A stretch of 64,000 nucleotides of DNA from contig NC_089278.1 of the NCBI RefSeq assembly GCF_963678975.1, positions 6,612,531 through 6,676,530 on the forward strand. Reading direction: 5' to 3'. The translations under genes were made by a program, and so were the position numbers. The notes below the pieces were generated by a model that was not told the origin of the DNA, did not search any database, and saw only the letters and a program-made list of their open reading frames with translations. The stretch comes from Dysidea avara (lineage: Eukaryota). This document shows positions 1 through 64,000 of the stretch, piece by piece (position 1 is the first letter of the stretch; each line of letters begins with the position of its first letter).

Positions 1-795
1 GTCAAATCTCTCAGGGCAATATGATAAATCAAACAGATAATACTTCAATGCTTTACTACAGCAGTACAGTATAACTACAAAATCAGACTATGCCACAATG
101 TACTTGATGTCATTGGTCCTCAAAGACTCATCAGCCAACAGGTAGTATAATTCTGATATGACAGCACTGGAAGAGAAGGAAGATCAAGTTGCATGCAAGT
201 ATATGTGTGCATGCGTGCGTGCGTGATGTATGGGTCACCTTTGTGTGTGGGGTAACTTGGGCTGTGGTAGTTCAGTAGAATTACCATCGATGAATGCTTG
301 AATGCTTTCTTGATCCATAACTATAAAATATGTACAAATGGTCTTTCCACAGTAGTCACATGTACACCACGACACTGTACTACACCACACACGCATACAT
401 GCATACACATACAATACACACAAGCCTACACTACCCAGTGCACCAGTGCTGGAACACCTGAACACTACTCAGGTGCTGCAAGTCAGAATAGGCAAATCCT
501 CCTAGTAACTCACAGGAAGCTGTTCCATGTCTCACGTGTGAGGATGTGAACACCTGAAGGACCCTCACCTGTTGTGGACAGTTGGCATTTACTTCTCTGG
601 TTAACACCAGATACATTTAACTAAATGGATAGGTATTGTTTACTGGTATCTGCTACCTCGATCAATTACCTCTGTGTGTGATGACTTGCTATAGTGTAGA
701 ATGGTGGCTCCATTGACGTTACAGCTGGGTGGGCTAGTTGACACCAGATCACCAGGTCCCGCTGGGTAGACTGGAGCAGTGTCCCCACTCCCCCC

Positions 796-848
796 TCTCT
801 CTCTCACACACACACGCACACGCACACGCACACGCACACGCACACGCA
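796..848. repeat. (CT)n-(CA)n-(CACG)n compound microsatellite; 3' tail of a SINE-like repeat whose body (~700-795) is homologous to 45955-46025
   Basis: Direct reading: ctctctctctcacacacacacgcacacgcacacgcacacgcacacgcacc. The upstream motif cagctgggt...gttgacaccag.tcacca is shared with the 45.96 kb copy. Confidence 0.85.
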
Positions 849-1678
849 CCTTGTCCTAATTTCCCAGGAACTGTTTCCACTATTCTCTTATACAGAGCCA
901 GTAACTAGTGCACAGTACAACAAGTCAACAGCTACTCTACCCCATTATTACTAACATCAGTAGTCATGCAGCTGGTTTTGTGGTCCTCAACAGAAGGGAG
1001 AGAGGCTGGGTGGAAGTACTCCATAAGTACCAGGGAATCCTCCCAAGTTAGGGTGATCTGTAACATGACACCTCATACAACACATATACTGCAGGTAGAA
1101 CAAGCAAGGATTAGTGAACCAGAGAATTACATTGGAATATAATATATTGAACAGAAATATTCTCTAATAGAACGCTCAAATACTCACTGGGTTGGCTCCA
1201 TGTTCCACAAGTCCTCGTGCCTACAAGATGAACACATAACACACATTGTAATACACAACATCACTCACCTTTGCTTTTGACACTTTCCTGGGGTGTCCAT
1301 ACAGACAATAGTAACACTGCTCCAGTTCTTGTAAAAGAACCTAATCTGGGTGCATGAGAGAGAATTGCATGGTAGAGGTGTTGTAGTACCTCTCTGTGTT
1401 GTGGAGAGAAGGCAGTTAACACTCTCAACTCCTTCCTTAGCACTTGAATACTTGTTGACAGGAGACAGCCATTGTCCCAGCTGCACCAGCCTAACCTGTT
1501 TGACAAGAAAGCCAATAACTAGGTGTGTCTATCCATCTGTCTGTCTGTCTGTCTATTCATTTTATACTGTACTTCAAGATGAGTAGAAACTCTTAGGGCT
1601 ACTGGCAACAGCTGATGGCAAGTGGATGGTTGGTTGGTTACATCATAAATTCCACAACATGTTTTATATTAGGTTTAC

Positions 1679-2248
1679 TCACGTTCCCAAGTGGTCGTGA
1701 GCCTCTTTTAAAAATTCAACTGATTTTTTAAGTGAACTTTTCTCAGCTGGCAGTAAAGGCGTTGTTAGAATCGACCCAACTTTGGAGAGGTAGGTGTATC
1801 CCTTGTGTGACTGAGAGTGACTATCAATAGTAGCCATCATTGTCGGAGTGATGAGTACAGATGGAAGAGCATAGGTGTGGTCATGCATGGGAGACGTCAA
1901 GTCGCTTATGCTCCTTGTTGCCACTGGTGTCTGGGGATCATCAGATGGTTCCTTCTTGACACTACAAGTTGGAGTGTTGGTGACATCACTGGAGCTTGGC
2001 TCAGTGACAGCAGCAATAGCTGGTGTATCTTCTTTATCACCTTCATTGTTCTCATTATCATCAGTCTCCTCCCTGCACCATAAATGAAGGTGTAGACAAG
2101 AAAAGGCTACCATTACTAACCCCTTTAAGATGTAGTAGAAAATCTTCCATGGCAGACACACAGGTAAGGTGTGCAGCAAGGGAGAGTCGGCTATTTCTGA
2201 CAGCAAGTCTAACACTCGGCAAATCTGTACTATTAACACCTTCACCAC
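1679..2248 (-). CDS. Acidic, Ser/Thr-rich open reading frame; possibly a downstream CABIN1-like exon (low-complexity linker)
   Basis: 189-aa minus-strand ORF, D/E/S/T/P-rich (…REETDDNENNEGDKEDTPAIAAVTEPSSSDV…). It lies downstream of the CABIN1-like gene on the same strand. No direct homology was recognised. Confidence 0.25.
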   Translation of the reverse strand: MVKVLIVQICRVLDLLSEIADSPLLHTLPVCLPWKIFYYILKGLVMVAFSCLHLHLWCREETDDNENNEGDKEDTPAIAAVTEPSSSDVTNTPTCSVKKEPSDDPQTPVATRSISDLTSPMHDHTYALPSVLITPTMMATIDSHSQSHKGYTYLSKVGSILTTPLLPAEKSSLKKSVEFLKEAHDHLGT

Positions 2249-4662
2249 TCCTTGTTGAGATGGCTTTGCCAGCAGATGAGGTTCAGCAACAATACACCTG
2301 TAACAGCAGATGATGTACTGTCATACATTACTGACCCTCTCTCACTTGTTTACAGTGTCAAATGTGTTGAAGAGACTGTTGGTCCACAACTCACTGTTAG
2401 TATTGTTGTGTGTGAGTAGTTCATCCATTGCTTGTACTGTACAACACAAACACTCCTGTGAAAAGACAAGGCCAAAAACCACCCAAGATAAAACAGAAAA
2501 CAATAAATGGTATCTAAGAGCAAGTCAGAACAAAACAATATAGGAGAGTTTAATATTTTACAAGTACAGCATTCCATTTTTTGTCCTGGTATAAAAGCCT
2601 CAGGTGAAACTACAGCACAGGCTAATACAGTACACCAGTATACATTCATCATAAGGTGTTATACATACAGTTGCTACAGTGGCTAGTGTGCTCACTTCAA
2701 TCCTATTCAACTTGAACAAAGAAGACAATAGCAGATACAGACTGGAGACCAGCTGAAGTTTCTGGTCACCTCCAAGTTGAGAGGAGCCAATCAGAAACTG
2801 GAACAGACAAGATGATGACAAAATGACACTTGTTAAATCACCTCATTATAGCTACCAGACTCTTGCTCCAGTACTGGTAGTAGATGATCCACAACTTCAG
2901 AGTAGCTACCCTTCTGGTAGAGCAAGTTGATCTGTTAAATAATTTTTAAGTGCACCGTGAGAAGAGAGATATTGTAGAACTGACATTCTCATAAGACAAT
3001 GATCTCTCCAGTGAGTTAACCCTTTCTTTGGCATGTGCTATAGAGAATGTATGTGTGATATAAATACATACCTTATAGAAGAAATATAATACACACACGC
3101 ACACACCTAGGGATATATAGGGGTCATGGTGAAGATTACACAGGTAAATGATGACACTAGCTTGATCAGCGTAATTCTCTAGGAGACGGCAAAGCTAGAG
3201 GAAAAGGACACATAAACACACTCCCCTAACACATGCAGCAAGCAAACCTCAAGCACATGGCCAGTGGTAGCTGATGGGTTGTTCCTTGTCATCTTGACCT
3301 GTGCCATCAACCACACCACTGCAACAACCACATCTTCTGAACAGCCCCACAATAGTGGAATGTACCTCTGAACAATACATGGTCCTTTTCTTGTCCCTCA
3401 AACTTTGACACAGAGAACAACATCAGTGAAATCAGTCCATCAACAAGTGGTAGGGTGGGACTAGTTAAACCAACATGAACAATCAGATGATATATGTCAC
3501 ACATCACTACCTTGTCTTGTCTGTTCCTTTCTTCTTCACTGTACTTGCCCTACACTGACTGTCCACCAGTAGCTCACAGTAGACCAGACTGATCTGTAGT
3601 AGGCATACATACGACCACAGTACAAGGATACAGACATACCAACAAACAGACACACATATACTAGCACACCACACTACAGGTACCACAGACATACACAAAT
3701 ACAGACAAGCTTACCCTCACAAAATCCTTCAAGTAGTCTAGTTCAGCCTTCTCCAATTGGTTGCTATAAGATCACATACAGTATCAGTAGCATCACATGA
3801 TCGCTGACCACAATGCAGGAGGTTGAGGTACCCGTTGCTCCACCCTCTGATAAAGGTCTACAAATATTCCCGCCAGTGGGAATGGCCTACATCAGATCAG
3901 TGTCATCACATGAGCTGCACATCTACACAGCAACTCACCACACCCAATTAAAATGTAGCGCCAGATGTTTGAGAAAGTCATAAACCACAAACACTATTCC
4001 ACTGTAAAACATCAACCAGTACACACAGTGTGTATAGGACACTATATATGATGTGATAACAGTTGTCACTACAATTAATATGTACATATGCCTGAAAAAC
4101 CTTACTACATTAGCTTTCTGAGGACTCATCAGAAAAGTCACAATGAGGACAAAGATTCTGGTCTCAATATTGCCTACATATATTTTTGACCTATTTATTG
4201 CAGCAAAGATACTATCCAGATAAGGTCCCAAATTCTCTACTATAGTTTCACAGTATTACAGCTAGAGCGATTGATTTGAGGAGCACTTTAGTTGAAGGGT
4301 ACCCCAAAGGTGTTATGACCGCAATTTTTCAAGGGAGTTACCAGTTTAGGTCACAACTGGGCCACAAGTAAGGAGGGTTATCTGATGGAGGACTTTAAAT
4401 CTACATTTACATGCTTACCCTTGTGACTGTTCTATTAGAGTACAAGTGGCTGCTCTATTAATCAATTTCTTCCTTGTGGATCTCCCCTAGTTAGTTTCAT
4501 ATTATTGCACCGTCCAATGTTCTTGCCATTATCTGTACTTATGCTCAGTCAAATTTTGACAATGGTGTCCTATATATAATTATTAAAAAGATTTCAAAAA
4601 CCCCTTCCTTATGCCCCTGGAGATGAGCTAACACACAATACATCCTTCTTGAATTAAAAATA

Positions 4663-4983
4663 TCATAGTTTCAAAATTATATGACACCCAAACAGGATGT
4701 AAAGATGATCTGACCTGTTGTTCTTCTGCTCAGCAATAAATTGTTGCACATTGTCTGGCTGGCTGTCATTGGCTAGAATTCTTGTGGGGCTAGCTAGTGC
4801 AGCTACCAAGTGCTTCCCGATGCTGTCCCTATAGAACATGTGGCCACACCCACTAGCATCATGCATGCATACCCATCTACACTTCACCTTGCAGCTGACT
4901 TCTTCCTCAATGGAGACAATTCCAGTGAGTGTAGTGACTCCAGCTGGGCCATGCTGGGAGAGTGACATGTGATTACAGTTCAA
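4663..4983 (-). CDS. Probable internal exon of the CABIN1-like gene (…LKLQLNCNHMSLSQHGPAGVTTLTG…); weak resemblance to CABIN1 '…CMELQLDQWLL…NCPAGMVNG…'
   Basis: 106-aa minus-strand ORF with balanced composition. Same strand and downstream of CABIN1-like exons. A GT follows …AEQKNN (RC of gatgatctgacctg). Homology is tentative. Confidence 0.3.
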   Translation of the reverse strand: MNCNHMSLSQHGPAGVTTLTGIVSIEEEVSCKVKCRWVCMHDASGCGHMFYRDSIGKHLVAALASPTRILANDSQPDNVQQFIAEQKNNRSDHLYILFGCHIILKL

Positions 4984-5020
4984 CTGACAAGCAGAGGAGG
5001 TCAGTCACCCATAGTAATCC

Positions 5021-5078
5021 ATGACATGTGTCATAACCCCATGACATGTGCCATAACCCCATGACATGTGTCATAACA
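5021..5078. repeat. Tandem repeat, 3 copies of a 20-bp unit ATGACATGTGYCATAACCCC
   Basis: Read directly at 5021-5078. The unit contains the palindrome ATGACATGTCAT (one mismatch). Confidence 0.9.
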
Positions 5079-5754
5079 CACACAACCAAGCATAGCACCA
5101 GGTGTTCAAGACTATTTTTTTAATAGGAAAGTAATGTTTGTGCTGGGCTTGAAAAAGCTCCAGTGTGGACATGCAGTTTTTTGATTAAAATACTTGATAT
5201 TGGTGTCAACAAATTTGTTCAAGATCATGAGATGGATGATAGATGTGACCAACCTCTCTTGTGACCGACACAAGAAAATTTCAGAACATTAAAAATGACA
5301 GGAATGATAAATGCTAAATAATTAACAGAACACTCTCAGTGTATTTGTCTCCTGCAGATCAAGACACACCGTAGTGTTCCATGTGGCCAAGAATGTTGGC
5401 ACATCACAACATGGATATATTGACAGGTAGAAGAAAATACAAATTTCACACATGCATAGCTCCATGATCCCTCACACCATTTTTTACATTATATAACTTA
5501 CAATGAATCAATCACTCCAAAGATATGGCAGCCAAATTTAATTCTATTCTTAGTTTTAAAGGCTAGAATATTCTTTTTTTTCTTTTTCACACATTATACA
5601 AAAACTCACCATAATACACAAATTCTATACTTAATTGCCTTGACATTTGGCACACTTACAGTAGAAACTTGTGTGCATATGGATCAATCATCGTAATGCA
5701 ACCATTTGCAGTTTCAGATTCGTGATTTATAATCTGAACAAGTTTTGGATCATG

Positions 5755-5775
5755 CCCCCCCCCCCCCCCCCCCCC
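5755..5775. repeat. Poly-C homopolymer (21 C)
   Basis: catg + 21 c + aagatactc, read directly. Confidence 0.95.
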
Positions 5776-6966
5776 AAGATACTCTCATATAACATCACCA
5801 AGGGGACAACCACAAACGTTGAGAAAAAATCCATCCCAGGGACCTTCACATCTGCATAACTCCCAAACCATTAGCCACTGAGCCAGGCTGTTCAGCCCAC
5901 TTAATTTCTACCTTATAAATGAAATTCATATACACTGTAGATATCATAAACATGTAATGTGTGTTGCATTAGAAGTACTCAATGTGTACCAGTACTCTAT
6001 TCATTAGAGTAATACAAAAAATTAACAAATAGTCAAATAAAATAATTATATTCTACAATACAATTATAGATAAAAAAGAAAAGGTGGCAGTCAAGATGAG
6101 ACAGCCATTAAAATGGGTGGCAGCCATTTATTGGCCACCATGCACCTTTAATTTCACAACTTTTAACCCAAGGCTGCATCCATTTGTTATAACTTGGTTG
6201 TTTTACATGGATAACAATTTAATTATTGTTTCAACGTGCTTACTGCAGAAAAACAGCAGGTCTGTTATACACTGTACACAAGAGAATTCTAGTGAGGACC
6301 AAAGTAGTGAACAATTCTGTGTGTAGTATGTGTGTGTGCAGCTGTGTTAACTGACCCAAAACGTTCTGGGATATATTTCTTAAGCATATCAAAATAATTC
6401 TGTGGTCCTTCATTCCTCTTACCCCTAGCAGCCTGTCACAAGACACCACTACAGATGGGACAACATGACACACTACATACACGAGCAGAACGTCTTTTTG
6501 GAGGAATATGATCAGCCACATCAGCGGACTTTCGTTTTTGTGGAGAAGACTTGTGAGGAATATTATCTCCAGCTGAAGATGATAAGGTTGTGTCTGAAGA
6601 AACAAACTAATGGATACTAAGCAACAGCTTGTGGACTGGCCTACCACTAGTGCTGGGTGAAGACTGTGTCAGTGGACTAGCCAACTTAAATGTTACACTC
6701 TTAACTGCAATCAATATGGTAACATGTGTGCACCAGTTGACAGCTCTATACCAGTATTGGATTTGTCGGGAAGTTCCAGTCTACATGACCAGCTACTCTG
6801 TAGATTACGAATACAAACTAGAATGGAGTACAGAGAATAGAGATGAGCTCACTTTTCCAGACCGAGCCAGTTCATCACAGTGGTCCCAGGCAGCTACTAG
6901 CCATCTTCCGAGACTGAGCCACCTACCAACCACTGTTATTTGTGTTAACCTTGCACACACACTTAC

Positions 6967-7784
6967 GTCAGATCCTGAAGGTCTTTTGAGAACTTGATAG
7001 GTTCCCAGCTAGATATTAATGCTTCCTCTTCATCTTTGTAACGTTGGGACCATTTCTGCCTTAAAGTATTAGCAGCTTCTAAACACTGTAACAACAAAAC
7101 AATTGTGTTTCTGAAACATAACTGGTTTACCTTAGCAACACCACTGGAAGACACTTCTGAGACACTTGCTTGATACCTGCCCACAAAATGATCATAAATC
7201 TCATGAACACAAATGCCACAAATAAAATTTCTTTGTTTACTTTTTCAAGCCTTCAAACTGACGGATCCAAAGAGTGTCCCCATTCTCACGTAAAATATGG
7301 TCAACATATACCAACCCTACACACACAGGATACACTACCACTAGTGGCTATACAATAACCACACCTTGTTCATATGAAGGGTTTCTCTCCAGGGCAGTGG
7401 AGCAAGTAGCAAGGCAAGCTACAAAGACAAAACAAACATAGTTGTCTGTATTTATGCACCTGCCAATTATGCTGGCATGCAAATCAAGCACAATAGAATT
7501 AGTGTCATAAATTCATTCCTGTGAATGTGCAAGCCACAGGAAAAACTAATGGTTAGAAAATTAATTTTGTGAGACAGCAAGTTGGCCCTTTTAAAAAATA
7601 GTTTCACTTCTTCACCATATATGGACACACTGCAGCATAGCACTGTTTCAAGGATTGGTGTCTTAAGTTGTGTGGCAGCTGCTGTTCATTTTACTTAGTG
7701 TAAACAGCTGTATATTGTAGTATACACCTCTGTTACCCAAAGATTTAGTACAGATAACATAAAATAAACACACACGCACACACG

Positions 7785-7820
<36 letters not shown>

Positions 7821-8871
7821 AGGATAATCTTGTATACTAAACAGAACTCTGCACAACTGGTCAAGACATGGCCAGTGATCAGGATTACACTCCAGTGCCT
7901 ACAACACACTCATTCAACAGATACAGATTGTCTGAAGCCTAACCTTCTCCAAAGCCATTCGGGCTATCGGTAGGTTACCTTGCAACTGTGCAACCTTTGA
8001 CAGCTGTAACCAAGTTGTGAGGTCTGTGCTATCAATACGTGTTGCCTATTGGAAGTGATTATTACTACAACAATAACAGCAATATCCTACTACCTTCAGA
8101 TATGTTTCTATGGCAACTGAGAGATCTCCCTGATCCTTGAAGATGCCAGCAAGATTACGACAAATTGAATATTTCAATTTTGTGGCTGTGGCTGATACAG
8201 TTCCAGAGCTTTCCTATAAAAACATTTACATGAATTCTTGAAATTGGCTGAGTACTCATTTATAGTACTAATTTTATTCAAATGACTTGACACTTTACCT
8301 ATGATCAGCTTTCACAAGTTGTAGAGTCTGCTAGGTTACCTATGCCCACTACATGCATGTACATATCAGAGACAGAAATATCTTTTTCACATTTGTCGTG
8401 CATTTCATCTCAACCAAATTAGAACAAGGGTGGTCTACATTTTCAGTAAGAAGCTCATAAATTAAATGTCTAAAAATCAGGCAGTGTAAATCATTTTTTT
8501 TTTTAAAATCTCTCATTTCTACAACTGCACAATTTGTGCTCAATATGTGTACACGTTTCACTCACTTCTCCCATTAAAAAGGATGATTGTAGCAAGTGTA
8601 AGTAGAGAGCCCTGGCGCCATTTAAATCTCCGTCTCGCTGCAGTTTCAGCGCATCGTGATACTCCTGGAAACATGCTGATTCCTTTAATAGAGTAAACCA
8701 TGTAGTGACAATAACTTCATTTAATTTTTTTTTTAACTCGGGCTTGATGGACTGCCTATACCTACCACCCACAGCACAAAGAAAGGCACGTGCTGGACAA
8801 CTGAACAAGACAAGAGAAAAGTAGAGTAACGCAGCCAGCATGTTATAACTCTGACAAGCGACAATAACCAT
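6967..8871 (-). CDS. CABIN1: Calcineurin-binding protein cabin-1 (CABIN1/Hir3 family, TPR), 5' part of the gene. Exons resolved on the minus strand: 8566-8871 (ATG at 8871), 8094-8213, 7944-8045, 7820-7898, 7695-7727, one or more unresolved exons, then 7131-7176 and 6967-7085. The gene probably continues to lower coordinates.
   Basis: The conceptual translation is collinear with the recalled human CABIN1 N-terminus. Window '…[33 protein letters not shown]…' aligns with human '[32 protein letters not shown]'. '[27 protein letters not shown]' aligns with '[28 protein letters not shown]'. '[60 protein letters not shown]' aligns with '[59 protein letters not shown]'. All junctions have GT-AG and phases are consistent. 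Several donors are GTGAGT, GTAGTA or GTAACC. The (CA)n at 7768-7819 is intronic. Exons below 7695 are only partly resolved. Confidence 0.7.
7768..7819. repeat. (CA)n/(CACG)n microsatellite inside a CABIN1-like intron
   Basis: acacacacgcacacacgcacgcacacacacacacacacacacacacacacc, read directly. Confidence 0.9.
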
Positions 8872-9176
8872 AGCTAAACCACAGATCCTCTATATGATTA
8901 AACTAAATTATAAAGCAATACCTGAGCTTCTTTACTGGTCTTCTTGCTAGACGCTGATGTACCTACAGCATTACTACCACTATCGCAATTTAAAGGAGTT
9001 AATAACATCTTTAGCTGATTCCATAAAATGCACACTATTATTATTCTATCTAAAGCGCTTTATATCAACTTGAAGCGCACCTCTCCTCGTGCTCCATTAT
9101 TATGTCTTTTAGGGTCAGTAATTGGCGACACATTGCATCCGCGAATTATTTGCTATCCAGCAGTAGATCATTACAG

Positions 9177-9231
9177 GTGTGTGTGTGTGTGTGTGTGTGT
9201 GTCTGTGTGTGTGTCGGTGTGTGTGTGTGTT
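9177..9231. repeat. (GT)n microsatellite with interruptions (GTCT, GTCG)
   Basis: Direct reading at 9177-9231. Confidence 0.9.
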
Positions 9232-10080
9232 TAATGATACCAACACAAGTGTGCATTACACACAAATTTAAAGCCTCCATTGGCATTTGGAAGGCTCTTT
9301 GTACCATGATTTATTGATTTGATATGATTTATTGTTTAAACTCCACACAATTGGCTAGTGCTGTTCTTCCTTGCAGGAGTGACAACATACAGTAACACTA
9401 AATATACACAGTACAAAAATTAGCTAAACACACAATATACAAGCAACAACAACTGAACACATATTACAAAACCAAAAACTCGCATTACAAAACAGACAAC
9501 AAATACAAACTAAATATTACAAATTATTAAGTAGATATACATAGCTACGTGCATAGCATGCAAAGCTACATGCATAGCTATGGATTGCGCCTTCATCCAT
9601 TGTATCTTACAAACCTTTTGTCAGCTTCATCAACATAAAGGCTTCAACAGTGAAAAATGGAATATGGTACCTGAAGAAGCTTTATAAGCTTCTTCAGGTA
9701 CCATGTTTCGTTGTAAGATCACAGCACATGAACAGGACACGCTGACTACATAATATATTGTGCCCTCACATGATTGTACAGTGTACATGATCCTTATTAA
9801 TTGATTGACTGTGTGCTATAACTCCAAGTTGCACCCTCTACACTACCGATGAGAGATGACAAACTCTATTGACCATCATCTTCTGGTTGTACTATGCATC
9901 TGCTCTGCTGGATATAGCTGGATGTCATTTATTATAAGGAAATTAACCTTCATGAACAGCTAGCTAGCATCATCAGCTTACTATAAAACAAACCTCCCCA
10001 CACATTTCATGTATTGAATAGTTGCCACCAGGTCACAGGCACCATTCAATCTTGTAGATATTTATATGGTCACAATAATT

Positions 10081-12298
10081 ATGTCACTACAAGTGCTGTG
10101 CATAGACTTGGTGCTTGGGTTAAAATACTTGAAGATTGCTGAGAGTATGTAAATGCATGAGACTTGTTGTATTCAATACATGAGGCTTTGTAGTATAGTG
10201 CAATATAGACTCCTTACACTGTCCACTACTAAGTTAAGGATTATTTTGTTACACAGTACACATGTAGGAGACCAATATCAACAGGATCCATCTTTCATGT
10301 AGAAAAGAAGAAACCAGTCAATACTGTGAGTAATGTATATACCGTCTAATTTTTATAAATTCCTTTTTGTTAGATAATTAATTTTGTACCGCAGCAAGAG
10401 GCATGGGTGGTGGAGCGCTTTGGACGTTACCTACGAACACTTAAGCCAGTAAAGGGATTGTTATAACTATATTAAGATTTTACTTTGTTCTCATAGGGCC
10501 TCAACTTTTTGCTTCCAGTAATTGACAATATCAAATATGTTCAGAATCTTAAAGAAGTAGCCATTGACATCCCCTCACAGTCAGCCATTACTGAAGGTAT
10601 GAGGAGTTCAGTAGGTGATGTTTCTAACTCATGTTGAGTAGATAATGTAACACTTCACTTGGACGGTGTGCTCTATATGAGAATATATGATCCATATGCT
10701 GTGAGGACACCCCACTGGTGGCTATGGTGTGATGTGATATATTGGTAGGCTTCATATGGAGTTGAGGATGCTGAGTTTGCTGTAGTTCAACTAGCACAGA
10801 CCACCATGAGGTCTGAACTAGGTGTGTATGTGTGTTGCGTATGTGTGTGACTAGTAACTATATAAATGCACCTGTAATCAGCTAGCTGCGTGTGCAAAGT
10901 TGCACTATTGTCTCTGTTCTACGATCATACATCAAATAATAGCTATTCAGAAGTCTGGCAACGTAGAATTTTTTACTATATTTAGATAATTTTTTTTATG
11001 TAGGGAAGATAAAATTAGATAGAGTGTTTCAAGAGAGAACAATATTGAATTTCTCCATTGTGGGTAAGTGTATGATGATAAATGTCATCCTCTTGGTGTT
11101 ATCCACGCTATCACACTGTCTAGAATCCATCAACAATGCAGCGGAGGCTTGGGGTGTAAAGTGTATGAGATATGAAATAAGTCAGTAAGAATAATAGTAC
11201 TAGCCTTAATTGTGTATCATTTATCCTTCCTAGAGGACATTCAGTTACCTACCAAAGTCAAGGAAGCAATGCAAATGCAGGTTAGTACCAATGATCAGAT
11301 GGGCTTATGAGATATCAACCTACCAGTGTTATAATGTAAAAATTTATGGTCCACTCCTCGCAAAATTGGGTGTTTCAGATCCAGCTGTCTCATAAGAAAA
11401 TGGAGGGATCTGAAGACATTCTACTTGCTATTGTTTGTGTAGGTAGAAGCAGAGCGAAAGAAGAGAGCTGTTGTATTAGAGTCTGAAGGAACTCGTGAGT
11501 CAGCCATCAACAAAGCTGAGGGGTACAAGCAAAGCAAGATTTTAGCATCAGAAGCTAAAAAAGTTGAACAAATCAACACAGCCAAAGGTTACTACATAAT
11601 ACAATGACACAACACTCATTTGCCTGCAGGTGCTGCTATTGCAACCATCGCTAAGGCTGAAGCACGTGCCAAAGCTCTCAGAGTAGTAGGAGAAGTAATT
11701 GGTGGAAAGGTTTGTATATATATAATATTTCCATGACTACCTAAAAAAAACTGTTGCTCTATGCAGAATGGCTCCCAGGCTGCCTCACTGACTGTAGCAG
11801 AACAGGTAAGGGGCAACACTATATGATGTATTATACAGTAGTATACTTCTGTTAGTATGTGGATGCATTCAGTAAACTAGCTAAGACCTCCAACACTTTA
11901 ATGTTGCCTGAGAATACAGGAAACATTGCATCAATGGTATCCCAGGTGAGTTCAGATAATGTTGCATCGTAAACTATTTTAAGCTATAGGCCATGGCCAT
12001 TTATGGTCACATGAGCAATAAGACATTGTCACATGAAGATCCACCTCCTGATGATGATGGTGGTGCAAAGATGTATGAATTGGGAGAGAAGGAGATTGAT
12101 GAAACATTGTCATCACTTATGCAAGAAGCAGAGGATGTGCTAACCACACCTGATGCTACGCAACAATTAAGTCAGCATGAAGAGAGCCCCGCCCTCCTCA
12201 CTGCAGAACCAGAGGAAAAGAGCAAAAGTAACGAACACTTCACACTAGCAAACTCACCTACGCGCTATCAAACCTACCGCAAGGATACAGAGGTGTAA
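10081..12298 (+). CDS. STOML2: Stomatin-like protein 2, mitochondrial (SPFH/band-7 family). Resolved exons: 10374-10448, 10497-10596, 10642-10700, 10749-10821, 11004-11063, 11124-11180, 11234-11280, 11443-11587, 11630-11709, 11768-11806, 11856-11945, 11990-12298 (stop TAA at 12296-12298). Tentative 5' exons: 10081-10144 (ATG) and 10285-10325.
   Basis: The spliced translation is collinear with human STOML2. Window 'IINFVPQQEAWVVERFGRYLRTLKP' aligns with human 'VVLFVPQQEAWVVERMGRFHRILEP'. 'GLNFLLPVIDNIKYVQNLKEVAIDIPSQSAITE' aligns with 'GLNILIPVLDRIRYVQSLKEIVINVPEQSAVT'. 'DNVTLHLDGVLYMRIYDPYA' + 'ASYGVEDAEFAVVQLAQTTMRSEL', 'GKIKLDRVFQERTILNFSIV', 'ESINNAAEAWGVKCMRYEI', 'KDIQLPTKVKEAMQMQ', 'VEAERKKRAVVLESEGTRESAINKAEGYKQSKILASEAKKVEQINTAK', 'GAAIATIAKAEARAKALRVVGEVIGGK', 'NGSQAASLTVAEQ', 'YVDAFSKLAKTSNTLMLPENTGNIASMVSQ' and 'AMAIYGHMSNK…' all match successive STOML2 segments. 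All introns are GT-AG. Phase bookkeeping is consistent: about 412 codons with the tentative 5' exons. Introns run 42-60 nt, apart from two of 182 and 162 nt. The 5' end (start codon and presequence) is uncertain. Confidence 0.85.
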
Positions 12299-13139
12299 TG
12301 TTGTATGCATTTTTGCAATTAATAATAGTACAGATCACAGCTATGTTATGACCGTTGAATTCCAGATCACTGATCGCTGAATCATTGCCTCCCTTGCAAT
12401 TTGGGTTTATGTTGCTGGCCTGACAGTTTCATGTTGGTGGATTGGGTGTTTAGTTTTATGGACCGGATCAGCTGGACCAAATCCTAATGACTGACCAGGA
12501 TAGCATGATATACTGAATGGGGTTTAGGCATTTCCTTTAATGCTGTATATTTATAAAGCATTGCTGTCATATTTCCTCCCTTGCTGTACCCATGGCAATT
12601 GACAATTAAAAATTTACTCTAATAGAGCAGTCACTGACCACTCTAATAGAACAGTTGCATTTTATATCTTGTAAGTAGCTACTTAATGTATAACCAAAGC
12701 ATATTTTAAGCACATTTAAGTACTATATACATACTTGTTCAAGTGTCTTTTAGGTATTGATTAATTTGGAAACCTGTCACCAAAATTCCTGGAGCTGCCA
12801 TGCATAGCTGTTGCCATAATATGGTACCACATTTTGCATTACTGACACGTAACTAGCTGTGTTACAGTGGCCTCAACCTAAAGATGCATATACTTTGATT
12901 TTTCCGCTATTTAAGAATCCAGACTCTTCTCGTCCTAAATTACAATGAATGGATTACACTGGAATGACTTTGGGTATCTAATTATAACCACAGTGTGCTG
13001 GACAATTATTAGAGAATATGGGCATGATATCCAAAATGTTAACTTATTTATAGTTTGACTCATAGTATTGTCATTGATTTCATGTCAGTTAAGTTGTGTT
13101 CATGAACTTTGATTTGAAAGTGCGTATGATCAAATAGGC

Positions 13140-13612
13140 AGTGTTGGGAGTAATGCACTACATTTGTAACGCGTTACGTAATATTATTACTTTTGTGGTA
13201 CCTAAGTAATCAAGTTACTTTACTTACAAATGTAACGCGTTACCTAAGTAATGTAGTTATTGTAACGGGTCTAATATTATTACTACAAGTAACGAAGTTA
13301 CTAATCCCGTTAGTAATCACTGAGTAACGCCTAGCCACAACAAAGTAATGAAGCCTACTGAATGAAGCTTATTCACCAGCTTCTTACTTATAACCAAGAT
13401 TTGCACATTGCCCAACAACGAAATCATGTCATGTGATAAGGTGGTAGTTTCACACGTGACAGCTTAAGGCTGTGGACACAAGGTAATATAATATGTAATA
13501 TTATTATAGTTACTTTATTTTATGAGTAATATGTAACTGTAACTAAATAGTTTAGTTGCAAGTAATATGTAACTAGTTACTTTGTAAAAGTAACTTTCCC
13601 AACACTGCAAAT
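13140..13612. mobile_element. MITE, about 470 bp, with terminal inverted repeats CAGTGTTGGGAGTAA… and …GTAACTTTCCCAACACTGC. The interior is rich in GTAACG/GTTAC palindromes. A second, diverged copy is at 28590-29308.
   Basis: The terminal inverted repeat was read directly at 13140-13160 versus 13590-13612. The interior has long internal self-complementarity (taacgcgttac, gtaacgggtc, gttactttacttacaaatgtaacgcgttacc). Confidence 0.75.
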
Positions 13613-16600
13613 AGGGATATCCCCTTATTCTCTACTTATAAATTACACAGGGTGACTGCAAATTCTAATAGAACGCACACCTAAAAACCACCTTTAAAAG
13701 CATCTTTCAACCCTCTGGTGGTTCTTTGCATTGAGTATAGGTTCACTAGTAAGTAGGGCTGAAACAATCGTAGTTTTTAGTATTTGAGAGTTAATGATTG
13801 AGTACTCGTGAATACTACAGTCATACCCATTTGACCTGTTTTGTACCAACCTTTAAACCATTTACAACTTTTTCAAGTAACAACAATGATACACACACTG
13901 TATTAAAGTACTGATGTTAGTGTTCCTGACAAAAAAAATTATGCCAATCAAACTCTACAGCCTTCATTGTGTCACTCCCTGATGACAAATACATCATGTG
14001 AGCTGGGTCATGTGATCTTAATGAGTACTCATCAAGTATTAGTATTTGTTTCAGTAAGCATCAAGTAAAATGAAACAGAAAAGTGGATTTCAGACAATAG
14101 ATTATGGAGGGGCACGTTCAGACATTTTGCCATTTGTTCAATATTATTTGTTCCACTCACGTACAGCAAAAGTTATCCACTTTTCACAATAAAAACTATA
14201 ATAGCCATGTTTACTGAGTCCTCCCCATGACGTATTTTCCAAGCAGAAACTTGCTCATCAAGTATTCTCTAATACAGTACACCAAAATTATTTTATCAGC
14301 CAAAATAAGTACTCATTGCAAATACTACTTGTAACAAAACACTATTGTATTGTTATATTGTGTACTGTGCAGGAATCATGTATGATTATAATGCACAGGT
14401 GTAATTATAAGTGTCCAAATCATTACAAAACTCAGTGTATGTGGGAGCGTTAACAATGTTCTGGGGTAGATTGTTCCATAGTTTAATCACTGAAGGGAAG
14501 AATGAAAATTTAAAACTGTTAGTTATCGTTTTAATTGCTTTCTGCATAAAGGTAGATCCAGAGTTTCAGCATAGATAATATACAGCCCCCATACTTTGAA
14601 TATATATATGCTTTGAGCCTCGCTTTAATTTGAGCTAATAGCTAAAATTAAATGTAAAGCTAATTCAAATTCAAATGTAGCTAAGCTACACTGTACAAAA
14701 TAAAGTGTGTCTGACAGACTGACACACCAAAAAATGTCACAATAGACACACTTTTGCACATGGTGTGTATATTGTAACATTTTTGGTGTGTCAGACCATA
14801 GTGTATACCTTATCATATTATGTAGATAATAAGGTAATACCATAGATAATATATACCTTACAGTATATATTATCTATGGTCAGACACACATCATTTTTTA
14901 CAGTGTAGCTAAGTGTGAATTATAGAGAAAATTATAGCCTACTCACTATGGCTGCAATATGCATGAGTTCCACAAAGTTGAGATTTAAGAGGTCTAGGTG
15001 AGTGCAACCTCCAGGAGCTGTAAGAAATTTAATTCTATTATGGCCTAAAGATGAAACCACATGTTATACTGTATCTATGTTGCAAAGAGCAATTGTGTAC
15101 TTCATGATAATGAGCCTTATATATAATGTTTTGTATGCAATTAGTGTATTGCATGTGCTTGTTTTGCTGCTCCTCTTCAATTTTTCAACCACTACAGAAA
15201 GAGATGTAATACATAGCTATGATCATCTCCGGTATATGTGCATTTCATTTCACAAGCTGTGGTGAATCACAGACCACAACCCAAGTATAGCAAGTTTGTA
15301 GTTACAGCTAAAATTTCCTACTACACATTTAACCAAAGGAACAGAATATAGCTATAGCTTTCAAGAAGAATTGATGTCTTATGATTCATGGTATATACAT
15401 ATTAAAAGTTTAACTTTAAACGATTGACATGCCAGCAGGCACAATGGTGAGATAGCAGTGTACAGGTCAAGATGAAGAGCCAGCTCACAAACTGGTCTTT
15501 TGTTCCTTATAGTTAATGATGGATGTTCTATTAGAGTAGTTGACTGTTTTATTAGAGTATTTCAATTTTACCCCTGAAAATATAAATTTGACCCCTGGGA
15601 TTAGCTCTTCTCTTCTCACTTCATGCTTATAAGATCCAATCGCACCTATTTACTGTAGCTTCTATACTATAACTTTCTAGCTATCAATAGATCTTTGGAG
15701 GTGAGAGTTCTTCAGCACCCCCTAAATCTGCTCTGTACATTTTTAATGGGAAAGCAGAAGTAGCTATACTTGTGGACTTTGTACTAACAGTGTTTTGATA
15801 AGCCTGTATACCTATATTCCTTTGAAGCTATAGGAAGCTTACAACAATGGTGTGAATTTGGCATCACTAATTAATGTCTGCATGCATGTAGTCCTTTTGG
15901 CAGAATCAAAAATTATGATGTGACATGTTCTAGTTTTGCCTCAAATTGTGGTCCAGGTGTTAATATGCTTTGTTTGATCTGTCAAAGTAGCTACTTTGAG
16001 TTTCACTGCTGAGTGTTAACTTGCTCCATCAACACTTTAATCATAAGCATGGATTTACTATAATAACCAGAAAGACTTGAAGCCCTCATTTTTGATAGAC
16101 CATACTGAAGTTAGATACTCTCCTCTTTTATTATTCACTCTTGACAGTATTAAATGATCTTCATGTTGTGTCCTCTTTGGTGTTTTTCTAAACATACCTT
16201 ACAGAAAGGAATGCCATATAGGCCTATGACACTGTTCACTTCATTGTTTACAATACTGAAATGACAAAAGTTTGGCATGACTAAAGTATGGCAAAGAATT
16301 AGGTGAATCAAAGGAAATTTGCCAAACTTTATATTCGCCATACAATTACCTATTGTATATTGTTCAACTTTAGCTGCACGGTAAATTTTCCAAACTTTCA
16401 TCTGCCAACCTGCTAATTCACCAAACTTGCCAAACTTTTGTCGTTTACATGACACACAAGGCAGAAGTGTAACTGCATGTACTAAGCAGCCAAACTTGAC
16501 ACTGATTTTTATTCAAAACTTCTGTTGCAATGCTCACTATCTCTGGTGGTGTTTATAAGGGACTGGCTGTAATTTGAGACAATCTAGTATGTCTCATGGT

Positions 16601-17796
16601 ATAATGGTTGCATATTTATGCCGTAAATGTACATCTCCTTTTTCCATTTGTGTTTCTTTACAGCGCACTATACATCTATAAAGCCATAGATATGTGCATC
16701 ATTGCATGCATGATGAGGTAATACATCATACTCTATGAAACCTGGACTGGCTTACTCTATAATACCTCTACCTCTTACTCTGGAAACTGAAAACCTTCTC
16801 TTAACTCTTTCATAATGAGCTGGCTACCCTGCTGTCTAAGCGTTTCACTGTTGAGGTCATCAATAATGTGTATATATCTGTGGCTCTATAGATGGATATA
16901 TACTCCTGTGGACCTCGTGACTGCTGAGTCTATAGGACGTCCACTGTATGTGATCCCCCTCCAGTAGGTCTTTATAGGTATCCTTTTCTGTTGGCATACA
17001 TATATCGATCCCTTTTTAGCTAACAGATTTAAACAAATTTCTTCTAGCTTTTCATAGAGATGTGTGCCGGGGTGGAAGGGAGTGCCATATTAGGGCTAGT
17101 TAATTATATAATAAAAATATAATTTTAAAAAACATAATGAGGCAATCAAATGGTAAAGCCTTGTGAGAATCCCACTCTATTGCTAAGTCATTAATTGGAT
17201 CATAGACCAGAAAATTCAATTACAGAGGAACCAACAAGCATTATTGCATGTCTGTACCAATACTTTCTGAAGTGATCAATTTATAACCATCAGTTACAGT
17301 TTATCCACCTGTCATGGTGTTACTAGTATCTTAAAACATATCATCTGAAATATCTGATTAAATTAGTCATGACATGGCAATTATGTACACAAAGCACCAC
17401 TAATAATGCAATACTGCTCTTCCGTAAAACGATATTAAAATCTGAATGTGGCATAACAACAGTATAATCCATTATGGATTTATAAAAATTTAAAAGGGAG
17501 AAATAAGGATTGCTGAAAAAAACAAGAATACCAGAAGGGATTGCTGGGGTGGCAATGTAAACCACAAATTCCTATTTCGCCTTGACAAAGCTTTTAGAGA
17601 CATTGAGTTGGGTTTTGTGCTTTATATTACCACCCCAGCAATCCCTTTTTGTTTTGTTGCTTTTTTCAGCTTTCCCCTTAATTTATAATACTGTATATAG
17701 GACATGCGTACCCAGTGGTAGTGCATATGCATGCATTCAGTGACATACGTACCATGTATATCCTTTACATTACACTGTCACACTGTTGTACCACTT

Positions 17797-18720
17797 TACA
17801 AGTGATATAACAATGTCACCAAAACCTACTTCACTTCATGATGAACCTGCAATAAAATAAATGTGTTCTTGTTTCTCCTTCATGCGGTCAACAGGTCCTG
17901 ACTAATATTGAGGTCAGTGGATGTAAGTCATTGCACGACACACACACACTCACTCACTCACTCACTCACTCATAGGTTATTGATATAGCATATCTGTAAG
18001 ATGCATGCATATATGAAAATTTTCATCTTTGTATTTACAATGTGGTCATTGTCATTACCGTACTTGTTATCCTATGCATCAGTATGGTATACACAGTCTA
18101 TCAGTTATTCACTCCCTGTGAACATGGTCCAATTGAGCCTACACACACATTCTATCTCATATAACTACAGTATACATTAAACCAATACATACTGAGTTTC
18201 TCTCAAAAGCACTTTTTTTATCATCACCCTTGAGGGGATGATAATCCTCATCACCTAGCACCCTCAAGGGGAGGATATAATCCTAATGTTTATACTCACT
18301 GTAAGCTATGGAGTTTCTGATAGCATCAAAATGCTCTACAGAACAAAACCATTTAATCTGCAGCTGAGATAGAGGAAAAACTGACTGTTTTTTGGATCAC
18401 CTTATAAAATCAATTTTAAAAGTTCACAAAGGTCAATCTGGGATGGCCAAAATGACATTAGCAATTACAAATAAATTTGCCAAGTTTCATGGTATTATTT
18501 AAAAGTGCGTGCATGCACTTAAGTTTCAAAGGTCTTAGCTATTGTATGTTAAAAATAGTGCTAAGAGAAATAACATTTCAGCTAACCAGATGATTAACAA
18601 CGACAGTAAAGGTGTCAAGAGTAGAGATGTGCAGTAAGTTTGACTCCATTGCAGGTTCAGGAAGACTGTACACTTTTATGGTTTCTACAGAGGAATTTAT
18701 GTGGAAACTTTGATTAGAGT
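17797..18720. repeat. Segmental duplication: about 920 bp, roughly 95% identical to 51521-52400, same orientation. Contains a (CA)n/(CTCA)n microsatellite at 17941-17973 and a hairpin CACCCTTGAGGGG…CCCTCAAGGGG.
   Basis: A base-by-base comparison of the two intervals shows long identical runs. Examples: caatgtcaccaaaacctacttcacttca…, tatgaaaattttcatctttgtatttacaatgtggtcatt…, ctgcagctgagatagaggaaaaactgactg…. Confidence 0.85.
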
Positions 18721-18759
18721 TTATGCATATAAACTCTAATCAGACACTATTATGGTTAT

Positions 18760-19333
18760 TATGCATATAAACTCTGACACGTTGAGGAGTTCTTTAGCTG
18801 AACACTAACGGTGGACAATAGTAACACTGTAATATCGGCGGGCCTGAGTGCTTCTCACTTCAATGCCTGTTTCCACTTCAGCATATTCTTCCAACAATTG
18901 AGACAGCTTCTAATAAATCAAGAAAACCAGTGATATCAAGAGAGACATTTTAACCCACAATCAATACCTCTGACTGAGCATCCATATCATAAGGCAGGTC
19001 AGCCTATTGAGGTATTCATATATTTATACCCTAACTAACTATCTAACTAACTTTATTGCCAGCTAGGATGACGGGCTTTAACTGAGGACCTTCAGTACAA
19101 TGTTTGATCAGGGGTAACCAATAGGTAGTGAGCTGTTAGCAACATTACATGGCGGCTGACAAGTATAGCAACCACTAACCTTCTCCATTGCAGCCTCATC
19201 AGTCAGTGAATAAACAACACACACAACATGAGACTGTAAACAAAAAGTAATCACCCAACAATCTACATGTTGGCTACCTTAACAATCTCTTCCATCAATG
19301 CCTCTTCATTCTGTTCTTGACCTAACATAACAA
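18760..19333 (-). pseudogene. Inverted partial duplicate of the Miro/RHOT locus (60225-60795). It carries copies of Miro exons 4-9 and their mini-introns on the minus strand, with no upstream exons, so it is a gene fragment or pseudogene.
   Basis: The reverse complement of 18763-19333 matches 60225-60795 almost base for base. At one end aactctgacacgttgaggagttctttagctg is the reverse complement of cagctaaagaactcctcaacgtgtcagagtt. At the other end ctgttcttgacctaacataac is the reverse complement of gttatgttaggtcaagaacag. Junctions: 18712-18762 carries a short tandem duplication, tatgcatataaactct(aatca/gaca). Confidence 0.85.
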
Positions 19334-19334
19334 G

Positions 19335-19965
19335 CCAGAACATTAGACATATTATACTAGCGCCATGGCAACTATGCATCCTCACGTGACTAAATAATTG
19401 CGCTCGTTAAATCACTGCACGTGAAGAATGCATATTGGATGAACCTAGATTTTGAGCATATGTTATAGTGCGCTTGAAGGCGTGGAGTATATTAAATACT
19501 TTAGGTTTAAGGAAGAAATTCCATCCCTCCTGGAGGAAGACTGAGTGTGGCCCCGACTAGACATTGGGTGACCTGCAGTTCGAATCTTGGATTTTTTTCC
19601 TTACTTTGGCCCCTTTTCTGTTACACCTTTTCAGTCAGTGAGTAAGTTAAGTCATTAGGTCTAAGTCCCTGAAATTGGGTTAGGTAATCCTAAGGCTGCA
19701 GCACATGTTACTGTCAGACCTTCAGTGCTGGTCACTGTAAAGTGCTAATAATAAAAATAATAAAATATTAGAAAACAAAGTGGAGTATATGAGATTTATT
19801 ACCCATCCAAAACAGCCTAAATAGAGTCTCTCCACGCCTCCAAGCACAATATAACATATGCTTAAAATTGAATCGCTATGCGTTCTTCACGTGCAGTGAT
19901 TTAACGAGTGCGATCATTTAGTCACGTGAGGACGCATAGTTGCCATGGCGCTAGTATTATCGTAA
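19335..19965. mobile_element. Foldback-type element with about 145-bp inverted arms (19351-19495 and 19800-19945). The arms contain CACGTGA motifs. The loop carries a nested SINE-like insert.
   Basis: ctagcgccatggcaactatgcatcctcacgtgactaaat…gcgcttgaaggcgtggagtatatt versus its near-perfect reverse complement …gcatagttgccatggcgctag. A solo arm plus the same 3' flank recurs at 36790-37230. Confidence 0.75.
19500..19790 (+). mobile_element. SINE-like element: tRNA-like B-box (AGTTCGAATCT), conserved body, (TAA)n/(AATAAA)-rich tail. Partial copies at 28283-28462 (+) and 29101-29150 (-).
   Basis: The interval …gggtgacctgcagttcgaatcttgg…ccttttctgttacacctttcagtcag…cagaccttcagtgctggtcactgtaaagtgctaataataaaaataataaaat is shared nearly identically with 28295-28460. 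Confidence 0.65.
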
Positions 19966-20146
19966 GAAAACCAGCCGCTTTATTATTATTATTATTATTA
20001 TTGGGTCACACATAACCAAGTAAATTTGTTAATGTATATACTAATTTATCTGATTTGTCAAAAAAGACAGGGTGACACCAAAAGGCAGAGCCTGTACGAG
20101 GGTGTTTCCCTAGAAGATACAAAACCAAAAAAAAAACAAAAACAGC
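19966..20146 (-). mobile_element. SINE insertion ending in (AAT)n on the minus strand. Its 3' terminal TACTTGGTTATGTGTGACCC is shared with the LINE 3' end at 33897-33935.
   Basis: The (ATT)7 run at 19981-20001 is followed by gggtcacacataaccaagta (reverse complement of TACTTGGTTATGTGTGACCC). This interval is absent from the otherwise collinear paralogous flank at 36966-37010. Confidence 0.6.
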
Positions 20147-22620
20147 TTTAGCCGAGCCTACAGCAGAAACAGCCGTGGATGAGGTAAGTAATCTGAGTGT
20201 AATGTGAAATAGAGTCTAAAGCAGTTATACGGGCACAATGTGGAGTCTATGAAATTTATAAACCCAAAGGCTCGGGCTGTAGCGCACGACGTATAACTAT
20301 TATTTATCCATACTGTAAACTAGCTATAAATAAGTAAATAATAGTATCAGACAATTTCACTGAAACGCAAGCAGTTGACATACACTGTACAACGTTATGG
20401 GTGGAAGCATACACACCCGCATACATAGCTGACCCGCAGCTTGAATGTCATAATATAGGTTGCCTACACAATAGATACCAAGTGCTTAGGTGCCATATAT
20501 ACATATAATATAATGTAGTCTTCAGTTCTAGTATAGTCTGGGCCCAGAAGAGGCTGCAGCTCCACAGTCTGATGCCCTGCGGTCATCTCCACAGAAGTGG
20601 CACTTGTACAAGTATCTGCTCCCTAAAGCATGAGCCATCAAAATTCCATTTATAGCAGCAGGCCTGCCTCTTTTTGTCATATGGTTTGGGTTTTGAAGGT
20701 TGACCTTTGGACCAGGAACACTGCTTGATGGCCTTTGGAGGGACAGGCACCTCCCATATATTGAGAAGTTGAGTTCTCCCCATACACGAATCCCTTTGGC
20801 TGCTGCCCAGATTCTGAAGTCCTTGTTTTACTGGATCCACAATGACCCACCCAGGTCCTTTGAGAGCTGAACCATAAAAAAACTGTGAGCCATAAGCCTA
20901 TCATGGGTTGTGGATGGAGATGCGGCTAGAGCTGCCGAATAAACTGAAAAGGCTTGCAGCCATGATGATATGTCAACAATTGCTTTTTCTTCTTCGGAGA
21001 CTTGTCATCAACAAGTAGGATGGTCTGACCACCTTGGTGAGAGACAGTAAAAGTGTCTGGCCTCTGCAGGGAGTCATAAGATAACAAGAACTCCAACTTG
21101 ACAAACTTCTAGCGTTGAATCTTCTCCAATGTTTTCTGGGGAATAGGGGGGAGTCCTTCTGCAATTACCACCAAAGGCTGTCTGACCTCTGAAGTATCAG
21201 CACTCAGACCATCAACCAAGACCGGCAAGATAACTGGAAGATTCACCTTCATTAGTCCTCAATGAAGGGTCCACAGGTAGTACCACTGCTGCTCCTATAC
21301 AAGTACAAGCAGGTGACAGCCTGTAATTAATTACATGACTAGCATGTGTCTATAAAATAAAAGCTGTCTTGGCTAGAAGCTCAGCTACCACTGAATGAGC
21401 TGTCAGACCAAAATAACCGAAAAGACAGTGGACACATCTAAAAGGGCCACTAGGTAATAGTGGCTGACACTGGCAGTGAACTGCCACTCTTGAGCTCGCC
21501 CACTCTCAAGGGGGCACAAGTGCTCAGTGAAGTGTGACTCAATGGATAAGTGCATGCGGAGAGCACAGGAGACAACATAATTATTATTTGTGTGTACGCT
21601 ATAATATTAAAAGCGTATGAAATTTACCAGGTGGTGGAGCGGACGAACTTGACGGACCTGACAGTAAGGGGTGAAGACCAGCTGGCTGTAGAATTCCAGC
21701 TACAGCTTGTGCAATTCGTTGCACGTCTCCCTCCGGTAAAGTTGGGCTATGCTTCACTTGGAGAGAGAGAAAAACCAGTGAACTCGAGCTTGAACTAAGA
21801 ACTGTGAACCAGCAAACTTGAGCTTGGCTTAAAACTCGTTACTAAGTGAAAGTGAGTAAGACCCGCTCAAAGTCAATATATATATTTATGAGGCTCCGTG
21901 ATACAAAATTATCCGGGGAGTTTATTGTCCGGTTATGAGTTAGCCGTGAATAAAATATTAAGTAAGCATTCAGTTGACTAACATACAGTAATGAGTGTAC
22001 AGTTGACCTTCAAGTTAAACCCTTTTAACCTGTGGTTAAAATTGGATAAATATGTTTTTTAATATAATCTTGTACAAATTGCGGTATTTCAGCATGATTG
22101 AATAATGCAGCATTCACTTGCCATGATGATAAATTAATTACATACTACCATTAACTCTTGATACTACTGATACTACCAATAAATGGAGTTATCTCTCTTG
22201 TTTTGATGCATGGAATGATCAACACACACAGTGGTGTGTTGTGAAGCCAAGAAAGTTAGTGCACCATCCCAATAAGTTGTTATCAACATAAAGTTGTTTT
22301 TGCTCTGTTTCCTTTTGCAGTAGACAAGGTAGGGCAGCCTGCACTAACAAATTTGAGTGAAATCACTTAACCATCCATTACCAGATATATATGCTACCAA
22401 TATTTTCTTTGTTTGCACACTTCACAAATGCAATCTTGCAATAATTTGGCACACTTAAAGAGAGTCCAAAGGTCCAATTTCAGCAACAAAGTGGCAAATG
22501 CAAAGCCTTTGCTACTCTTTTCCAAGTATTACTACACTTGCTTCATGTGTATTCCAATAAATAAGAAGGTGATTAAATTACAGTGCAGATGTTCCTCAGA
22601 ATAAACTAAGTTTTATGGTG

Positions 22621-22877
22621 TTTGCAATAGTATATGTGACCGGATTTGACAAAACCAGGCTTCCACACACATCCAATTCTTCGACTTTAATTGCTAGTAA
22701 CTTGACAATGCAGTATGCTATTGCCCTACAATTTTCACACAATGCTTTCATTGCTTTATGTAATAACAAGTCCAAATTTGAAACTGATAGCTCACTTTCA
22801 TACTGAATTATGGTCCTTCAAAGTCGTAAATTTGGATGTGTGTGGAAGTCTGGTTTTGTCAAATCCGGTCACATATA
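22621..22877. mobile_element. MITE with about 45-bp perfect terminal inverted repeats (TATATGTGACCGGATTTGACAAAACCAGGCTTCCACACACATCCAA), flanked by TA; Tc1/mariner-Stowaway-like
   Basis: The left terminal repeat at 22624-22669 and the right at 22828-22875 are exact reverse complements. The interior is AT-rich and non-coding. Confidence 0.85.
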
Positions 22878-25800
22878 AGCAAAAAGTGTCTGATTTCTGG
22901 ATTGATTTCTATATTTAGTATTGGTATCGGTATTGGCAGATGATTTCACTAATTGTACTGCTATCGGAAGTATCAGTATCGATACACCTCTAATCGAGAT
23001 GCACTCATCAACCAATCATGAAATAAAATCACATTTTAAGCATAAAATATTAAATTAACAATTAATTGTGTCCTTACTCATTCTGTTAATCCTATAGGAA
23101 ACAAAGATGGATAACATGTAATGCTTAATTATAAGCTGTATCCTTTGTTATAAATATACGTTTGCAAATTAAACCTTTGCATCTCATAATCCATCAGACG
23201 TTCAAGTCATTTATGGCTTTTCTACTCTGAAAAAATGGTTATTGTGATTGGTGAAACATTTCCTTTTACAATAACACTATTTTCATGTCTCATATTTTGT
23301 AGCATTTACTCTATTCTATTCATCTATGTAAAACCTTTAAGCTCAGCCATACAAGTGTTTGTCTTTGTTCAGTGTGCTTCAATACTTTGTTGAGGCCTCA
23401 GACATGAACACCAGCTGCTTTGACAACCTTGAGAGGAGTCCTGATATACCCTTGGTATACAATGTTTCTTCCTAATCATCAAGTATGGAAATGGAGCATA
23501 CTGCTGACTCAGTGAGACCTATAAGCATGATTTGGCACCCTTACGAAGGGGTCAGCTTTATTGCAACCCAAATGATGATAAATGTGATCCTGCTGCAATG
23601 TCTCCATGTACAGAGCTGTTATATGCGCCCCTGTTTGGTATGGTCATTTCCTTAGAGGTGCATGCTACCCACAGTCTGGTATTCATTGGGGGAAACCTAC
23701 TGAATGGATCTGGCTTATGACTTCTGCAGCAATAAAAGGCATATTGCTCTGTATGTGCTAGATTGCCCTCATTTTGTACACTGCTCCAAATGGGCTCTGT
23801 GGTAGGCATCCTGTAGGCTGCAAGCTGTTTGTAAATTTCCAAAAGAGGAAAAGCATGAAATGTATGTCTTTTATAGAGATGTGTGAAAAGCATTAAAGTG
23901 CAAGGTGGGAAGTGGAAAGAGGTGTTAGATTTGTTTGAGTGTCAAAAACTGTATTGCCATTGTTGACCAGTGCTATAGCATCTTTGGGTTGCAGCTGCTA
24001 AACAACTTTGATGAACAACTGCCTGAATAGGGTGACAGGTTGGTACCGCATTAGCCATCATCGATCACTGGGCAGGATTTGGATAGTAATTCAGACCAGA
24101 TCCGTCACAGTTGAGGAATGTGGTTGATTGGTTCTGTGTTATTACAAAGAGTTTTTGCAAGAACAAAAGAGATGTTGGTATGATGCAAGTACTCTTGTGT
24201 ATACATACTCTGGTTCAACTGGAAGATCAGCTTTATCGTTACCTTTTGTACATTTGAGGTGTGTGTGTTTTCAAGCATTAAAATAATCTAATTGAACAGT
24301 CAATGCTCTAATAGAGCAGTCACATAACTCGATTTGATTTGCTCCCGTGTTCTATTTCCTTTCTTCCTCTATTCACCAGAATAATCTGTTTTATAATCTT
24401 ACTAGGTGGACACAAAAAGTGAAGATGTTGTGTTTGATATATCTGGAGTTTCAACAGTTTCTATTAGCTCACGTGATGCGTAATAATTTTCTCTGTGTGC
24501 ATTCAATGCAGGTACATAGCTATAGTGACATTACATCTTGACATTCCATTGATGATATATATGTATGTTTGCATGTTTCACGAAGTCATAAAATGATACA
24601 TCTGACAATGTCTATCCACAAGATGTCTGTACAAAGTATGCCTACACTTATGCATCATGTATATATAGATATCGTGCAGCTTCTTTGGCATTGTTAGATA
24701 TGCCTTTTCATATTTATCTGTGATTTATGGCCAATTAGTGGTTCTTGGTTTCCTCTATTTTGTCTTACACCACCTGTACCCTCCATGTGTAAGTGTAACG
24801 TTTTCTTCTTTTTTCATTATCCAGCCCTAATGGCACTCCCTTCTACCCTCACATCTCTAGCTAGAAGTGAAACAAAGAGAAAACAAAACAGCTAACCTAA
24901 AGAGCCTACATAGACCTACAAAATACCACATAGATTGCCAGTATGCACACAACCTCTGTAACTGATGCTTGTTATACAGCACCAGCTGAATTGTTTCAGT
25001 CAACATTTTATGAAAATTTTGGTTTTGTATGAACTGAACTAAATGTATGATCTGGCTACACTTCTAATAATAAATCAGTTTCCACTTCATTCGGTTACTC
25101 TCCACATTTGTTTTCCATTCCAATTCTCTGTAATTCTGTAGCTAATTTGCTCTAGTCACTGTTAGGAGATTTTGGGTGTGATATGTATCTCAAGTGTATA
25201 TCTTAATGTACATTTACAAGAGAGTCTACGTACATGAAAGGAGAGAATATTGTTGAAGAGTTTGCTATTTTGATTGCATGCACTGTCACAGACCATTTTA
25301 TGCTTTAGTGTACCATTCTTAGGTGGTGCAACTGTATGGTCTGATCAAACAACTGGTCTGGTTGGATTTGATAGACACAATAGTTGTGTTAGCACTTATT
25401 CCTGTACAGTGTGAGCTACCCAGAATACCATTGCTAGGCCACTATACCACATTTAGCTATATTACAACGTCATATATATCTACTTGCAGGCCTCATCTTT
25501 GTAATTTGCCATTAGTACTGATTCTGGGACTGGCCACTTCAGCTGCTACTTCACTTCACCGCACACTCGCTATGTCCTCTTTATCTGCCCTCAATATAGA
25601 ACACTTTAAGATGCAGCCATCAGCCACTATGTTGGATGCTGTGATCAACAAGGTGTGCTGGTGTTGTCAAGTAGCACAGCTTCATGTCCCTCTGTAGGTA
25701 CTGATAAACTCTCCATTACGATTTAGGCTAAAGGATAAGGCACTGCATTATTTAATTGATCACTTTCTCTACCTCAATTTTTCCATCACTGAAGGGTCTG

Positions 25801-27006
25801 CAGGTAGGTGTAAACTAGTCTATATTCACTAACTTACCACTGTGTAGTTTGCAGTGATGGAACATTTCATGTGGCACCCTTTGAGTTTCTTGTGTGACGT
25901 CAACTGCTCCTTATCACAAATGGTTAGTACAATGAGTCATGTTCAGTTTGAAATGGTGAGATCAGTACCCTCCTTTTGAAGGTAACTATGACGACCATTG
26001 TATGTACATTGTGAGTATTTAAACTAGGTACGTGGAGTCTCTTCATGATCCTGTTAAACAACTTGATCTTCTTAAGGATGATGTTAAATTAAAAGTTAGT
26101 AGCAGTAACCAATAGCCTCTCACAGTAGCTACACGTTCACATTTGTAGTCAGTTGTAGTGAACTCCTTAACTGACATAATCCATTACCATCAACACTTGA
26201 CTGTTATGCTGCGTTGTCTTCACATATTGACACATAAGCTACCAGGTGCACCATTAGGTTGTCAGGTTAGTGTTTCTCTTGTTGAATACTGTCTGATTTT
26301 GTGTGTGACTTTAGATTTATGAATTTTACTACCAAAGTCTGTTGGGCAACATCACCGAAAGTGATCACTTTAATTTGGCATGGAAATTTGTGGAGTATGT
26401 CATATTCACAATCACGTACACTGATTGCTGTTGTGTTAGGCTGTTAGCAAGACAACAACTGGAGGAAGGTGTCAATAAATGTATAAAACTATTGAAGCAA
26501 ACTTCAAAGTTAGTGTAGCTACGTGAGTTATAGTAGACTCCCTGCTTAGCATTTATGTTATACTGGTGTTCAAATTTTTTATACATATACACTTAGCTAT
26601 GTTTATGAGAATAAAATTACAAAACATGACCACTAGCTAGCTAGTATAGATTTACCATTTTGACCTAGTACTTCATCATGTTTTGTTGCCTTGTCATTGT
26701 AGTCCACGGTTAACGGAAATAGCTAAAACATTAGAAGATTTCATTCAAGAGTTGGCATCAATTTCTTTTATCACAGATAATGGTACAGTCAGTTTACCTG
26801 TTTATCTTGTGTTGTTAAGTGTCTGTATGTAGATAAACAAATTGTGCATAGATCTAATAAAGGACCAAAAAAGGTAATGAAGTAATAATTCACGGAACAA
26901 TAATAGTTACATCATATTACTCTCTAGAAAACTCACCCAACGGTATTCGAAGACATTAGGAGAAGGCTTGTAGATTATTTGCTGGATGTGTTTCAGTTAG
27001 TCAACT

Positions 27007-27291
27007 ATAATCATAGTCTCGTGCCCAGACCCCACCCACTGCGTTGAATAGAGTCTGGTGACTTACGCTATGTTTTTGGGCCCGCCGCCATATTGTTTAC
27101 GCATTTGTATCCATAGCTGTAGTCAGCCATTTTCCTAGTTCCAGCCTATCAAATCGCGTTGTACCTGAATCAAGGCGTCCGATTGGTCAGAAAAGAAAAA
27201 TGGCGTAGGGCCCAAAACTCCTGCGAATGTCACCAGACCCTATTCAATGCAGTGGGTGGGGTCTGGGCACGAGACTACTATAATCATGACA
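27007..27291. mobile_element. MITE with about 55-bp terminal inverted repeats (AGTCTCGTGCCCAGACCCCACCCACTGCGTTGAATAGAGTCTGGTGAC) and a 9-10 bp target-site duplication (CTATAATCAT); Mutator-like (MULE-derived)
   Basis: Left flank …aactataatcat|agtctcgtg. Right flank cacgagact|actataatcat|gac. The arms are exact reverse complements. Confidence 0.8.
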
Positions 27292-28465
27292 TAATAAATG
27301 GTGTACATTTAATAGGAAACATTTACGTCACATTGGTACATTCCCACTACATGAAATATTTTACTTTAACCAGTCATCATGGCTAAGAAGGGTAAGATTT
27401 ATCTAATTTAATTTTCAAGTAGCAATTTAGTGGTACAAGGGAAACCACCTTTAGGCCATGGCCTTAATAGGCAGGTGGCTGCTTTTTACAGGTGGAGTAC
27501 TGTACAAATTTCTCACTCGGGTAATCTATTTGGTATTTAAAATGGATGGGTGGCTGCTAAAGAAGACAAGTTCCACTATCTATGGCTATAAATTTTGTCA
27601 TACTTGTGTAGCATCTCAACCCAGTGATCAGCAGTACCATGCACAGAGCTCTCTAACCCTTCAATATATCTACCAGTAAGTTAGCAGCAGCAGCACATTA
27701 AGTGGTGTGTCTAGCATGCGTATAGTCTGCAGGTGATGTTATAATGGTGAGGAGAGCAGCATTGACCGTAACATGCCTGATGTGTCCATAGTGTACTTAC
27801 TGCACTTGGAATGTACAGGCAAACTGATTAACACTCATGACTGGATGAAGGTTATTGTCTAACGTTAAGTGCAATTCTTATATATTTCTTGTAGGCATTT
27901 GTCTCCGTCATGTCTTCTGATAGTAGTGAAATGGATGATGAGTCACTACAGTATCCTTACTATTCTACATTCTCCTCTCCTTTGCTGTGACTGACCTTGA
28001 CAAGTTGCAGTGAACGGTTTCACTCTGCAGTGGCACAGCTTCAATTCATGGGGTTTGTTAGACCAGCCAGAAGGAAGAAAGACCACATGCAAAGACTCAC
28101 CTGGTATAACTGATCACAGAAGAACCTCATTGTGTTTATGTAATGGCTAAATGAACTTTATCTATGTTGACCTGTGGGTAGATTCTATGCATGTGATGTT
28201 TGTTTAATTGGGCGTGTACTTTCATTGTTTGTTTGTGGTATTTAAAGAGGTGTCTTTCTAGCCAATGATATCATAATTGGCTAGAATTGGAGGGATTTTT
28301 CCCCTTAGTTTGGCCCCTTTTCTGTTACACCTTTCAGTCACTAGGTCAAGTCATTAGGTCTAAGTCCTTGAAATTAGGTTAGGTAATCCTAAGGCTGCAG
28401 CACATGTTGCTGTCAGACCTTCAGTGCTGGTCACTGTAAAGTGCTAATAATAATAATAAATGTTG

Positions 28466-28860
28466 TTTATCCTTGTTAGTATAGCTGGGGCCCTGCCCAC
28501 TATAAAACCTCCACTCAGTGGAGGTTTTATAGTGGACAGGGCCCCAGTTGTACTAACAAGTGTAGTTTGGTATTATACAGCAAGTCCAGTGTTGGGGGTA
28601 ACGCGTTACATAATAATTATTGCTTTTGTGGTAACGAAGTAATATAACAAAATATGCTGTAAAAACAGGTAATATAGCTGGGGCCCTGCCCACTATAAAA
28701 CCTCCACTCAGTGGAGGTTTTATAGTGGGCAGGGCCCCAGCTGTACTAACAAGCGTAGTTTGGTATTATACAGCAACCAGTGTTGGGGGTAACGCGTTAC
28801 ATAATAATTATTACTTTTGTGGTAACGAAGTAATATAACAAAATATGCTGTAAGAACAGG
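28466..28860. repeat. Tandem duplication, 2 copies of about 195 bp, each containing a perfect hairpin GCTGGGGCCCTGCCCACTATAAAACCTCCACTCAGTGGAGGTTTTATAGTGGACAGGGCCCCAG
   Basis: 28466-28660 is nearly identical to 28664-28858. The hairpin was read directly. Confidence 0.85.
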
Positions 28861-29516
28861 TAATGTAACTCAAGTTACTTTACTTGCAATGTAACGTGTT
28901 ACCTAAGTATTGAAGTTACTGTAACGAGTCTAATATTACATAATATTCTTTAAGTAACAAAGTTACTGATTTAGTTAGTAATCCATTGAGTAACGCTTAG
29001 CCACTACAAAGTAACGAAGCCTACTGAATGAAACTTATTCACCAGCTTCTTGCTTATAACGAAGATTTGCACATTGTCCAACAACGCAATAATGTCACGT
29101 GATTATTATTATTATTATTAGCACTTTACAGTGACCAGCACTGAAGGTCTATGATAAAGTGGTAGTTTCACACGTGACAGCTTAAAGCTATGTAATATTA
29201 TTATAGTTACTTTATTATATGGGTAATATGTAACTGTAACTAAATAGTTCAGTTGTAAATAATATGTAACGAGCTACATTTTAAAAGTAACTGTCCCAAC
29301 ACTGACAGCAACTGTTGAGGAGAGTGTAGTGTGTACAGGATATCTGGTTATCAGGCTTGTATGAAACATCAAATTCCTGCTATAAGACTATCACCAAGAG
29401 GTAACAATAGTAGGGATGCCTTGCCATCACAATAGGCAGTCAACAAGGAAGCTGCCAAGAAATCTAAACCTAGTAAGAAACATGTAGCCAGGCAAGAAGA
29501 GAATAGTGATGTTGAT

Positions 29517-30263
29517 TATTATTATTATTATTTATTACAGGTAATTTATAAGGCTAAACAGCCTGTTACACCTGATCAACAGGTAAAAAAAGTACAAGTA
29601 GACTAATTACATACATTTATACATAGTGTTAGATGAATATTGGTCAATCAATTTCTTAAAATCATCAACTGATGCTGCACATGCTACTTCTTGGGGTAAA
29701 TTATTCCATGGTTCAACAACTCTTCTTGTAAAAAAATATTTCCTGGCATCTGTTCTTGAAAAATATTTAAATAGCTTAAATGTATGACCTCTGGTATGGG
29801 TAATGGGTGAAAAAGTAAAAAAATCAGAATGGTCTATATCATACTTATCATGTAGCATATTGTAGACAGCAATCATGTCACCTCTATAACGTCTATAATG
29901 TAATGATGGCAAGTGAAGTACTTTCAATCGTTCCTCGTAGTCAAGATTTCTTATAGATTTGATCATTCTAGTTGCTTTCCATTGGATTTTTTCTAATTTT
30001 TGGATGTCTGTTTTATAGTGAGGTCCCCAAACCAAGTTACCATATTCTAAAATAGGACGTACTATTGATTTGTATAAACATGTAAATGAATCTACAGAAA
30101 TATCCAAAAAGGTCTGTTTAATAAGGCCAAGAAGTCTATTAGCCTTATTAACCACTGCCGAACACTGACTATGAAACTTGAGATTGCAATCAATCAACAC
30201 CCCCAAATCCTTTTCCTCATTTACCTTAACAATATCCATCCCATCCATCAATGTGCCCTCTGT
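29517..30263 (-). mobile_element. 5'-truncated non-LTR retrotransposon (LINE) 3' fragment with a (TAA)n tail, inserted into copy 1 of the orphan gene. The ORF 29607-30251 encodes the reverse-transcriptase C-terminal / post-RT region.
   Basis: ORF '…LYKSIVRPILEYGNLVWGPHYKTDIQKLEKIQWKATRMI…' is typical of the CR1/RTE/Jockey-type RT C-terminus. The minus-strand 3' end reads …cctgtaataaataataataataataatc. The insertion is absent from the paralogous site at 32760. Confidence 0.8.
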
Positions 30264-31399
30264 GGTAAAAGAACTGAAGTTTGATCTTGATAAGCCATTG
30301 AGGCATGCTTTAGAGCAAGTGTTTAATCATCAAGGTACAGTGGTGCTGACATTTCAAGGTTCATCATATGATCAGGTTGTGTAAAATGAGCTGTTGTACT
30401 TCTATTATGCTTGTACCAATCAACAGGTATCAGAATATGCTGATAATATCATATCTAGCTATAAACCACCAAGAGTAACTAGATCGATGAAATGCCATTT
30501 CACTGATTGTACAGTATGTTTTCTTTTCTTTTTTTAAGTAACCATTAATGTGTTATAACAGCTAGACACAACTGACTCAGTTGAGGAAATCAAAGTAGAG
30601 GTTGTGGAGGTGCTGATTTCAAACATTCCATCTTATGTACGTTGATCATTTGTTGGATGTGTGCAAGTTTTCGTCTACTCAATAGAAAAGAAAACTTAAA
30701 GAAGAATTTGGAAAACGTCAATTGATTCCTAAAATGACTGTGCATGGTCTCTCTGAAGACAACACTACCACCACCTCGCGTGTAGTAGGTGCAGTTACTG
30801 GTGGTGGACAGCAGGTTCTGACAATTGACACACAAGGTAGACCAGTGTTTTTCAAGGATTGTGAGCCAGCTGTCCCTCTTGATATACGAATAATATATAT
30901 CACTAAGATTTGGGTTTTCCAGCCACCAAAGAAACCTGACACTACACTAGTGTGTTGGTCAAACCAATGTATAGAGCTACAAGCAGTCCCAAATGTTTCT
31001 AAGAAATTAAATATTTTCAAACTGTAGGTGAAAGTTGCCACCGTATGTGTGTAGTGTGTATGTACATTGTTGCGTGCGTGTGTGGGGTGGGGGGTGGTTC
31101 AGTGCTTCTAAGTGCTACGCAGTCAGTGCCTCTCTTTGGCAAACTCCAGGCAACAGTATTTGTACTGGCCAAACTGACTATTAGAAGCTTACGAGTTTAG
31201 AGTTTGTGCACTGATGATGTCACTTAGTTCATACCAATCTCGTGCCCCTGCTAAGGTTTTGCAAGCCTTTCAGGGTAACCAACTTAGCTATGCACTTAGA
31301 GAGCAAAAACAGCTGTTTTCATAGCTAATACCTGGCATGTTCGCTCAATGGTGGATGTTACTGGTCCCATTGAAATTGCTGCCCAAAGACCTGGCAATC

Positions 31400-31401
<2 letters not shown>

Positions 31402-31446
<45 letters not shown>

Positions 31447-31490
31447 CATGCATGCGCGTGTGTGTGTTTATGTGTGTGCATGTGCGTGTA
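31402..31490. repeat. (GT)n microsatellite followed by GT/GC-rich degenerate repeats
   Basis: Direct reading. Confidence 0.9.
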
Positions 31491-33044
31491 CCTCTAAAGT
31501 CCTGTAGGTCAAAATGGTTTTTCCCCCTTGATGAAGTTTCGTTGTCAAAGTACAATTGTAGATACTACAATACATGCTCATCAACTAAAATTATTATTAA
31601 GCTAGTAGCATTATTAACAGCAGAAATTTGTATAAACTTTTCATCATTCCATTTCATACACTTCTGCGTTTCTTAGAGTGGAATATCAACACTCATCTCG
31701 CCAATCACAGAGTATTATTTGGATCAATTTGAGTACACTTCTGCCAATTAGATATGAAGTAATCGAGAACCAATTTTATATGCAAACTATCCAGAGACAT
31801 CACTACAACCAGCAACACCGATCACTGGTGGTGGTGATGATCCACCAACTGATGATGACTTTAAACCATCAACTGATGACCCTGATGATGGAGTAAGTTG
31901 ATGTGTTTTAAAATAAAATAAAAATTGTGCGGAACAGTCCACGTGCACTATCAGATCCATTCTACTACATTCCGAAGATCATTGACAAGGATGATTTTAA
32001 TTATCATGTACATGGAGGTGGGCATGGGGCAATAATATATCCTGTACTAGGTGGCTCAACCAATAATAGGATTAGCAAGGGACTGAAAATAGACAGTTCT
32101 GGTAACAGACTCGCCATACTTGATACCTCTGTTCTAAAGTTTGATATAAACATTTATCCAATTGATGACGATGTGGGCATTCAGTGATGATGAAGGTCCA
32201 GCACAAGAACTAGTTGTTTTAAAACACTTTTACACATTTTGCTAGTGTATATTGCGTGCGTGTGTGTGTGTGCGTGTGTGTATTTATAACCACTACATGC
32301 ATGTGATCTCATTGATTGTTGGTCCTCCCTCCCCTCAGGTAGTAGTGATGGTCACTGTTTAGTCTACTTCTCGGTTCTAAGCTTGTAACTGTCTGGTCAG
32401 TTGTACATGTCTTATGTTTATATAGTATATGTAATAGCTAATATAGACTTTAACCAAGTTGTGCATGTGTTTAATTGGGCATGTTCTTTCATTGTTTGTT
32501 TGTGGTATTTAAAGAGGCGTCATTCTAGCCAATGATATCATAATAAATATTGTTTATCCTTATTAGTATAGCTGGGCCTTGCTCACTATAAAACCTCCAC
32601 TGTAGTTTTGTTCATTCTTTGTCTAACTGTTGAGGAGAGTAGTGTTCAGGATGTCTGGTTATCAGGCTTGTATGAGACATGAAATTCCTGCTATAAGACT
32701 ATCATGTCAACAAGCAGTGAGTAATAAGAGTGTAGCCAGACAAGAAGAGGATGGTGATAATGTGCCTCCTGTGGCAGAAAAACTGCAGCTTGATCTTGAT
32801 AAGCCATTGAGACATGCTTTAGAGCAAGTGTTTAATCATCAAGGTACAGTGGTGCTGACATTTCAAGGTTCATCATATGATCAGGTTGTGTAAAATGAGC
32901 TGTTGTACTTCTATTATGCTTGTACCAATCATCAGGTATCAGAATATGCTGAAAATATCAGATCTCATTTTAAAAGCTATAAACCACCAAGGGAATGCCA
33001 TTTCACTACAGTATGTTTTTAAATTGTATATAATATGTTAGAGT

Positions 33045-33665
33045 TAAAGCACCGCCGCGCGTGTGTACGGAAAATACAGTACGAGGGGGTGCATGTGTCG
33101 AGAGGCTTGCTGTATTTGCCTCGAGACACCCCCCGAGTACTGTATTTTTCGTACACACAAGCAAGGCGGTGCTTTAAGTGTTATATTGTACTTCCTGGTC
33201 GCGTCTGGCTTGGAGCGATTTTCTCTAGTACTCAAACCGCTGCGATTTTCGGTGATAAGGATATCAGTAAGTGTTTAACCAATCTATTTCTAGTCGTAGA
33301 ACGACCTAATAGGATTAGTTTGGCTAGTTTTATCGATTTACAATGTCACGCACGTGATCAATCGTGCTGTCTTAGTGGAGCCGTGTTTAAAAAGCTTCGT
33401 GATCAGACGATCAGTAAGTGTTTATACAATCTATTCCTAGCCGTAGAACGAACTCTTAGGATTAGTTTGGCTGGTTTTAGCGATTTACAGTGTTGTTTAC
33501 GTAACATTCCACAAATAAATTCTCCGCATAACTGTACTGTGTTTGCCCAAGTGTGCTGCATTTGCCCAATTAAGCGCATAACTGTACTGTATGACTTACA
33601 GTACAGTTATGCAGCTGATTAGTACTGTATGGACAATACGATACGCGGCATCGCTTTGATCCTCC
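33045..33665. repeat. Composite repeat. Left: a CpG-rich palindromic terminus (33045-33185). Middle: two tandem copies of about 150 bp (33262-33400 and 33410-33510). Right: a terminus with ATAACTGTACTGT repeats and a hairpin (33525-33650).
   Basis: aaagcaccgccgcgcgtgtgtacggaaaatacagtac … gtactgtatttttcgtacacacaagcaaggcggtgcttt is a near-palindrome. The tandem units aaggatatcagtaagtgtttaaccaatctatttctagtcgtagaacgacc… and agacgatcagtaagtgtttatacaatctattcctagccgtagaacgaac… are similar to each other. The 195-aa ORF at 33035-33622 lies wholly inside this repeat and is not treated as a gene. Confidence 0.7.
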
Positions 33666-33869
33666 CACACAAAGTACAATATATAAGTACAATATTTTAT
33701 AGTTATATTCTACACCCCAGTAGATGAAAACGATTATAGATAGTAAGTTATAGTGAAACAGCACCTCCTGGAGATGGAAATCAATAGAAATTCTTGGTGG
33801 ATCAGACGTTTTACACTTTTAACGATGCCACGCCCACATAGTCGCGATTAGTTGTTTTTTTTCCAGTGT

Positions 33870-36184
33870 CATGATTATTATTATTATTATTACTAGGACC
33901 GCGTCACATACAACCAAGTACATACACCAACGTGACAGCCCTCCTGGTGAGGCTATTAGGTGGTGAAGGCATGATCCCCTCAATATGTCACAGTGGTGAC
34001 AGATAAAACACAATAGTGGCATCGTAACTAAAGGCCACCAGTAGCTAAGTGCCAGTACATCATTGTTGTGGTAATGGCACAGTGATGTGTACACAGTATA
34101 TGTAATTATGTATACAAAATGTACAGGAGAGAACTATGCATTATTGTATGCAGCAATACATTATAGGCAATATCAAATTATTAGCCAATATACAGTAAAG
34201 TATCAACATCAACTAGAACTAAATAAGGTTCATCAGTGGTGAAGCAATGGCACAGTAACGGGTGACACACTATAATTATGCATACACAACTTGCAGGAGA
34301 TAGCTACACAATACCGTAGGAGTATGCAAGCCAGATGAATCAGATAAAAAAAAAGACAGCCAAGCCAGCCAGAACCTAGTAGCTAGCTAGCAAAGCCAGG
34401 TGAAGGCAAAAAAGATTAAGCATGTATTGAATTGCCTGACACCAACACAAAGGACGTTCGCCATGCCAGCTGCACAAGACAAGATTGTTTACATGTATTG
34501 TAAAGAGAGTGGCATGTGTTTTAATGTATTCTTGTATTGTTAATTAACTTTTTATGTGACTGGCAGCTGGCATGGAGACTTGAGACGTTACAAACATAAA
34601 AACTTACTTGTAATCTTCTTGTTTACGTGTATAAAGTGGCCTTTCCCTCTCCTGAGGTCACTTCACGGACATTCGCTAACCTTCTCCTTCGCCCAATCTG
34701 TAAATAAGCAAGGGTGTGGTGCTGGGCGTTATATAGAATTACACGTATGGTCAAGTCATCAGCACGAATGGGCGCAACGATTATACGTTTGTGCCTTCGT
34801 TCACAGGCGAATCGATCCCCGGTTAGTTTACGTCTCTAGGCCTCGTAGTTTTCTCAAACATTAATTATTAATTATTTATTTATTTATGACGTAATTTTAA
34901 CCGCGTTTCGTATTTTTCTTAGTACTTGGTTGTATAATTATTTTTTTTTTTACAAATTAATGACACAAGAAGTACATAATAAACAAAAACAAATTATCTC
35001 AGTTACATATGGGCCTCAGCGACCTGCACAGCAATCGGTGCCTCAGCAATGGGACAGCACAAACTGGACCTGGCACCACGAATGCACATAATTGCAGACC
35101 TCAACAAAGAGAAGCTCAATTTACATCTCAGCCATCCCATCACTATTCCATAGGAAAGACTGTGCTTTGCACTCAAAAGGTTGGCCAATCTCTTATAAAA
35201 CTGAGTAGCAGCATCACCCATTCCACCAGTAGTAGTAAAAATTAAGGGAGTAAATGAGGCATTCTCTACTTCATGAACCCGTTGTTGGTATTCACGTCTC
35301 TTTTCCTTGTCATGACGTCGGTATGCAGAGTGTAGGGGTTGATTTGAGGGTGCACTAGGGTTAAAAATTCTGACATCAAAGTATGACCTCTCAAATCGTC
35401 TTCCCCAAAAACCATTAGCTGCAATGTCAAGCCTTGCGTTATCATCACGATTAGCTGTTTTGTATTGAAGGGTCTCACCAGAAAGAGGCTGAAGGTGGGG
35501 TTCAGTGACAACATTGTTACAGACCTCGGAAAGTAAATTGGTAGTTAGATCACGCACTTCATTATGTCTCAGAGAAGGAAACCCGCCCTTTGGGCAAGAC
35601 AGAGCATGTTCTATGGTAAAAGAGTGACCACAGGCACAGGAAGTAGGGCAGGCAGATGGTAGCCAATGATAGCGAAGCGCAATTGCATCACGAAAAGCAG
35701 TTTTATGAAACACAAAATTATGCGACTTCAATGGAAGACAAGAGAGCCAATTCGATGCACCCTCCTCCTGAGCCAACATGACTGAGGAACGCATGCTAGG
35801 AGGAAGTTCATCGAACAAATGATTGGCAGATTGAAGTTGCTCTTGATGGCTCCTAGAGTGAAACTTGGATCGCAACTGAACCTGTGCATCAAGACAGTCA
35901 CCTAGTTGATGTACCTGAGAGATAATCAAGCCAACGAGACCAGCATTTACTTCTACAGAGCAGGAACGCTGCTGTGACACAACAATCGAAGGATCAAAAA
36001 CACCAAGGCCTCCTAGCCGCACAGGCAAGGCAAATAGCTTTCTCTCAACATCACCAGGGACAGTTCGACCCAATAGACTAGGAAGGAAAACAGATTTAAC
36101 AAAATGCTCAAGAGGAAGGAAAAGGTCTGTAGAACAAGAAGAAACACGAAAAAATAGTTCCATCGGAAAGAGAGACCATGACAA
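33870..36184 (-). mobile_element. 5'-truncated LINE-like retroelement. ORF 35003-36184 (393 aa) carries a CCHC zinc-finger-like motif (CACGHSFTIEHALSCPKGG…RHNEVRD) and a restriction-endonuclease-like PD-(D/E)xK region (ARLDIAANGFW…SYFDVRIFNP). A long 3' region holds an internal tandem repeat of about 190 bp (34040-34330) and ends in a (TAA)n tail at 33872-33895.
   Basis: Motifs were read in the translation. The minus-strand terminus …gtatgtacttggttgtatgtgacgcggtcctagtaataataataataatcatg shares TACTTGGTT-TGTGAC with the SINE 3' end at 20003-20022. No RT domain lies upstream; a MITE at 36311-36758 abuts the ORF start. Whether 33870-35002 is one continuous 3'UTR or includes a separate SINE insertion cannot be settled from the sequence. 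Confidence 0.6.
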
Positions 36185-36310
36185 AAAGTCGCGATTAGTG
36201 AGTTATCCACGAAGGAGACAAGAGTTCATCGAAACTTGTTCCAGTTCCTGAGGTGAATAATTATTGGTTGATTTAGGCGCTTGTTATTAGAGACTTGTTT
36301 ACCCTTTAGG

Positions 36311-36758
36311 CCCCTATTTGGTGATTATTAGTTTCTCATCCAGCCTTTCTAATTATTATGATGCGGGCGGGAGGGTATTACCATTATACCATTATTTTAT
36401 AATATTAACACACTGATGTACAGACCTTGTCCAAATTGTCTTTCTTTCTTATTACAAACATTTCCTTCACCAGCTGATTCTACTTTTCGTGATCGCCAAC
36501 TGTTTTTCGACAGTAAACTGAAAGCCTGCTTTGATGAAGTCGATAGAACACGATTGCAACTGGCACTGCAGCAATTTGCTAAGGAAACAATAGTTCTCCT
36601 GGCGATATATAGCGCATTGTAGCGTTCACCAACAAAAAATTGGAACAGTTTGGTATCACGTGTTCTTCTGAGCATGCACAGAGTAAAATAATGGCTTACC
36701 ATGCGGTAGCTTAAGAAGGATGCGGGCGGTGGATGAGAAACTAATAATCACCAAATAG
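36311..36758. mobile_element. MITE with about 33-bp terminal inverted repeats (GGCCCCTATTTGGTGATTATTAGTTTCTCATCC); related termini at 57960-58030
   Basis: 36311-36343 is the reverse complement of 36726-36758. The subterminal GATGCGGGCGG(G/T)… motifs are also inverted. Confidence 0.8.
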
Positions 36759-36789
36759 GGGCCTTAGTTAGACTCTATTTAGGCCGTTT

Positions 36790-37230
36790 TGGGTGGGTAA
36801 TAAATCTCATATACTCCACCTTGTTTTCTAATATACTCCACGCCTTCAGGCACAATATAACATATACTCAAAATCTAGGTTTATCCAATCGCTATGCATT
36901 GTTCACGTGCAGTGATTTGGCGAGCATGATTATTTTGTCACGTGAAGCCGCATAGTTGCCATGGCACTAGTATTATCGTAAGAAAACCAGCTGGTTTTTC
37001 CGAGCCTACAGCAGAAACAGCCGTGGATGAGGTAAGTAATCTGAGTGTAATGTGAAATAGAGTCTAAAGCAGTTATACGGGCACAATGTGGAGTCTATGA
37101 AATTTATAAACCCTCAGGCCCTTAGTAGCGCCCTCGCTTCGCTCATGCCCTACAGCCCGGGCCTTCGGGTTTATAAATTTCATAGACTCCACATTGTGCC
37201 CGTATAACTATTATATAAGGATTTCGCGGA
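36790..37230. repeat. Solo arm of the 19.3 kb foldback element plus a shared flank (homologous to 19800-19965 and 20147-20300). The flank contains a foldback GTTATACGGGCACAATGTGGAGTCTATGAAATTTATAAACCC…GGGTTTATAAATTTCATAGACTCCACATTGTGCCCGTATAAC.
   Basis: Direct comparison: cgctatgc.ttcttcacgtgcagtgattt…gcatagttgccatggc.ctagtattatcgtaagaaaaccagc, then ccgagcctacagcagaaacagccgtggatgaggtaagtaatctgagtgtaatgtgaaatagagtctaaagcag in both loci. Confidence 0.75.
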
Positions 37231-39284
37231 ATGTGTGAAGTTACACCATATATGGTAAGCGTAGCCACAAAGCGTGGTATATTAATTATTATGCCACAGT
37301 TTGCCGTGGTATATACCACAGCACGGCGCTTTTGATCTCAACCACAGGTGTGGTATATATATATACATATATATCATCATGCAGTATACAGAAGTACTGT
37401 ATAGTACGTATCATGGAGGTCCCCCCCCCCCCAAAAAAAAAAACAGCTTAGTTTTCTTTAAAACAGATATTCCAGGAGGGATGGTTGTCTGGAGAGCATT
37501 ATTAATGTGGTGTGCATTAGTTCAGTAGTCATTTAAAATAAGGAAAATTTTATATTTGAGTACAAAAAGTGAGGAAACATGGGAGGTCATCTACACTTAT
37601 ATATAGCTACTAGTGAACATTTAAAATAATGATCCCTACTCCAGTCATGGTGAAGTAAGAATTAAATGTCTACTAGTATAGCTGCAGGCGTAGATAACCC
37701 CCCTTGTTTCTTTTCTATGATCAGTACAGCTATGCTCAAATATAAAATTTCTATATTTTTCCTATGTTGATGTTAACTCTATTGAGGAAATCAAGGTGGA
37801 AGTTGTAGAGGCACTGATTTCAAATATTCCATCTTTCTGATGTTTATATTGTTGGATGTGTACGTACATGTTTTAGTTATTTTACACATAGTGGACAAAA
37901 ACAGAACATGATGATTTTGATCAGTGGAAAAAAGAAATTAATGAAGAATTTGTAATCGCTCATTTGGGGTCTCCCTTGATTCATGAAGTCTATCTGACGA
38001 CAACACTCACAAGTACAGGTCTGGGAAATCAAATTCCCTGTATTGGTAGCCAGCAGATTCTGACAGTTGACATAAAAGGTGGACCAGTGTTTTTCAAGGA
38101 TTATGATCCATCTGTTCCTCTTGATAGTAAGAATATTACGTAAAAAATAATATTACTAATGTTTGGGTTTTCCAGCCAACAAAGAAACCTGGCACAACAG
38201 TAGTGTGATGGTTATCTATAGTCACTAACTGTTATTTCTCAGAGTCTAACTATGGACCTCTAAGGTCCTGTAGGCAAAGTAGCTAAATCAAAATGGCTTT
38301 GCCTTTTTTCCTTTAATAAAGTTCTGTTGCCTGGTACAACAGACAATACATACTCTTATTACTATACTAGCAGTAGCAGTAGTAGTGATAGGAGAGCAAC
38401 TTGTGTAAACCATTCATTGTTCCATTACAGAAGCTTCTTTGTTTCTTAAAGTGGAATATCAACCCCCCTCCGAATCTTCACCACAGAAAATCATTTGGAT
38501 CAGTTTGAGTACACTTAAGCCAATTAGATATAAAAAAAGTGAAAACCGATTTTATGCAGACTTTTCACAGACATCATTACAACCAGCAACACCAATCATT
38601 GGTGGTGGTGGTGATCCACCAACTGATGATGACTCTGAACCATCAGCTCAGACCTCAACTGACGACTCTAATCATAAAGTAAGTTAACGTGTTTTTTTTT
38701 TAAGTTTAAAATGAAAATGTGTGCAGAATCCATTCTGGTACATTCCGAAAATCATTGATAAGGATGAGTTTAATTATCATGTAAATGGAGGGGAGCGTGA
38801 GACAATAATATACCCTGTACTAGGTGGTTCAACCGATAAAAGGATTAGCAAGGGAGATGGTGACAAACCTCCTGCCATACTTCATACCTCTGGTCTGAAG
38901 TTTGACATAAACAATCATGATGACACAAACATTTAAGGATCAAACAAAAAAAATCTGAAGCTCAAACATATAAACTGGTAGTTTTTGTGACACTTTTACA
39001 CACTTTGCTAGTACCTGTGTAGCCATTGTAAACAATATTATAAAAACTTGTGTGTGTTTACAACCACTACATGAAGTCTCATTGATGGCTCTCCCCTGGA
39101 TCCTCCACTGACACCTGGTAGTAGTGATGTGGTCACTGTTATGTCTGCTTCCCTGCTTGTAACTGTCTGATCAATTGTCTAGCTTGACTTAATTCCTCAT
39201 CCAATGAAGATACCTGATGATGTCATCATTAATAATATAGCTAAGACTTATGATTGGACAAATAATTAACACACCATTGGTATT

Positions 39285-39500
39285 ATGGTGTGTGTTGTGT
39301 GTGTGTTGTTGTGTGTGTGTTGTGTGTGTGTGTGTGTGTGTGTGAGTGAGTGAGTGAGTGAGTGAGTGAGTGAGTGAGTGAGTGAGTGAGTGAGTGAGTG
39401 AGTGAGTGAGTGAGTGAGTGAGTGAGTGAGTGAGTGAGTGAGTGAGTGAGTGAGTGAGTGAGTGAGTGAGTGAGTGAAATGAGTGAGAGAGAGAGAGAGG
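39285..39500. repeat. (GT)n then a long (GTGA)n microsatellite of about 35 units, then (GA)n
   Basis: Direct reading. It lies immediately downstream (3') of the terminal exon of the minus-strand coiled-coil gene. Confidence 0.95.
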
Positions 39501-39513
39501 TGATCCCTCTTCC

Positions 39514-42095
39514 TCAACTCACCTGCTGGGACAAGTCCAGTATTAGCTGCATGTGCTGGTCTCGTAATGGCTGCTCATGATCTGTGCTGTGTTGTGTCCT
39601 ACTGGAGGAGGCACTGGCATGTTGTGATAAACTATCATTCTCGTCTTGAAGTTTCCTCACTCTTTCTAGAGGAGACAAGGTAAATTAATGATTTGTATAA
39701 AGTAGTTATCACCCAGTAGTGAAGTATTCTCTTCAGACAGTTTAGCATTTTGATCCTTTAGTGCAAATACTGCCAGCGCTGATTCGGTTCTTGATTCAGC
39801 TGAGGATGCTCGGAGTTTTTTAAGTTTCCGTTCATGTCTCTGTTGCTAAGTGTAACCATGGTGAACCACCAAATAAGTAGTTGTTACTCACCATGACAAC
39901 CATGTCATTTTGCAACTTTATCACATCATCTTGCAACTTCTTCACAACCTGAAATGTTTAGTGACATTATCATGATCACCATTAGTGTTAAACATGCTAA
40001 ATGTGTGCAAGTATGTGCAGTGGCAAATTTTGAAAGGGAGATTTCTGAGATTGTAATGTTTTTTGCTAGGGAATAGAGTTTGGGGTACAGAATGTTGATA
40101 TTTTAGAAGCTCTGTGATTGTATTTTTTAGGCTACAATCACATTAAATGCGTAATGTTTTAAGGACAAAGAATTGTGGCCTTGTTTGTTCTATTAGAGTA
40201 GTTTGCTTGACTGCTCTATTAGAGTATATCAATTGTGTTATGGAAAGGTAAAGTTTTTTCTGAGGAATACTGCTAAAGTTAAGTAGTACCTAGGGGGATA
40301 AACCACAGCAACAGTATAGCTATACTGAGCTAGCTGAGCTAAACATAATAAGAGGTTTCAACTGAAACCACAAAAACCCATCTAGATCTGTCACTGGTGC
40401 TTGTAGTATGCACATGTGTAAGCACACTAACAGTAGTTAGTTAGACCATGCTAAAAAGATTCTCTTCATAAATAATTCCTGAACAATGTAACTCAAACTG
40501 TTCAGCTTGTAGAGATACATATAGTACCATACACCTCGGATTTGGGAACAACTGTTCTAGGTGTCTTGGTTTACCGGATACCTGATAGTCCTGCCTGTAG
40601 CTTAGCAAGGTGTGCTACATTAACAAGTACAAATCCCAACCTGTCTTATGTGCAAAACAGCATGATAAGAAATCAGCTGCTCCTTGACTGAGACAAGGTA
40701 CACCAGCAGTTCACCAGTGCACCAAGAGTGTTTGAGAAGTGTGGCTATACCATTTTGTCCTCAAAAGCTGAACTTGTTATTGTACATACTATTCTAACTC
40801 TAAAAAATAGCCCTACAGTACATTGTCATTTATGCCATTACTGTGTGGTTTACCTGTTCCTGAGCTCCACTGTGTGTGCTTGTCTGCTAAATGTTCTTCA
40901 GTTGATCAAACAGAGCATCTCTCTCTGCAGTCATCAACTGTAACTAAACATCAACAAAATAACAAATAAAAAACTACATGTGCTCTTGACAATTTTTTAG
41001 CTTTATAAGGCCACTATTGATGTTTCAGATCACCTAAACCAATGTGGGTGGGCAGCTCATTATTCATCACAACTTGACAACATGTACCTGACTGTTTTAT
41101 TAGAGTTTGCTGAATGCTTTATTAGAGTATTTTAATCACTATCCTGGGGTTTAGGAAACCCCATCTGAAATTATAACTTGTAGGCTTGCAGCAGAAACTC
41201 CATATTATCATAGTTTGGCAGTACAAACACTCAGAACAAATGTGAACAGGGCAGGTCAGTGTAATAGGAAACTCAAAAGTGGATAAAAATTTTTTGAAGA
41301 TTGATATACTCTAATAGAACAGTCAGATGTATTCTAACATCTAACAAGAGTGCTTCTCTCCATTATTATTATTAATCAGCTTGAATGTTCATGCAGCTAA
41401 ATTGATATGACTATTGTCAGGCATAAACCACATATAACAAAACATTTATTATACATGAATCTAGTAAATTTGAAACATTTTAGTGTACATAATCTGGGGG
41501 TGTGTATCCCTGCTTGTACAACTCACCTGGAAAAATCCTGGATACTCCTCTGAAAGCCCGGGTCTTCAGTCCATCTAGCCTGCCTCCTAACTAGTTAGTT
41601 CATTATTCCCATAAAACACAGTGATATTGAAACAAAGGTGGAAGCTTGCATGATGCCATAAATAATGACTAAAATTTAAGTGGTGATCGAGATATAGCAA
41701 TGAGTCTGAAACATAAAATTATGAATAAGCAAGAAGCCACCAGTTCGGACTGCTGCATGGTTAAAGTGTCTGGCATACACGTATAAAACAAACTAAAATA
41801 ATTAGTGTACTTTACACATATTTCTAAATACGAATGAAATTTATTATAAATATCTAAGAAGCAGCGGGAGACATAACCAAGCACGTACCTTATCATTTGC
41901 TTCTGATGCTGCTTCCCTCGCCTTTTCCTGGCTCACAGCAAGACGTTCAAGCAACTCTTCTTGCGTTACTGCAGTGATGGGGATCGAGTCTTCTTCCTGT
42001 TCCCATGCCCTGTTGTTCACGGAGGGTACTTTACTAGTTTCAGGTTGTTCCTTGATTACTCGCACAGCACTCTTCTTGGATGGAGCGCTACCCAT
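39514..42095 (-). CDS. Small N-myristoylation-motif coiled-coil protein of about 181 aa, family not identified. Exons on the minus strand: 41889-42095 (ATG at 42095, MGSAPSKK…), 39892-39948, 39713-39839, 39514-39665. A stop TGA lies 9 nt past 39523 when the last putative donor is read through.
   Basis: Exon 1 is a 69-codon ORF starting MGSAPSKKSAVRVIKEQPETSK… and ending at a GTACGT donor. The next three exons are heptad-rich: VVKKLQDDVIKLQNDMVVM | RHERKLKKLRASSAESRTESALAVFALKDQNAKLSEENTSLLG | ERVRKLQDENDSLSQHASASSSRTQHSTDHEQPLRDQHMQLILDLSQQ(VS*). All have AG/GT boundaries and consistent phases. I recognise no confident homolog; there is a weak resemblance to leucine-zipper tails such as MYPT C-termini. 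Confidence 0.5.
41095..41345. mobile_element. Complete copy (about 250 bp) of a MITE family whose terminal inverted repeat is CTGACTGTTCTATTAGAGTA. Solo or tandem terminal-repeat remnants of this family occur at 12617-12660, 15523-15560, 24303-24330, 40190-40240, 44527-44590, 49148-49200, 50885-50930, 55105-55130, 57920-57945, 58155-58205 and 62430-62455.
   Basis: 41095 reads ctgactgttttattagagt…; 41323 reads …actctaatagaacagtcagatg. The motif TACTCTAATAGAGCAGTCA recurs 12 or more times in the window, often as a doublet about 25 bp apart. Confidence 0.7.
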
Positions 42096-42169
42096 CACAT
42101 GTGTTTACTTGCGTTACCGTGGTTATTAAGTCACGTGATGTACATTACTCACGTGGTTTAGTCATAGAC

Positions 42170-42350
42170 TATGGTATGGTCTAGTCTCGCGAGGCCAGAC
42201 CGCTTTTTCTCCACCCCACCCAGCACCCTTTCTCCGTCACGGTGCTTATCGATTAGAGATTATAATATTTCGGAGTAGGCGCTTATAATCTCTAATCGAT
42301 AAGCGCCGTGATGGAGAGAAAGTGGTCTGGCCACGCTATGGTCGAGGGTA
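42170..42350. promoter_or_regulatory. Large imperfect palindrome (about 180 bp) centred near 42275, with a perfect 21-bp inverted repeat CTTATCGATTAGAGATTATAA flanking a 17-bp spacer. It lies in the divergent intergenic region between the coiled-coil gene (minus, ATG 42095) and the DUF547 gene (plus, ATG 42381). Two CACGTG E-boxes sit at 42131-42136 and 42151-42156.
   Basis: cttatcgattagagattataatatttcggagtaggcgcttataatctctaatcgataag was read directly. Outer arms: ggccagaccgc…ccgtcacggtg versus cgccgtgatgg…gtggtctggcc. It could also be a foldback transposable-element insertion. Confidence 0.5.
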
Positions 42351-42380
42351 TGGTACAGACTACAGTGTATAAAATTCAGA

Positions 42381-44248
42381 ATGGCTCTCTTCCTGACTCT
42401 CATTACAGTATTTTGTGCAACTTTTGCTACCGGTAGCGACTTGAAAACATCATACGAATTTTGGGATGAAGTGAGCTAGCCTTACAAATTACAAATATAA
42501 AGGCTGCTATCATTGCCCCTACGTGTGTGTTTAATTAATAATCCAGGTCGTATCTCATCACATCAGTCCAGGCCATCTGGAGGGGATTAGTGTGAATGTT
42601 GTTGATTATGAGTCCATCAGGTAACCAGTAGTAGTGATGGGAACCAACTTCATCTTCACTGCTTGTAGGAGTGATGGAAATTTCTACAAATACTTGACTG
42701 TTATCAGAGATGTTGACACTAAAAACTTCACTCGTAGTGAACTATATGCTTTCTTCATGAACGTCTACAATGCTTTTGCAATTAAAATGATCCTAGATCA
42801 TTCTTGTGACAAGTATGTCAGTCTATACTATAGTCTGTATATATATATATATCTACACTTGTGCCATACACTATACAACACTGAATAATAGGGTACTGAA
42901 TGGTTGTCCTTGAAAAACAACTGATCTGTACATGTTGACTGAGTATCAAATGTTAGATAATTTTAGTTCTTAGCAATGGACATTTTTCTATCTTTTTATT
43001 CAGATGGTTATATCATAGTTGTATCACTAAGGTCCTACTGTAGATACTGTGTTTATTTTATTAGAAGCTGTTACAGTCTCCTAAAAGTCATCAAATCATA
43101 TCAGTGCCTTATACTACCCATTGATAATACACATCGACCTTATGAGTATGCACTGTACCTGTTAACTTACGCTTGTAATGAGTGATTCCAGAGAAAATAT
43201 TCTTCCTCTACAGCTTGTCCCAAATGCATAATTATTGAGATTATTGGTGGGCATGGTCACTTGTGGCACAAGCTAATTAACTTGTCAGGCACCTAATGGC
43301 TTTGCATACAACTATATTCCATTACTTTCTAGTGTCTCAAGTGTAACTGCCACGAGGAAAATTGTTAATTGTGTAATGAGCAGTTGGATTCTTGCAGTCT
43401 TCTATTTGCTAATATATGCAGGTTGCGCGTGTACAAAAATTCCTGTCATTCAAATAATACATCCTTTGAACCATTGAACTAATGCATTACATTTGTTTTA
43501 TGCACTAGTTTGGATGATTGATTCTTCACTGTATATTCTGATATCATGTTCAGTTAGTGTGTACTGTATTATTATAATTATTATTATTATCTAACACTTC
43601 TTGCATGCATTGTTTTAGTACAGTGACACTTGTCTAATCAGATCATTGTAGTCACCCTTTTGTAGCTGTACACCCATCAAGAGCATCAGAGACATCAGCT
43701 CCTTATTGAGTCCTGTTTGGACGAAAACTGCTGGATATGCAGCTGGAAAGAGTTGGAGTTTGGATGAAGTAGAAAACTACTTAAGGAATCCAAAATCATT
43801 TCAGTATGTAGACCTAATTCACATCAACCCTTTCTAATGCTCTGTATCTTACAAGGGAGGACTCTCGTCTTCATGCATGTATAGTGTGTGCCTCAATATC
43901 ATGTCCAGATGTGTTGACGGATGCATTTGAACCAAGTACGGTTGATGAGCAGATGACAAGTCAAATGGAGACATTTCTAAAGAACACCAAGAAAGGTTGG
44001 TATATATAGCTTAACCAACATATTACTTGGATTGGCCATGGATAAGAGCTCAGACAGTTCACTTGTCCTCAATCTTCAACTGGTTTAGTGGTGACTTCAT
44101 TCGTCATGCTGGAAATGTCAAGGATTTCATCATGAGATATGCTCCAGCTGATGTAGTCAGTTACCTAAACAACACTGATGTTGACTTTAAGTATTTTAGC
44201 CATGACTGGAACTTGAACGGTCAAGTGACATGTAATTGTACTATCTAA
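42381..44248 (+). CDS. DUF547-domain protein with an N-terminal signal peptide. Exons: 42381-42470, 42547-42620, 42669-42816, 43682-43803, 43856-43995, 44058-44248 (stop TAA).
   Basis: Exon 1 MALFLTLITVFCATFATGSDLKTSYEFWDE has a hydrophobic signal-like core. Later exons give …RSDGNFYKYLTVIRDVDTKNFTRSELYAFFMNVYNAFAIKMILDHSCDKY | SIRDISSLLSPVWTKTAGYAAGKSWSLDEVENYLRNPKSFQ | EDSRLHACIVCASISCPDVL… | …VHLSSIFNWFSGDFIRHAGNVKDFIMRYAPADVVSYLNNTDVDFKYFSHDWNLNG…. These match the DUF547 hallmarks: (A/L)F(F/W)(I/M)N(V/L)YN, R(I/L)HFAL.C…SCP, F.WF..DF. Splice phases are consistent. The exon 2/3 junction and the unusual donor GTCAGT at 42817 are less certain. Confidence 0.7.
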
Positions 44249-44324
44249 CTAGTGTAATTGAATTTAGTTAAGACTTGACAATTGGAAAAGCTCCTCTTTC
44301 AATAGTTACAAGTCAAATAAGGCC

Positions 44325-44693
44325 AATGAAACTTGATTACCAGTTTCTCGCTCAGATTTTTGAAAATTTGATGAGGGTGGGCGGTTATTGTTCATTATTC
44401 ATTATTTTCCAAAAGCACAACACACATTCCAAACATGAAGATTTCTGCCAAAAAAAGTGAGATCTACATTGATTACTCTTGCATTAAATAGCTAAAGTAC
44501 ATTACTAATCCATATAACAAATGATTTTTCCATTAGAGTATAGCTGATTGCTTCATTAGAGTAAAAGTGACTGCTCTATTAGAGTATTTCAATCTGAAAT
44601 TCCAATAATGAAATCCTATGCGGGTGTATCAAAAGTATGCGGGCGATGACGCGAAACTGCTAATCAAGTTTCATTGGCCTAATGCACAGTCTC
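44325..44693. mobile_element. MITE with about 27-bp terminal inverted repeats (GGCCAATGAAACTTGATTACCAGTTTC); its interior is related to the 36311 MITE (GATGAGGGTGGGCGG / GTATGCGGGCG motifs)
   Basis: 44328-44354 is the reverse complement of 44665-44691. Confidence 0.75.
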
Positions 44694-44867
44694 AAATTAC
44701 CTTATAGGAAAAAGTATTTGAAAAACCATCAACAACTACTAGTAACTGAACTAGAGTAGCCATTGCCAAGAGTATATAATGGGGAGGTATCAGCAACACA
44801 CAAACTCAGTGGAATACTCTAATCGATGTTAATCTTGTCACGTGATAGCTCGAGGTGTATACGAGAA

Positions 44868-44969
44868 ATGCGCTACCCTCGAATCTTCCTGGTGATCCTA
44901 ACCACGTTATTTGCAGCTCTTGTTTATGCTAATGACGACTTGAAAATGTCATATAAATTGTGGAACGAG
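44868..44969 (+). CDS. Paralogous signal-peptide first exon of a second DUF547-like gene (MRYPRIFLVILTTLFAALVYANDDLKMSYKLWNE, donor GTAAGC). Downstream exons were not located. A SINE-tail insertion follows at 44985-45080.
   Basis: Compare MALFLTLITVFCATFATGSDLKTSYEFWDE|gtgagc at 42381-42470. The motif (S/N)DDLK(T/M)SY(E/K)(F/L)W(D/N)E and the exon end position are shared. Confidence 0.45.
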
Positions 44970-45414
44970 GTAAGCTGTACATCAGGGAGTGTACATAGTC
45001 TGGCGCGGCCGCCCCTTCGCAAACAGGAAGGGTCTGGGGACCGTACAGACGATTATTATTATTATTATATTTGTTACTGTACAGAAATCAAAAAGATTGT
45101 TGAGCACAGGTATGATCATAATGAATGTTCAGGTTAGTACAAAACTCATCTAAGGTAGGGGAGTGAATTACAAAGGGGGGGAGTGTGTTCCAGAGTCTGA
45201 TTGTAGAAGGGAAAAAGGAAAATTTATAAGAATCAATCATAGTGTCAAGCTGTTTATAATATCCTTCCCTTGATGGACGATGATTAGGTATTAGATCATT
45301 TGTGGGCATAGGCGGATCTAGGAGGCACTGTCAAGGGGGGGGCAAGAAGTTTTAGTTCACTTTTATCCACCAAATTAAATGCTTGATAAACCAATTTGCC
45401 AAATCTTGTCTCTC

Positions 45415-45483
45415 TCACACACACACACGCACGCACGCACGCACCACAACACACACGTGCACATACACACCACAACCACAACA
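45415..45483. repeat. (CA)n/(CACG)n compound microsatellite
   Basis: Direct reading. Similar tails occur at 796-848 and 46027-46058. Confidence 0.9.
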
Positions 45484-46309
45484 CGCATACCTCTTTGCCA
45501 CCTGTCCATCAGTCCTCCTGACCCCCCATGGAGTCTACCCACCAGGCCTGAATAATCCAACTCTAATTACAACACTGTCTATTTAGTCCAGATGAGCAAC
45601 CTCCAGAGAGACAGACAAATCTCTAGGACGATAGTGGGCCTGGATCATTAATAGGCCTGGTGAAAAAATGCAAAGCAGTGTACACACATCCACCCACACC
45701 CACACGTACACAAAAAGCAAAGTCGTCAGCTACTGTATACACAATCATGCCTACCTAGTGAACCAGCACTGGGGCATCTGTGCACTACTGAGATGCTGAG
45801 TTGGTGTAGGCAAAACTTCTGGAGTAGGACTAGATCCTGCAGGATGCTGTACCATGTGTCATGAGTGAAGGTCTGGCCGGTACCCAAAGTTCCAACTGAA
45901 CTTCACCTATTATTCGAGATGGGTATTTGATTCCCAGTAAACACCAAGTACCTATATACAAATGGATGGGCTGCTTTCCCAGTTGACACCAGGTCACCAT
46001 GCAGGTCCCCATTTAACAGCTGGGTACGTACACACGCACGCACGCACGCACACACACAAAGCCCTCAGCTGCCATTGATATATTACCTGGTGAATCACTG
46101 GACCATGGCCAGTCATGAAGTGCTATTGAGTCAGCACAGGTATGTACGTCTCACAGGATTAAGTATGGCCTGTCATCCCACCTGGGCCTCACCTGTTAGG
46201 TGAGACATCGACAGTGGAAATTTGCTTACCCATTTAACACTTGCATGCATGTTTACCATTGGTAGCAGTGGCATAGGATAACTAAACTAGGTTTTCATGT
46301 TGGCTGGCT

Positions 46310-46830
46310 TTGCCACTGTTACTTAACAACAGCAACACAGTGCTAGCCCCATTACTGTTCCTATGCTACATCAACGACATATCTCATGATATCAGATCAA
46401 CAGTGAAGCTATATGCTGATGACATTCTAATTTACAGACCAATACTTACCATTGAAGATTGTGAAACCTTACAAAGTGACTTGGATCGTCTTCAGTCATG
46501 GGCAAATAAATGGAAAATGTGCTTCAATGCTAAAAAGTGTGAGTTTATACGTATATCTAATATTAAGCACCCCATCATCTCTCAGTATACCATCCAAAAC
46601 ACAGATATCCAGTGTGTTCCTCATGTCACGTATCTAGGTGTAACTATAGACCAGCACCTCACCAGGAATCAATTATAACACACTACTAATATCTCAAATA
46701 AAGCCAACTCAATCAGAGGCTTTCTTCAGCAAAACATAAGTTCATGCCCAATAACAGTCAAAGAAGCATACTATAAGACAATGGTAAGACCTATTCTTGA
46801 GCATGCTTGCTATATAGCCAATATCAGATG
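46310..46830 (+). mobile_element. LINE reverse-transcriptase fragment: RT motif YADDILIY, then the post-RT region …AYYKTMVRPILEHACYIAN
   Basis: ORF 46310-46678: …PLLFLCYINDISHDIRSTVKLYADDILIYRPI…LDRLQSWANKWKMCFNAKKCEFIRI…. Continues in a shifted frame to 46830. Paralogous to the RT C-terminus at 29607-30251. Confidence 0.75.
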
Positions 46831-49089
46831 GTATACAATAGCTAAGTTGTAAATTGCCAAATTTGCTAACATCATTCAGTCCCACCAAACCGTTGCCGTT
46901 TACAGTATGTGGTATTCGTGTAGTTGCAGTGTAGTGTGAACGTATGTATTATGTATATCAACCTGTGAGAGAAGAGTGCAAGTGGGGCAGTGATGAGGTG
47001 GCATTGAAGTCAAATCATTGGTCTTGCAATATAATGTGTAAGGATCCAAACTCAACTACTACTGTTGTTTCCTTGAATGACAGAGGAGTTCAACTGAAAT
47101 TGCTATAATCTGTAAATGCAGATTATTTTCCCTGGACAACATAGATCAAATGTCCTTGCTCTTTGCCTTTTTTATAATGGCTTGGTTTCCACAGGATGTA
47201 TTTCCATGACTTACAAAAAAATATTAATATTATGGTTTGTGAAAATACCATTATGATTCCAATCAGTTGTATCTATAGCTACATGTGATGTCATGAAAAT
47301 GGAACAGTGAATTTTTGTGTTTTAACACATTGTGAATTGAAAAGAGTGACCACAGTATAAGTTGCCACCACCCCAGAACTCTCTGTCAAGTGTGCTGCAC
47401 TGCTGGATCTGAGTACCCACATCTGTATATTTATTATCCAGCACTTAAGTAATAATGCACAGCAAGGACATAACTTTGGAAATATCCCAAATAGTACAGA
47501 GAGTTAGCATTCTGGGAAACTGTAATTAACCACTACGCAATAGCATTAGAGTGAAGAATTACCAGTTTGGCTAAAGCTAGTTACAAAGAAGCAAATTTGA
47601 ATTGTCTGTGTGTGTTATATATCTCGAGAGCACCAGGTGGGAATTTGGGTGTTTACTTGTCAACCATGAAATGTAGCATTGTGGGCACCTGAGGTTTTGC
47701 ATGTACGATGTGTTGTACCTGTATAGTGTGCAGGTATCATGGGTTAATGATGTGACCATGAAAATGGTACTAGCTAATAATTATTTGTTTTGTATGTGTG
47801 TGTGTTACATTACTATAGTAACCAGAGTTTAGTTAGCAGCAGCCCTTCATTATGGTGTGACTCAGTGTTTCATATCATCACCAAGTGTGAGCTCTGTAAG
47901 GTAGGTGTGGTGAAAGATTGTTGCTATAGTAACTATTATATATATATACCGAATTTGAACAGCTTGCAACTGAACGGTATGTGACATTCACTTTATAGTG
48001 CAGCGCCTAGTTTACAGTGACTGCTCCAGGTAAACAAACAAGGTGTATTCACAGTGATTTTATGTTGTTTTTCTCTATATAGTTGTCCACGGAATGTGAA
48101 GAAGTCTAACAATTAATTGGTTCCCTCAGTAATATGAGATTGGTGATCATGCAGTAATGCATGTAGAGTAGTACATCCTGTGGAAAGTTCTATTTAGTTG
48201 GTGAGCCATTCACAAAGTGTACGTGTTAATGTGGTGTGTTAAAAAGCTTTCATTAAAATAATGCGTAACATAATCGTGGGGCTAGGGATCAATTGTTTTA
48301 ACGGTTTTACATTTTTTAAATGAAATCTCTTAATCATGAAAATTATGTTCTATTTAATCAAATAGTAGGCTCAGTACTAATCAAATCTTCTGTGTGTCCT
48401 TCAAAAAATGTTCACAAAAGTTTAACAAACTAAAGTTGGACCTCAAGATACATTGAGCATGAACTCTGATTCATCAGGTGTTCACAACAGGTTCTGCTAG
48501 TAATTGTGAGCAACATGGACTAAATGGACATGTGCACATTCCACTGAGCATAGCACTAGTTGATCGCAAATGTGCATCTCATTGTCAACCCTGGCCCCTT
48601 GTGGGTTGTGCTGTGTACCATGCCATAGCAGTTTAATTTGAGTGTAGCACACGTAACGAGCAAGACTATGCAAATCAGTGTTTATGATTATGTCATATAA
48701 TCAATGTTTACATTACGAATGTGTATTATGCCAAACACCAGAGTAATCTGCCTGATGGAGCCACCTGTCATGTTTATGTGTAAAAATTTGAAGGTGTAAC
48801 ATTGTTACCATAGCAACATACCTTTCACAATTTAACCCAATGTATTGTGCATGGAAGTATAATATTTGCCTTTTGGAGAGCATATAGTGTGTATATGTAT
48901 GTATGTATGTATGTACGTACCTTTCAGAAAAGAAGAAAGTTGTCATACAAGTACATAGAGTATAGTATAATAGGATGGCCATTCATAAAAGCTGACGTCA
49001 CCAGTTTTACTTCTGTTCTGTTGTGTCTGACCTAGTACTACATATGTACCTCTGCACACTTTTATATTGCATTACTGACAGTGCATCAA

Positions 49090-49375
49090 AGGCGGTGGAG
49101 ATGGGGGCCATGCCACTTTTATGGGACATGTTTGCTAGGAAGTCGAGATACTCTAATAGAACAGTTAGGATCTGGCTACTCTAATAGAGCAGTCATGCTA
49201 TTCAGAGAAGCAGTGTACCAAGCTACTTAGCTACGTATGTGTAGTTATAAATAAGGAGATATAATTGGTGGAGAGTAGCTATTGTCAGCAGGTAGTGACC
49301 TTTTTTTTGGTATTCAACTTAAACTGCGCTGGCCCCCTCACTCTTTGGCCTGCTCCACCGCCCTGCAGTGTATGC
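49090..49375. mobile_element. MITE with terminal inverted repeats GGCGGTGGAGATGGGGGCC… / …GGCCTGCTCCACCGCC; contains a nested TACTCTAATAGA doublet; homologous to 58063-58400
   Basis: Comparison of 49085-49380 with 58060-58400 shows shared internal segments: gatactctaatagaacag…tactctaatagagcagtca…cagcaggtagtgacc(T)n. Confidence 0.7.
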
Positions 49376-50640
49376 TTGACTGTATTGTAATAATGTGGCA
49401 GGGATAAAAGTTTCTTGCTATACACATGTATTAGTGATGTGTGATATGTGATATATATCGATATAATTGTGATAAAACTTTTTATATCGTGATATGATAT
49501 AAAATCTTTATATCGTGATATGATATAAAATCTTTATATCGTGATATAAGCCGAGGTATAGATTTTAGAGAAAAATGTACCCAAGATGTGATGCAGTAGT
49601 AAGTTGAGGTTTCTATTGCATCATTCAAACTTGCGTTTAAAGTTATTATACTACTGAAGCTTTCATTGTGTCACTATCTTTAGGAAATGGTGGGTGAAAT
49701 TTTGTTAGCCACAACTTTCTTAGTGCCACTTGACCAGTAATGAGACTCTGGACATCGAAGCAAACTCTGGATACCATTTTCTAAGATAAATTGTTCTCCT
49801 TTGTGGCCAATGCTTTTAATGTGTATTTTTCTTTTGACTCTGTCCTAGCACACGTTGCATCTTTGTACATAGCTCAGTGTTAATGGGTTAAACATGTAGT
49901 ACACGCTTACATACATACATGTGACTTAACAATGAAAATAATAATTATATCAACTGTCAGCTAACTATGTAGTGGTTACTAGTAATTGTTGTGAGGTAGC
50001 ACTACTCTAATTGGATTGAGCTACTGCCATGTACGCTTTATTCAATTTCTGATTATATACGTATTTCTTTTCCATACAGTGTGTTTTTGTGACAAACTGA
50101 AACACTCCAACTTATGGAAGTACTGCATTTATCTTGGTGAGCTGGTACAAAACATATACAGACATGCAGTGTACTGTGATTGTATATTTTGCAGGTTATT
50201 ACCCAGTTATGGGTTGCCAGGACTGTAAACAATACATTTTTCATTATCATTTTATTTGCTTATGTTATGTGAACAAAGAATAATGCTTTCTTCATCATTA
50301 TAAGCGATCTGAAGGAATGGGGTGATGTTTGGGACATGTATATTAACATAACATCTTTTACGTGTTTGCATGTACAAATAATACAATAATATGCTGCAGC
50401 AAGATCATTTGGCCATATAATACATTACATGTACTATAACACAAGCTAGGGTTGCAAAATATGTACAGGCTTGTATATGGTCTCACAGAGTTATATGTGG
50501 TCTAGCATTAGGAGAATTCCTACGTATGCTCAGCATGCAGACATGCATGATCTGAGACATTGCTATACATATTACTAGCCAAAAAATAGCTATAGATTTA
50601 TATGAATGTCAAAACTGTTGTAATCAAATACTCTCTAATA

Positions 50641-51505
50641 CAGGGGCGGATCCAGGGGGGGGGGGCTTTGGGGGCTGAAGCCCCCCCCCCTTCACATTTA
50701 GACTTTACTTGATCAATATGCTAAGTATCATAATGAAATTTTGTCTTAGCATAATTATATGATCACTAATAATACAAATACTCATAAAACCACCTTATAA
50801 ACATCTTTCCAAGGCATTATCAGTGGATTTATGCTAAAGTTTATGCAACAAGGACCCGGATCAGCATTGGAGGTGTACAACGTCGAGATACTCTAATAGA
50901 GCAGTCAGCTAACTACTCTAATAGAACATTTACTGGAAACTTGTAGTTGGTTCTGTTATGGAATTTTTCCAAATCTGCCTGCACCTATACATACAATGAA
51001 GTACATTGGTTTGTTTAAAGGGCTTTATTCATCCACTTGTGTAGTTAATATATATGGCAATACTTAATTCAGGTACACAATTTCCATTGAAAATGCTCTC
51101 AGATTCAATCTTGTATTGTTCGAATTTCAAAATTTTCCACGTTCAACATTATTCTAACATGCACCTATTCAGTGTTGTGCAATTGTGAGAGGGGTGTATC
51201 ATGTACTTGGTTGTCTGTACCTACCCAAACTTTTCCATCAGCAAAATGCTTTAGAGAGCCATACCTATAATCTAAAGGCAGTATATGAAATATCTACAGG
51301 CAGAAAATATTATGAATTTTATGTGGAAATGTCTCCAAATTGCAGTATTTAGCATCTATTTTTCAAAAATTTCCTGGGGGAGCATGCCCCCAGACCCCCC
51401 TAGTTCAGCATGCTGGGAAGTGTGCTTTGCACACCTCTACCCAAGAGATTAGTACCTTGAGTTAGCCCCCCCCCCCCCCCTTTTATAAATCCTAGATCCG
51501 CCCCT
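50641..51505. mobile_element. Element of about 865 bp with terminal inverted repeats CAGGGGCGGATCCAGG and subterminal G10/C10 homopolymer tracts; related terminus at 45305-45345
   Basis: 50641 reads caggggcggatccagggggggggggctttgggggctgaagccccccccc. 51456-51505 reads …gttagcccccccccccccttttataaatcctagatccgcccctg. Confidence 0.7.
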
Positions 51506-51509
51506 GATA

Positions 51510-52400
51510 TAACAATGTCACCAAAACCTACTTCACTTCACGATGAGTCTGCAATAAAATAAATGTGTTCTTGTTTCTCCTTCATGCGGCCAACGTATCA
51601 TTAGGTCCTGACTAATATTGAGGTCAGTGGATTAGGTCATTGCACGAGTGTGTCACACACACACACAACACACACACACACATAGGTTATTGATATAGCA
51701 TATCCGTAAGATGAATGCATATATGAAAATTTTCATCTTTGTATTTACAATGTGGTCATTGCCATTACTGTACTTGTTATCCTATGCATCAGTATGGTTC
51801 TTATCAGTTATTCACTCCCTGTGAACATGGTCCAATTGAACCTACACACACATTCTATCTCATATAGCTACAGTATACATTAAACCAATACATACGGAGT
51901 TTCTCTCAAAAGCACTTTTTAAAATCATCACCCTTGAGGGGATGATAATCCTCATCACCTAGCACCCTCAAGGGGTGGATATAATCTAAGCTATGGAGTT
52001 TCTGATAGCATCAAAATGCTCTACAGAACAAAACCATTTAATCTGCAGCTGAGATAGAGGAAAAACTGACTGTTTTTTTGGATCACCTTATGAAATCAAT
52101 TTTAAAAGTTCACAAAGGTCGATCTGGGATGGTCAAAATGACATTAACAATTACAAATAAACGTGCCAAGTTTCATGGTATTATTTAAAAGTACATGCAT
52201 GCACATAAGTTTCAAAGGTCTTAGCTATTGTATGTTAAAAATAGTACTAAGAGAAATAACATTCCAGCCAACCAGATGATTAACAACGACAGTAAAGGTG
52301 TAGAGATATGCAGTAAGTTTGACTCCATTGCAGGTTCAGGAAAGACTGTACACTTTTATGGTTTCTACAGAGGAATTTATGTGGAAACTTTGATTGCATG
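51510..52400. repeat. Segmental duplication partner of 17785-18720
   Basis: See the 17797-18720 feature. The 75-aa ORF at 52228-52455 lies inside and lacks coding hallmarks. Confidence 0.85.
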
Positions 52401-53275
52401 CATCCATGGTTGTGTCAGACATTTCAATAAAAAGATTTTTATTAACAAGCAGTGAAGGTCACTACTATTGTCTGCCAAAATGCGCACTTGTAGTGATGGT
52501 CACTACAACACCACTACACAAAAAATAGTGAGTATATGTATTGTGGCAGAAATTCACTAACTTTTTATAGTGCACATTAGGGAGTGTGATGCAAATACTT
52601 CCTTACCCCCTAACATGTCATATCCATAGCAAAATGGGGTCCTTGTTACAACTTAATAGCTGCAGTTCCGTTAATAAAATCAACTAGTGTTTCAGTATAC
52701 ATTTAGATGCCATTGCAATTGTGCATATACAGCAACAATTTTAGAGAATATCATCATCATTTTCTCCCACCCAAAGAAAGTTTTGCTGCATGGTTTGGTT
52801 TTTAGTCTGTTTTACAATTACTTTTACCACCTAACATATGACATGAGTGTCGGGGATAGATCGCACTGGTGTAAACTCTGGTGGTAGGAGTATACATACA
52901 ATATAAGGAAGTTTGCAGGTAAAGGTCACCAAAAATCAAAGGTTTTGCTTTTGAAAAAAATATTTAAACACACAAAATTTCATGCTTTTGTCCAAAAAGT
53001 ACACAAAAGCACCTTTAGCTAACATAGCTGTAGTGTTTGATCAGACATTATATGGTACATGTATCATGTGCACATTTTTTAAGCAGATTATGTAAGCAAG
53101 CAAATCATGATTTTTCCTAGAATCATACAACAGTGTTGACTGTCTCTCTCTTGTGCTTATGAAACATACTTCCTTCTTCATGTAATTAAGCGTCACAATT
53201 TCTTTTGATTAATACACAATAGCATGTGTGTGCATAGCTAACGAAACAGTCACAAGGGGGTGATCACAAATTGTA

Positions 53276-54424
53276 TTAATATACTGGTTCAGTATGTTCA
53301 AATGTCTCAAATGGAGGGGCGGTTAAATTGAGTTCACGTCTAAAACTCTCCATTGGTTGTTCCCAGTGTTTCTCAAAATAGACACTCATGTAGAATTTAC
53401 CATACCAACCATTAGATATTGCCCATGGTAGGAGTTTGTATCGGAACACATCCTTTTGTCTATACAAACGTGACAGAGATGGTTAGTGTTTCTCAACTAT
53501 GGCATACCAACTAACACTGGAGTTAATTTTGCAGGGGCTCCCAGTGCTGCTAACACACACATTGGCAGTCCAGTCTGAATTGCTTCGAACCATTTAATCA
53601 TAATTTCTCCAAGTAACCTGGAGATTATAATAAGGCATGTATTTGTACACCAAACCACATACCCAATTCCCATTCCATTGATGACATGTGCCAGATCATG
53701 TACCTCTCGGTAACGCTGCATCAAATAACCTAGTTCAGTATCGTCCACATATTTCACCTAATGATGTATTTATTGTGTATGCAGTAATGGATGGCCTGAT
53801 TACTATTCCCATACCACACCTTAGCTCTTGCGTCTGGAGTTAACTTCTGCAGGAACAAACAAATAAGAGTCAGTTACAATTGCCAATGACACTTGCATAT
53901 TTGTCCATGAAGTTGATGTAGTGCTTTCCAAAAGTGTCCTCGGGTAATGTCCTTAGGTAATCCAAGTCCACTGTGTTGGTTGTGATACGCGGCTTCTCAC
54001 TAACAATAACCAGCATCCTTAACATTGCATGTATACACAGCATTGAACACCTTAGTATCTCCCTCCCTGTAGGATCTTCTAACATTCGTTTTCTCATACT
54101 CTGAAGTGCAGTGTGTCCTGTAGTCTCTCCAAATACTGCTACCATGTCTGCAAGATAAATAGTGTACCTTTATCAAATAACATACATATGCAGACAAAGC
54201 TACTCACCATCCCTCTTCGTATCTGTCAATGCCATATAACATGACCCAAAGGTCAGTACGAGACGTTGAGACAGTGTGGTAGGCTTGTGGCTGGGGTATA
54301 ATATCCTCTCGCCTGTTTCACTGACGCATGGAGCAAATGGTGCTGTAAGTGGGTCGGCTGCAGCTGTAAGCGTGGAGCAGCAGCGAACTCGAGCAACATT
54401 TAGAAGTCTCAACATTTCCCACAA
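53276..54424 (-). CDS. COQ4: Ubiquinone biosynthesis protein COQ4, mitochondrial. Exons on the minus strand: 54208-54424, 54051-54147, 53891-53999, 53820-53846, 53663-53757, 53512-53617, 53276-53452 (stop TAA). About 275 aa.
   Basis: The translation is collinear with human COQ4. 'DMVAVFGETTGHTALQSMRKRMLEDPTGREIL' matches '[32 protein letters not shown]'. 'SEKPRITTNTVDLDYLRTLPEDTFGKHYINFMDKYAS' matches '[37 protein letters not shown]'. '[123 protein letters not shown]' matches '[59 protein letters not shown]…[41 protein letters not shown]'. Introns are 45-59 nt, with one of 91 nt, and phases are consistent. Donors include GTGAGT, GTGTTC, GTCATT (weak), GTGTGG, GTATGT and GTTGGT. The start is taken at ATG 54424 (MWEMLRLLNVARVRCC…), with an alternative at 54415. 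Confidence 0.88.
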
Positions 54425-54516
54425 TCGAAACTTAAAGTATTAATTTAAAAATCGTCCACGAAATCAGAGCTCGGACGCAGAATTCTCGTTCAAAGGTTAT
54501 CAGTTAGGACGCCTAA

Positions 54517-54569
54517 GTCCCTACCATTAATGACCATTAGGGCCTTAATGGTCATTAATGGGTAGGGAC
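54517..54569. promoter_or_regulatory. 53-bp near-perfect palindrome (GTCCCTACCATTAATGACCATTAGGGCCTTAATGGTCATTAATGGGTAGGGAC), 93-145 bp upstream of the COQ4 start
   Basis: Direct reading. The left half is the reverse complement of the right half apart from one position. Confidence 0.6.
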
Positions 54570-54585
54570 AGATTGAAATCCGCAA

Positions 54586-54603
54586 TGACGTTTACTAACG
54601 TCA
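54586..54603. promoter_or_regulatory. Palindromic TGACGTT-TACT-AACGTCA motif (inverted CRE/ATF-like half-sites), 162 bp upstream of the COQ4 ATG. The same architecture occurs at 59289-59306 upstream of Miro.
   Basis: tgacgtttactaacgtca at 54586-54603; tgacgttagtatacgtca at 59289-59306. Confidence 0.5.
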
Positions 54604-55199
54604 CAAAAGAAAAATAGAACAATGGAGTTTACACAAGCGCTACAATGTTCGCGAATGCGTTCCGGTACTTGAGTGGGGCAGATTTTTCTGTATTTATTTA
54701 ATGAACAAGGACAAAAACATTTTAAATTAAGTTAATAAAGGTTGGCCTCTCGTTTAGCTATACACGGTCCATATTATAGGTATCAAGTTTCTCAGTGTTG
54801 ATTTTACGGCAAGGAGCTCAGTCTGGGTTCAACAATGTGTAGTTGTAGTATAAAGTTGTAAGTAACTATGTGCGTAGTAAATTGTAATTATTATGTCTAA
54901 AAGAACAAAGAAAGAGACACATAGTGTTGGCTATGTTGAAGATCCCAGTTCATACACTGGCTCCAGCATTGCACCCAACTGTTCTATCAATATTAGACTA
55001 TCCAGTGCATGGCATAGCTACTATTGAGGCAATTAACCAAGGCAGTTGCCTCAGTAAAAGTTAGGAAACTATTTGAATGAAGAGAATTCAGTACAGCAAG
55101 AGATCAAGATACTGACTCTAACAGAGCAGTCACCTACGATCAACTACAGAGTAGCTATCGTAATTTCAGGTTTGCCTCACCTTCTAAAGTTTCTTTGCT

Positions 55200-56300
55200 A
55201 TCTACACAGCTAAAAAAAATTAGTGAAGGTCACCACTAATTTCTGATGCTCTTTTAATGCAGTCTGCTACAATCACTACTAATTTTATAGTGACATGCAG
55301 TCACTACCACATATAGTGACATTCACTACAATGTAGTGAGGGTAGCTACAAGAAAGTATATATTGAAGGTCACTAATTAAAATAGTGAAGCAATTTTACA
55401 GTGTATATAAGCCATGGCGCAACAGAGATTGAGTTCTTTCTTTCCCATCAGTTTGGGAAGGACACAACTGCAAGGACTGGTACAGTCAGCAATAATTTTA
55501 AACATCTTCAAAGTAAAAAGAGTCCAGACTCCAAAGCCCTCCACTAGCTACTAAAGGAAAAATAATTAGTTCTTCACAACTGCCAAATTATTGATTTTCA
55601 TCCTTGCATGCATGGCCACCTCTCCTGGATTTCTTCCTCAGCTTCATTGCTATATGCCCATTCACTGTGACTGAACTAATGTCAATGTCTGCAGTATCTA
55701 TACTGCAATCATTGCCAAATAGCTATGCAGATATCATGCATGTACCGACTCAAAAGTCTTACCAGTGGTCAGGTTTCTGCTGATCTGCAGCTTCACTGGT
55801 GCCATGGCATGCAAACCACTACTGTGATTGTTTTGAAAATGTAGTGTCAGAAATGTACTGGTACTGAAATTTAAATTTTTCATTAGCTAACTATAGATAC
55901 CCACAGAAGAAATATTATGAAGTAATTATTGATAATATTAGAGTAGCTGAAAACATCATTGCAGTCACTACCGCGTAGTGAGGGTAGCTACAAGAAAGTA
56001 TAGTGAAGATCACTAATTTAAAAAATTCACTATTATTTTTACAGTGCATATTATATATATATATATATATCTTTAAGCCATATTGCAACAGAGATTGAGT
56101 TCTTTTTTTCCCAACAGTTTGGGAGGGACACAACTACGAGGGCTGGTACAGTGTCAGCAATAATTTTAAACATTTTCAAAGCAAAAAGAGTCCAGACTCC
56201 AAAGCACTCCTCTAGCTACTATAAAGTTCTTCACATCTGCCAAATTATTGAAATTAATGCTTTTCATCCTTGGCCACCTCTCCTCTACCTCAACACATGG
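55200..56300. repeat. Tandem-like duplication with a period of about 690 bp (55215-55640 versus 55930-56300). It is rich in the palindromic motif TAGTGA-N3-TCACTA, which also occurs at 52443 and 52490, and contains a (TA)n tract.
   Basis: gcaacagagattgagttctttctttcccatcagtttgggaaggacacaactgcaaggactggtacag… at 55415 corresponds to gcaacagagattgagttctttttttcccaacagtttgggagggacacaactacgagggctggtacag… at 56085. tagtgaaggtcac(c/t)acta occurs at 55222, 52443 and 52490. Confidence 0.7.
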
Positions 56301-56749
56301 AGCAGAGGATGGCAGGCTGAATAGTGCTGTGTATGGAAACATTGAAATTAGCAGAACAACAATGTTGAAGTTATAACTATACATAACTAAGAATGTTGCA
56401 TTTTGAGTCTAAGCTGTCTAACTCAGCTAGCTAGTTAATGAATAAAATCTGCTCTCCCGCATCTATTTTTAAGATTTTACATGCCCCTCTATAATCTATG
56501 CTTCAACTGAATGCTGTCTGTTGTAACACTTGTGACTGGGATCAAGATCAAATTTAAAGTGTACTGAGTGTAGGCAATCAAACACCTTTGAAGACTAACT
56601 TTTTGGCCTTTCATGCTACAGTTCAGCAGCTGATCAAAACTATGAAATCAAAGTTCTTTTATAGGTGAAATGCATGTGCATGCTCTGCACACCAATATCC
56701 CATAATATACACAAATTCCATAATAAGGCTTTATAGCATATAGAAATAA

Positions 56750-57300
56750 TCATTTCCCCTAGCAACCTGAATTTCCCATTATTTGTAGGTGATAACGTCT
56801 AAAGTAACTTCTCCAAATTTTGAAAGGATAGTATATATATATATGGTCATAAGATATAACCAAGAGTTAATAATATTAACTCTTGATATAACATTTTAAA
56901 ATTTGTGGTTTTCCCATACATAGCTATCGGCTACAGATGCCCCTTCTACGCAATCACAAAAATGAGGTATTTCAATGTATGCAAAAACTACATATATCTC
57001 AATTTTACATAATTTGTAGGTGTGAATGTCAACAATATTCTCTCCAAGTTATAAATGGATAGTGTATATAGCTAGGTCATAATATATGACATTCCTTGAA
57101 TCCCATAATTTGCGTGATTACCGAGAAAGGGCAACTGTTGCCCCTCTCATTGACAATGTATGGGAAAATTGCAACTTCAAAATGTCATATCTCATGACTT
57201 ATATATATATGCTCAGTATCCTTTTAAAACTTGGAGAGGTGACTTAAGACATTGACACCTACAAATAATCTAAAATTTAGGTTGCTAGGGGCAACAGTCG
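56750..57300. mobile_element. Foldback element with about 100-bp inverted arms (56755-56860 and 57170-57290) around a partial third copy (56940-57100)
   Basis: cccctagcaacctgaatttcccattatttgtaggtgataacgtctaaagtaacttctccaaattttgaaagg… matches the reverse complement of …ccttttaaaacttggagaggtgacttaagacattgacacctacaaataatctaaaatttaggttgctagggg. Confidence 0.7.
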
Positions 57301-58062
57301 ATTTTTTCAGTATTATCAAATTTTTCCATTGACATATTGATGTATATGTTGTGACATTTTGATGTGCAGGGCACATGTTAACAATGAAGGCTGATTTTGA
57401 CAATCAAAATTCTTGATCCCAGTTGCAACTGTGTATCTCAACTGGAAGTGTGAAAACAAACATGCCAGTATTGGTGGATGAGTCGACTACTAGATATATG
57501 GCCAAAAAATAGATGCAGGACAGATTCATGTAAGATCTAAATTTTGTAAAGTGGGGGGGACACTAGTAAAAGTGACTGCAATGCAAAGCATGAGCTTTCT
57601 AAGGGGTCTGGAGGCATGGCCTTGAAATTTTGAAAATTTGACATTCTGAGATAAAACTTGGTGGCAATTTTGACTGAAATTTGTTATTAGGTCACCACTG
57701 CAGCTGGACATATGCGGCGGCACTTTGACTGAAAACTCAAATGTATATAGTACTGAGCTAGAAAACAGAATTAGTAGTATAAGGTCTAAAGTACAAACAA
57801 TATAGATACTGCTGGTGTGAGGTGCATGATCATTCATCTACAAAGAATATCTGGTCACATTAACTAGGGTGTGGATAGAGTCAGGAACTCTATTAAGAAT
57901 TGTAGGTAGTCTCTACTCTTGACTGTTTTATTAGAGTATGTGACCACTCAATATATATGTAGGCCACTATTTGGTGATTTTCTGTTTTTCATGAGAAAAT
58001 TCATGAGGGCAGGCGGGTCATTACTATTATCCATAGTAGTAGTATATGCTTGCATGCATGTG

Positions 58063-58400
58063 CAGGGCCGCCCACAGGGGGGGGGCAACTGGGGCATTTT
58101 GCCCCGGGCCCCAGGAGGCCCCATGAAGGGCCCCCTGAATACCTGTTTAAAAGATCGATATACTCTAATAGAGCAGTCAGATCTAAATACTCTAATAGAG
58201 CAGTCACAGTATTCTTCAGAGGAGCAGTGTAGCAAGCTTATAGATAAGGAGATATGGTTGGTGATGGGTAGTTATTGTCATTGCCAGCAGGTTGTGACCT
58301 TTTTTTTTTTTTTTTTGGTGTTCACCTTACAACTTGGGTCAAGGGCCCCACTTTAACTCTTTGCCCTGGGCCCCTTAATTTCTCTGGGCGGCCCTGTGCA
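58063..58400. mobile_element. MITE with terminal inverted repeats CAGGGCCGCCCACAGG / CTCTGGGCGGCCCTG, G/C tracts, a nested TACTCTAATAGA doublet and poly-T (58302-58320); a sister copy of 49090-49375
   Basis: Direct comparison with the 49.1 kb copy. The overlapping ORFs at 57919-58356 are repeat-derived. Confidence 0.7.
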
Positions 58401-59288
58401 TGTGTGTGTGTAGTGCGTGCTTGTGTGTGTGATTGTTCATACTTGCCACAATATAGCTAGATATAGGCTTATTTTCATACCTTAACTCTGTGTAACTGGT
58501 AGTTAGCTAACTTACATATAATGTGGCATTCTAACAACCTGACCGGGGATTCTGGTACCGGTAGTTGTCCTTTGACAGTTCATTGAGTTATACTTGAGCT
58601 TTTAACTTCTTACTTGTAAACACTGTCAGAGTGTTCACTGTATAGCTAAACCTTTCACTTCTCTTGGCTACAATGCCCGAGGTAGCTATGCTACTGTACA
58701 AGTGTAACAATCTTGAAAACTGAACTGCACAATATATAATAGTTATGTACAGCAGTGAAAATACGATACATGCAGGCAATGATGAAAATAGAAAAACATT
58801 AAACAGTGGCCTTTTCATTTCAAAAATATAGAGGGGGAGGGGGCCGCTAACCCATCTAGTTTTCCTTGTACTCCTTCCTGTAATATGTGGATATGGGTAG
58901 GGACAGGATTGTATATATTCACGGTCATAAAATGTTTGAATTATGTCTATGGTTCATTGTATGATGGAGGAATTACAAACAAAATAGCAACACTGAGGAT
59001 GGGGGGCGGGGGGAGAGTGTAAACGCTCAAACTGAAAGATGTCTTTTCTAGCAACATTTGTACAGTCTCGTGCCCTGACCGCTTTTTCCACAGGGGAAGA
59101 GCACCCTTTCTGAAGCTTGTTTCCTGGACGGGCACCCCACTACTAGTTCGATTTAATGCTCACTGGACTAATATCAACTTCAGCCGCTATAAGTGATTTC
59201 TATGAACAGCATTAGTTCGCCTGAGATAATATTGCTGATGAAAGGGCGATAGAATGGATGCATATTCAAGTACCATTATGTCCCATCT

Positions 59289-59306
59289 ATGACGTTAGTA
59301 TACGTC
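59289..59306. promoter_or_regulatory. Palindromic TGACGTT-AGTA-TACGTCA motif 55 bp upstream of the Miro ATG (same architecture as 54586-54603)
   Basis: ctatgacgttagtatacgtcatcgcg, read directly. Confidence 0.5.
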
Positions 59307-59360
59307 ATCGCGATAACAAAACACAGATCCACAATCGATACTGTTTATACTGCTCACGAG

Positions 59361-64000
<4,640 letters not shown>

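Follow-up and report, generated by a model that had tools for sequence, protein, structure and literature searches.

Positions 17803 to 19353 of the window (the whole 64,000-nucleotide stretch analyzed here) form a 1.55-kb composite of noncoding sponge DNA in which copies of two nearby segments have been put together: one from downstream of COQ4 and one, inverted, from inside the Miro gene. We consider it most probable (roughly 70%) that the composite arose by chimeric repair-mediated duplication, with linked DNA captured during repair of a double-strand break or a collapsed fork, and that it is neither a mobile element nor a functional unit. Its appearance is that of a common DNA repair scar and not of a working element, and no function is indicated.

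Two duplicated segments lie side by side in noncoding DNA

Both duplications were confirmed by BLASTN of the window against itself and by global alignments, and sequence similarity falls to random within a few bases at all piece boundaries. The left-hand piece (piece A, 17803 to 18715, plus strand) is a direct copy of noncoding DNA at 51505 to 52395 (plus strand), its partner and presumed donor, which lies 0.9 to 1.8 kb past the stop codon of COQ4, a minus-strand gene (Coq4 domain at 53500 to 53757; Pfam Coq4, E = 2e-20). The two share 90.7% identity, counting gaps, over 926 columns (E = 0), and in their MAFFT alignment, 836 positions match, 43 are substituted, and 46 columns are gaps, which group into 9 indel events. 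A (CA)n/(CTCA)n microsatellite accounts for some of these differences; once it and the indel zones are set aside, 28 of ∼812 sites are substituted (3.4%). The right-hand piece (18770 to 19353, minus strand) matches the reverse complement of 60213 to 60791, a plus-strand interval inside the intact Miro gene. The two donors are separated by 7.8 kb and lie 33.7 kb (piece A) and 40.9 kb (Miro) from the acceptor site.

A previous sequence-only reading of this DNA had described a same-orientation duplication of the COQ4 3′ region, an inverted Miro copy, and the juxtaposition at 18 kb of two source segments 8 kb apart. BLASTN self-comparison and global alignment bear out the first two of these, with coordinates moving by no more than 20 nt in either case, and the composite does contain both segments. 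Its proposed extent of 17785 to 19333 captured a real composite but was too short, as the mosaic runs past 19333 up to an inverted-repeat element, with local repeats patched together from there as far as ∼20.3 kb.

The structure was read from one assembly record, from a host that is a demosponge. One set of gene calls contains no gene between 16401 and 21109, and exact-ORF look-ups returned no ORF on record within or beside the composite. Exact-pattern scans with a Miro exon 9 33-mer and a piece A-specific 25-mer yielded no matches in JGI metagenome contigs, and look-ups by exact ORF found no second contig with the flanking genes. Five further contigs of this assembly, 104 kb in total, contained no copies of piece A, the Miro piece, or the arms of the inverted-repeat element; across the window and these contigs, each piece has only one other copy, nearby on the same chromosome. 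Segmental duplications are conventionally defined by a length of at least 1 kb and an identity of at least 90%. Piece A (913 bp at 90.7%) and the Miro piece (584 bp at 98.5%) are each shorter than this, and the 1.55 kb of the composite is a sum over donors that are not contiguous.

The Miro piece is an intron-containing gene fragment

The Miro donor was placed within its gene by spliced peptide, tblastn, and alignment. The parent gene is on the plus strand, with exon 1 at ∼59.3 to 59.41 kb, and extends beyond 63.7 kb; the best match to its spliced peptide is the mitochondrial Rho GTPase of Geodia barretti (65% identity). The copy begins with the last 27 nt of intron 3, continues through exons 4 to 8 and introns 4 to 8, and stops after the first 35 nt of exon 9, leaving it without a start codon, without exons 1 to 3, and without anything beyond mid exon 9. 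An earlier description of exons 4 to 9 with introns of 44 to 58 nt was reproduced in its numbering and sizes when we spliced the Miro gene by hand (the five retained introns measure 44, 47, 48, 58, and 54 nt), except that exon 9 was copied only for its first 35 nt. Copy and donor are 98.5% identical over 588 columns, and all differences are intronic (substitutions at 18936, 18937, 18940, and 19174, the first three clustered within 5 nt, and a 4-bp GCCA insertion at 19333 to 19336); exon bases are 100% identical to those of the parent. Identical exon patterns were recovered by tblastn at the parent and copy loci, with no further Miro-like exons elsewhere in the window, and neither end of the piece carries a poly(A) or poly(T) tract. 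The Miro piece is a nonfunctional gene fragment, and its previous designation as a pseudogene fragment is upheld by its inverted, intron-containing structure and its missing 5′ and 3′ exons. It also lies, as had been noted, on the strand opposite to nearby genes: the recognizable neighbors, annotated by Pfam scans of long ORFs, are on the plus strand (STOML2-like at ∼11 to 12.3 kb, ORC3 at ∼25.3 to 25.7 kb).

Several familiar origins for such a fragment were considered and rejected. A retrocopy or processed pseudogene is inconsistent with the retention of all five introns, a start inside intron 3, and the lack of both poly(A) and target-site duplication. A relic of a whole-gene Miro paralogue would not show 99% identity within the piece and random similarity outside it, with no other Miro-like exons in the window. 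An inversion with staggered-break duplications is contradicted by the Miro gene itself, which is continuous across 60212/60213 with exons 1 to 3 directly upstream on the same strand, and by the partner of piece A, which is direct, nonadjacent, and 7.8 kb from the Miro donor.

A templated filler joins the two pieces

Piece A and the Miro piece are separated by 54 nt (18716 to 18769) that repeat analysis resolves largely into short copies, direct and inverted, of local sequence. A perfect 14-nt inverted repeat, its arms 4 nt apart (TGATTAGAGTTTAT GCAT ATAAACTCTAATCA; 18711 to 18724 and 18729 to 18742), takes its first 5 nt from the final 5 nt of piece A, and a 17-nt direct repeat, TTATGCATATAAACTCT (18721 to 18737 and 18759 to 18775), closes its second copy with the opening 6 nt of the Miro piece. 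Within the filler, 18716 to 18724 is the reverse complement of 18767 to 18775, 18729 to 18742 is the reverse complement of 18711 to 18724, 18759 to 18769 is a direct copy of 18721 to 18731, and the motif TATTATG occurs twice. The DNA hairpin formed by the 14-nt inverted repeat has a z-score of −4.4. None of 20,000 shuffled versions of the junction produced an inverted repeat of at least 14 nt, none produced a direct repeat of at least 17 nt, and a single tile of the window out of 1,421 combines even weaker repeats of both kinds. The filler additionally has ATGCAT, ATGGTT, and TCAGACA in common with the 40 nt immediately beyond the piece A donor (52396 to 52435, plus strand), whose 6- and 7-mers recur in scrambled order; shared 6-mers cover 25 of the 54 filler bases, a coverage equaled by 0.36% of background 40-nt windows in a test chosen after seeing the data.

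The sequence-only reading had reported a micro tandem duplication at this junction. The repeat that it recognized is real but is only part of a longer templated filler with direct and inverted copies, and this combination points to a repair mechanism that the reading did not name: the structure of the filler is a signature of template-switching end joining. When the filler is reconstructed base by base, several orders of snap-back and loop-out steps fit.

The right boundary abuts an inverted-repeat element

On its right side, the Miro piece adjoins the outer terminus of a foldback, MITE-like inverted-repeat element of ∼600 bp (19354 to 19957), identified by self-BLASTN and repeat search. The arms of this element (19354 to 19487 and 19830 to 19957) are 86 to 93% complementary, ATTAT is present on both of its sides (19351 to 19355 and 19956 to 19960), and its hairpin has a predicted energy of −148.9 kcal/mol (z = −18). 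It contains a dispersed module, termed SINE-like only for its A/T-rich tail and dispersed copies, which is the one part of the element copied on other contigs; tRNA and Rfam scans gave no matches and no support for a SINE head. Both this module and retrotransposon pieces are present in the 104 kb from five other contigs. On the plus strand, the composite ends read ...CAAG|TGATATAAC on the left and ...ACATATT|ATACTAG on the right, and microhomology at these outer junctions is weak or ambiguous (0 nt at 17802/17803 and 0 to 4 nt at 19353/19354). No terminal inverted repeats bracket 17803 to 19353 (the sole wide pair is a 31-nt, 77% AT-rich match), and no target-site duplication or flanking direct repeat was seen around the composite by sequence inspection. 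In a separate observation, a tract of 114 bp located 800 bp away is 100% identical to 37000 to 37113, with flanks at 83 to 94%; we regard this tract as a second sign of recent ectopic exchange.

The two pieces differ in divergence

Piece A is about five times more diverged from its partner than the Miro piece is from its donor (3.4% and 9 indels versus 0.7% and 1 indel; Fisher P = 4e-4). If the pieces were equally old, the Poisson probability of 4 or fewer substitutions in the Miro piece would be 3e-4 to 1e-3 and, by our own arithmetic, ∼0.03 even with the Miro donor assumed to be completely frozen. The suggestion that high identity implies a recent event therefore holds for the Miro piece but not for piece A. 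Unequal divergence implies either that the composite arose in two steps or that one event copied a different allele. Because of the fivefold difference, we lean modestly toward two steps, in which an older copy of piece A would later have been truncated and then patched with Miro sequence; the alternatives are a single chimeric event and two events at a recurrently breaking site.

A proposed break-repair model for the composite

We infer a break, a deletion, a pre-insertion sequence, the polymerases involved, and an order of events, which might have run as follows. The break would have fallen in intergenic DNA rich in transposons, where the outer edge of the long inverted-repeat element lies; elements of this kind can extrude hairpins and are plausible fragile sites. 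A free 3′ end may then have primed synthesis on linked ectopic templates 34 to 41 kb away on the same chromosome, copying 0.9 kb of noncoding DNA from downstream of COQ4 and, in inverted orientation, 0.58 kb of genomic Miro sequence with its introns. The nascent ends would have been joined by an error-prone, synthesis-dependent microhomology pathway (SD-MMEJ or polymerase-theta type), in which repeated snap-back and re-priming on the piece ends could generate a 54-nt filler of nested micro-copies. The observed layout agrees with two-ended SDSA: piece A adjoins the left flank, the Miro piece adjoins the right flank, and the messy junction is in the middle, where two nascent ends would meet. The breakpoints have the features of this repair class, including templated filler, 5 nt of piece A and 6 nt of Miro sequence in the junction repeats, and neither poly(A) nor target-site duplication, and the direct and inverted repeats extend into both flanks (the end of piece A and the start of the Miro piece), as in SD-MMEJ products. 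Weighing against a repair origin are the distance of the donors (34 to 41 kb), the length of piece A (913 bp) relative to the human proximal class, the weak or ambiguous outer microhomology, and a divergence gap unlike that of one simple event.

Among known systems, the closest parallel is with repair-mediated duplications, which are known in vertebrates and arise when SDSA copies nearby chromosomal DNA into double-strand breaks (Pace, Sen, Batzer & Feschotte 2009, PMC2671141). In this vertebrate class, donors are linked, acceptors can be chimeras of two donors, breakpoints carry filler and microhomology, and exons are sometimes copied in inverted orientation; in human proximal cases, most donors are within 5 kb and lengths reach at most 619 bp (PMC2671141). 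Our composite shares with them an intrachromosomal linked donor, sub-kilobase pieces with sharp ends, breakpoint filler with microhomology, a chimeric acceptor drawing on two donors, inverted copying of exons and splice sites, an acceptor within transposon sequence, and the absence of target-site duplication and poly(A). It departs from them in its donor distances of 34 and 41 kb, in the length of piece A (beyond the 619-bp maximum), in the fivefold difference in divergence between its pieces, and in its host, which is a demosponge and not a vertebrate.

The filler by itself resembles SD-MMEJ and polymerase-theta insertions. Loop-out and snap-back SD-MMEJ products contain inserts that form direct or inverted repeats with their flanks (Yu & McVey 2010, PMC2943611), and the filler likewise has loop-out direct and snap-back inverted repeats (PMC2943611; Roerink et al. 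2014, PMC4032859), repeated motifs that take bases from both sides of the junction, and signs of several priming rounds. This pathway accounts for the 54-nt filler only, however: typical templated inserts are shorter, and pieces of 0.6 to 0.9 kb need more processive synthesis, by SDSA or MMBIR. Like MMBIR/FoSTeS products (e.g., PMC8421209), the composite combines serial switches to nearby templates in either orientation with copy-number gain and complex junctions, and the adjoining inverted repeat could stall a fork; unlike them, it has weak outer microhomology and is a small, local event with no larger rearrangement.

Alternative explanations

An assembly artefact, in which the composite came from a chimeric join or from other-haplotype fragments put in the wrong place and the differences between copy and source are allelic, is very unlikely. 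All of the sequence derives from one metagenome-assembly record (ERZ25068803:ctg11508l), which the window matches at 100% identity and in which 17803 to 19353 corresponds to 104,584 to 106,134 (record position = 123,937 minus window position); no second contig carries the flanking genes, and the differences do resemble allelic variation (3.4% with indels for intergenic DNA; 0.7% for the gene, confined to introns). However, misjoins normally run through a shared repeat, and the regions around 52395 and 60791 have in common no repeat that could mediate one; the copied pieces meet via a unique 54-nt filler, in itself a templated insertion of a kind typical in biology. A long-read assembler would also need three false junctions within 1.6 kb to yield pieces of 0.6 to 0.9 kb that are sharp at both ends, and the copies carry private indels. 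We see marginally less reason still to invoke transposon capture (transduplication), in which a Pack-type DNA transposon or a Helitron would have carried the COQ4-downstream and Miro fragments to 18 kb. Juxtaposed fragments from separate loci are a hallmark of Pack-MULE and Helitron capture, and the composite shares with such elements the side-by-side placement of fragments from unrelated loci, a gene part with introns, and a transposon-rich region full of debris, with the Miro piece touching the end of the inverted-repeat element. Yet the fragments are beside that element (19354 to 19957) and not between its arms, no enclosing terminal inverted repeats or target-site duplication surround 17803 to 19353, and neither strand has a 5′-TC...CTRR-3′ arrangement with a 3′ hairpin at the composite ends, as expected of a Helitron inserted between A and T. 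Nor were further copies found in the 104 kb of other contigs, and the junction between piece A and the Miro piece is templated-repair filler, not a transposon end.

It is very improbable that the Miro piece is an RNA-templated patch, that is, a fragment of unspliced pre-mRNA reverse-transcribed by a resident retrotransposon enzyme to fill a break. The donor is a transcribed gene and reverse-transcriptase genes are abundant in the genome; moreover, class-2 templated sequence insertion polymorphisms, which are thought to be reverse-transcribed RNA from anywhere in the genome, display end-joining features and lack target-site duplication and poly(A) (PMC5110952), just as this distant genomic patch does at its presumed break. 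The composite differs from them in keeping its introns and in having linked donors: retention of five short introns (44 to 58 nt) and a start within intron 3 are unlikely for RNA, piece A comes from intergenic DNA, and linkage of both donors in cis is what DNA-templated capture predicts. Least credible to us is a functional antisense or small-RNA source, such as a piRNA or siRNA cluster, in which plus-strand read-through would give RNA antisense to Miro exons 4 to 9. The inverted orientation of the copy relative to its plus-strand neighbors, its 100% exonic identity to the parent, and the transposon-rich locus all fit this idea, but the contrast of 4 intronic and 0 exonic differences is not significant (P ∼0.05, or 0.23 if the three clustered changes were one event), the Miro piece is so young that its identity needs no selection, and Rfam and tRNA scans matched no RNA family or tRNA. 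Equally remote is a broader version in which long inverted repeats would have made 17.5 to 20.3 kb a hotspot of repeated breaking and patching, and plus-strand read-through of the newly captured inverted Miro fragment would give putative antisense or small RNAs (e.g., piRNAs from a transposon-graveyard cluster) acting on Miro 41 kb away.

Implications

The composite has little functional importance; its value is as a clean and well-preserved example of a probable repair-mediated chimeric duplication whose templated junction is fully readable. The locus does call for care in annotation, as it could give a false partial Miro gene model and as reads from Miro exons 4 to 9 will multi-map. We know of no catalogue of such repair scars in demosponges. 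If the hotspot and small-RNA reading were true, it would be a sponge small-RNA locus aimed at a gene and caught early in its birth. Should population data bear out the event, template-switching break repair would be seen to move gene pieces, among them exons whose splice sites are intact, across tens of kilobases in early-branching animals; this is one route by which exon shuffling, chimeric transcripts, and antisense sources can arise.

Structure of the composite duplication

Self-BLAST of the window and global alignments recovered both pieces of the two-piece duplication proposed in the sequence-only reading. Piece A (17803-18715) aligns in direct orientation with 51505-52395, downstream of COQ4, at 90.7% identity over 926 columns; with microsatellite and indel zones left out it carries 28 substitutions at about 812 sites (3.4%), and nine indel events separate it from its partner. 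It contains a short (TGAG)n/(CTCA)n microsatellite (17935-17972) whose counterpart in the partner (51.64-51.68 kb) differs in length and type. The Miro piece (18770-19353) corresponds, in inverted orientation, to 60213-60791 within the intact gene for the mitochondrial Rho GTPase Miro; identity is 98.5%, with four substitutions (three within 5 nt) and a single 4-bp insertion. All of these differences are intronic, and the exon bases are identical (301/301). Homology is lost abruptly at all four boundaries. Splicing the parent Miro gene by hand gave, following an exon with the ATG that ends at about 59407, plus-strand exons at 59457-59515, 59710-59791, 60240-60283, 60328-60381, 60429-60509, 60558-60593, 60652-60702, and 60757-60858, which bears out the assignment of the fragment to exons 4-9 with introns of 44-58 nt; it runs from 27 nt inside intron 3 to 35 nt into exon 9. 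By tblastn, Miro-like exons in the window are confined to the parent gene and this fragment.

The two pieces are separated by a 54-nt filler (18716-18769). The final 5 nt of piece A open a perfect 14-nt inverted repeat (TGATTAGAGTTTAT / ATAAACTCTAATCA, 4-nt spacer), and the opening 6 nt of the Miro piece close a 17-nt direct repeat (TTATGCATATAAACTCT; copies at 18721-18737 and 18759-18775). Behind the first copy of the direct repeat, an inserted AATCA is followed by the Miro bases GACAC again, and TATTATG can be read twice at the junction. Shuffling the junction 20,000 times yielded neither repeat, and even weaker repeats of both kinds were combined in only one other 91-nt tile among the 1,421 in the window. 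The filler and the 40 nt immediately past the A donor have ATGCAT, ATGGTT, and TCAGACA in common; equal sharing occurs in just 0.36% of background 40-nt windows, a post hoc test that makes the resemblance suggestive only. The left junction (17802/17803) has zero microhomology; at the right junction, where the Miro piece adjoins the outer terminus of a neighboring inverted-repeat element (19354-19957), microhomology is 0-4 nt, varying with the reading of the overlap.

Origin of the composite

The structure of the composite (17803-19353) matches a repair-mediated duplication in which linked chromosomal DNA was captured at a break by synthesis-dependent strand annealing (SDSA). In vertebrates, Pace et al. 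described 824 closely linked duplications that bore the hallmarks of SDSA and had filler and microhomology at their breakpoints; 20 acceptors were two-donor chimeras, and the copied DNA included exons, sometimes in inverted orientation (PMC2671141). In their two-ended model, the 3′ ends of the break invade different templates and both new strands then anneal (PMC2671141), which predicts the layout seen here, with one piece per flank and the untidy junction central. Loop-out and snap-back products of synthesis-dependent microhomology-mediated end joining (SD-MMEJ), a process linked to polymerase theta (PMC2943611; PMC4032859), are inserts that repeat their flanks in direct and inverted orientation and reach into both (PMC2943611); the filler has exactly this product structure, its repeats extending into piece A and the Miro piece. 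Breakage or fork stalling could plausibly have been provoked by the long inverted repeat at the presumed break.

Other origins were weighed against the same structure. Because the Miro introns are retained and poly(A) is absent, the fragment is not a retrocopy. Pack-type capture is rejected since no structure brackets the fragments, the inverted-repeat element lying beside and not around them, and Helitron capture since the unbracketed composite has ends unlike Helitron termini. An inversion with staggered-break duplications is contradicted by the continuity of Miro across 60212/60213 and by the A partner, which lies in direct orientation 7.8 kb from the Miro donor. Piece A, its partner, and the Miro piece were unmatched in 104 kb drawn from five further contigs of the assembly (L004-L008), which argues against a common dispersed repeat, although the sample is small (at the density of piece A in the window, about 3 copies would be expected; P of none, about 0.04). 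Inverted-repeat arms and nearby MITE-like pieces were likewise unmatched there, but several parts of retrotransposons and the SINE-like module between the arms did recur. Mis-assembly is probably not the source of the composite: mis-joins usually pass through a common repeat, whereas here the filler between the pieces is unique and biologically typical, and the copies carry private indels.

The claim that high identity denotes a recent event holds for the Miro piece, which is young, but not for piece A, which is about five times more diverged (Fisher P = 4e-4). At equal age, the Miro piece should have gathered 15-16 substitutions, but it shows 4 (P = 3e-4 to 1e-3); with an unchanging Miro donor, by our own arithmetic, about 10 would still be expected (P about 0.03). 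This gap favors an older A copy that was afterwards broken, trimmed, and patched with Miro sequence, and we put the probability of two steps rather than one event at about 60%. Alleles of marine invertebrates may differ by several per cent in intergenic sequence and little in genes, and a single recent event templated by an allele other than the assembled one is possible; it would also account for all Miro differences being intronic.

Genomic setting

The window is demosponge host DNA. It is gap-free, with 38.6% G+C and the short GT-AG introns of a eukaryote. The hand-spliced Miro peptide (gene on the plus strand, 59.3 kb to past 63.7 kb) has its top match in Geodia barretti (65%), and a rough COQ4 peptide (minus strand; Coq4 domain at 53.5-53.76 kb) matches Dysidea avara along its whole length (65%; runners-up, 32-38%). 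A STOML2-like gene (about 11-12.3 kb; Band_7_C domain) and ORC3 (25.3-25.7 kb; ORC3_N domain) lie on the plus strand. The same sequence appears, reversed, at positions 59,937-123,936 of an ENA metagenome-assembly record (ERZ25068803:ctg11508l, 575,991 bp; record position = 123,937 minus window position), located by an exact protein match to a 386-aa transposon open reading frame (ORF). Identity is 100% across the 11.2 kb compared; the record is the window's own DNA, so its loci are not independent evidence. Its gene calls are prokaryote-style ORFs that split eukaryotic exons into separate "genes."

The interval from 12.3 to 23 kb has no convincing host gene and contains foldback elements, SINE-like pieces, and transposon ORFs with frameshifts. 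The 600-bp foldback, MITE-like element adjoining the Miro piece has 134-bp arms (19354-19487 and 19830-19957) that are complementary at 86-93%, with ATTAT on either side and a predicted DNA hairpin of -148.9 kcal/mol (z = -18). One arm and its right flank have a second copy at 36836-36991 (83-86% identity), an old local duplication common to both loci. Within the element, a SINE-like module with an (AAT)n/A-rich tail (19589-19773) recurs at 28293-28460 and 29099-29150 (minus strand) and is dispersed across other contigs at 71-92% identity (L006, 708-796 and 3044-3197; L008, 7988-8088). A tRNA-like box, GGTGACCTGCAGTTCGAATC, precedes the copy at 19.5 kb; ARAGORN and Rfam gave no tRNA or RNA-family support. 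Just left of piece A, a 169-bp near-palindrome (17507-17675; 62-nt arms with 84% complementarity around a 45-nt spacer) represents a further foldback or MITE-like element; the other sampled contigs had no copies of it.

Between two MITE-like copies, 20152-20265 and 37000-37113 share a 114-bp tract at 100% identity, while the homologous stretches beside it reach only 83-94%. This tract, 0.8 kb from the Miro piece, has the look of recent gene conversion or patching and suggests a second recent ectopic exchange within the same 2.5 kb.

Retrotransposon remains lie at 35003-36163 (minus strand), 29515-30249, and 46286-46675. The first is the 386-aa ORF, with 1,808 relatives at E <= 1e-30, nearly all from ENA assemblies and some with RVT_1, and 88-98% identical copies on five other contigs; the second shares 98.9% identity with a portion of an RVT_1 gene on another contig (L004), and the third matches RVT_1 directly (E = 1e-12). 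Minus-strand ORFs at 20450-21260 overlap in all three frames and look gag-like or zinc-knuckle-like (e.g., ...ACCYKWNFDGSCF...CHFCG...); they had no Pfam match and probably represent a transposon gene with frameshifts. Copies at 30575-32082 and 37776-38855, separated by 6.7 kb and 77-82% identical, encode similar ORFs assigned to no family (e.g., ...YIPKIIDKD[DE]FNYHV[HN]GG...IIYPVLGGST...) and are either a local gene or a transposon duplication. An extended (TGAG)n/(CTCA)n microsatellite (39339-39482) generates spurious "THSL" repeat ORFs. At 28472-28864, a 194-bp unit is repeated in tandem (28477-28673 and 28670-28864; 96% identity), with a GC-rich palindrome inside each copy (GGGGCCCTGCCCACTATAAAACCTCCACT...).

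Significance

Nothing indicates a function for the Miro piece: the start codon and upstream exons are absent, RNA-family searches gave no match, and its exon identity is explained by its youth. If the composite were transcribed on the plus strand, RNA antisense to Miro would result, a possibility already raised in the sequence-only reading. The composite is a real yet ordinary repair scar; small chimeric duplications of this kind were already known, and this is a new example from a sponge.

Follow-up and report, generated by a model that had tools for sequence, protein, structure and literature searches.

[quoted passage not shown] An earlier note had described them as a duplicated orphan gene with complementary lesions in its two copies and with one exon that is translated in different frames. 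The comparison with database sequences and with a second copy of the locus provides good grounds for another answer: the tandem pair most likely represents a fast-evolving protein-coding gene of narrow taxonomic distribution, with copy 2 apparently intact and copy 1 decayed to an unprocessed pseudogene.

A tandem pair of a taxonomically restricted gene

The two units are colinear (28201-32404 versus 32468-39178), with 89-95% identity in the 5' part and 70-80% elsewhere (Table 1), and the proposed tandem duplication is thereby confirmed. When spliced as five exons, copy 2 matches residue for residue the RefSeq protein XP_065910651.1 (333 aa) and is thus already known as an uncharacterized protein. 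The spliced ORF of 1,002 nt is uninterrupted, all introns are of the GT-AG type and all eight splice sites are canonical. Two 5' exons, the first with the start codon, and the 51-nt intron between them are located inside the 5' homology region of the earlier note (its region X), in which they had been overlooked. For projecting lesions onto each copy, a template of seven exons with introns of 45-51 nt was taken from C1', a copy in the second locus described below.

Copy 2 had been regarded as damaged because its exon a lacks the acceptor and contains an in-frame TGA and because transposable elements separate region X from exon a. Both lesions were found, and they are shared with C2', the other copy in the second locus; the transposable element block is present as well and comprises 4,314 nt. 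However, the lost exon is skipped in frame and the block is intronic, residing in intron 2, which is enlarged to 4.9 kb. Thus, copy 1 and copy 2 do not carry complementary lesions: skipping of exon a leaves copy 2 with the open ORF of XP_065910651.1, so that it is not crippled, and about nine disabling changes are confined to copy 1. The 393-aa ORF on the minus strand of the block (35003-36184) has no match in Pfam or the PDB.

The protein encoded by copy 2 is acidic and hydrophilic and lacks a known domain. No signal-peptide-like or transmembrane-like hydrophobic segment was found in it, and it may be intracellular. The RefSeq records XP_065910651.1 and XP_065912857.1 contain the same proteins as copy 2 and C1', respectively, and their annotation names no function; the protein clusters of the two models include no transcript-derived protein. 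In contrast to the present analysis, the records do not include the pseudogene, the inverted second pair or the gene-conversion tract, and the protein clusters indicate that copy 1 is apparently not covered.

The peptides quoted in the earlier note are encoded in the sequence, and its statement that they belong to no recognisable family agrees with the database searches. The gene family has no match in Pfam at E<=10 and no relative in the PDB, a word search of 5.8e9 proteins yielded no homolog beyond D. avara proteins, and an exhaustive HMMER search over 1.84e9 representatives, with exon e as the only query, detected none outside D. avara. Moreover, no confident AlphaFold model was obtained for the family. 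A derivation from a transposable element had also been considered, but none of the ORFs of the gene matched a transposable-element protein in Pfam, the word search or the HMMER search. In contrast, the ORF of the inserted LINE fragment (746 nt, antisense) has 69 homologs, the longer of which carry the RVT_1 domain (PF00078). Apart from proteins of D. avara itself, relatives were found on two metagenome contigs, whose flanks are syntenic. One of the contigs (L004, from JGI) carries an uninterrupted seven-exon ortholog of 344 aa, the other (L003) an ORF that fuses exons d and e and reads in the frame of copy 2. From its sequence distribution, the family can be considered taxonomically restricted to a narrow clade, the exhaustive search covering exon e. 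As in other sponge orphan genes, a Pfam or PDB relative is missing, the AlphaFold confidence is low and evolution is fast. Unlike a single-species orphan, the gene has intact or partial orthologs in two other sampled genomes.

Table 1 Features of the tandem pair and of its insertions, given as window positions
Feature	Position	Strand	Remarks
Copy 1 (C1)	28190..32410	+	probable unprocessed pseudogene; 2.5 kb native sequence and ~1.7 kb insertions; colinear with copy 2 and C1'
Copy 1 promoter-like 5' sequence	28239..28266	+	TATTTAAA 28239-28246; CCAAT 28262-28266; putative promoter role
SINE-like insertion, (TAA)n tail, copy 1 5' region	28278..28449	+	absent from L001; 91% identical second copy at 19589-19760
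Nested repeat/MITE-like complex, palindromic duplication of native 5' sequence	28516..29304	.	absent from L001; repeats
Copy 1 exon 1, 5' part	29340..29509	+	ATA start 29340-29342; in-frame TAG 29433-29435
5'-truncated LINE, 3' fragment of RT ORF, (TAA)n tail, in copy 1 exon 1	29510..30255	-	empty site in L001
Copy 1 exon 1, 3' part (30256-30375), intron 1 (51 nt), exon 2 (30427-30513)	30256..30513	+	within putative 5' gene-conversion tract
Copy 1 exon 3 (exon a)	30562..30636	+	splice sites intact
Copy 1 exon 4 (exon b)	30686..30889	+	+4/-1 compensated frameshift; donor destroyed, ATACGA 30884-30889
Copy 1 exon d	31655..31892	+	RefSeq-type acceptor CAG>CAT 31655-31657; TA insertion ~31778-31781 shifts frame; GTAAGT donor unchanged
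Copy 1 exon e	31930..32187	+	ancestral acceptor CAG>CGG 31930-31932; new AG 31936-31937; ORF (P0002) to TGA 32185-32187
Copy 2 (C2)	32457..39180	+	gene for XP_065910651.1, including promoter-like 5' region and 3'UTR
Copy 2 coding exon 1	32651..32884	+	ATG at 32651; exact translation match to XP_065910651.1
Copy 2 coding exon 2	32936..33010	+	match to XP_065910651.1
Nested transposable element block, copy 2 intron 2	33039..37352	.	4,314 nt; absent from L001
Copy 2 exon 3 remnant (exon a)	37764..37841	+	acceptor and donor lost, in-frame TGA; outside RefSeq mRNA; same state in C2'
Copy 2 coding exon 3 (exon b, 33 nt longer at 5' end than in the earlier note)	37892..38126	+	match to XP_065910651.1
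Copy 2 coding exon 4 (exon d, 21 nt longer at 5' end than in the earlier note)	38431..38678	+	ancestral reading frame; same in L004, L003
Copy 2 coding exon 5 (exon e)	38727..38936	+	stop TAA 38934-38936

An inverted second pair and the 5' tract

The two-gene unit recurs in inverted orientation ~21 kb beyond the arm that carries copies 1 and 2 (locus L001, with the copies C1' and C2'). There, the roles of the two copies are exchanged: C1', which exactly matches XP_065912857.1, is nearly intact, and C2' has decayed, the frameshifting indels relative to C2 being 2, 1, -5, -20, 2 and -3. Exon 1 of C1' contains a 1-nt homopolymer frameshift, and the RefSeq protein begins in exon 2. Such a history is ordinary for a fast-evolving, restricted gene that evolves by birth and death: as in other tandem families of this kind, the copy that was lost differs between the two arms. 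The tandem duplication appears to be older than the splits from the L004 and L003 lineages.

Somewhat unlikely, though still to be taken seriously, is the view that a mis-join in the assembly placed the other haplotype at L001, in which case C1/C1' and C2/C2' would be allelic and a presence/absence polymorphism of working copies would be segregating. Indeed, both arms have open core exons of ORC3 and of the DUF547 gene, with 98-99% identity between the arms and introns that differ by 7-12%, which resembles two functional alleles, and the same reads may underlie the ENA contig and the RefSeq assembly. However, the arms are inverted and flank a 21-kb unique spacer with Coq4 and Miro, and colinearity ends at position 44981 of the window (18379 in L001) instead of running on into the flanks. 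Moreover, a single RefSeq scaffold of 39.5 Mb carries the annotations of both the C2 protein (arm A) and the C1' protein (arm B). If L001 were the other haplotype, the word paralog would have to be replaced by allele, and the verdict on the frame switch would be unaltered.

With the two arms taken as paralogous, the 5' end of the unit stands out. About 600 nt, including intron 1, are 94-98% identical among the four copies, and the rest of the unit is 60-87% identical. Because the same tract shows only 79-82% identity to the outgroup L004, the pattern indicates that gene conversion probably keeps the 5' ends of all four copies near-identical. The promoter-like motif TATTTAAA is also present in copy 2 (32506-32513), and the promoter-like stretch is 94-98% identical in the four copies in alignment columns 60-120 and 82-95% identical with other slice bounds. 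Homogenisation of a tract among copies is likewise known from concerted evolution by gene conversion between tandem paralogs. In contrast to full concerted evolution, it is limited here to the 5' end and, locally, to exon d in arm B, and the pseudogene takes part too.

Constraint on the reading frame

In comparison with the L004 ortholog, dN/dS amounts to 0.54 for C1' (Z = 4.0, p = 3e-5) and to 0.73 for C2 (p = 0.026). Moreover, all 14 of the 14 indels that distinguish the exons of C1' and C2 are multiples of three, as opposed to 6 of 19 in the introns and the 3'UTR (Fisher p = 4.7e-5). The synonymous excess that had been noticed in exon a was also recovered (dN/dS 0.21, 23 codons). Among the four D. 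avara copies, dN/dS is ~0.9-1.2, and the recent branches are near neutral everywhere, intact copies included (synonymous to nonsynonymous changes 7:28 in C1' and 3:10 in C2); the pseudogenes show no rate excess on the polarised recent branches. Therefore, no recent constraint on the amino-acid sequence can be detected in copy 2 or C1'. The earlier note had named a dN/dS of about 1 together with the lack of a conserved frame as evidence against a coding gene; the former is indeed observed between the copies, but the frame is conserved in the relatives.

The near-neutral values could also mean that the family as a whole is being lost or has already died in D. avara, copy 2 and C1' being the least damaged members and the RefSeq proteins ab initio models without function. 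This is improbable, although dN/dS is ~1 in every within-genome pair and all polarised recent branches are near neutral, and although the frameshift in exon 1 of C1', the exon lost from copy 2, the protein clusters without transcript-derived members and the lack of a confident fold would fit. On the other hand, copy 2 has kept its ORF and its splice sites despite ~18% divergence from C1' and 14 indels, all of them in frame, the pseudogenes C1 and C2' gathered frameshifts and splice-site losses in a shorter time, and constraint relative to L004 is significant. Thus, we favour a family with surviving members, and judging from their sequences, copy 2 and C1' are probably functional.

Decay of copy 1 and the frame of exon d

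Copy 1 is colinear with copy 2 and C1' over all exons and introns and carries disabling mutations, as expected for an unprocessed pseudogene. Like other such pseudogenes next to their parent gene, it retains the introns and the promoter-like region of the parent. The start codon is changed from ATG to ATA only in copy 1 and is kept in C1', C2, C2' and L004. Three splice sites are dead, namely the donor of exon 4 (ATACGA) and the acceptors of exon 6 (CAT) and exon 7 (CGG), all of which are canonical in C1', C2 and L004, and exon 1 contains an in-frame TAG and the LINE fragment. The damage to the 5' end, the LINE fragment splitting it and the loss of the exon b donor (GTAAGA to ATACGA) had been described correctly before. 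Between C1 and C1', dN/dS is 0.97, a figure to be read with the similar values of intact copies in mind. No RefSeq protein clusters with the ORF in exon e (cluster of 1), and copy 1 is presumably not expressed as a protein. On this reading, the start codon of copy 1 was destroyed after the duplication, and exon 1 acquired a premature stop and the LINE; other elements entered the 5' region, three splice sites mutated and exon d suffered a frameshift of 2 nt.

Most of the lesions listed in the earlier note are present in the two copies; those at exons d and e had to be corrected. The indel in exon d exists, but it is a 2-nt TA insertion and not a 1-nt change. The donor is not shifted by 2 nt, as the GTAAGT donors of exon d align exactly and the phase alone differs. 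What had been taken for a 20-nt insertion at the acceptor of exon e is ancestral coding sequence of 21 nt (N/S-IPHALS), which copy 1, C1' and L004 still contain and which the copy 2 lineage has lost by an in-frame deletion. The acceptor itself is changed in copy 1 from cAG to cGG, and a new AG occurs 5 nt downstream. Thus, a path that is in frame through exon e and would yield the peptide MQTIQRHHYNQQHRSL... in the switched frame does exist arithmetically (+2 in exon d, -5 at the acceptor), but its use as a coding state is unsupported.

C1', C2, L004 and L003 as well as both RefSeq proteins read exon d in the frame ...TSLQPATPI.GGGD.PP..., and the exceptions are the frameshifted copies, copy 1 and C2'. 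The alternative (+1) frame is free of stops in all six homologous sequences examined, and a +2 insertion would keep exon d open at 106 of 231 and 136 of 243 positions (46-56%). The switched reading is possible because the +1 frame of this Asp/Gly/Pro/Thr-rich linker lacks stops in every homolog, and its openness is therefore uninformative. The open path into exon e would rest on a mutated acceptor that happened to leave an AG in a compatible phase. A functional frame-switched exon, as a new reading mode, was rejected: the relatives use the other frame, the openness is not improbable by chance, and the start, exon 1 and three splice sites of copy 1 are destroyed. What remains is a frameshift in an ordinary decaying pseudogene.

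It is hardly credible that copy 1 is a working truncated gene that starts at the ATG of the exon b/d junction, uses the +1 frame for ~35-38 codons of exon d and regains exon e by the acceptor shift, its lesions being complementary to those of copy 2: the path is in frame and stop-free, takes three changes in copy 1 (the TA insertion, the loss of the old acceptor by AG>GG and the T>G creating the new AG) and is accompanied by a second compensated pair in exon b (+4/-1), but copy 1 lacks a start codon and has the TAG and the LINE in exon 1, ~1 kb of insertions separate its promoter-like sequence from exon 1, the donor of exon b and the RefSeq-type acceptor of exon d are lost, exons 2 and 4 contain ATGs upstream of the proposed start, no homolog has a stop in the alternative frame, the intact homologs and both RefSeq models use the other frame, dN/dS between C1 and C1' in exons d and e is 0.84-0.86, and RefSeq contains no protein from copy 1.

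As a pseudogene, copy 1 differs from typical duplicated pseudogenes in having two compensated frameshift pairs (+4/-1 in exon b and +2/-5 across exons d and e), and also in that the surviving copies are without measurable recent amino-acid constraint. The compensated pairs exceed the expectation for a freshly dead gene, which hints that copy 1 was under frame selection for some time before its death.

An annotated gene beside its own pseudogene

The locus consists of an annotated, sponge-restricted gene (copy 2) beside its own unprocessed pseudogene (copy 1), and a second pair exists in which the opposite copy has decayed. By its features (about 39% GC, microsatellites, nested transposable elements (TEs), introns of about 50 nt) the sequence is eukaryotic. 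The tandem duplication described in the earlier note was recovered by self-BLAST as two colinear units, and the peptides quoted there are indeed found. Identity between the units falls into two levels, 89-95% in the 5' part, or region X, and 70-80% over exons a, b, d and e and the 3'UTR. A third copy was not found by tblastn inside the 64-kb window. A protein search with exons d and e returned only two ORF fragments, both on one 576-kb ENA contig, of which one is copy 1 exon e and the other lies within L001, a second version of the locus. According to the record coordinates, L001 lies directly past the 3' end of the window in inverted orientation. Positions 1-18379 of L001 are colinear with window positions 20461-44981 at 86-94% identity and bear a gene pair of their own, C1' and C2'. 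A protein-cluster look-up yielded two RefSeq proteins of the demosponge Dysidea avara, XP_065910651.1 (333 aa) and XP_065912857.1 (257 aa); each is named "uncharacterized protein", and both are annotated on one 39.5-Mb scaffold. The RefSeq assembly, GCF_963678975.1, is attested in a 2026 genome paper (PMC12909245).

C1', whose translation is exactly XP_065912857.1, served as the template for the gene structure. Region X holds the start codon, exon 1, a 51-nt intron and exon 2, which are followed by exons a, b, d and e; all introns of C1' are GT-AG and, save one of 453 nt, 45-51 nt long. When the five exons of copy 2 are spliced, they translate exactly to XP_065910651.1, and copy 2 is the D. 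avara gene already annotated. Exon a of copy 2 has lost its acceptor and donor, contains an in-frame TGA and is left out of the RefSeq model. Since this exon comprises 75 nt in phase 0-0, the frame is kept when it is skipped. The 4.3-kb TE block only lengthens intron 2, and copy 2 is thus not damaged by either change. This block contains a 393-aa ORF on the minus strand, which has no Pfam or PDB match and is probably the C-terminal part of a retroelement protein; PDB searches with two TE ORFs gave no match. An initial gene model, which contained a 27-nt microexon and placed the acceptors of exons b and d further downstream, was replaced by the differing RefSeq structure, in which these acceptors lie 33 and 21 nt upstream of the sites guessed initially. 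The 27-nt segment itself, located in the b-d intron and flanked by AG..GT, would keep the reading frame when included; its identity between copy types is 86-88%, and in copy 1 it carries TGG>TGA. It is a candidate cassette microexon outside the RefSeq models.

The lesions of copy 1 were scored against C1', C2 (copy 2), C2' and the outgroup L004, a JGI metagenome contig with a homolog of the family, and the changes restricted to copy 1 are listed in the table among the other features. The LINE assignment is sound because its ORF has 69 homologs, the longer of which contain RVT_1, and near-identical copies occur elsewhere in the assembly. Moreover, no RefSeq protein clusters with the copy 1 exon e ORF. 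Judged by these changes, copy 1 is best described as an unprocessed pseudogene and warrants flagging as such in the annotation. The proposal that the two copies carry complementary lesions therefore fails, because copy 2 appears intact and the disabling changes lie in copy 1. The LINE fragment, the other copy 1 insertions and the TE block of copy 2 are recent, since the corresponding sites are empty in L001, the other arm. Beside these lesions, a SINE-like element with a (TAA)n tail is present in two copies in the window; its final 45 nt reappear in inverted orientation, and next to it native copy 1 5' sequence is duplicated as a perfect-looking palindrome. A long (TG)n microsatellite is present in the large intron of copy 1 and is much longer in C1'.

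Coordinates of features of the tandem pair (window positions unless stated otherwise)
Feature	Position	Detail
Unit of copy 1	28201-32404	self-BLAST
Unit of copy 2	32468-39178	self-BLAST
Start codon lost, copy 1		ATG>ATA
In-frame TAG, copy 1	29433	
LINE fragment within exon 1, copy 1	29510-30255	746 nt, antisense; absent from L001
SINE/MITE-like insertions and palindromic rearrangement, copy 1		about 1 kb, between promoter-like sequence and exon 1
Copy 1 insertions absent from L001	28278-28449, 28516-29304	
Exon b donor, copy 1		GTAAGA to ATACGA
Exon d acceptor, copy 1		CAG to CAT
Exon d insertion, copy 1	~31778-31781	TA
Exon e acceptor, copy 1		CAG to CGG
Exons of copy 2	32651-32884, 32936-33010, 37892-38126, 38431-38678, 38727-38936	XP_065910651.1
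TE block, copy 2	33039-37352	absent from L001
ORF in TE block	35003-36184 (-)	393 aa
Conserved segment in b-d intron	30923-30949, 38176-38202; L001 9263-9289; L004 1966-1989	27 nt (24 nt in L004)
5' near-identical tract	28190-28277 + 29340-30452, 32457-32961; L001 8218-8790, 10481-10977	
SINE-like element	28278-28449, 19589-19760	172 nt
Inverted recurrence of its last 45 nt	29106-29150	
Palindrome of native 5' sequence	28472-28560	44 nt
(TG)n microsatellite, copy 1	31400-31480	
(GAGT)n/(TG)n array directly 3' of copy 2	39283-39500	
Exon d 5' half, C2' versus C1'	L001 12180-12385 versus 9743-9957	

A fast-evolving family of unrecognised fold

The earlier note recognised no family for the encoded protein, which agrees with the database searches: neither Pfam (E<=10) nor an exon-level Pfam scan revealed a family, a PDB profile search gave chance-level matches only (E >= 0.17), and the family is not TE-derived. 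A word-indexed search of 5.8e9 proteins with full-length alignment of the two proteins gave no match and missed the self fragments too. An exhaustive HMMER search of 1.84e9 representatives with an exon e profile identified the homologs on L004 and on L003, also a JGI metagenome contig, and no relatives beyond these and the D. avara sequences. Two further HMMER candidates, a bacterial Ig-like repeat protein (P0004) and an ORF with tandem 25-aa repeats (P0005), were judged spurious. A 352-aa ORF on an ENA contig (ERZ25070167, L005 3001-4059) is made up of eight tandem 25-aa repeats (KDDFGVHVGGFLTTLLYPSRSKIW) and shows a weak match to the motif DKDDFNYHVHGG..IIYP of exon e, which was judged to be due to chance or to a repeat-derived ORF. 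AlphaFold models were unusable, both for exon e (pLDDT 39.7) and for full-length XP_065910651.1 with a six-sequence alignment (pLDDT 34.5). The copy 2 protein (37 kDa, pI 5.3) is hydrophilic and has no hydrophobic segment fitting a signal peptide or membrane span; from this composition we infer that the family protein may be soluble and intracellular.

Among the four D. avara copies, dN/dS (NG86) is about 1 overall (0.80-1.22), with 0.21 for exon a, about 0.5 for exon e and >2 for exon b. Polarised substitutions revealed near-neutral synonymous to nonsynonymous counts on every recent branch, and a relative-rate test did not separate the pseudogenes from the intact copies, with no rate excess in the former. 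The reading frame is nevertheless strongly conserved: each of the 14 indels that separate C1' from C2 in the retained exons is a multiple of three, as against 6 of 19 in the introns and 3'UTR (Fisher p = 4.7e-5). Frameshifting indels separate C2' from C2; C2' also contains a nonsense codon and is thus decaying. The flanks of L004 and L003 are both syntenic with the locus. The L004 ortholog is of the C1 type, with seven exons and 344 uninterrupted aa; compared with C1' it gives a dN/dS of 0.54 (p = 3e-5), and compared with C2 one of 0.73 (p = 0.026). The earlier note had regarded a dN/dS of about 1 without a conserved frame in relatives as grounds for refuting its finding; the ratio between the copies is indeed about 1, but the frame is conserved in the relatives. 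Taken together, these results argue for a genuine, fast-evolving protein-coding family.

Inverted arms and gene conversion

Ordinary host genes in the window are ORC3, a DUF547 gene, Coq4 and Miro. The first two lie inside the duplicated arm; between the arms their core exons show 98-99% identity, and they are open in each. The arms are inverted, span at least 24.5 kb at 86-94% identity and surround a unique spacer of about 21 kb that holds Coq4 and Miro. A mis-join of haplotypes in the assembly would be an alternative explanation. However, a true inverted segmental duplication is favoured over it because the arms are inverted around a unique spacer, colinearity ends at the arm ends and RefSeq places proteins from both arms on a single scaffold.

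All four copies, the pseudogene included, share 94-98% identity over the 5' part of the unit, a tract of about 600 nt that takes in a promoter-like TATTTAAA, exon 1, intron 1 (51 nt) and the beginning of exon 2. Because the same tract is only 79-82% identical to L004, this similarity indicates gene conversion rather than constraint. The possibility that the exon 1/intron 1 block is a known RNA was dismissed, as Rfam gave 0 matches for the whole window and the outgroup comparison pointed to gene conversion. Exon d of C2' is, in its 5' half, closer to C1' (96-97%) than it is to C2 (91-93%), which suggests local gene conversion within the arm carrying the second pair (arm B).

The pattern is one of ordinary birth-and-death evolution with local gene conversion. 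Its significance lies mainly in annotation: copy 2 is already annotated, copy 1 is a pseudogene, and the two tandem pairs, with opposite copies decayed, belong to a probable inverted duplication. As a small and clean case of birth-and-death with 5' gene conversion, the family, sponge-restricted and lacking a known fold, could serve work on orphan-gene turnover in Porifera.

The reading frame of exon d in copy 1

Nothing about the locus is out of the ordinary except the two compensated frameshifts in copy 1. The observation of the earlier note was largely right here, with three details corrected, whereas its functional frame switch, like the complementary lesions, was not supported. The supposed 1-nt indel in exon d is a 2-nt TA insertion, the donors said to be shifted (GTAAGT) align exactly, and the "20-nt insertion" at the exon e acceptor is a 21-nt in-frame coding segment (NIPHALS in C1', SIPHALS in L004) that was deleted in the copy 2 lineage. 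The old exon e acceptor of copy 1 is mutated (cAG>cGG), and 5 nt further downstream there is a new AG. An in-frame path from exon d into exon e thus exists (+2 - 5 = -3), as claimed. However, this path is not evidence of use: the +1 frame of the Asp/Gly/Pro/Thr-rich stretch of exon d is stop-free in 6/6 homologs (C1, C2, C1', C2', L004 and L003), a +2 insertion keeps exon d open at 106/231 positions in C1' and 136/243 in C2, and the copy 2 frame is the conserved one, being used in L004, L003 and both RefSeq proteins. As a general lesson, the lack of stops in an alternative frame of a low-complexity linker does not count as evidence for frame switching.

In copy 1, frameshifts are compensated twice, by +4/-1 within exon b and by +2/-5 between exons d and e, which suggests that selection on its frame continued for some time before the copy died. 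That it persisted, or persists, as a truncated expressed gene with the linker in the +1 frame, the acceptor shift being fixed by selection, seems very improbable to us. Selection would then have fixed the cAG>cGG change together with the new AG, rescuing the conserved C-terminal domain once the TA insertion had occurred, and, with the exon b pair, repeated compensated frameshifts would be documented in a young sponge gene. C2' shows the same TATA state as copy 1 at the frameshift site. The divergent homolog from another sampled genome (L003 2684-3028; JGI 3300017830, Ga0189854_1004199), which occupies the copy 2 position, has exons d and e joined into one ORF (P0006) that lacks the acidic linker, and the intron has therefore been lost there.

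Follow-up and report, generated by a model that had tools for sequence, protein, structure and literature searches.

The 64-kb window of Dysidea avara analysed here (the whole stretch of DNA, at its full length) carries three nuclear genes for mitochondrial proteins, two of which, COQ4 and Miro, are head-to-head neighbours 4.9 kb apart. The COQ4 coding region (ubiquinone biosynthesis protein COQ4, mitochondrial; minus strand, 53276..54415) is represented by exon pieces in the open reading frames (ORFs) 54200-54415, 53870-54145, 53497-53757, and 53276-53467; the spliced exons match the Pfam family Coq4 (E 1e-65) and are 92% identical to the D. avara COQ4 protein XP_065909919. The Miro gene (mitochondrial Rho GTPase; plus strand, 59361..64000, running past the window end) has many short exons, the first encoding 16 residues, and was identified by tblastn against human RHOT1 and by protein search. 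Pfam, protein-search, and tblastn matches thus agree with the original prediction as to which genes flank the palindromes described below. The third gene is STOML2-like, with Band_7 and Band_7_C domains (plus strand, 10374..12055). The D. avara sequence compared consists of the window and an ENA contig 100% identical to it; a relative represented by JGI contigs L003-L005, which carry COQ4, a Band_7 gene, and Miro, provides the sole related non-Dysidea locus found, and its Miro exon-1/intron position is the same as in D. avara.

COQ4 and Miro are each preceded by one copy of a shared 23-nt element. Copy 1 (minus strand, 54581..54603) reads TGACGTTAGTAAACGTCATTGCG toward COQ4 and lies 170 nt upstream of its ATG (54415, minus strand); copy 2 (plus strand, 59290..59312) reads TGACGTTAGTATACGTCATCGCG and lies 53 nt upstream of the Miro ATG (59361, plus strand). 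Both contain an 18-nt palindromic core, which in copy 1 (TGACGTTTACTAACGTCA, 54586-54603) has 7-nt arms around the 4-nt centre AGTA, and in copy 2 (TGACGTTAGTATACGTCA, 59290-59307) 6-nt arms around a 6-nt spacer. The two 18-bp palindromes of inverted CRE/ATF-type TGACGT half-sites announced by the original prediction are therefore present, the first at exactly the coordinates given; the second had been placed one base too early (59289-59306), and the distances to the COQ4 and Miro ATGs had been put at 162 and 55 bp. What had been overlooked is that the copies match each other beyond the half-sites, through the spacer and into the flank. The reverse complement of copy 1 is identical to copy 2 at 17 of 18 core positions and the match runs 5 nt further, so that each copy has the same orientation relative to its own gene; read in that direction, each is an instance of TGACGTTAGTAWACGTCATYGCG, with 21 of 23 positions identical. 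Of the two mismatched positions, one is a C/T change that falls on a flanking CpG. The asymmetric centre AGTAW, whose AGTA is identical on the sense strand of the two genes, and the 3′ flank TYGCG are common to the copies in the same orientation relative to the gene, and outside the 23-mer identity falls at once to the random level on either side.

Within each copy, two TGACGT hexamers are inverted with respect to each other (four in total over both copies), with ACGT cores at positions 3-6 and 13-16 of the 18-mer. The element can accordingly be read as two ACGT-centred palindromes side by side, TGACGTTA and WAACGTCA, spaced 10 bp from centre to centre, or one helical turn, the outer half of each being the canonical CRE/ATF half-site TGAC.

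This shared element, built from inverted TGACGT half-sites of the CRE/ATF type, is non-random. The pattern TGACGT-N6-ACGTCA has two sites in 64 kb, both of them copies of the element, with approximately 0.02 expected; perfect inverted TGACGT arms with a spacer of 2-10 nt occur twice in the window (0.017 expected), as does ACGT-N6-ACGT (0.11 expected), and the pattern TGACGTTNNNNWACGTCA was matched in none of 100 dinucleotide-preserving shuffles of the window. Taken singly, the hexamer TGACGT occurs 18 times in the window, which is no enrichment over the 13.8 expected. The window contains no further degenerate copies of the inverted-TGACGT palindrome, and no further copies of the 23-mer were found in the 64 kb when three mismatches were allowed; the pattern scan of the 64 kb thus confirms that this architecture is absent elsewhere in the window, as first proposed. 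The 23-mer is also the sole block shared by the regions upstream of COQ4 and Miro, with a local-alignment score of 36 (300 shuffles scored 20 ± 2.3, maximum 29), and in 72 comparisons among nine CpG-island regions of the window only a paralogous coding-exon pair scored higher. A second shared block near both ATGs, CCACAATCGAWACT, scored 23, within the shuffle range, and was dropped.

Both copies lie in promoter-like CpG islands just upstream of the two genes for mitochondrial proteins. The window as a whole is CpG-depleted (observed/expected ratio 0.34); the island around the COQ4 start and copy 1 (54200..54850) has a ratio of approximately 0.9-1.3 and that around the Miro start and copy 2 (59050..59600) approximately 0.9-1.0. 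The COQ4 island is presumed to be an unmethylated promoter. CRE/ATF binding presupposes an unmethylated central CpG, for which the position of both copies in CpG islands serves as a proxy. The ACGT-core CpGs of the two copies are intact (4 of 4). Upstream ATGs, together with short 5′ UTRs in relatives, suggest that the copies lie upstream of the transcription starts. With the A that precedes it, copy 2 forms an ATG (59289) in the Miro reading frame without an intervening stop; the stretch from copy 1 to the COQ4 ATG contains three upstream ATGs and a very stable palindrome; and Miro 5′ UTRs assembled from two probable sponges measure only 48 and 15 nt (from Logan, whose Miro matches are transcripts with little or no 5′ UTR).

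Similarity alone is weak evidence of common origin or function, since by our estimate about three random 18-mer pairs differing at no more than one position are expected in 64 kb. A chance resemblance would nevertheless have to extend to two copies that are both internal palindromes on the same hexamer (the arrangement for which 0.017 were expected), that share five of six spacer bases and four of five flank bases in one orientation (approximately 1e-4 by estimate for independent TGACGT-N6-ACGTCA sites), and that both lie within CpG islands beside adjacent gene starts; on these figures it is very unlikely. The non-palindromic spacer and flank are nearly identical, which means that the copies should not be treated as independent samples of a loose TGACGT-N6-ACGTCA pattern. 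The element might alternatively act as RNA, as a hairpin in both 5′ UTRs (UGACGUU-AGUA-AACGUCA) with a loop in the same sense that controls translation or localisation. The copies fold with -10.5 and -8.7 kcal/mol, and the sense-strand centre AGUA is the same in both genes, but folding is not in itself evidence because any palindrome folds. If transcribed, copy 2 would bring in the ATG at 59289 and add 24 residues to Miro, and copy 1 would give COQ4 a leader with three upstream ATGs and a hairpin dominating a -48 kcal/mol fold; an Rfam search of the whole window gave no match, and neither of the assembled Miro 5′ UTRs of the two probable sponges exceeds 48 nt. A role as an RNA hairpin appears very improbable.

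A weightier alternative is that the 23-mers are the terminal inverted repeats of a DNA-transposon-like insertion of approximately 4.7 kb (54581-59312), or the ends of an inverted duplication, which split a compact bidirectional COQ4/Miro promoter, any regulatory role being incidental. The copies stand in opposite orientations and enclose the entire intergenic stretch (54604..59289; 4.7 kb), which is filled with tandem duplications, inverted repeats, and repeat fragments, and a 23-nt repeat with sharp inner and outer edges has the look of a terminal inverted repeat such as those of DNA transposons and MITEs. Without 54581-59312 the two ATGs would be 216 bp apart, a distance that resembles the 260-bp bidirectional Band_7/Miro promoter of the JGI relative and fits the many Amphimedon head-to-head genes within 1 kb of each other (PMC4773876); MITE-like elements also lie in or beside several promoters of the window. 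Against this, there is no target-site duplication: the flanks (...GAAATC / CGCAAT... and ...ATCGCG / ATAACA...) show no directly repeated sequence of 2-10 nt. Terminal inverted repeats are not usually palindromes in themselves, as this repeat is. It has no other copy with up to three mismatches in 64 kb of a repeat-rich region, and no Pfam family was recognised in four long ORFs of the interior (the Pfam scan covered selected ORFs of the window). About two thirds of the CpGs in the genome have been lost, yet every ACGT-core CpG is still in place; this argues against an insertion, since such CpGs should have decayed in an old, methylated transposon end. We regard an insertion or inverted duplication as possible but on balance unlikely; were the copies only insertion ends, the element would be of local interest alone.

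The best explanation, to which we give roughly even weight on the basis of the sequence, is that both 23-mers are promoter-proximal DNA elements serving the divergent COQ4-Miro pair of D. avara. The mechanism that seems likeliest is that two bZIP dimers of the CREB/ATF family, or a heterodimer pair, would bind next to each other at the two sites of a copy, on DNA that is free of methylation and lies immediately ahead of the transcription start; this paired-site occupancy would give COQ4 and Miro a common input. The identity of the asymmetric centre and 3′ flank, in the same orientation, suggests either that the whole 23-mer is recognised or that one copy was derived from the other and kept by selection while its surroundings diverged; the sharp fall of flank identity is the pattern expected of a constrained site. 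With two instances, adjacent to each other, co-regulation is inseparable from shared local history. If functional, the element would offer a concrete and testable example of a cis-regulatory site from sponges, a group whose promoter grammar is barely charted, and would represent paired bZIP sites at one-helical-turn spacing, as in the plant element as-1, through which an early-branching animal couples a pair of genes for mitochondrial proteins.

Comparison with known systems points first to the CRE/ATF site (TGACGTCA, with half-site TGACG/CGTCA, bound by CREB/ATF bZIP dimers), whose half-site the element contains. The two are also alike in their core CpG, in their position close to a gene start, and in lying in CpG-island DNA. 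The element differs in that the full octamer TGACGTCA is absent from either half; its half-CRE sites are instead 10 bp apart and mirrored, and its fixed non-palindromic centre and 3′ flank make it a 23-nt oriented unit. To our knowledge, the inner half-sites TAAC and AWAC match no familiar bZIP half-site. Factors of the required kind are present in sponges, which encode CREB (KID domain included), ATF2, and ATF6 (PMC4736632), and CREB1 is reported to drive mitochondrial gene programmes in mammals (PMC12727542). Elsewhere in the window, TGACGTCA octamers occur at 25895 and 48993.

The plant/viral activation sequence-1 (as-1) consists of two TGACG-containing imperfect palindromes occupied by two TGA bZIP dimers, and the element described here likewise has adjacent ACGT-centred imperfect palindromes, each of which could by analogy take one bZIP dimer. 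Double occupancy of paired ACGT palindromes by two bZIP dimers is known (PMC9360754), and shortening the 12-bp centre spacing of as-1 by 2 bp left in vitro binding unaffected, as related in a paper citing Krawczyk 2002 (PMC3354754). In as-1 the spacing is 12 bp and TGACG is in tandem, whereas in the element the spacing is 10 bp and the sites are mirrored; TGA/NPR1 factors are, moreover, plant-specific. The element may therefore resemble as-1 in the way it works without being a member of its family.

Nuclear genes for mitochondrial proteins have characteristic promoter motifs in other animals, namely the NRF-1 site in vertebrates and the palindromic NRG element TTAYRTAA in insects. A third factor, E4F1, recognises a sequence of CRE type and regulates genes of mitochondrial function and metabolism (PMC10541018, PMC4583703), the comparison in the review being limited to chordates (PMC10541018). 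The shared element is like these motifs in being palindromic, promoter-proximal, and located beside genes for mitochondrial proteins. It differs from NRF-1 and NRG in sequence and from all three in that those motifs were defined by genome-wide enrichment, while the element is known from one 64-kb window in which one of the three mitochondrial genes lacks it. The motifs reported by a survey of promoters in Amphimedon are of the Sp1, E-box, NRF-1, and KLF types, and searching its text for CRE and ATF gave no match (PMC4773876). Other promoters of the D. avara window bear TCACGTGA E-boxes instead of the element. Several other factors were weighed by eye: a FOX factor (GTAAAC) and a Yap-type factor (TTAGTAA) would each fit copy 1 only, and none of Myb, ZNF143, and E4F1 suits both copies.

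The original prediction went further and saw a common element for mitochondrial-function genes in this species, which would make the 23-mer the signature of a regulon that takes in nuclear genes for mitochondrial proteins across the species or lineage. Its observation of a shared element upstream of COQ4 and Miro stands, and both carriers encode mitochondrial proteins; the linkage of COQ4, STOML2, and Miro here and in the JGI relative also hints at selection for common control. The generalisation fares less well. The motif is carried by two of the three nuclear genes for mitochondrial proteins in the window, and because those two are immediate head-to-head neighbours they are not independent observations. 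The STOML2-like gene can be used as an internal control, since it lacks the element; the nearest TGACGT hexamers, at 6965 and 14228, are several kilobases away.

Conservation across species, proposed earlier as a check, was not borne out: the motif is absent from JGI contigs L003-L005, where the region upstream of COQ4 has two CACGTGAG boxes and the Band_7/Miro promoter two GGCCATTTTG boxes, and from the Nematostella Miro locus (L026), but this is a weak test because both species are distant from D. avara (approximately 50% protein identity). A regulon of this breadth is accordingly doubtful. A scan of JGI metagenomes for the exact 18-mer (TGACGTTAGTAWACGTCA) gave 17 matches, mostly prokaryotic and one of them within a bacterial NADH dehydrogenase operon, with flanks unrelated to the window copies and CpG observed/expected ratios mostly near 1; they were treated as chance. 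We consider it a shade more doubtful still that the element belongs to a lineage-specific promoter code of keratose sponges linking a set of nuclear genes for mitochondrial proteins, an oriented, CpG-bearing palindrome of 18-23 nt with two CRE half-site pairs that would be bound by tandem CREB/ATF dimers and kept free of methylation in a heavily methylated genome, with COQ4 and Miro as the first members seen. Present both here and in a second, probably poriferan genome, the linkage of COQ4, STOML2, and Miro is itself a hint that these genes for mitochondrial proteins may form a small conserved cluster.

Two copies of a non-random palindromic element lie upstream of COQ4 (coding region 53276-54415 on the minus strand, ATG at 54415) and Miro (59361-64000 on the plus strand, ATG at 59361), head-to-head neighbours whose ATGs are 4.9 kb apart. 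Spliced COQ4 exons, in a rough splicing by hand, are 92% identical to Dysidea avara COQ4 (XP_065909919), and window positions 43497-63748 are 100% identical to ENA contig ERZ25068803 ctg11508l, which identifies the sequence as nuclear DNA of this demosponge. The COQ4 copy (TGACGTTTACTAACGTCA) occupies 54586-54603, the sequence and position given in the original prediction; the Miro copy (TGACGTTAGTATACGTCA) is present on the plus strand, but its coordinates, 59290-59307, are shifted rightward by one base from those predicted. Read toward the gene, both copies are TGACGTTAGTAWACGTCATYGCG. The element can be written as the pattern TGACGTTAGTAWACGTCA, as TGACGT-N6-ACGTCA, or as a longer 23-mer.

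The architecture was predicted to occur nowhere else in the window, and these are indeed its only two perfect sites with inverted TGACGT arms. The predicted pattern (TGACGTT-N4-WACGTCA) was matched in none of 100 dinucleotide-preserving shuffles, and ACGT-N6-ACGT occurs twice in the window against 0.11 expected. When inverted TGACGT arms were allowed any spacer of 2-10 nt, the window yielded 2 perfect sites against 0.017 expected, and sites carrying one or two mismatches were not in excess. The TGACGT hexamer alone is not enriched (18 in the window, 13.8 expected), so it is the inverted architecture, and not the half-site, that stands out.

The reverse complement of the COQ4 copy differs from the Miro copy at one position of the 18-mer, and the match runs on for five bases to give 21 identities in 23 (54581-54603, minus strand; 59290-59312, plus strand). 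Identity drops at once to the random level on both sides; when the two upstream regions were aligned locally, this block alone was recovered, with a score of 36 (300 shuffles: 20 +/- 2.3, maximum 29). When nine CpG-island regions of the window were compared in pairs (72 comparisons), the only pair to score higher was exon 1 of one DUF547 gene with exon 1 of its paralog. We calculate a probability of about 1e-4 that two independent TGACGT-N6-ACGTCA sites agree in five of six spacer bases and four of five flank bases in one orientation; the copies are thus not two draws of a loose motif, and the 23-mer would either be specified whole by its binder or reflect descent of one copy from the other. 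A 14-mer (CCACAATCGAWACT; 13/14 identical, with a DRE-like ATCGA core) also recurs, at 54419-54432 and 59329-59342, within 35 nt of both ATGs; it lies on the same genomic strand, hence in opposite orientation relative to COQ4 and Miro, and its alignment score is within the shuffle range. ATCGCGATA immediately follows the Miro copy.

The window has a G+C content of 38.6% and a CpG observed/expected ratio of 0.34, a depletion as strong as has been described in sponges with heavily methylated genomes, Amphimedon among them (PMC7385117). Both copies lie inside short CpG islands with a ratio of about 1 (54.2-54.85 kb for COQ4, 59.05-59.6 kb for Miro). Short islands in a CpG-depleted genome are the usual mark of unmethylated promoters, and sponge transcription starts are CpG-enriched (PMC4773876, PMC7385117). 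The CpGs of the ACGT cores are intact in four of four cases across the copies; of the two differences between the 23-mers, one is a C/T change in a CpG of the flank (TCGCG in one copy, TTGCG in the other), typical of the decay of methylated CpG.

In the main alternative, a compact bidirectional promoter would have been split, either by an insertion with the 23-mers as its terminal inverted repeats or by an inverted duplication with the 23-mers at its ends. The 23-mers are mutually inverted and bracket the entire 4.7-kb intergenic stretch, which is made of repeats; without 54581-59312 the COQ4 and Miro ATGs would stand 216 bp apart, a spacing comparable to the 260-bp promoter between Band_7 and Miro in a related genome. 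However, the 23-mers carry no target-site duplication, none of four long interior ORFs tested matched a Pfam family, and no further copy occurs in the 64 kb, even at three mismatches. The repeat is, moreover, internally palindromic, and its core CpGs have all been preserved. The insertion or duplication reading and a functional one are compatible, since a site that was duplicated or carried in by a transposon can still have a function.

Three observations favour DNA elements upstream of the transcription starts over RNA hairpins. An ATG at 59289, formed by the preceding A and the first bases of the Miro copy, is in frame with the Miro ATG with no stop between, and if transcribed would lengthen Miro by 24 residues (MTLVYVIAITKHRSTIDTVYTAHE); assembled Miro 5' UTRs in transcripts of two probable sponges are only 48 and 15 nt long. 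On the COQ4 side, the interval from the copy to the ATG contains three upstream ATGs and a nearly perfect palindrome (54516-54568), whose 38-nt core (54524-54561; CCATTAATGACCATTAGGG / CCTTAATGGTCATTAATGG) is extended by flanking arms (GTCCCTACC / GGTAGGGAC) and dominates a fold of -48 kcal/mol (z = -7.5). This palindrome could have arisen as a foldback/MITE insertion or could serve as a protein-binding site. The elements themselves are predicted to fold into small hairpins (-10.5 and -8.7 kcal/mol), which says little since any palindrome folds so, and no Rfam match was found in the window.

In the 18-mer (T1 to A18), one ACGT core has its centre between positions 4 and 5 and the other between 14 and 15, a distance of 10 bp, which is one helical turn. 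Both cores combine a canonical CRE/ATF outer half-site (TGAC) with a non-canonical inner one (TAAC; AAAC or ATAC). In the proposed mechanism, two bZIP dimers of the CREB/ATF group would sit side by side on the same DNA face, on unmethylated DNA just 5' of each transcription start, and such paired occupancy would provide a common input to COQ4 and Miro; heterodimer specificity might explain the fixed inner bases, as might another factor that reads the whole 23-mer. Sponge genomes encode CREB with a KID domain, ATF2, and ATF6 (PMC4736632). The closest known sites in sequence are CRE/ATF sites, and the closest in architecture is the plant as-1 element, which is occupied by two TGA bZIP dimers (PMC9360754); removal of 2 bp from its 12-bp centre spacing is described, in a statement citing Krawczyk 2002, as leaving in vitro binding unaffected (PMC3354754). 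Differences in spacing, orientation, and factors place the element outside the as-1 family. With two linked instances, it is a clear-cut candidate site that can be tested, in an animal that has been little studied.

A general regulon of mitochondrial genes, as originally proposed, is made unlikely by three comparisons. The STOML2-like gene (10374-12055; Band_7 and Band_7_C), a third nuclear gene for a mitochondrial protein in the window, lies in a span without any TGACGT hexamer (6965 to 14228), and is an imperfect control because its first exon was not located. In JGI metagenome 3300047097, COQ4, Band_7, and Miro lie together within 5 kb (L003, 1045-6203). This was the only related genomic locus compared; its Miro is 50% identical to that of D. 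avara, with an intron after exon 1 at the same position. The shared motif was not found there; two GGCCATTTTG boxes lie in the 260-bp bidirectional Band_7/Miro promoter and two CACGTGAG boxes upstream of COQ4. At the Nematostella Miro locus both the motif and the neighbouring genes are absent. An exact scan of JGI metagenome contigs for the 18-mer gave 17 matches with unrelated flanks, mostly of prokaryote-like composition. The element is not a demonstrated member of any mitochondrial regulon motif (such as the NRF-1 site, the insect NRG element, or E4F1 sites). The linkage of COQ4, STOML2-like Band_7, and Miro is itself shared between D. avara (spread across about 50 kb) and this probably poriferan genome from the metagenome.

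Islands with ratios near 1.0-1.9 are found at about 13.1, 19.7-20.4, 27.0, 33-35, 36.4-37.4, 41.9-42.5, 44.8-45.1, 54.2-54.85, and 59.05-59.6 kb, a vertebrate-like pattern that suggests heavy methylation of the D. avara genome, with unmethylated promoters and some young repeats. Other CpG-island promoters, at 42.1 and 44.84 kb, have TCACGTGA E-boxes instead of the shared element; these TCACGTGA / TCACGTGG boxes (42125-42155, 44838-44848) lie just 5' of the two tandem DUF547 paralogs, which start with signal peptides (MALFLTLITVF..., MRYPRIFLVIL...). A GTCTCGCGAGG sequence at about 42185 resembles a TCTCGCGAGA-type promoter motif. The E-boxes agree with an E-box/G-box motif described in Amphimedon promoters (PMC4773876); neither CRE nor ATF turned up in a text search of that paper. 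A MITE-like family (AGTCTCGYG...CCAGACCGCTTTTTC...CACCCTTTCT) is represented by an inverted pair (27014-27094 / 27197-27277), a long palindrome within the 42.2-kb promoter (42180-42340), and a fragment (59063-59112) about 200 bp upstream of the Miro copy of the element.

Retroelement-like long ORFs, which read as reverse-transcriptase C-terminal regions, are located at 29610-30326 (minus), 35006-36202 (minus; no Pfam match), and 46286-46675 (plus). A 588-bp internal piece of Miro (three exons, 60209-60791) has an inverted duplicate about 41 kb away (18770-19357, 98.5% identity), adjoining a 0.9-kb copy (17803-18715) of the sequence at 51505-52395 (90.7% identity); the duplicated block is a composite segmental duplication or a pseudogene fragment. 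A putative Cabin1-like ORF at about 8500-8890 (minus), which may resemble the N-terminal TPR region of that human calcineurin-binding protein, would stand head-to-head with the STOML2-like gene.
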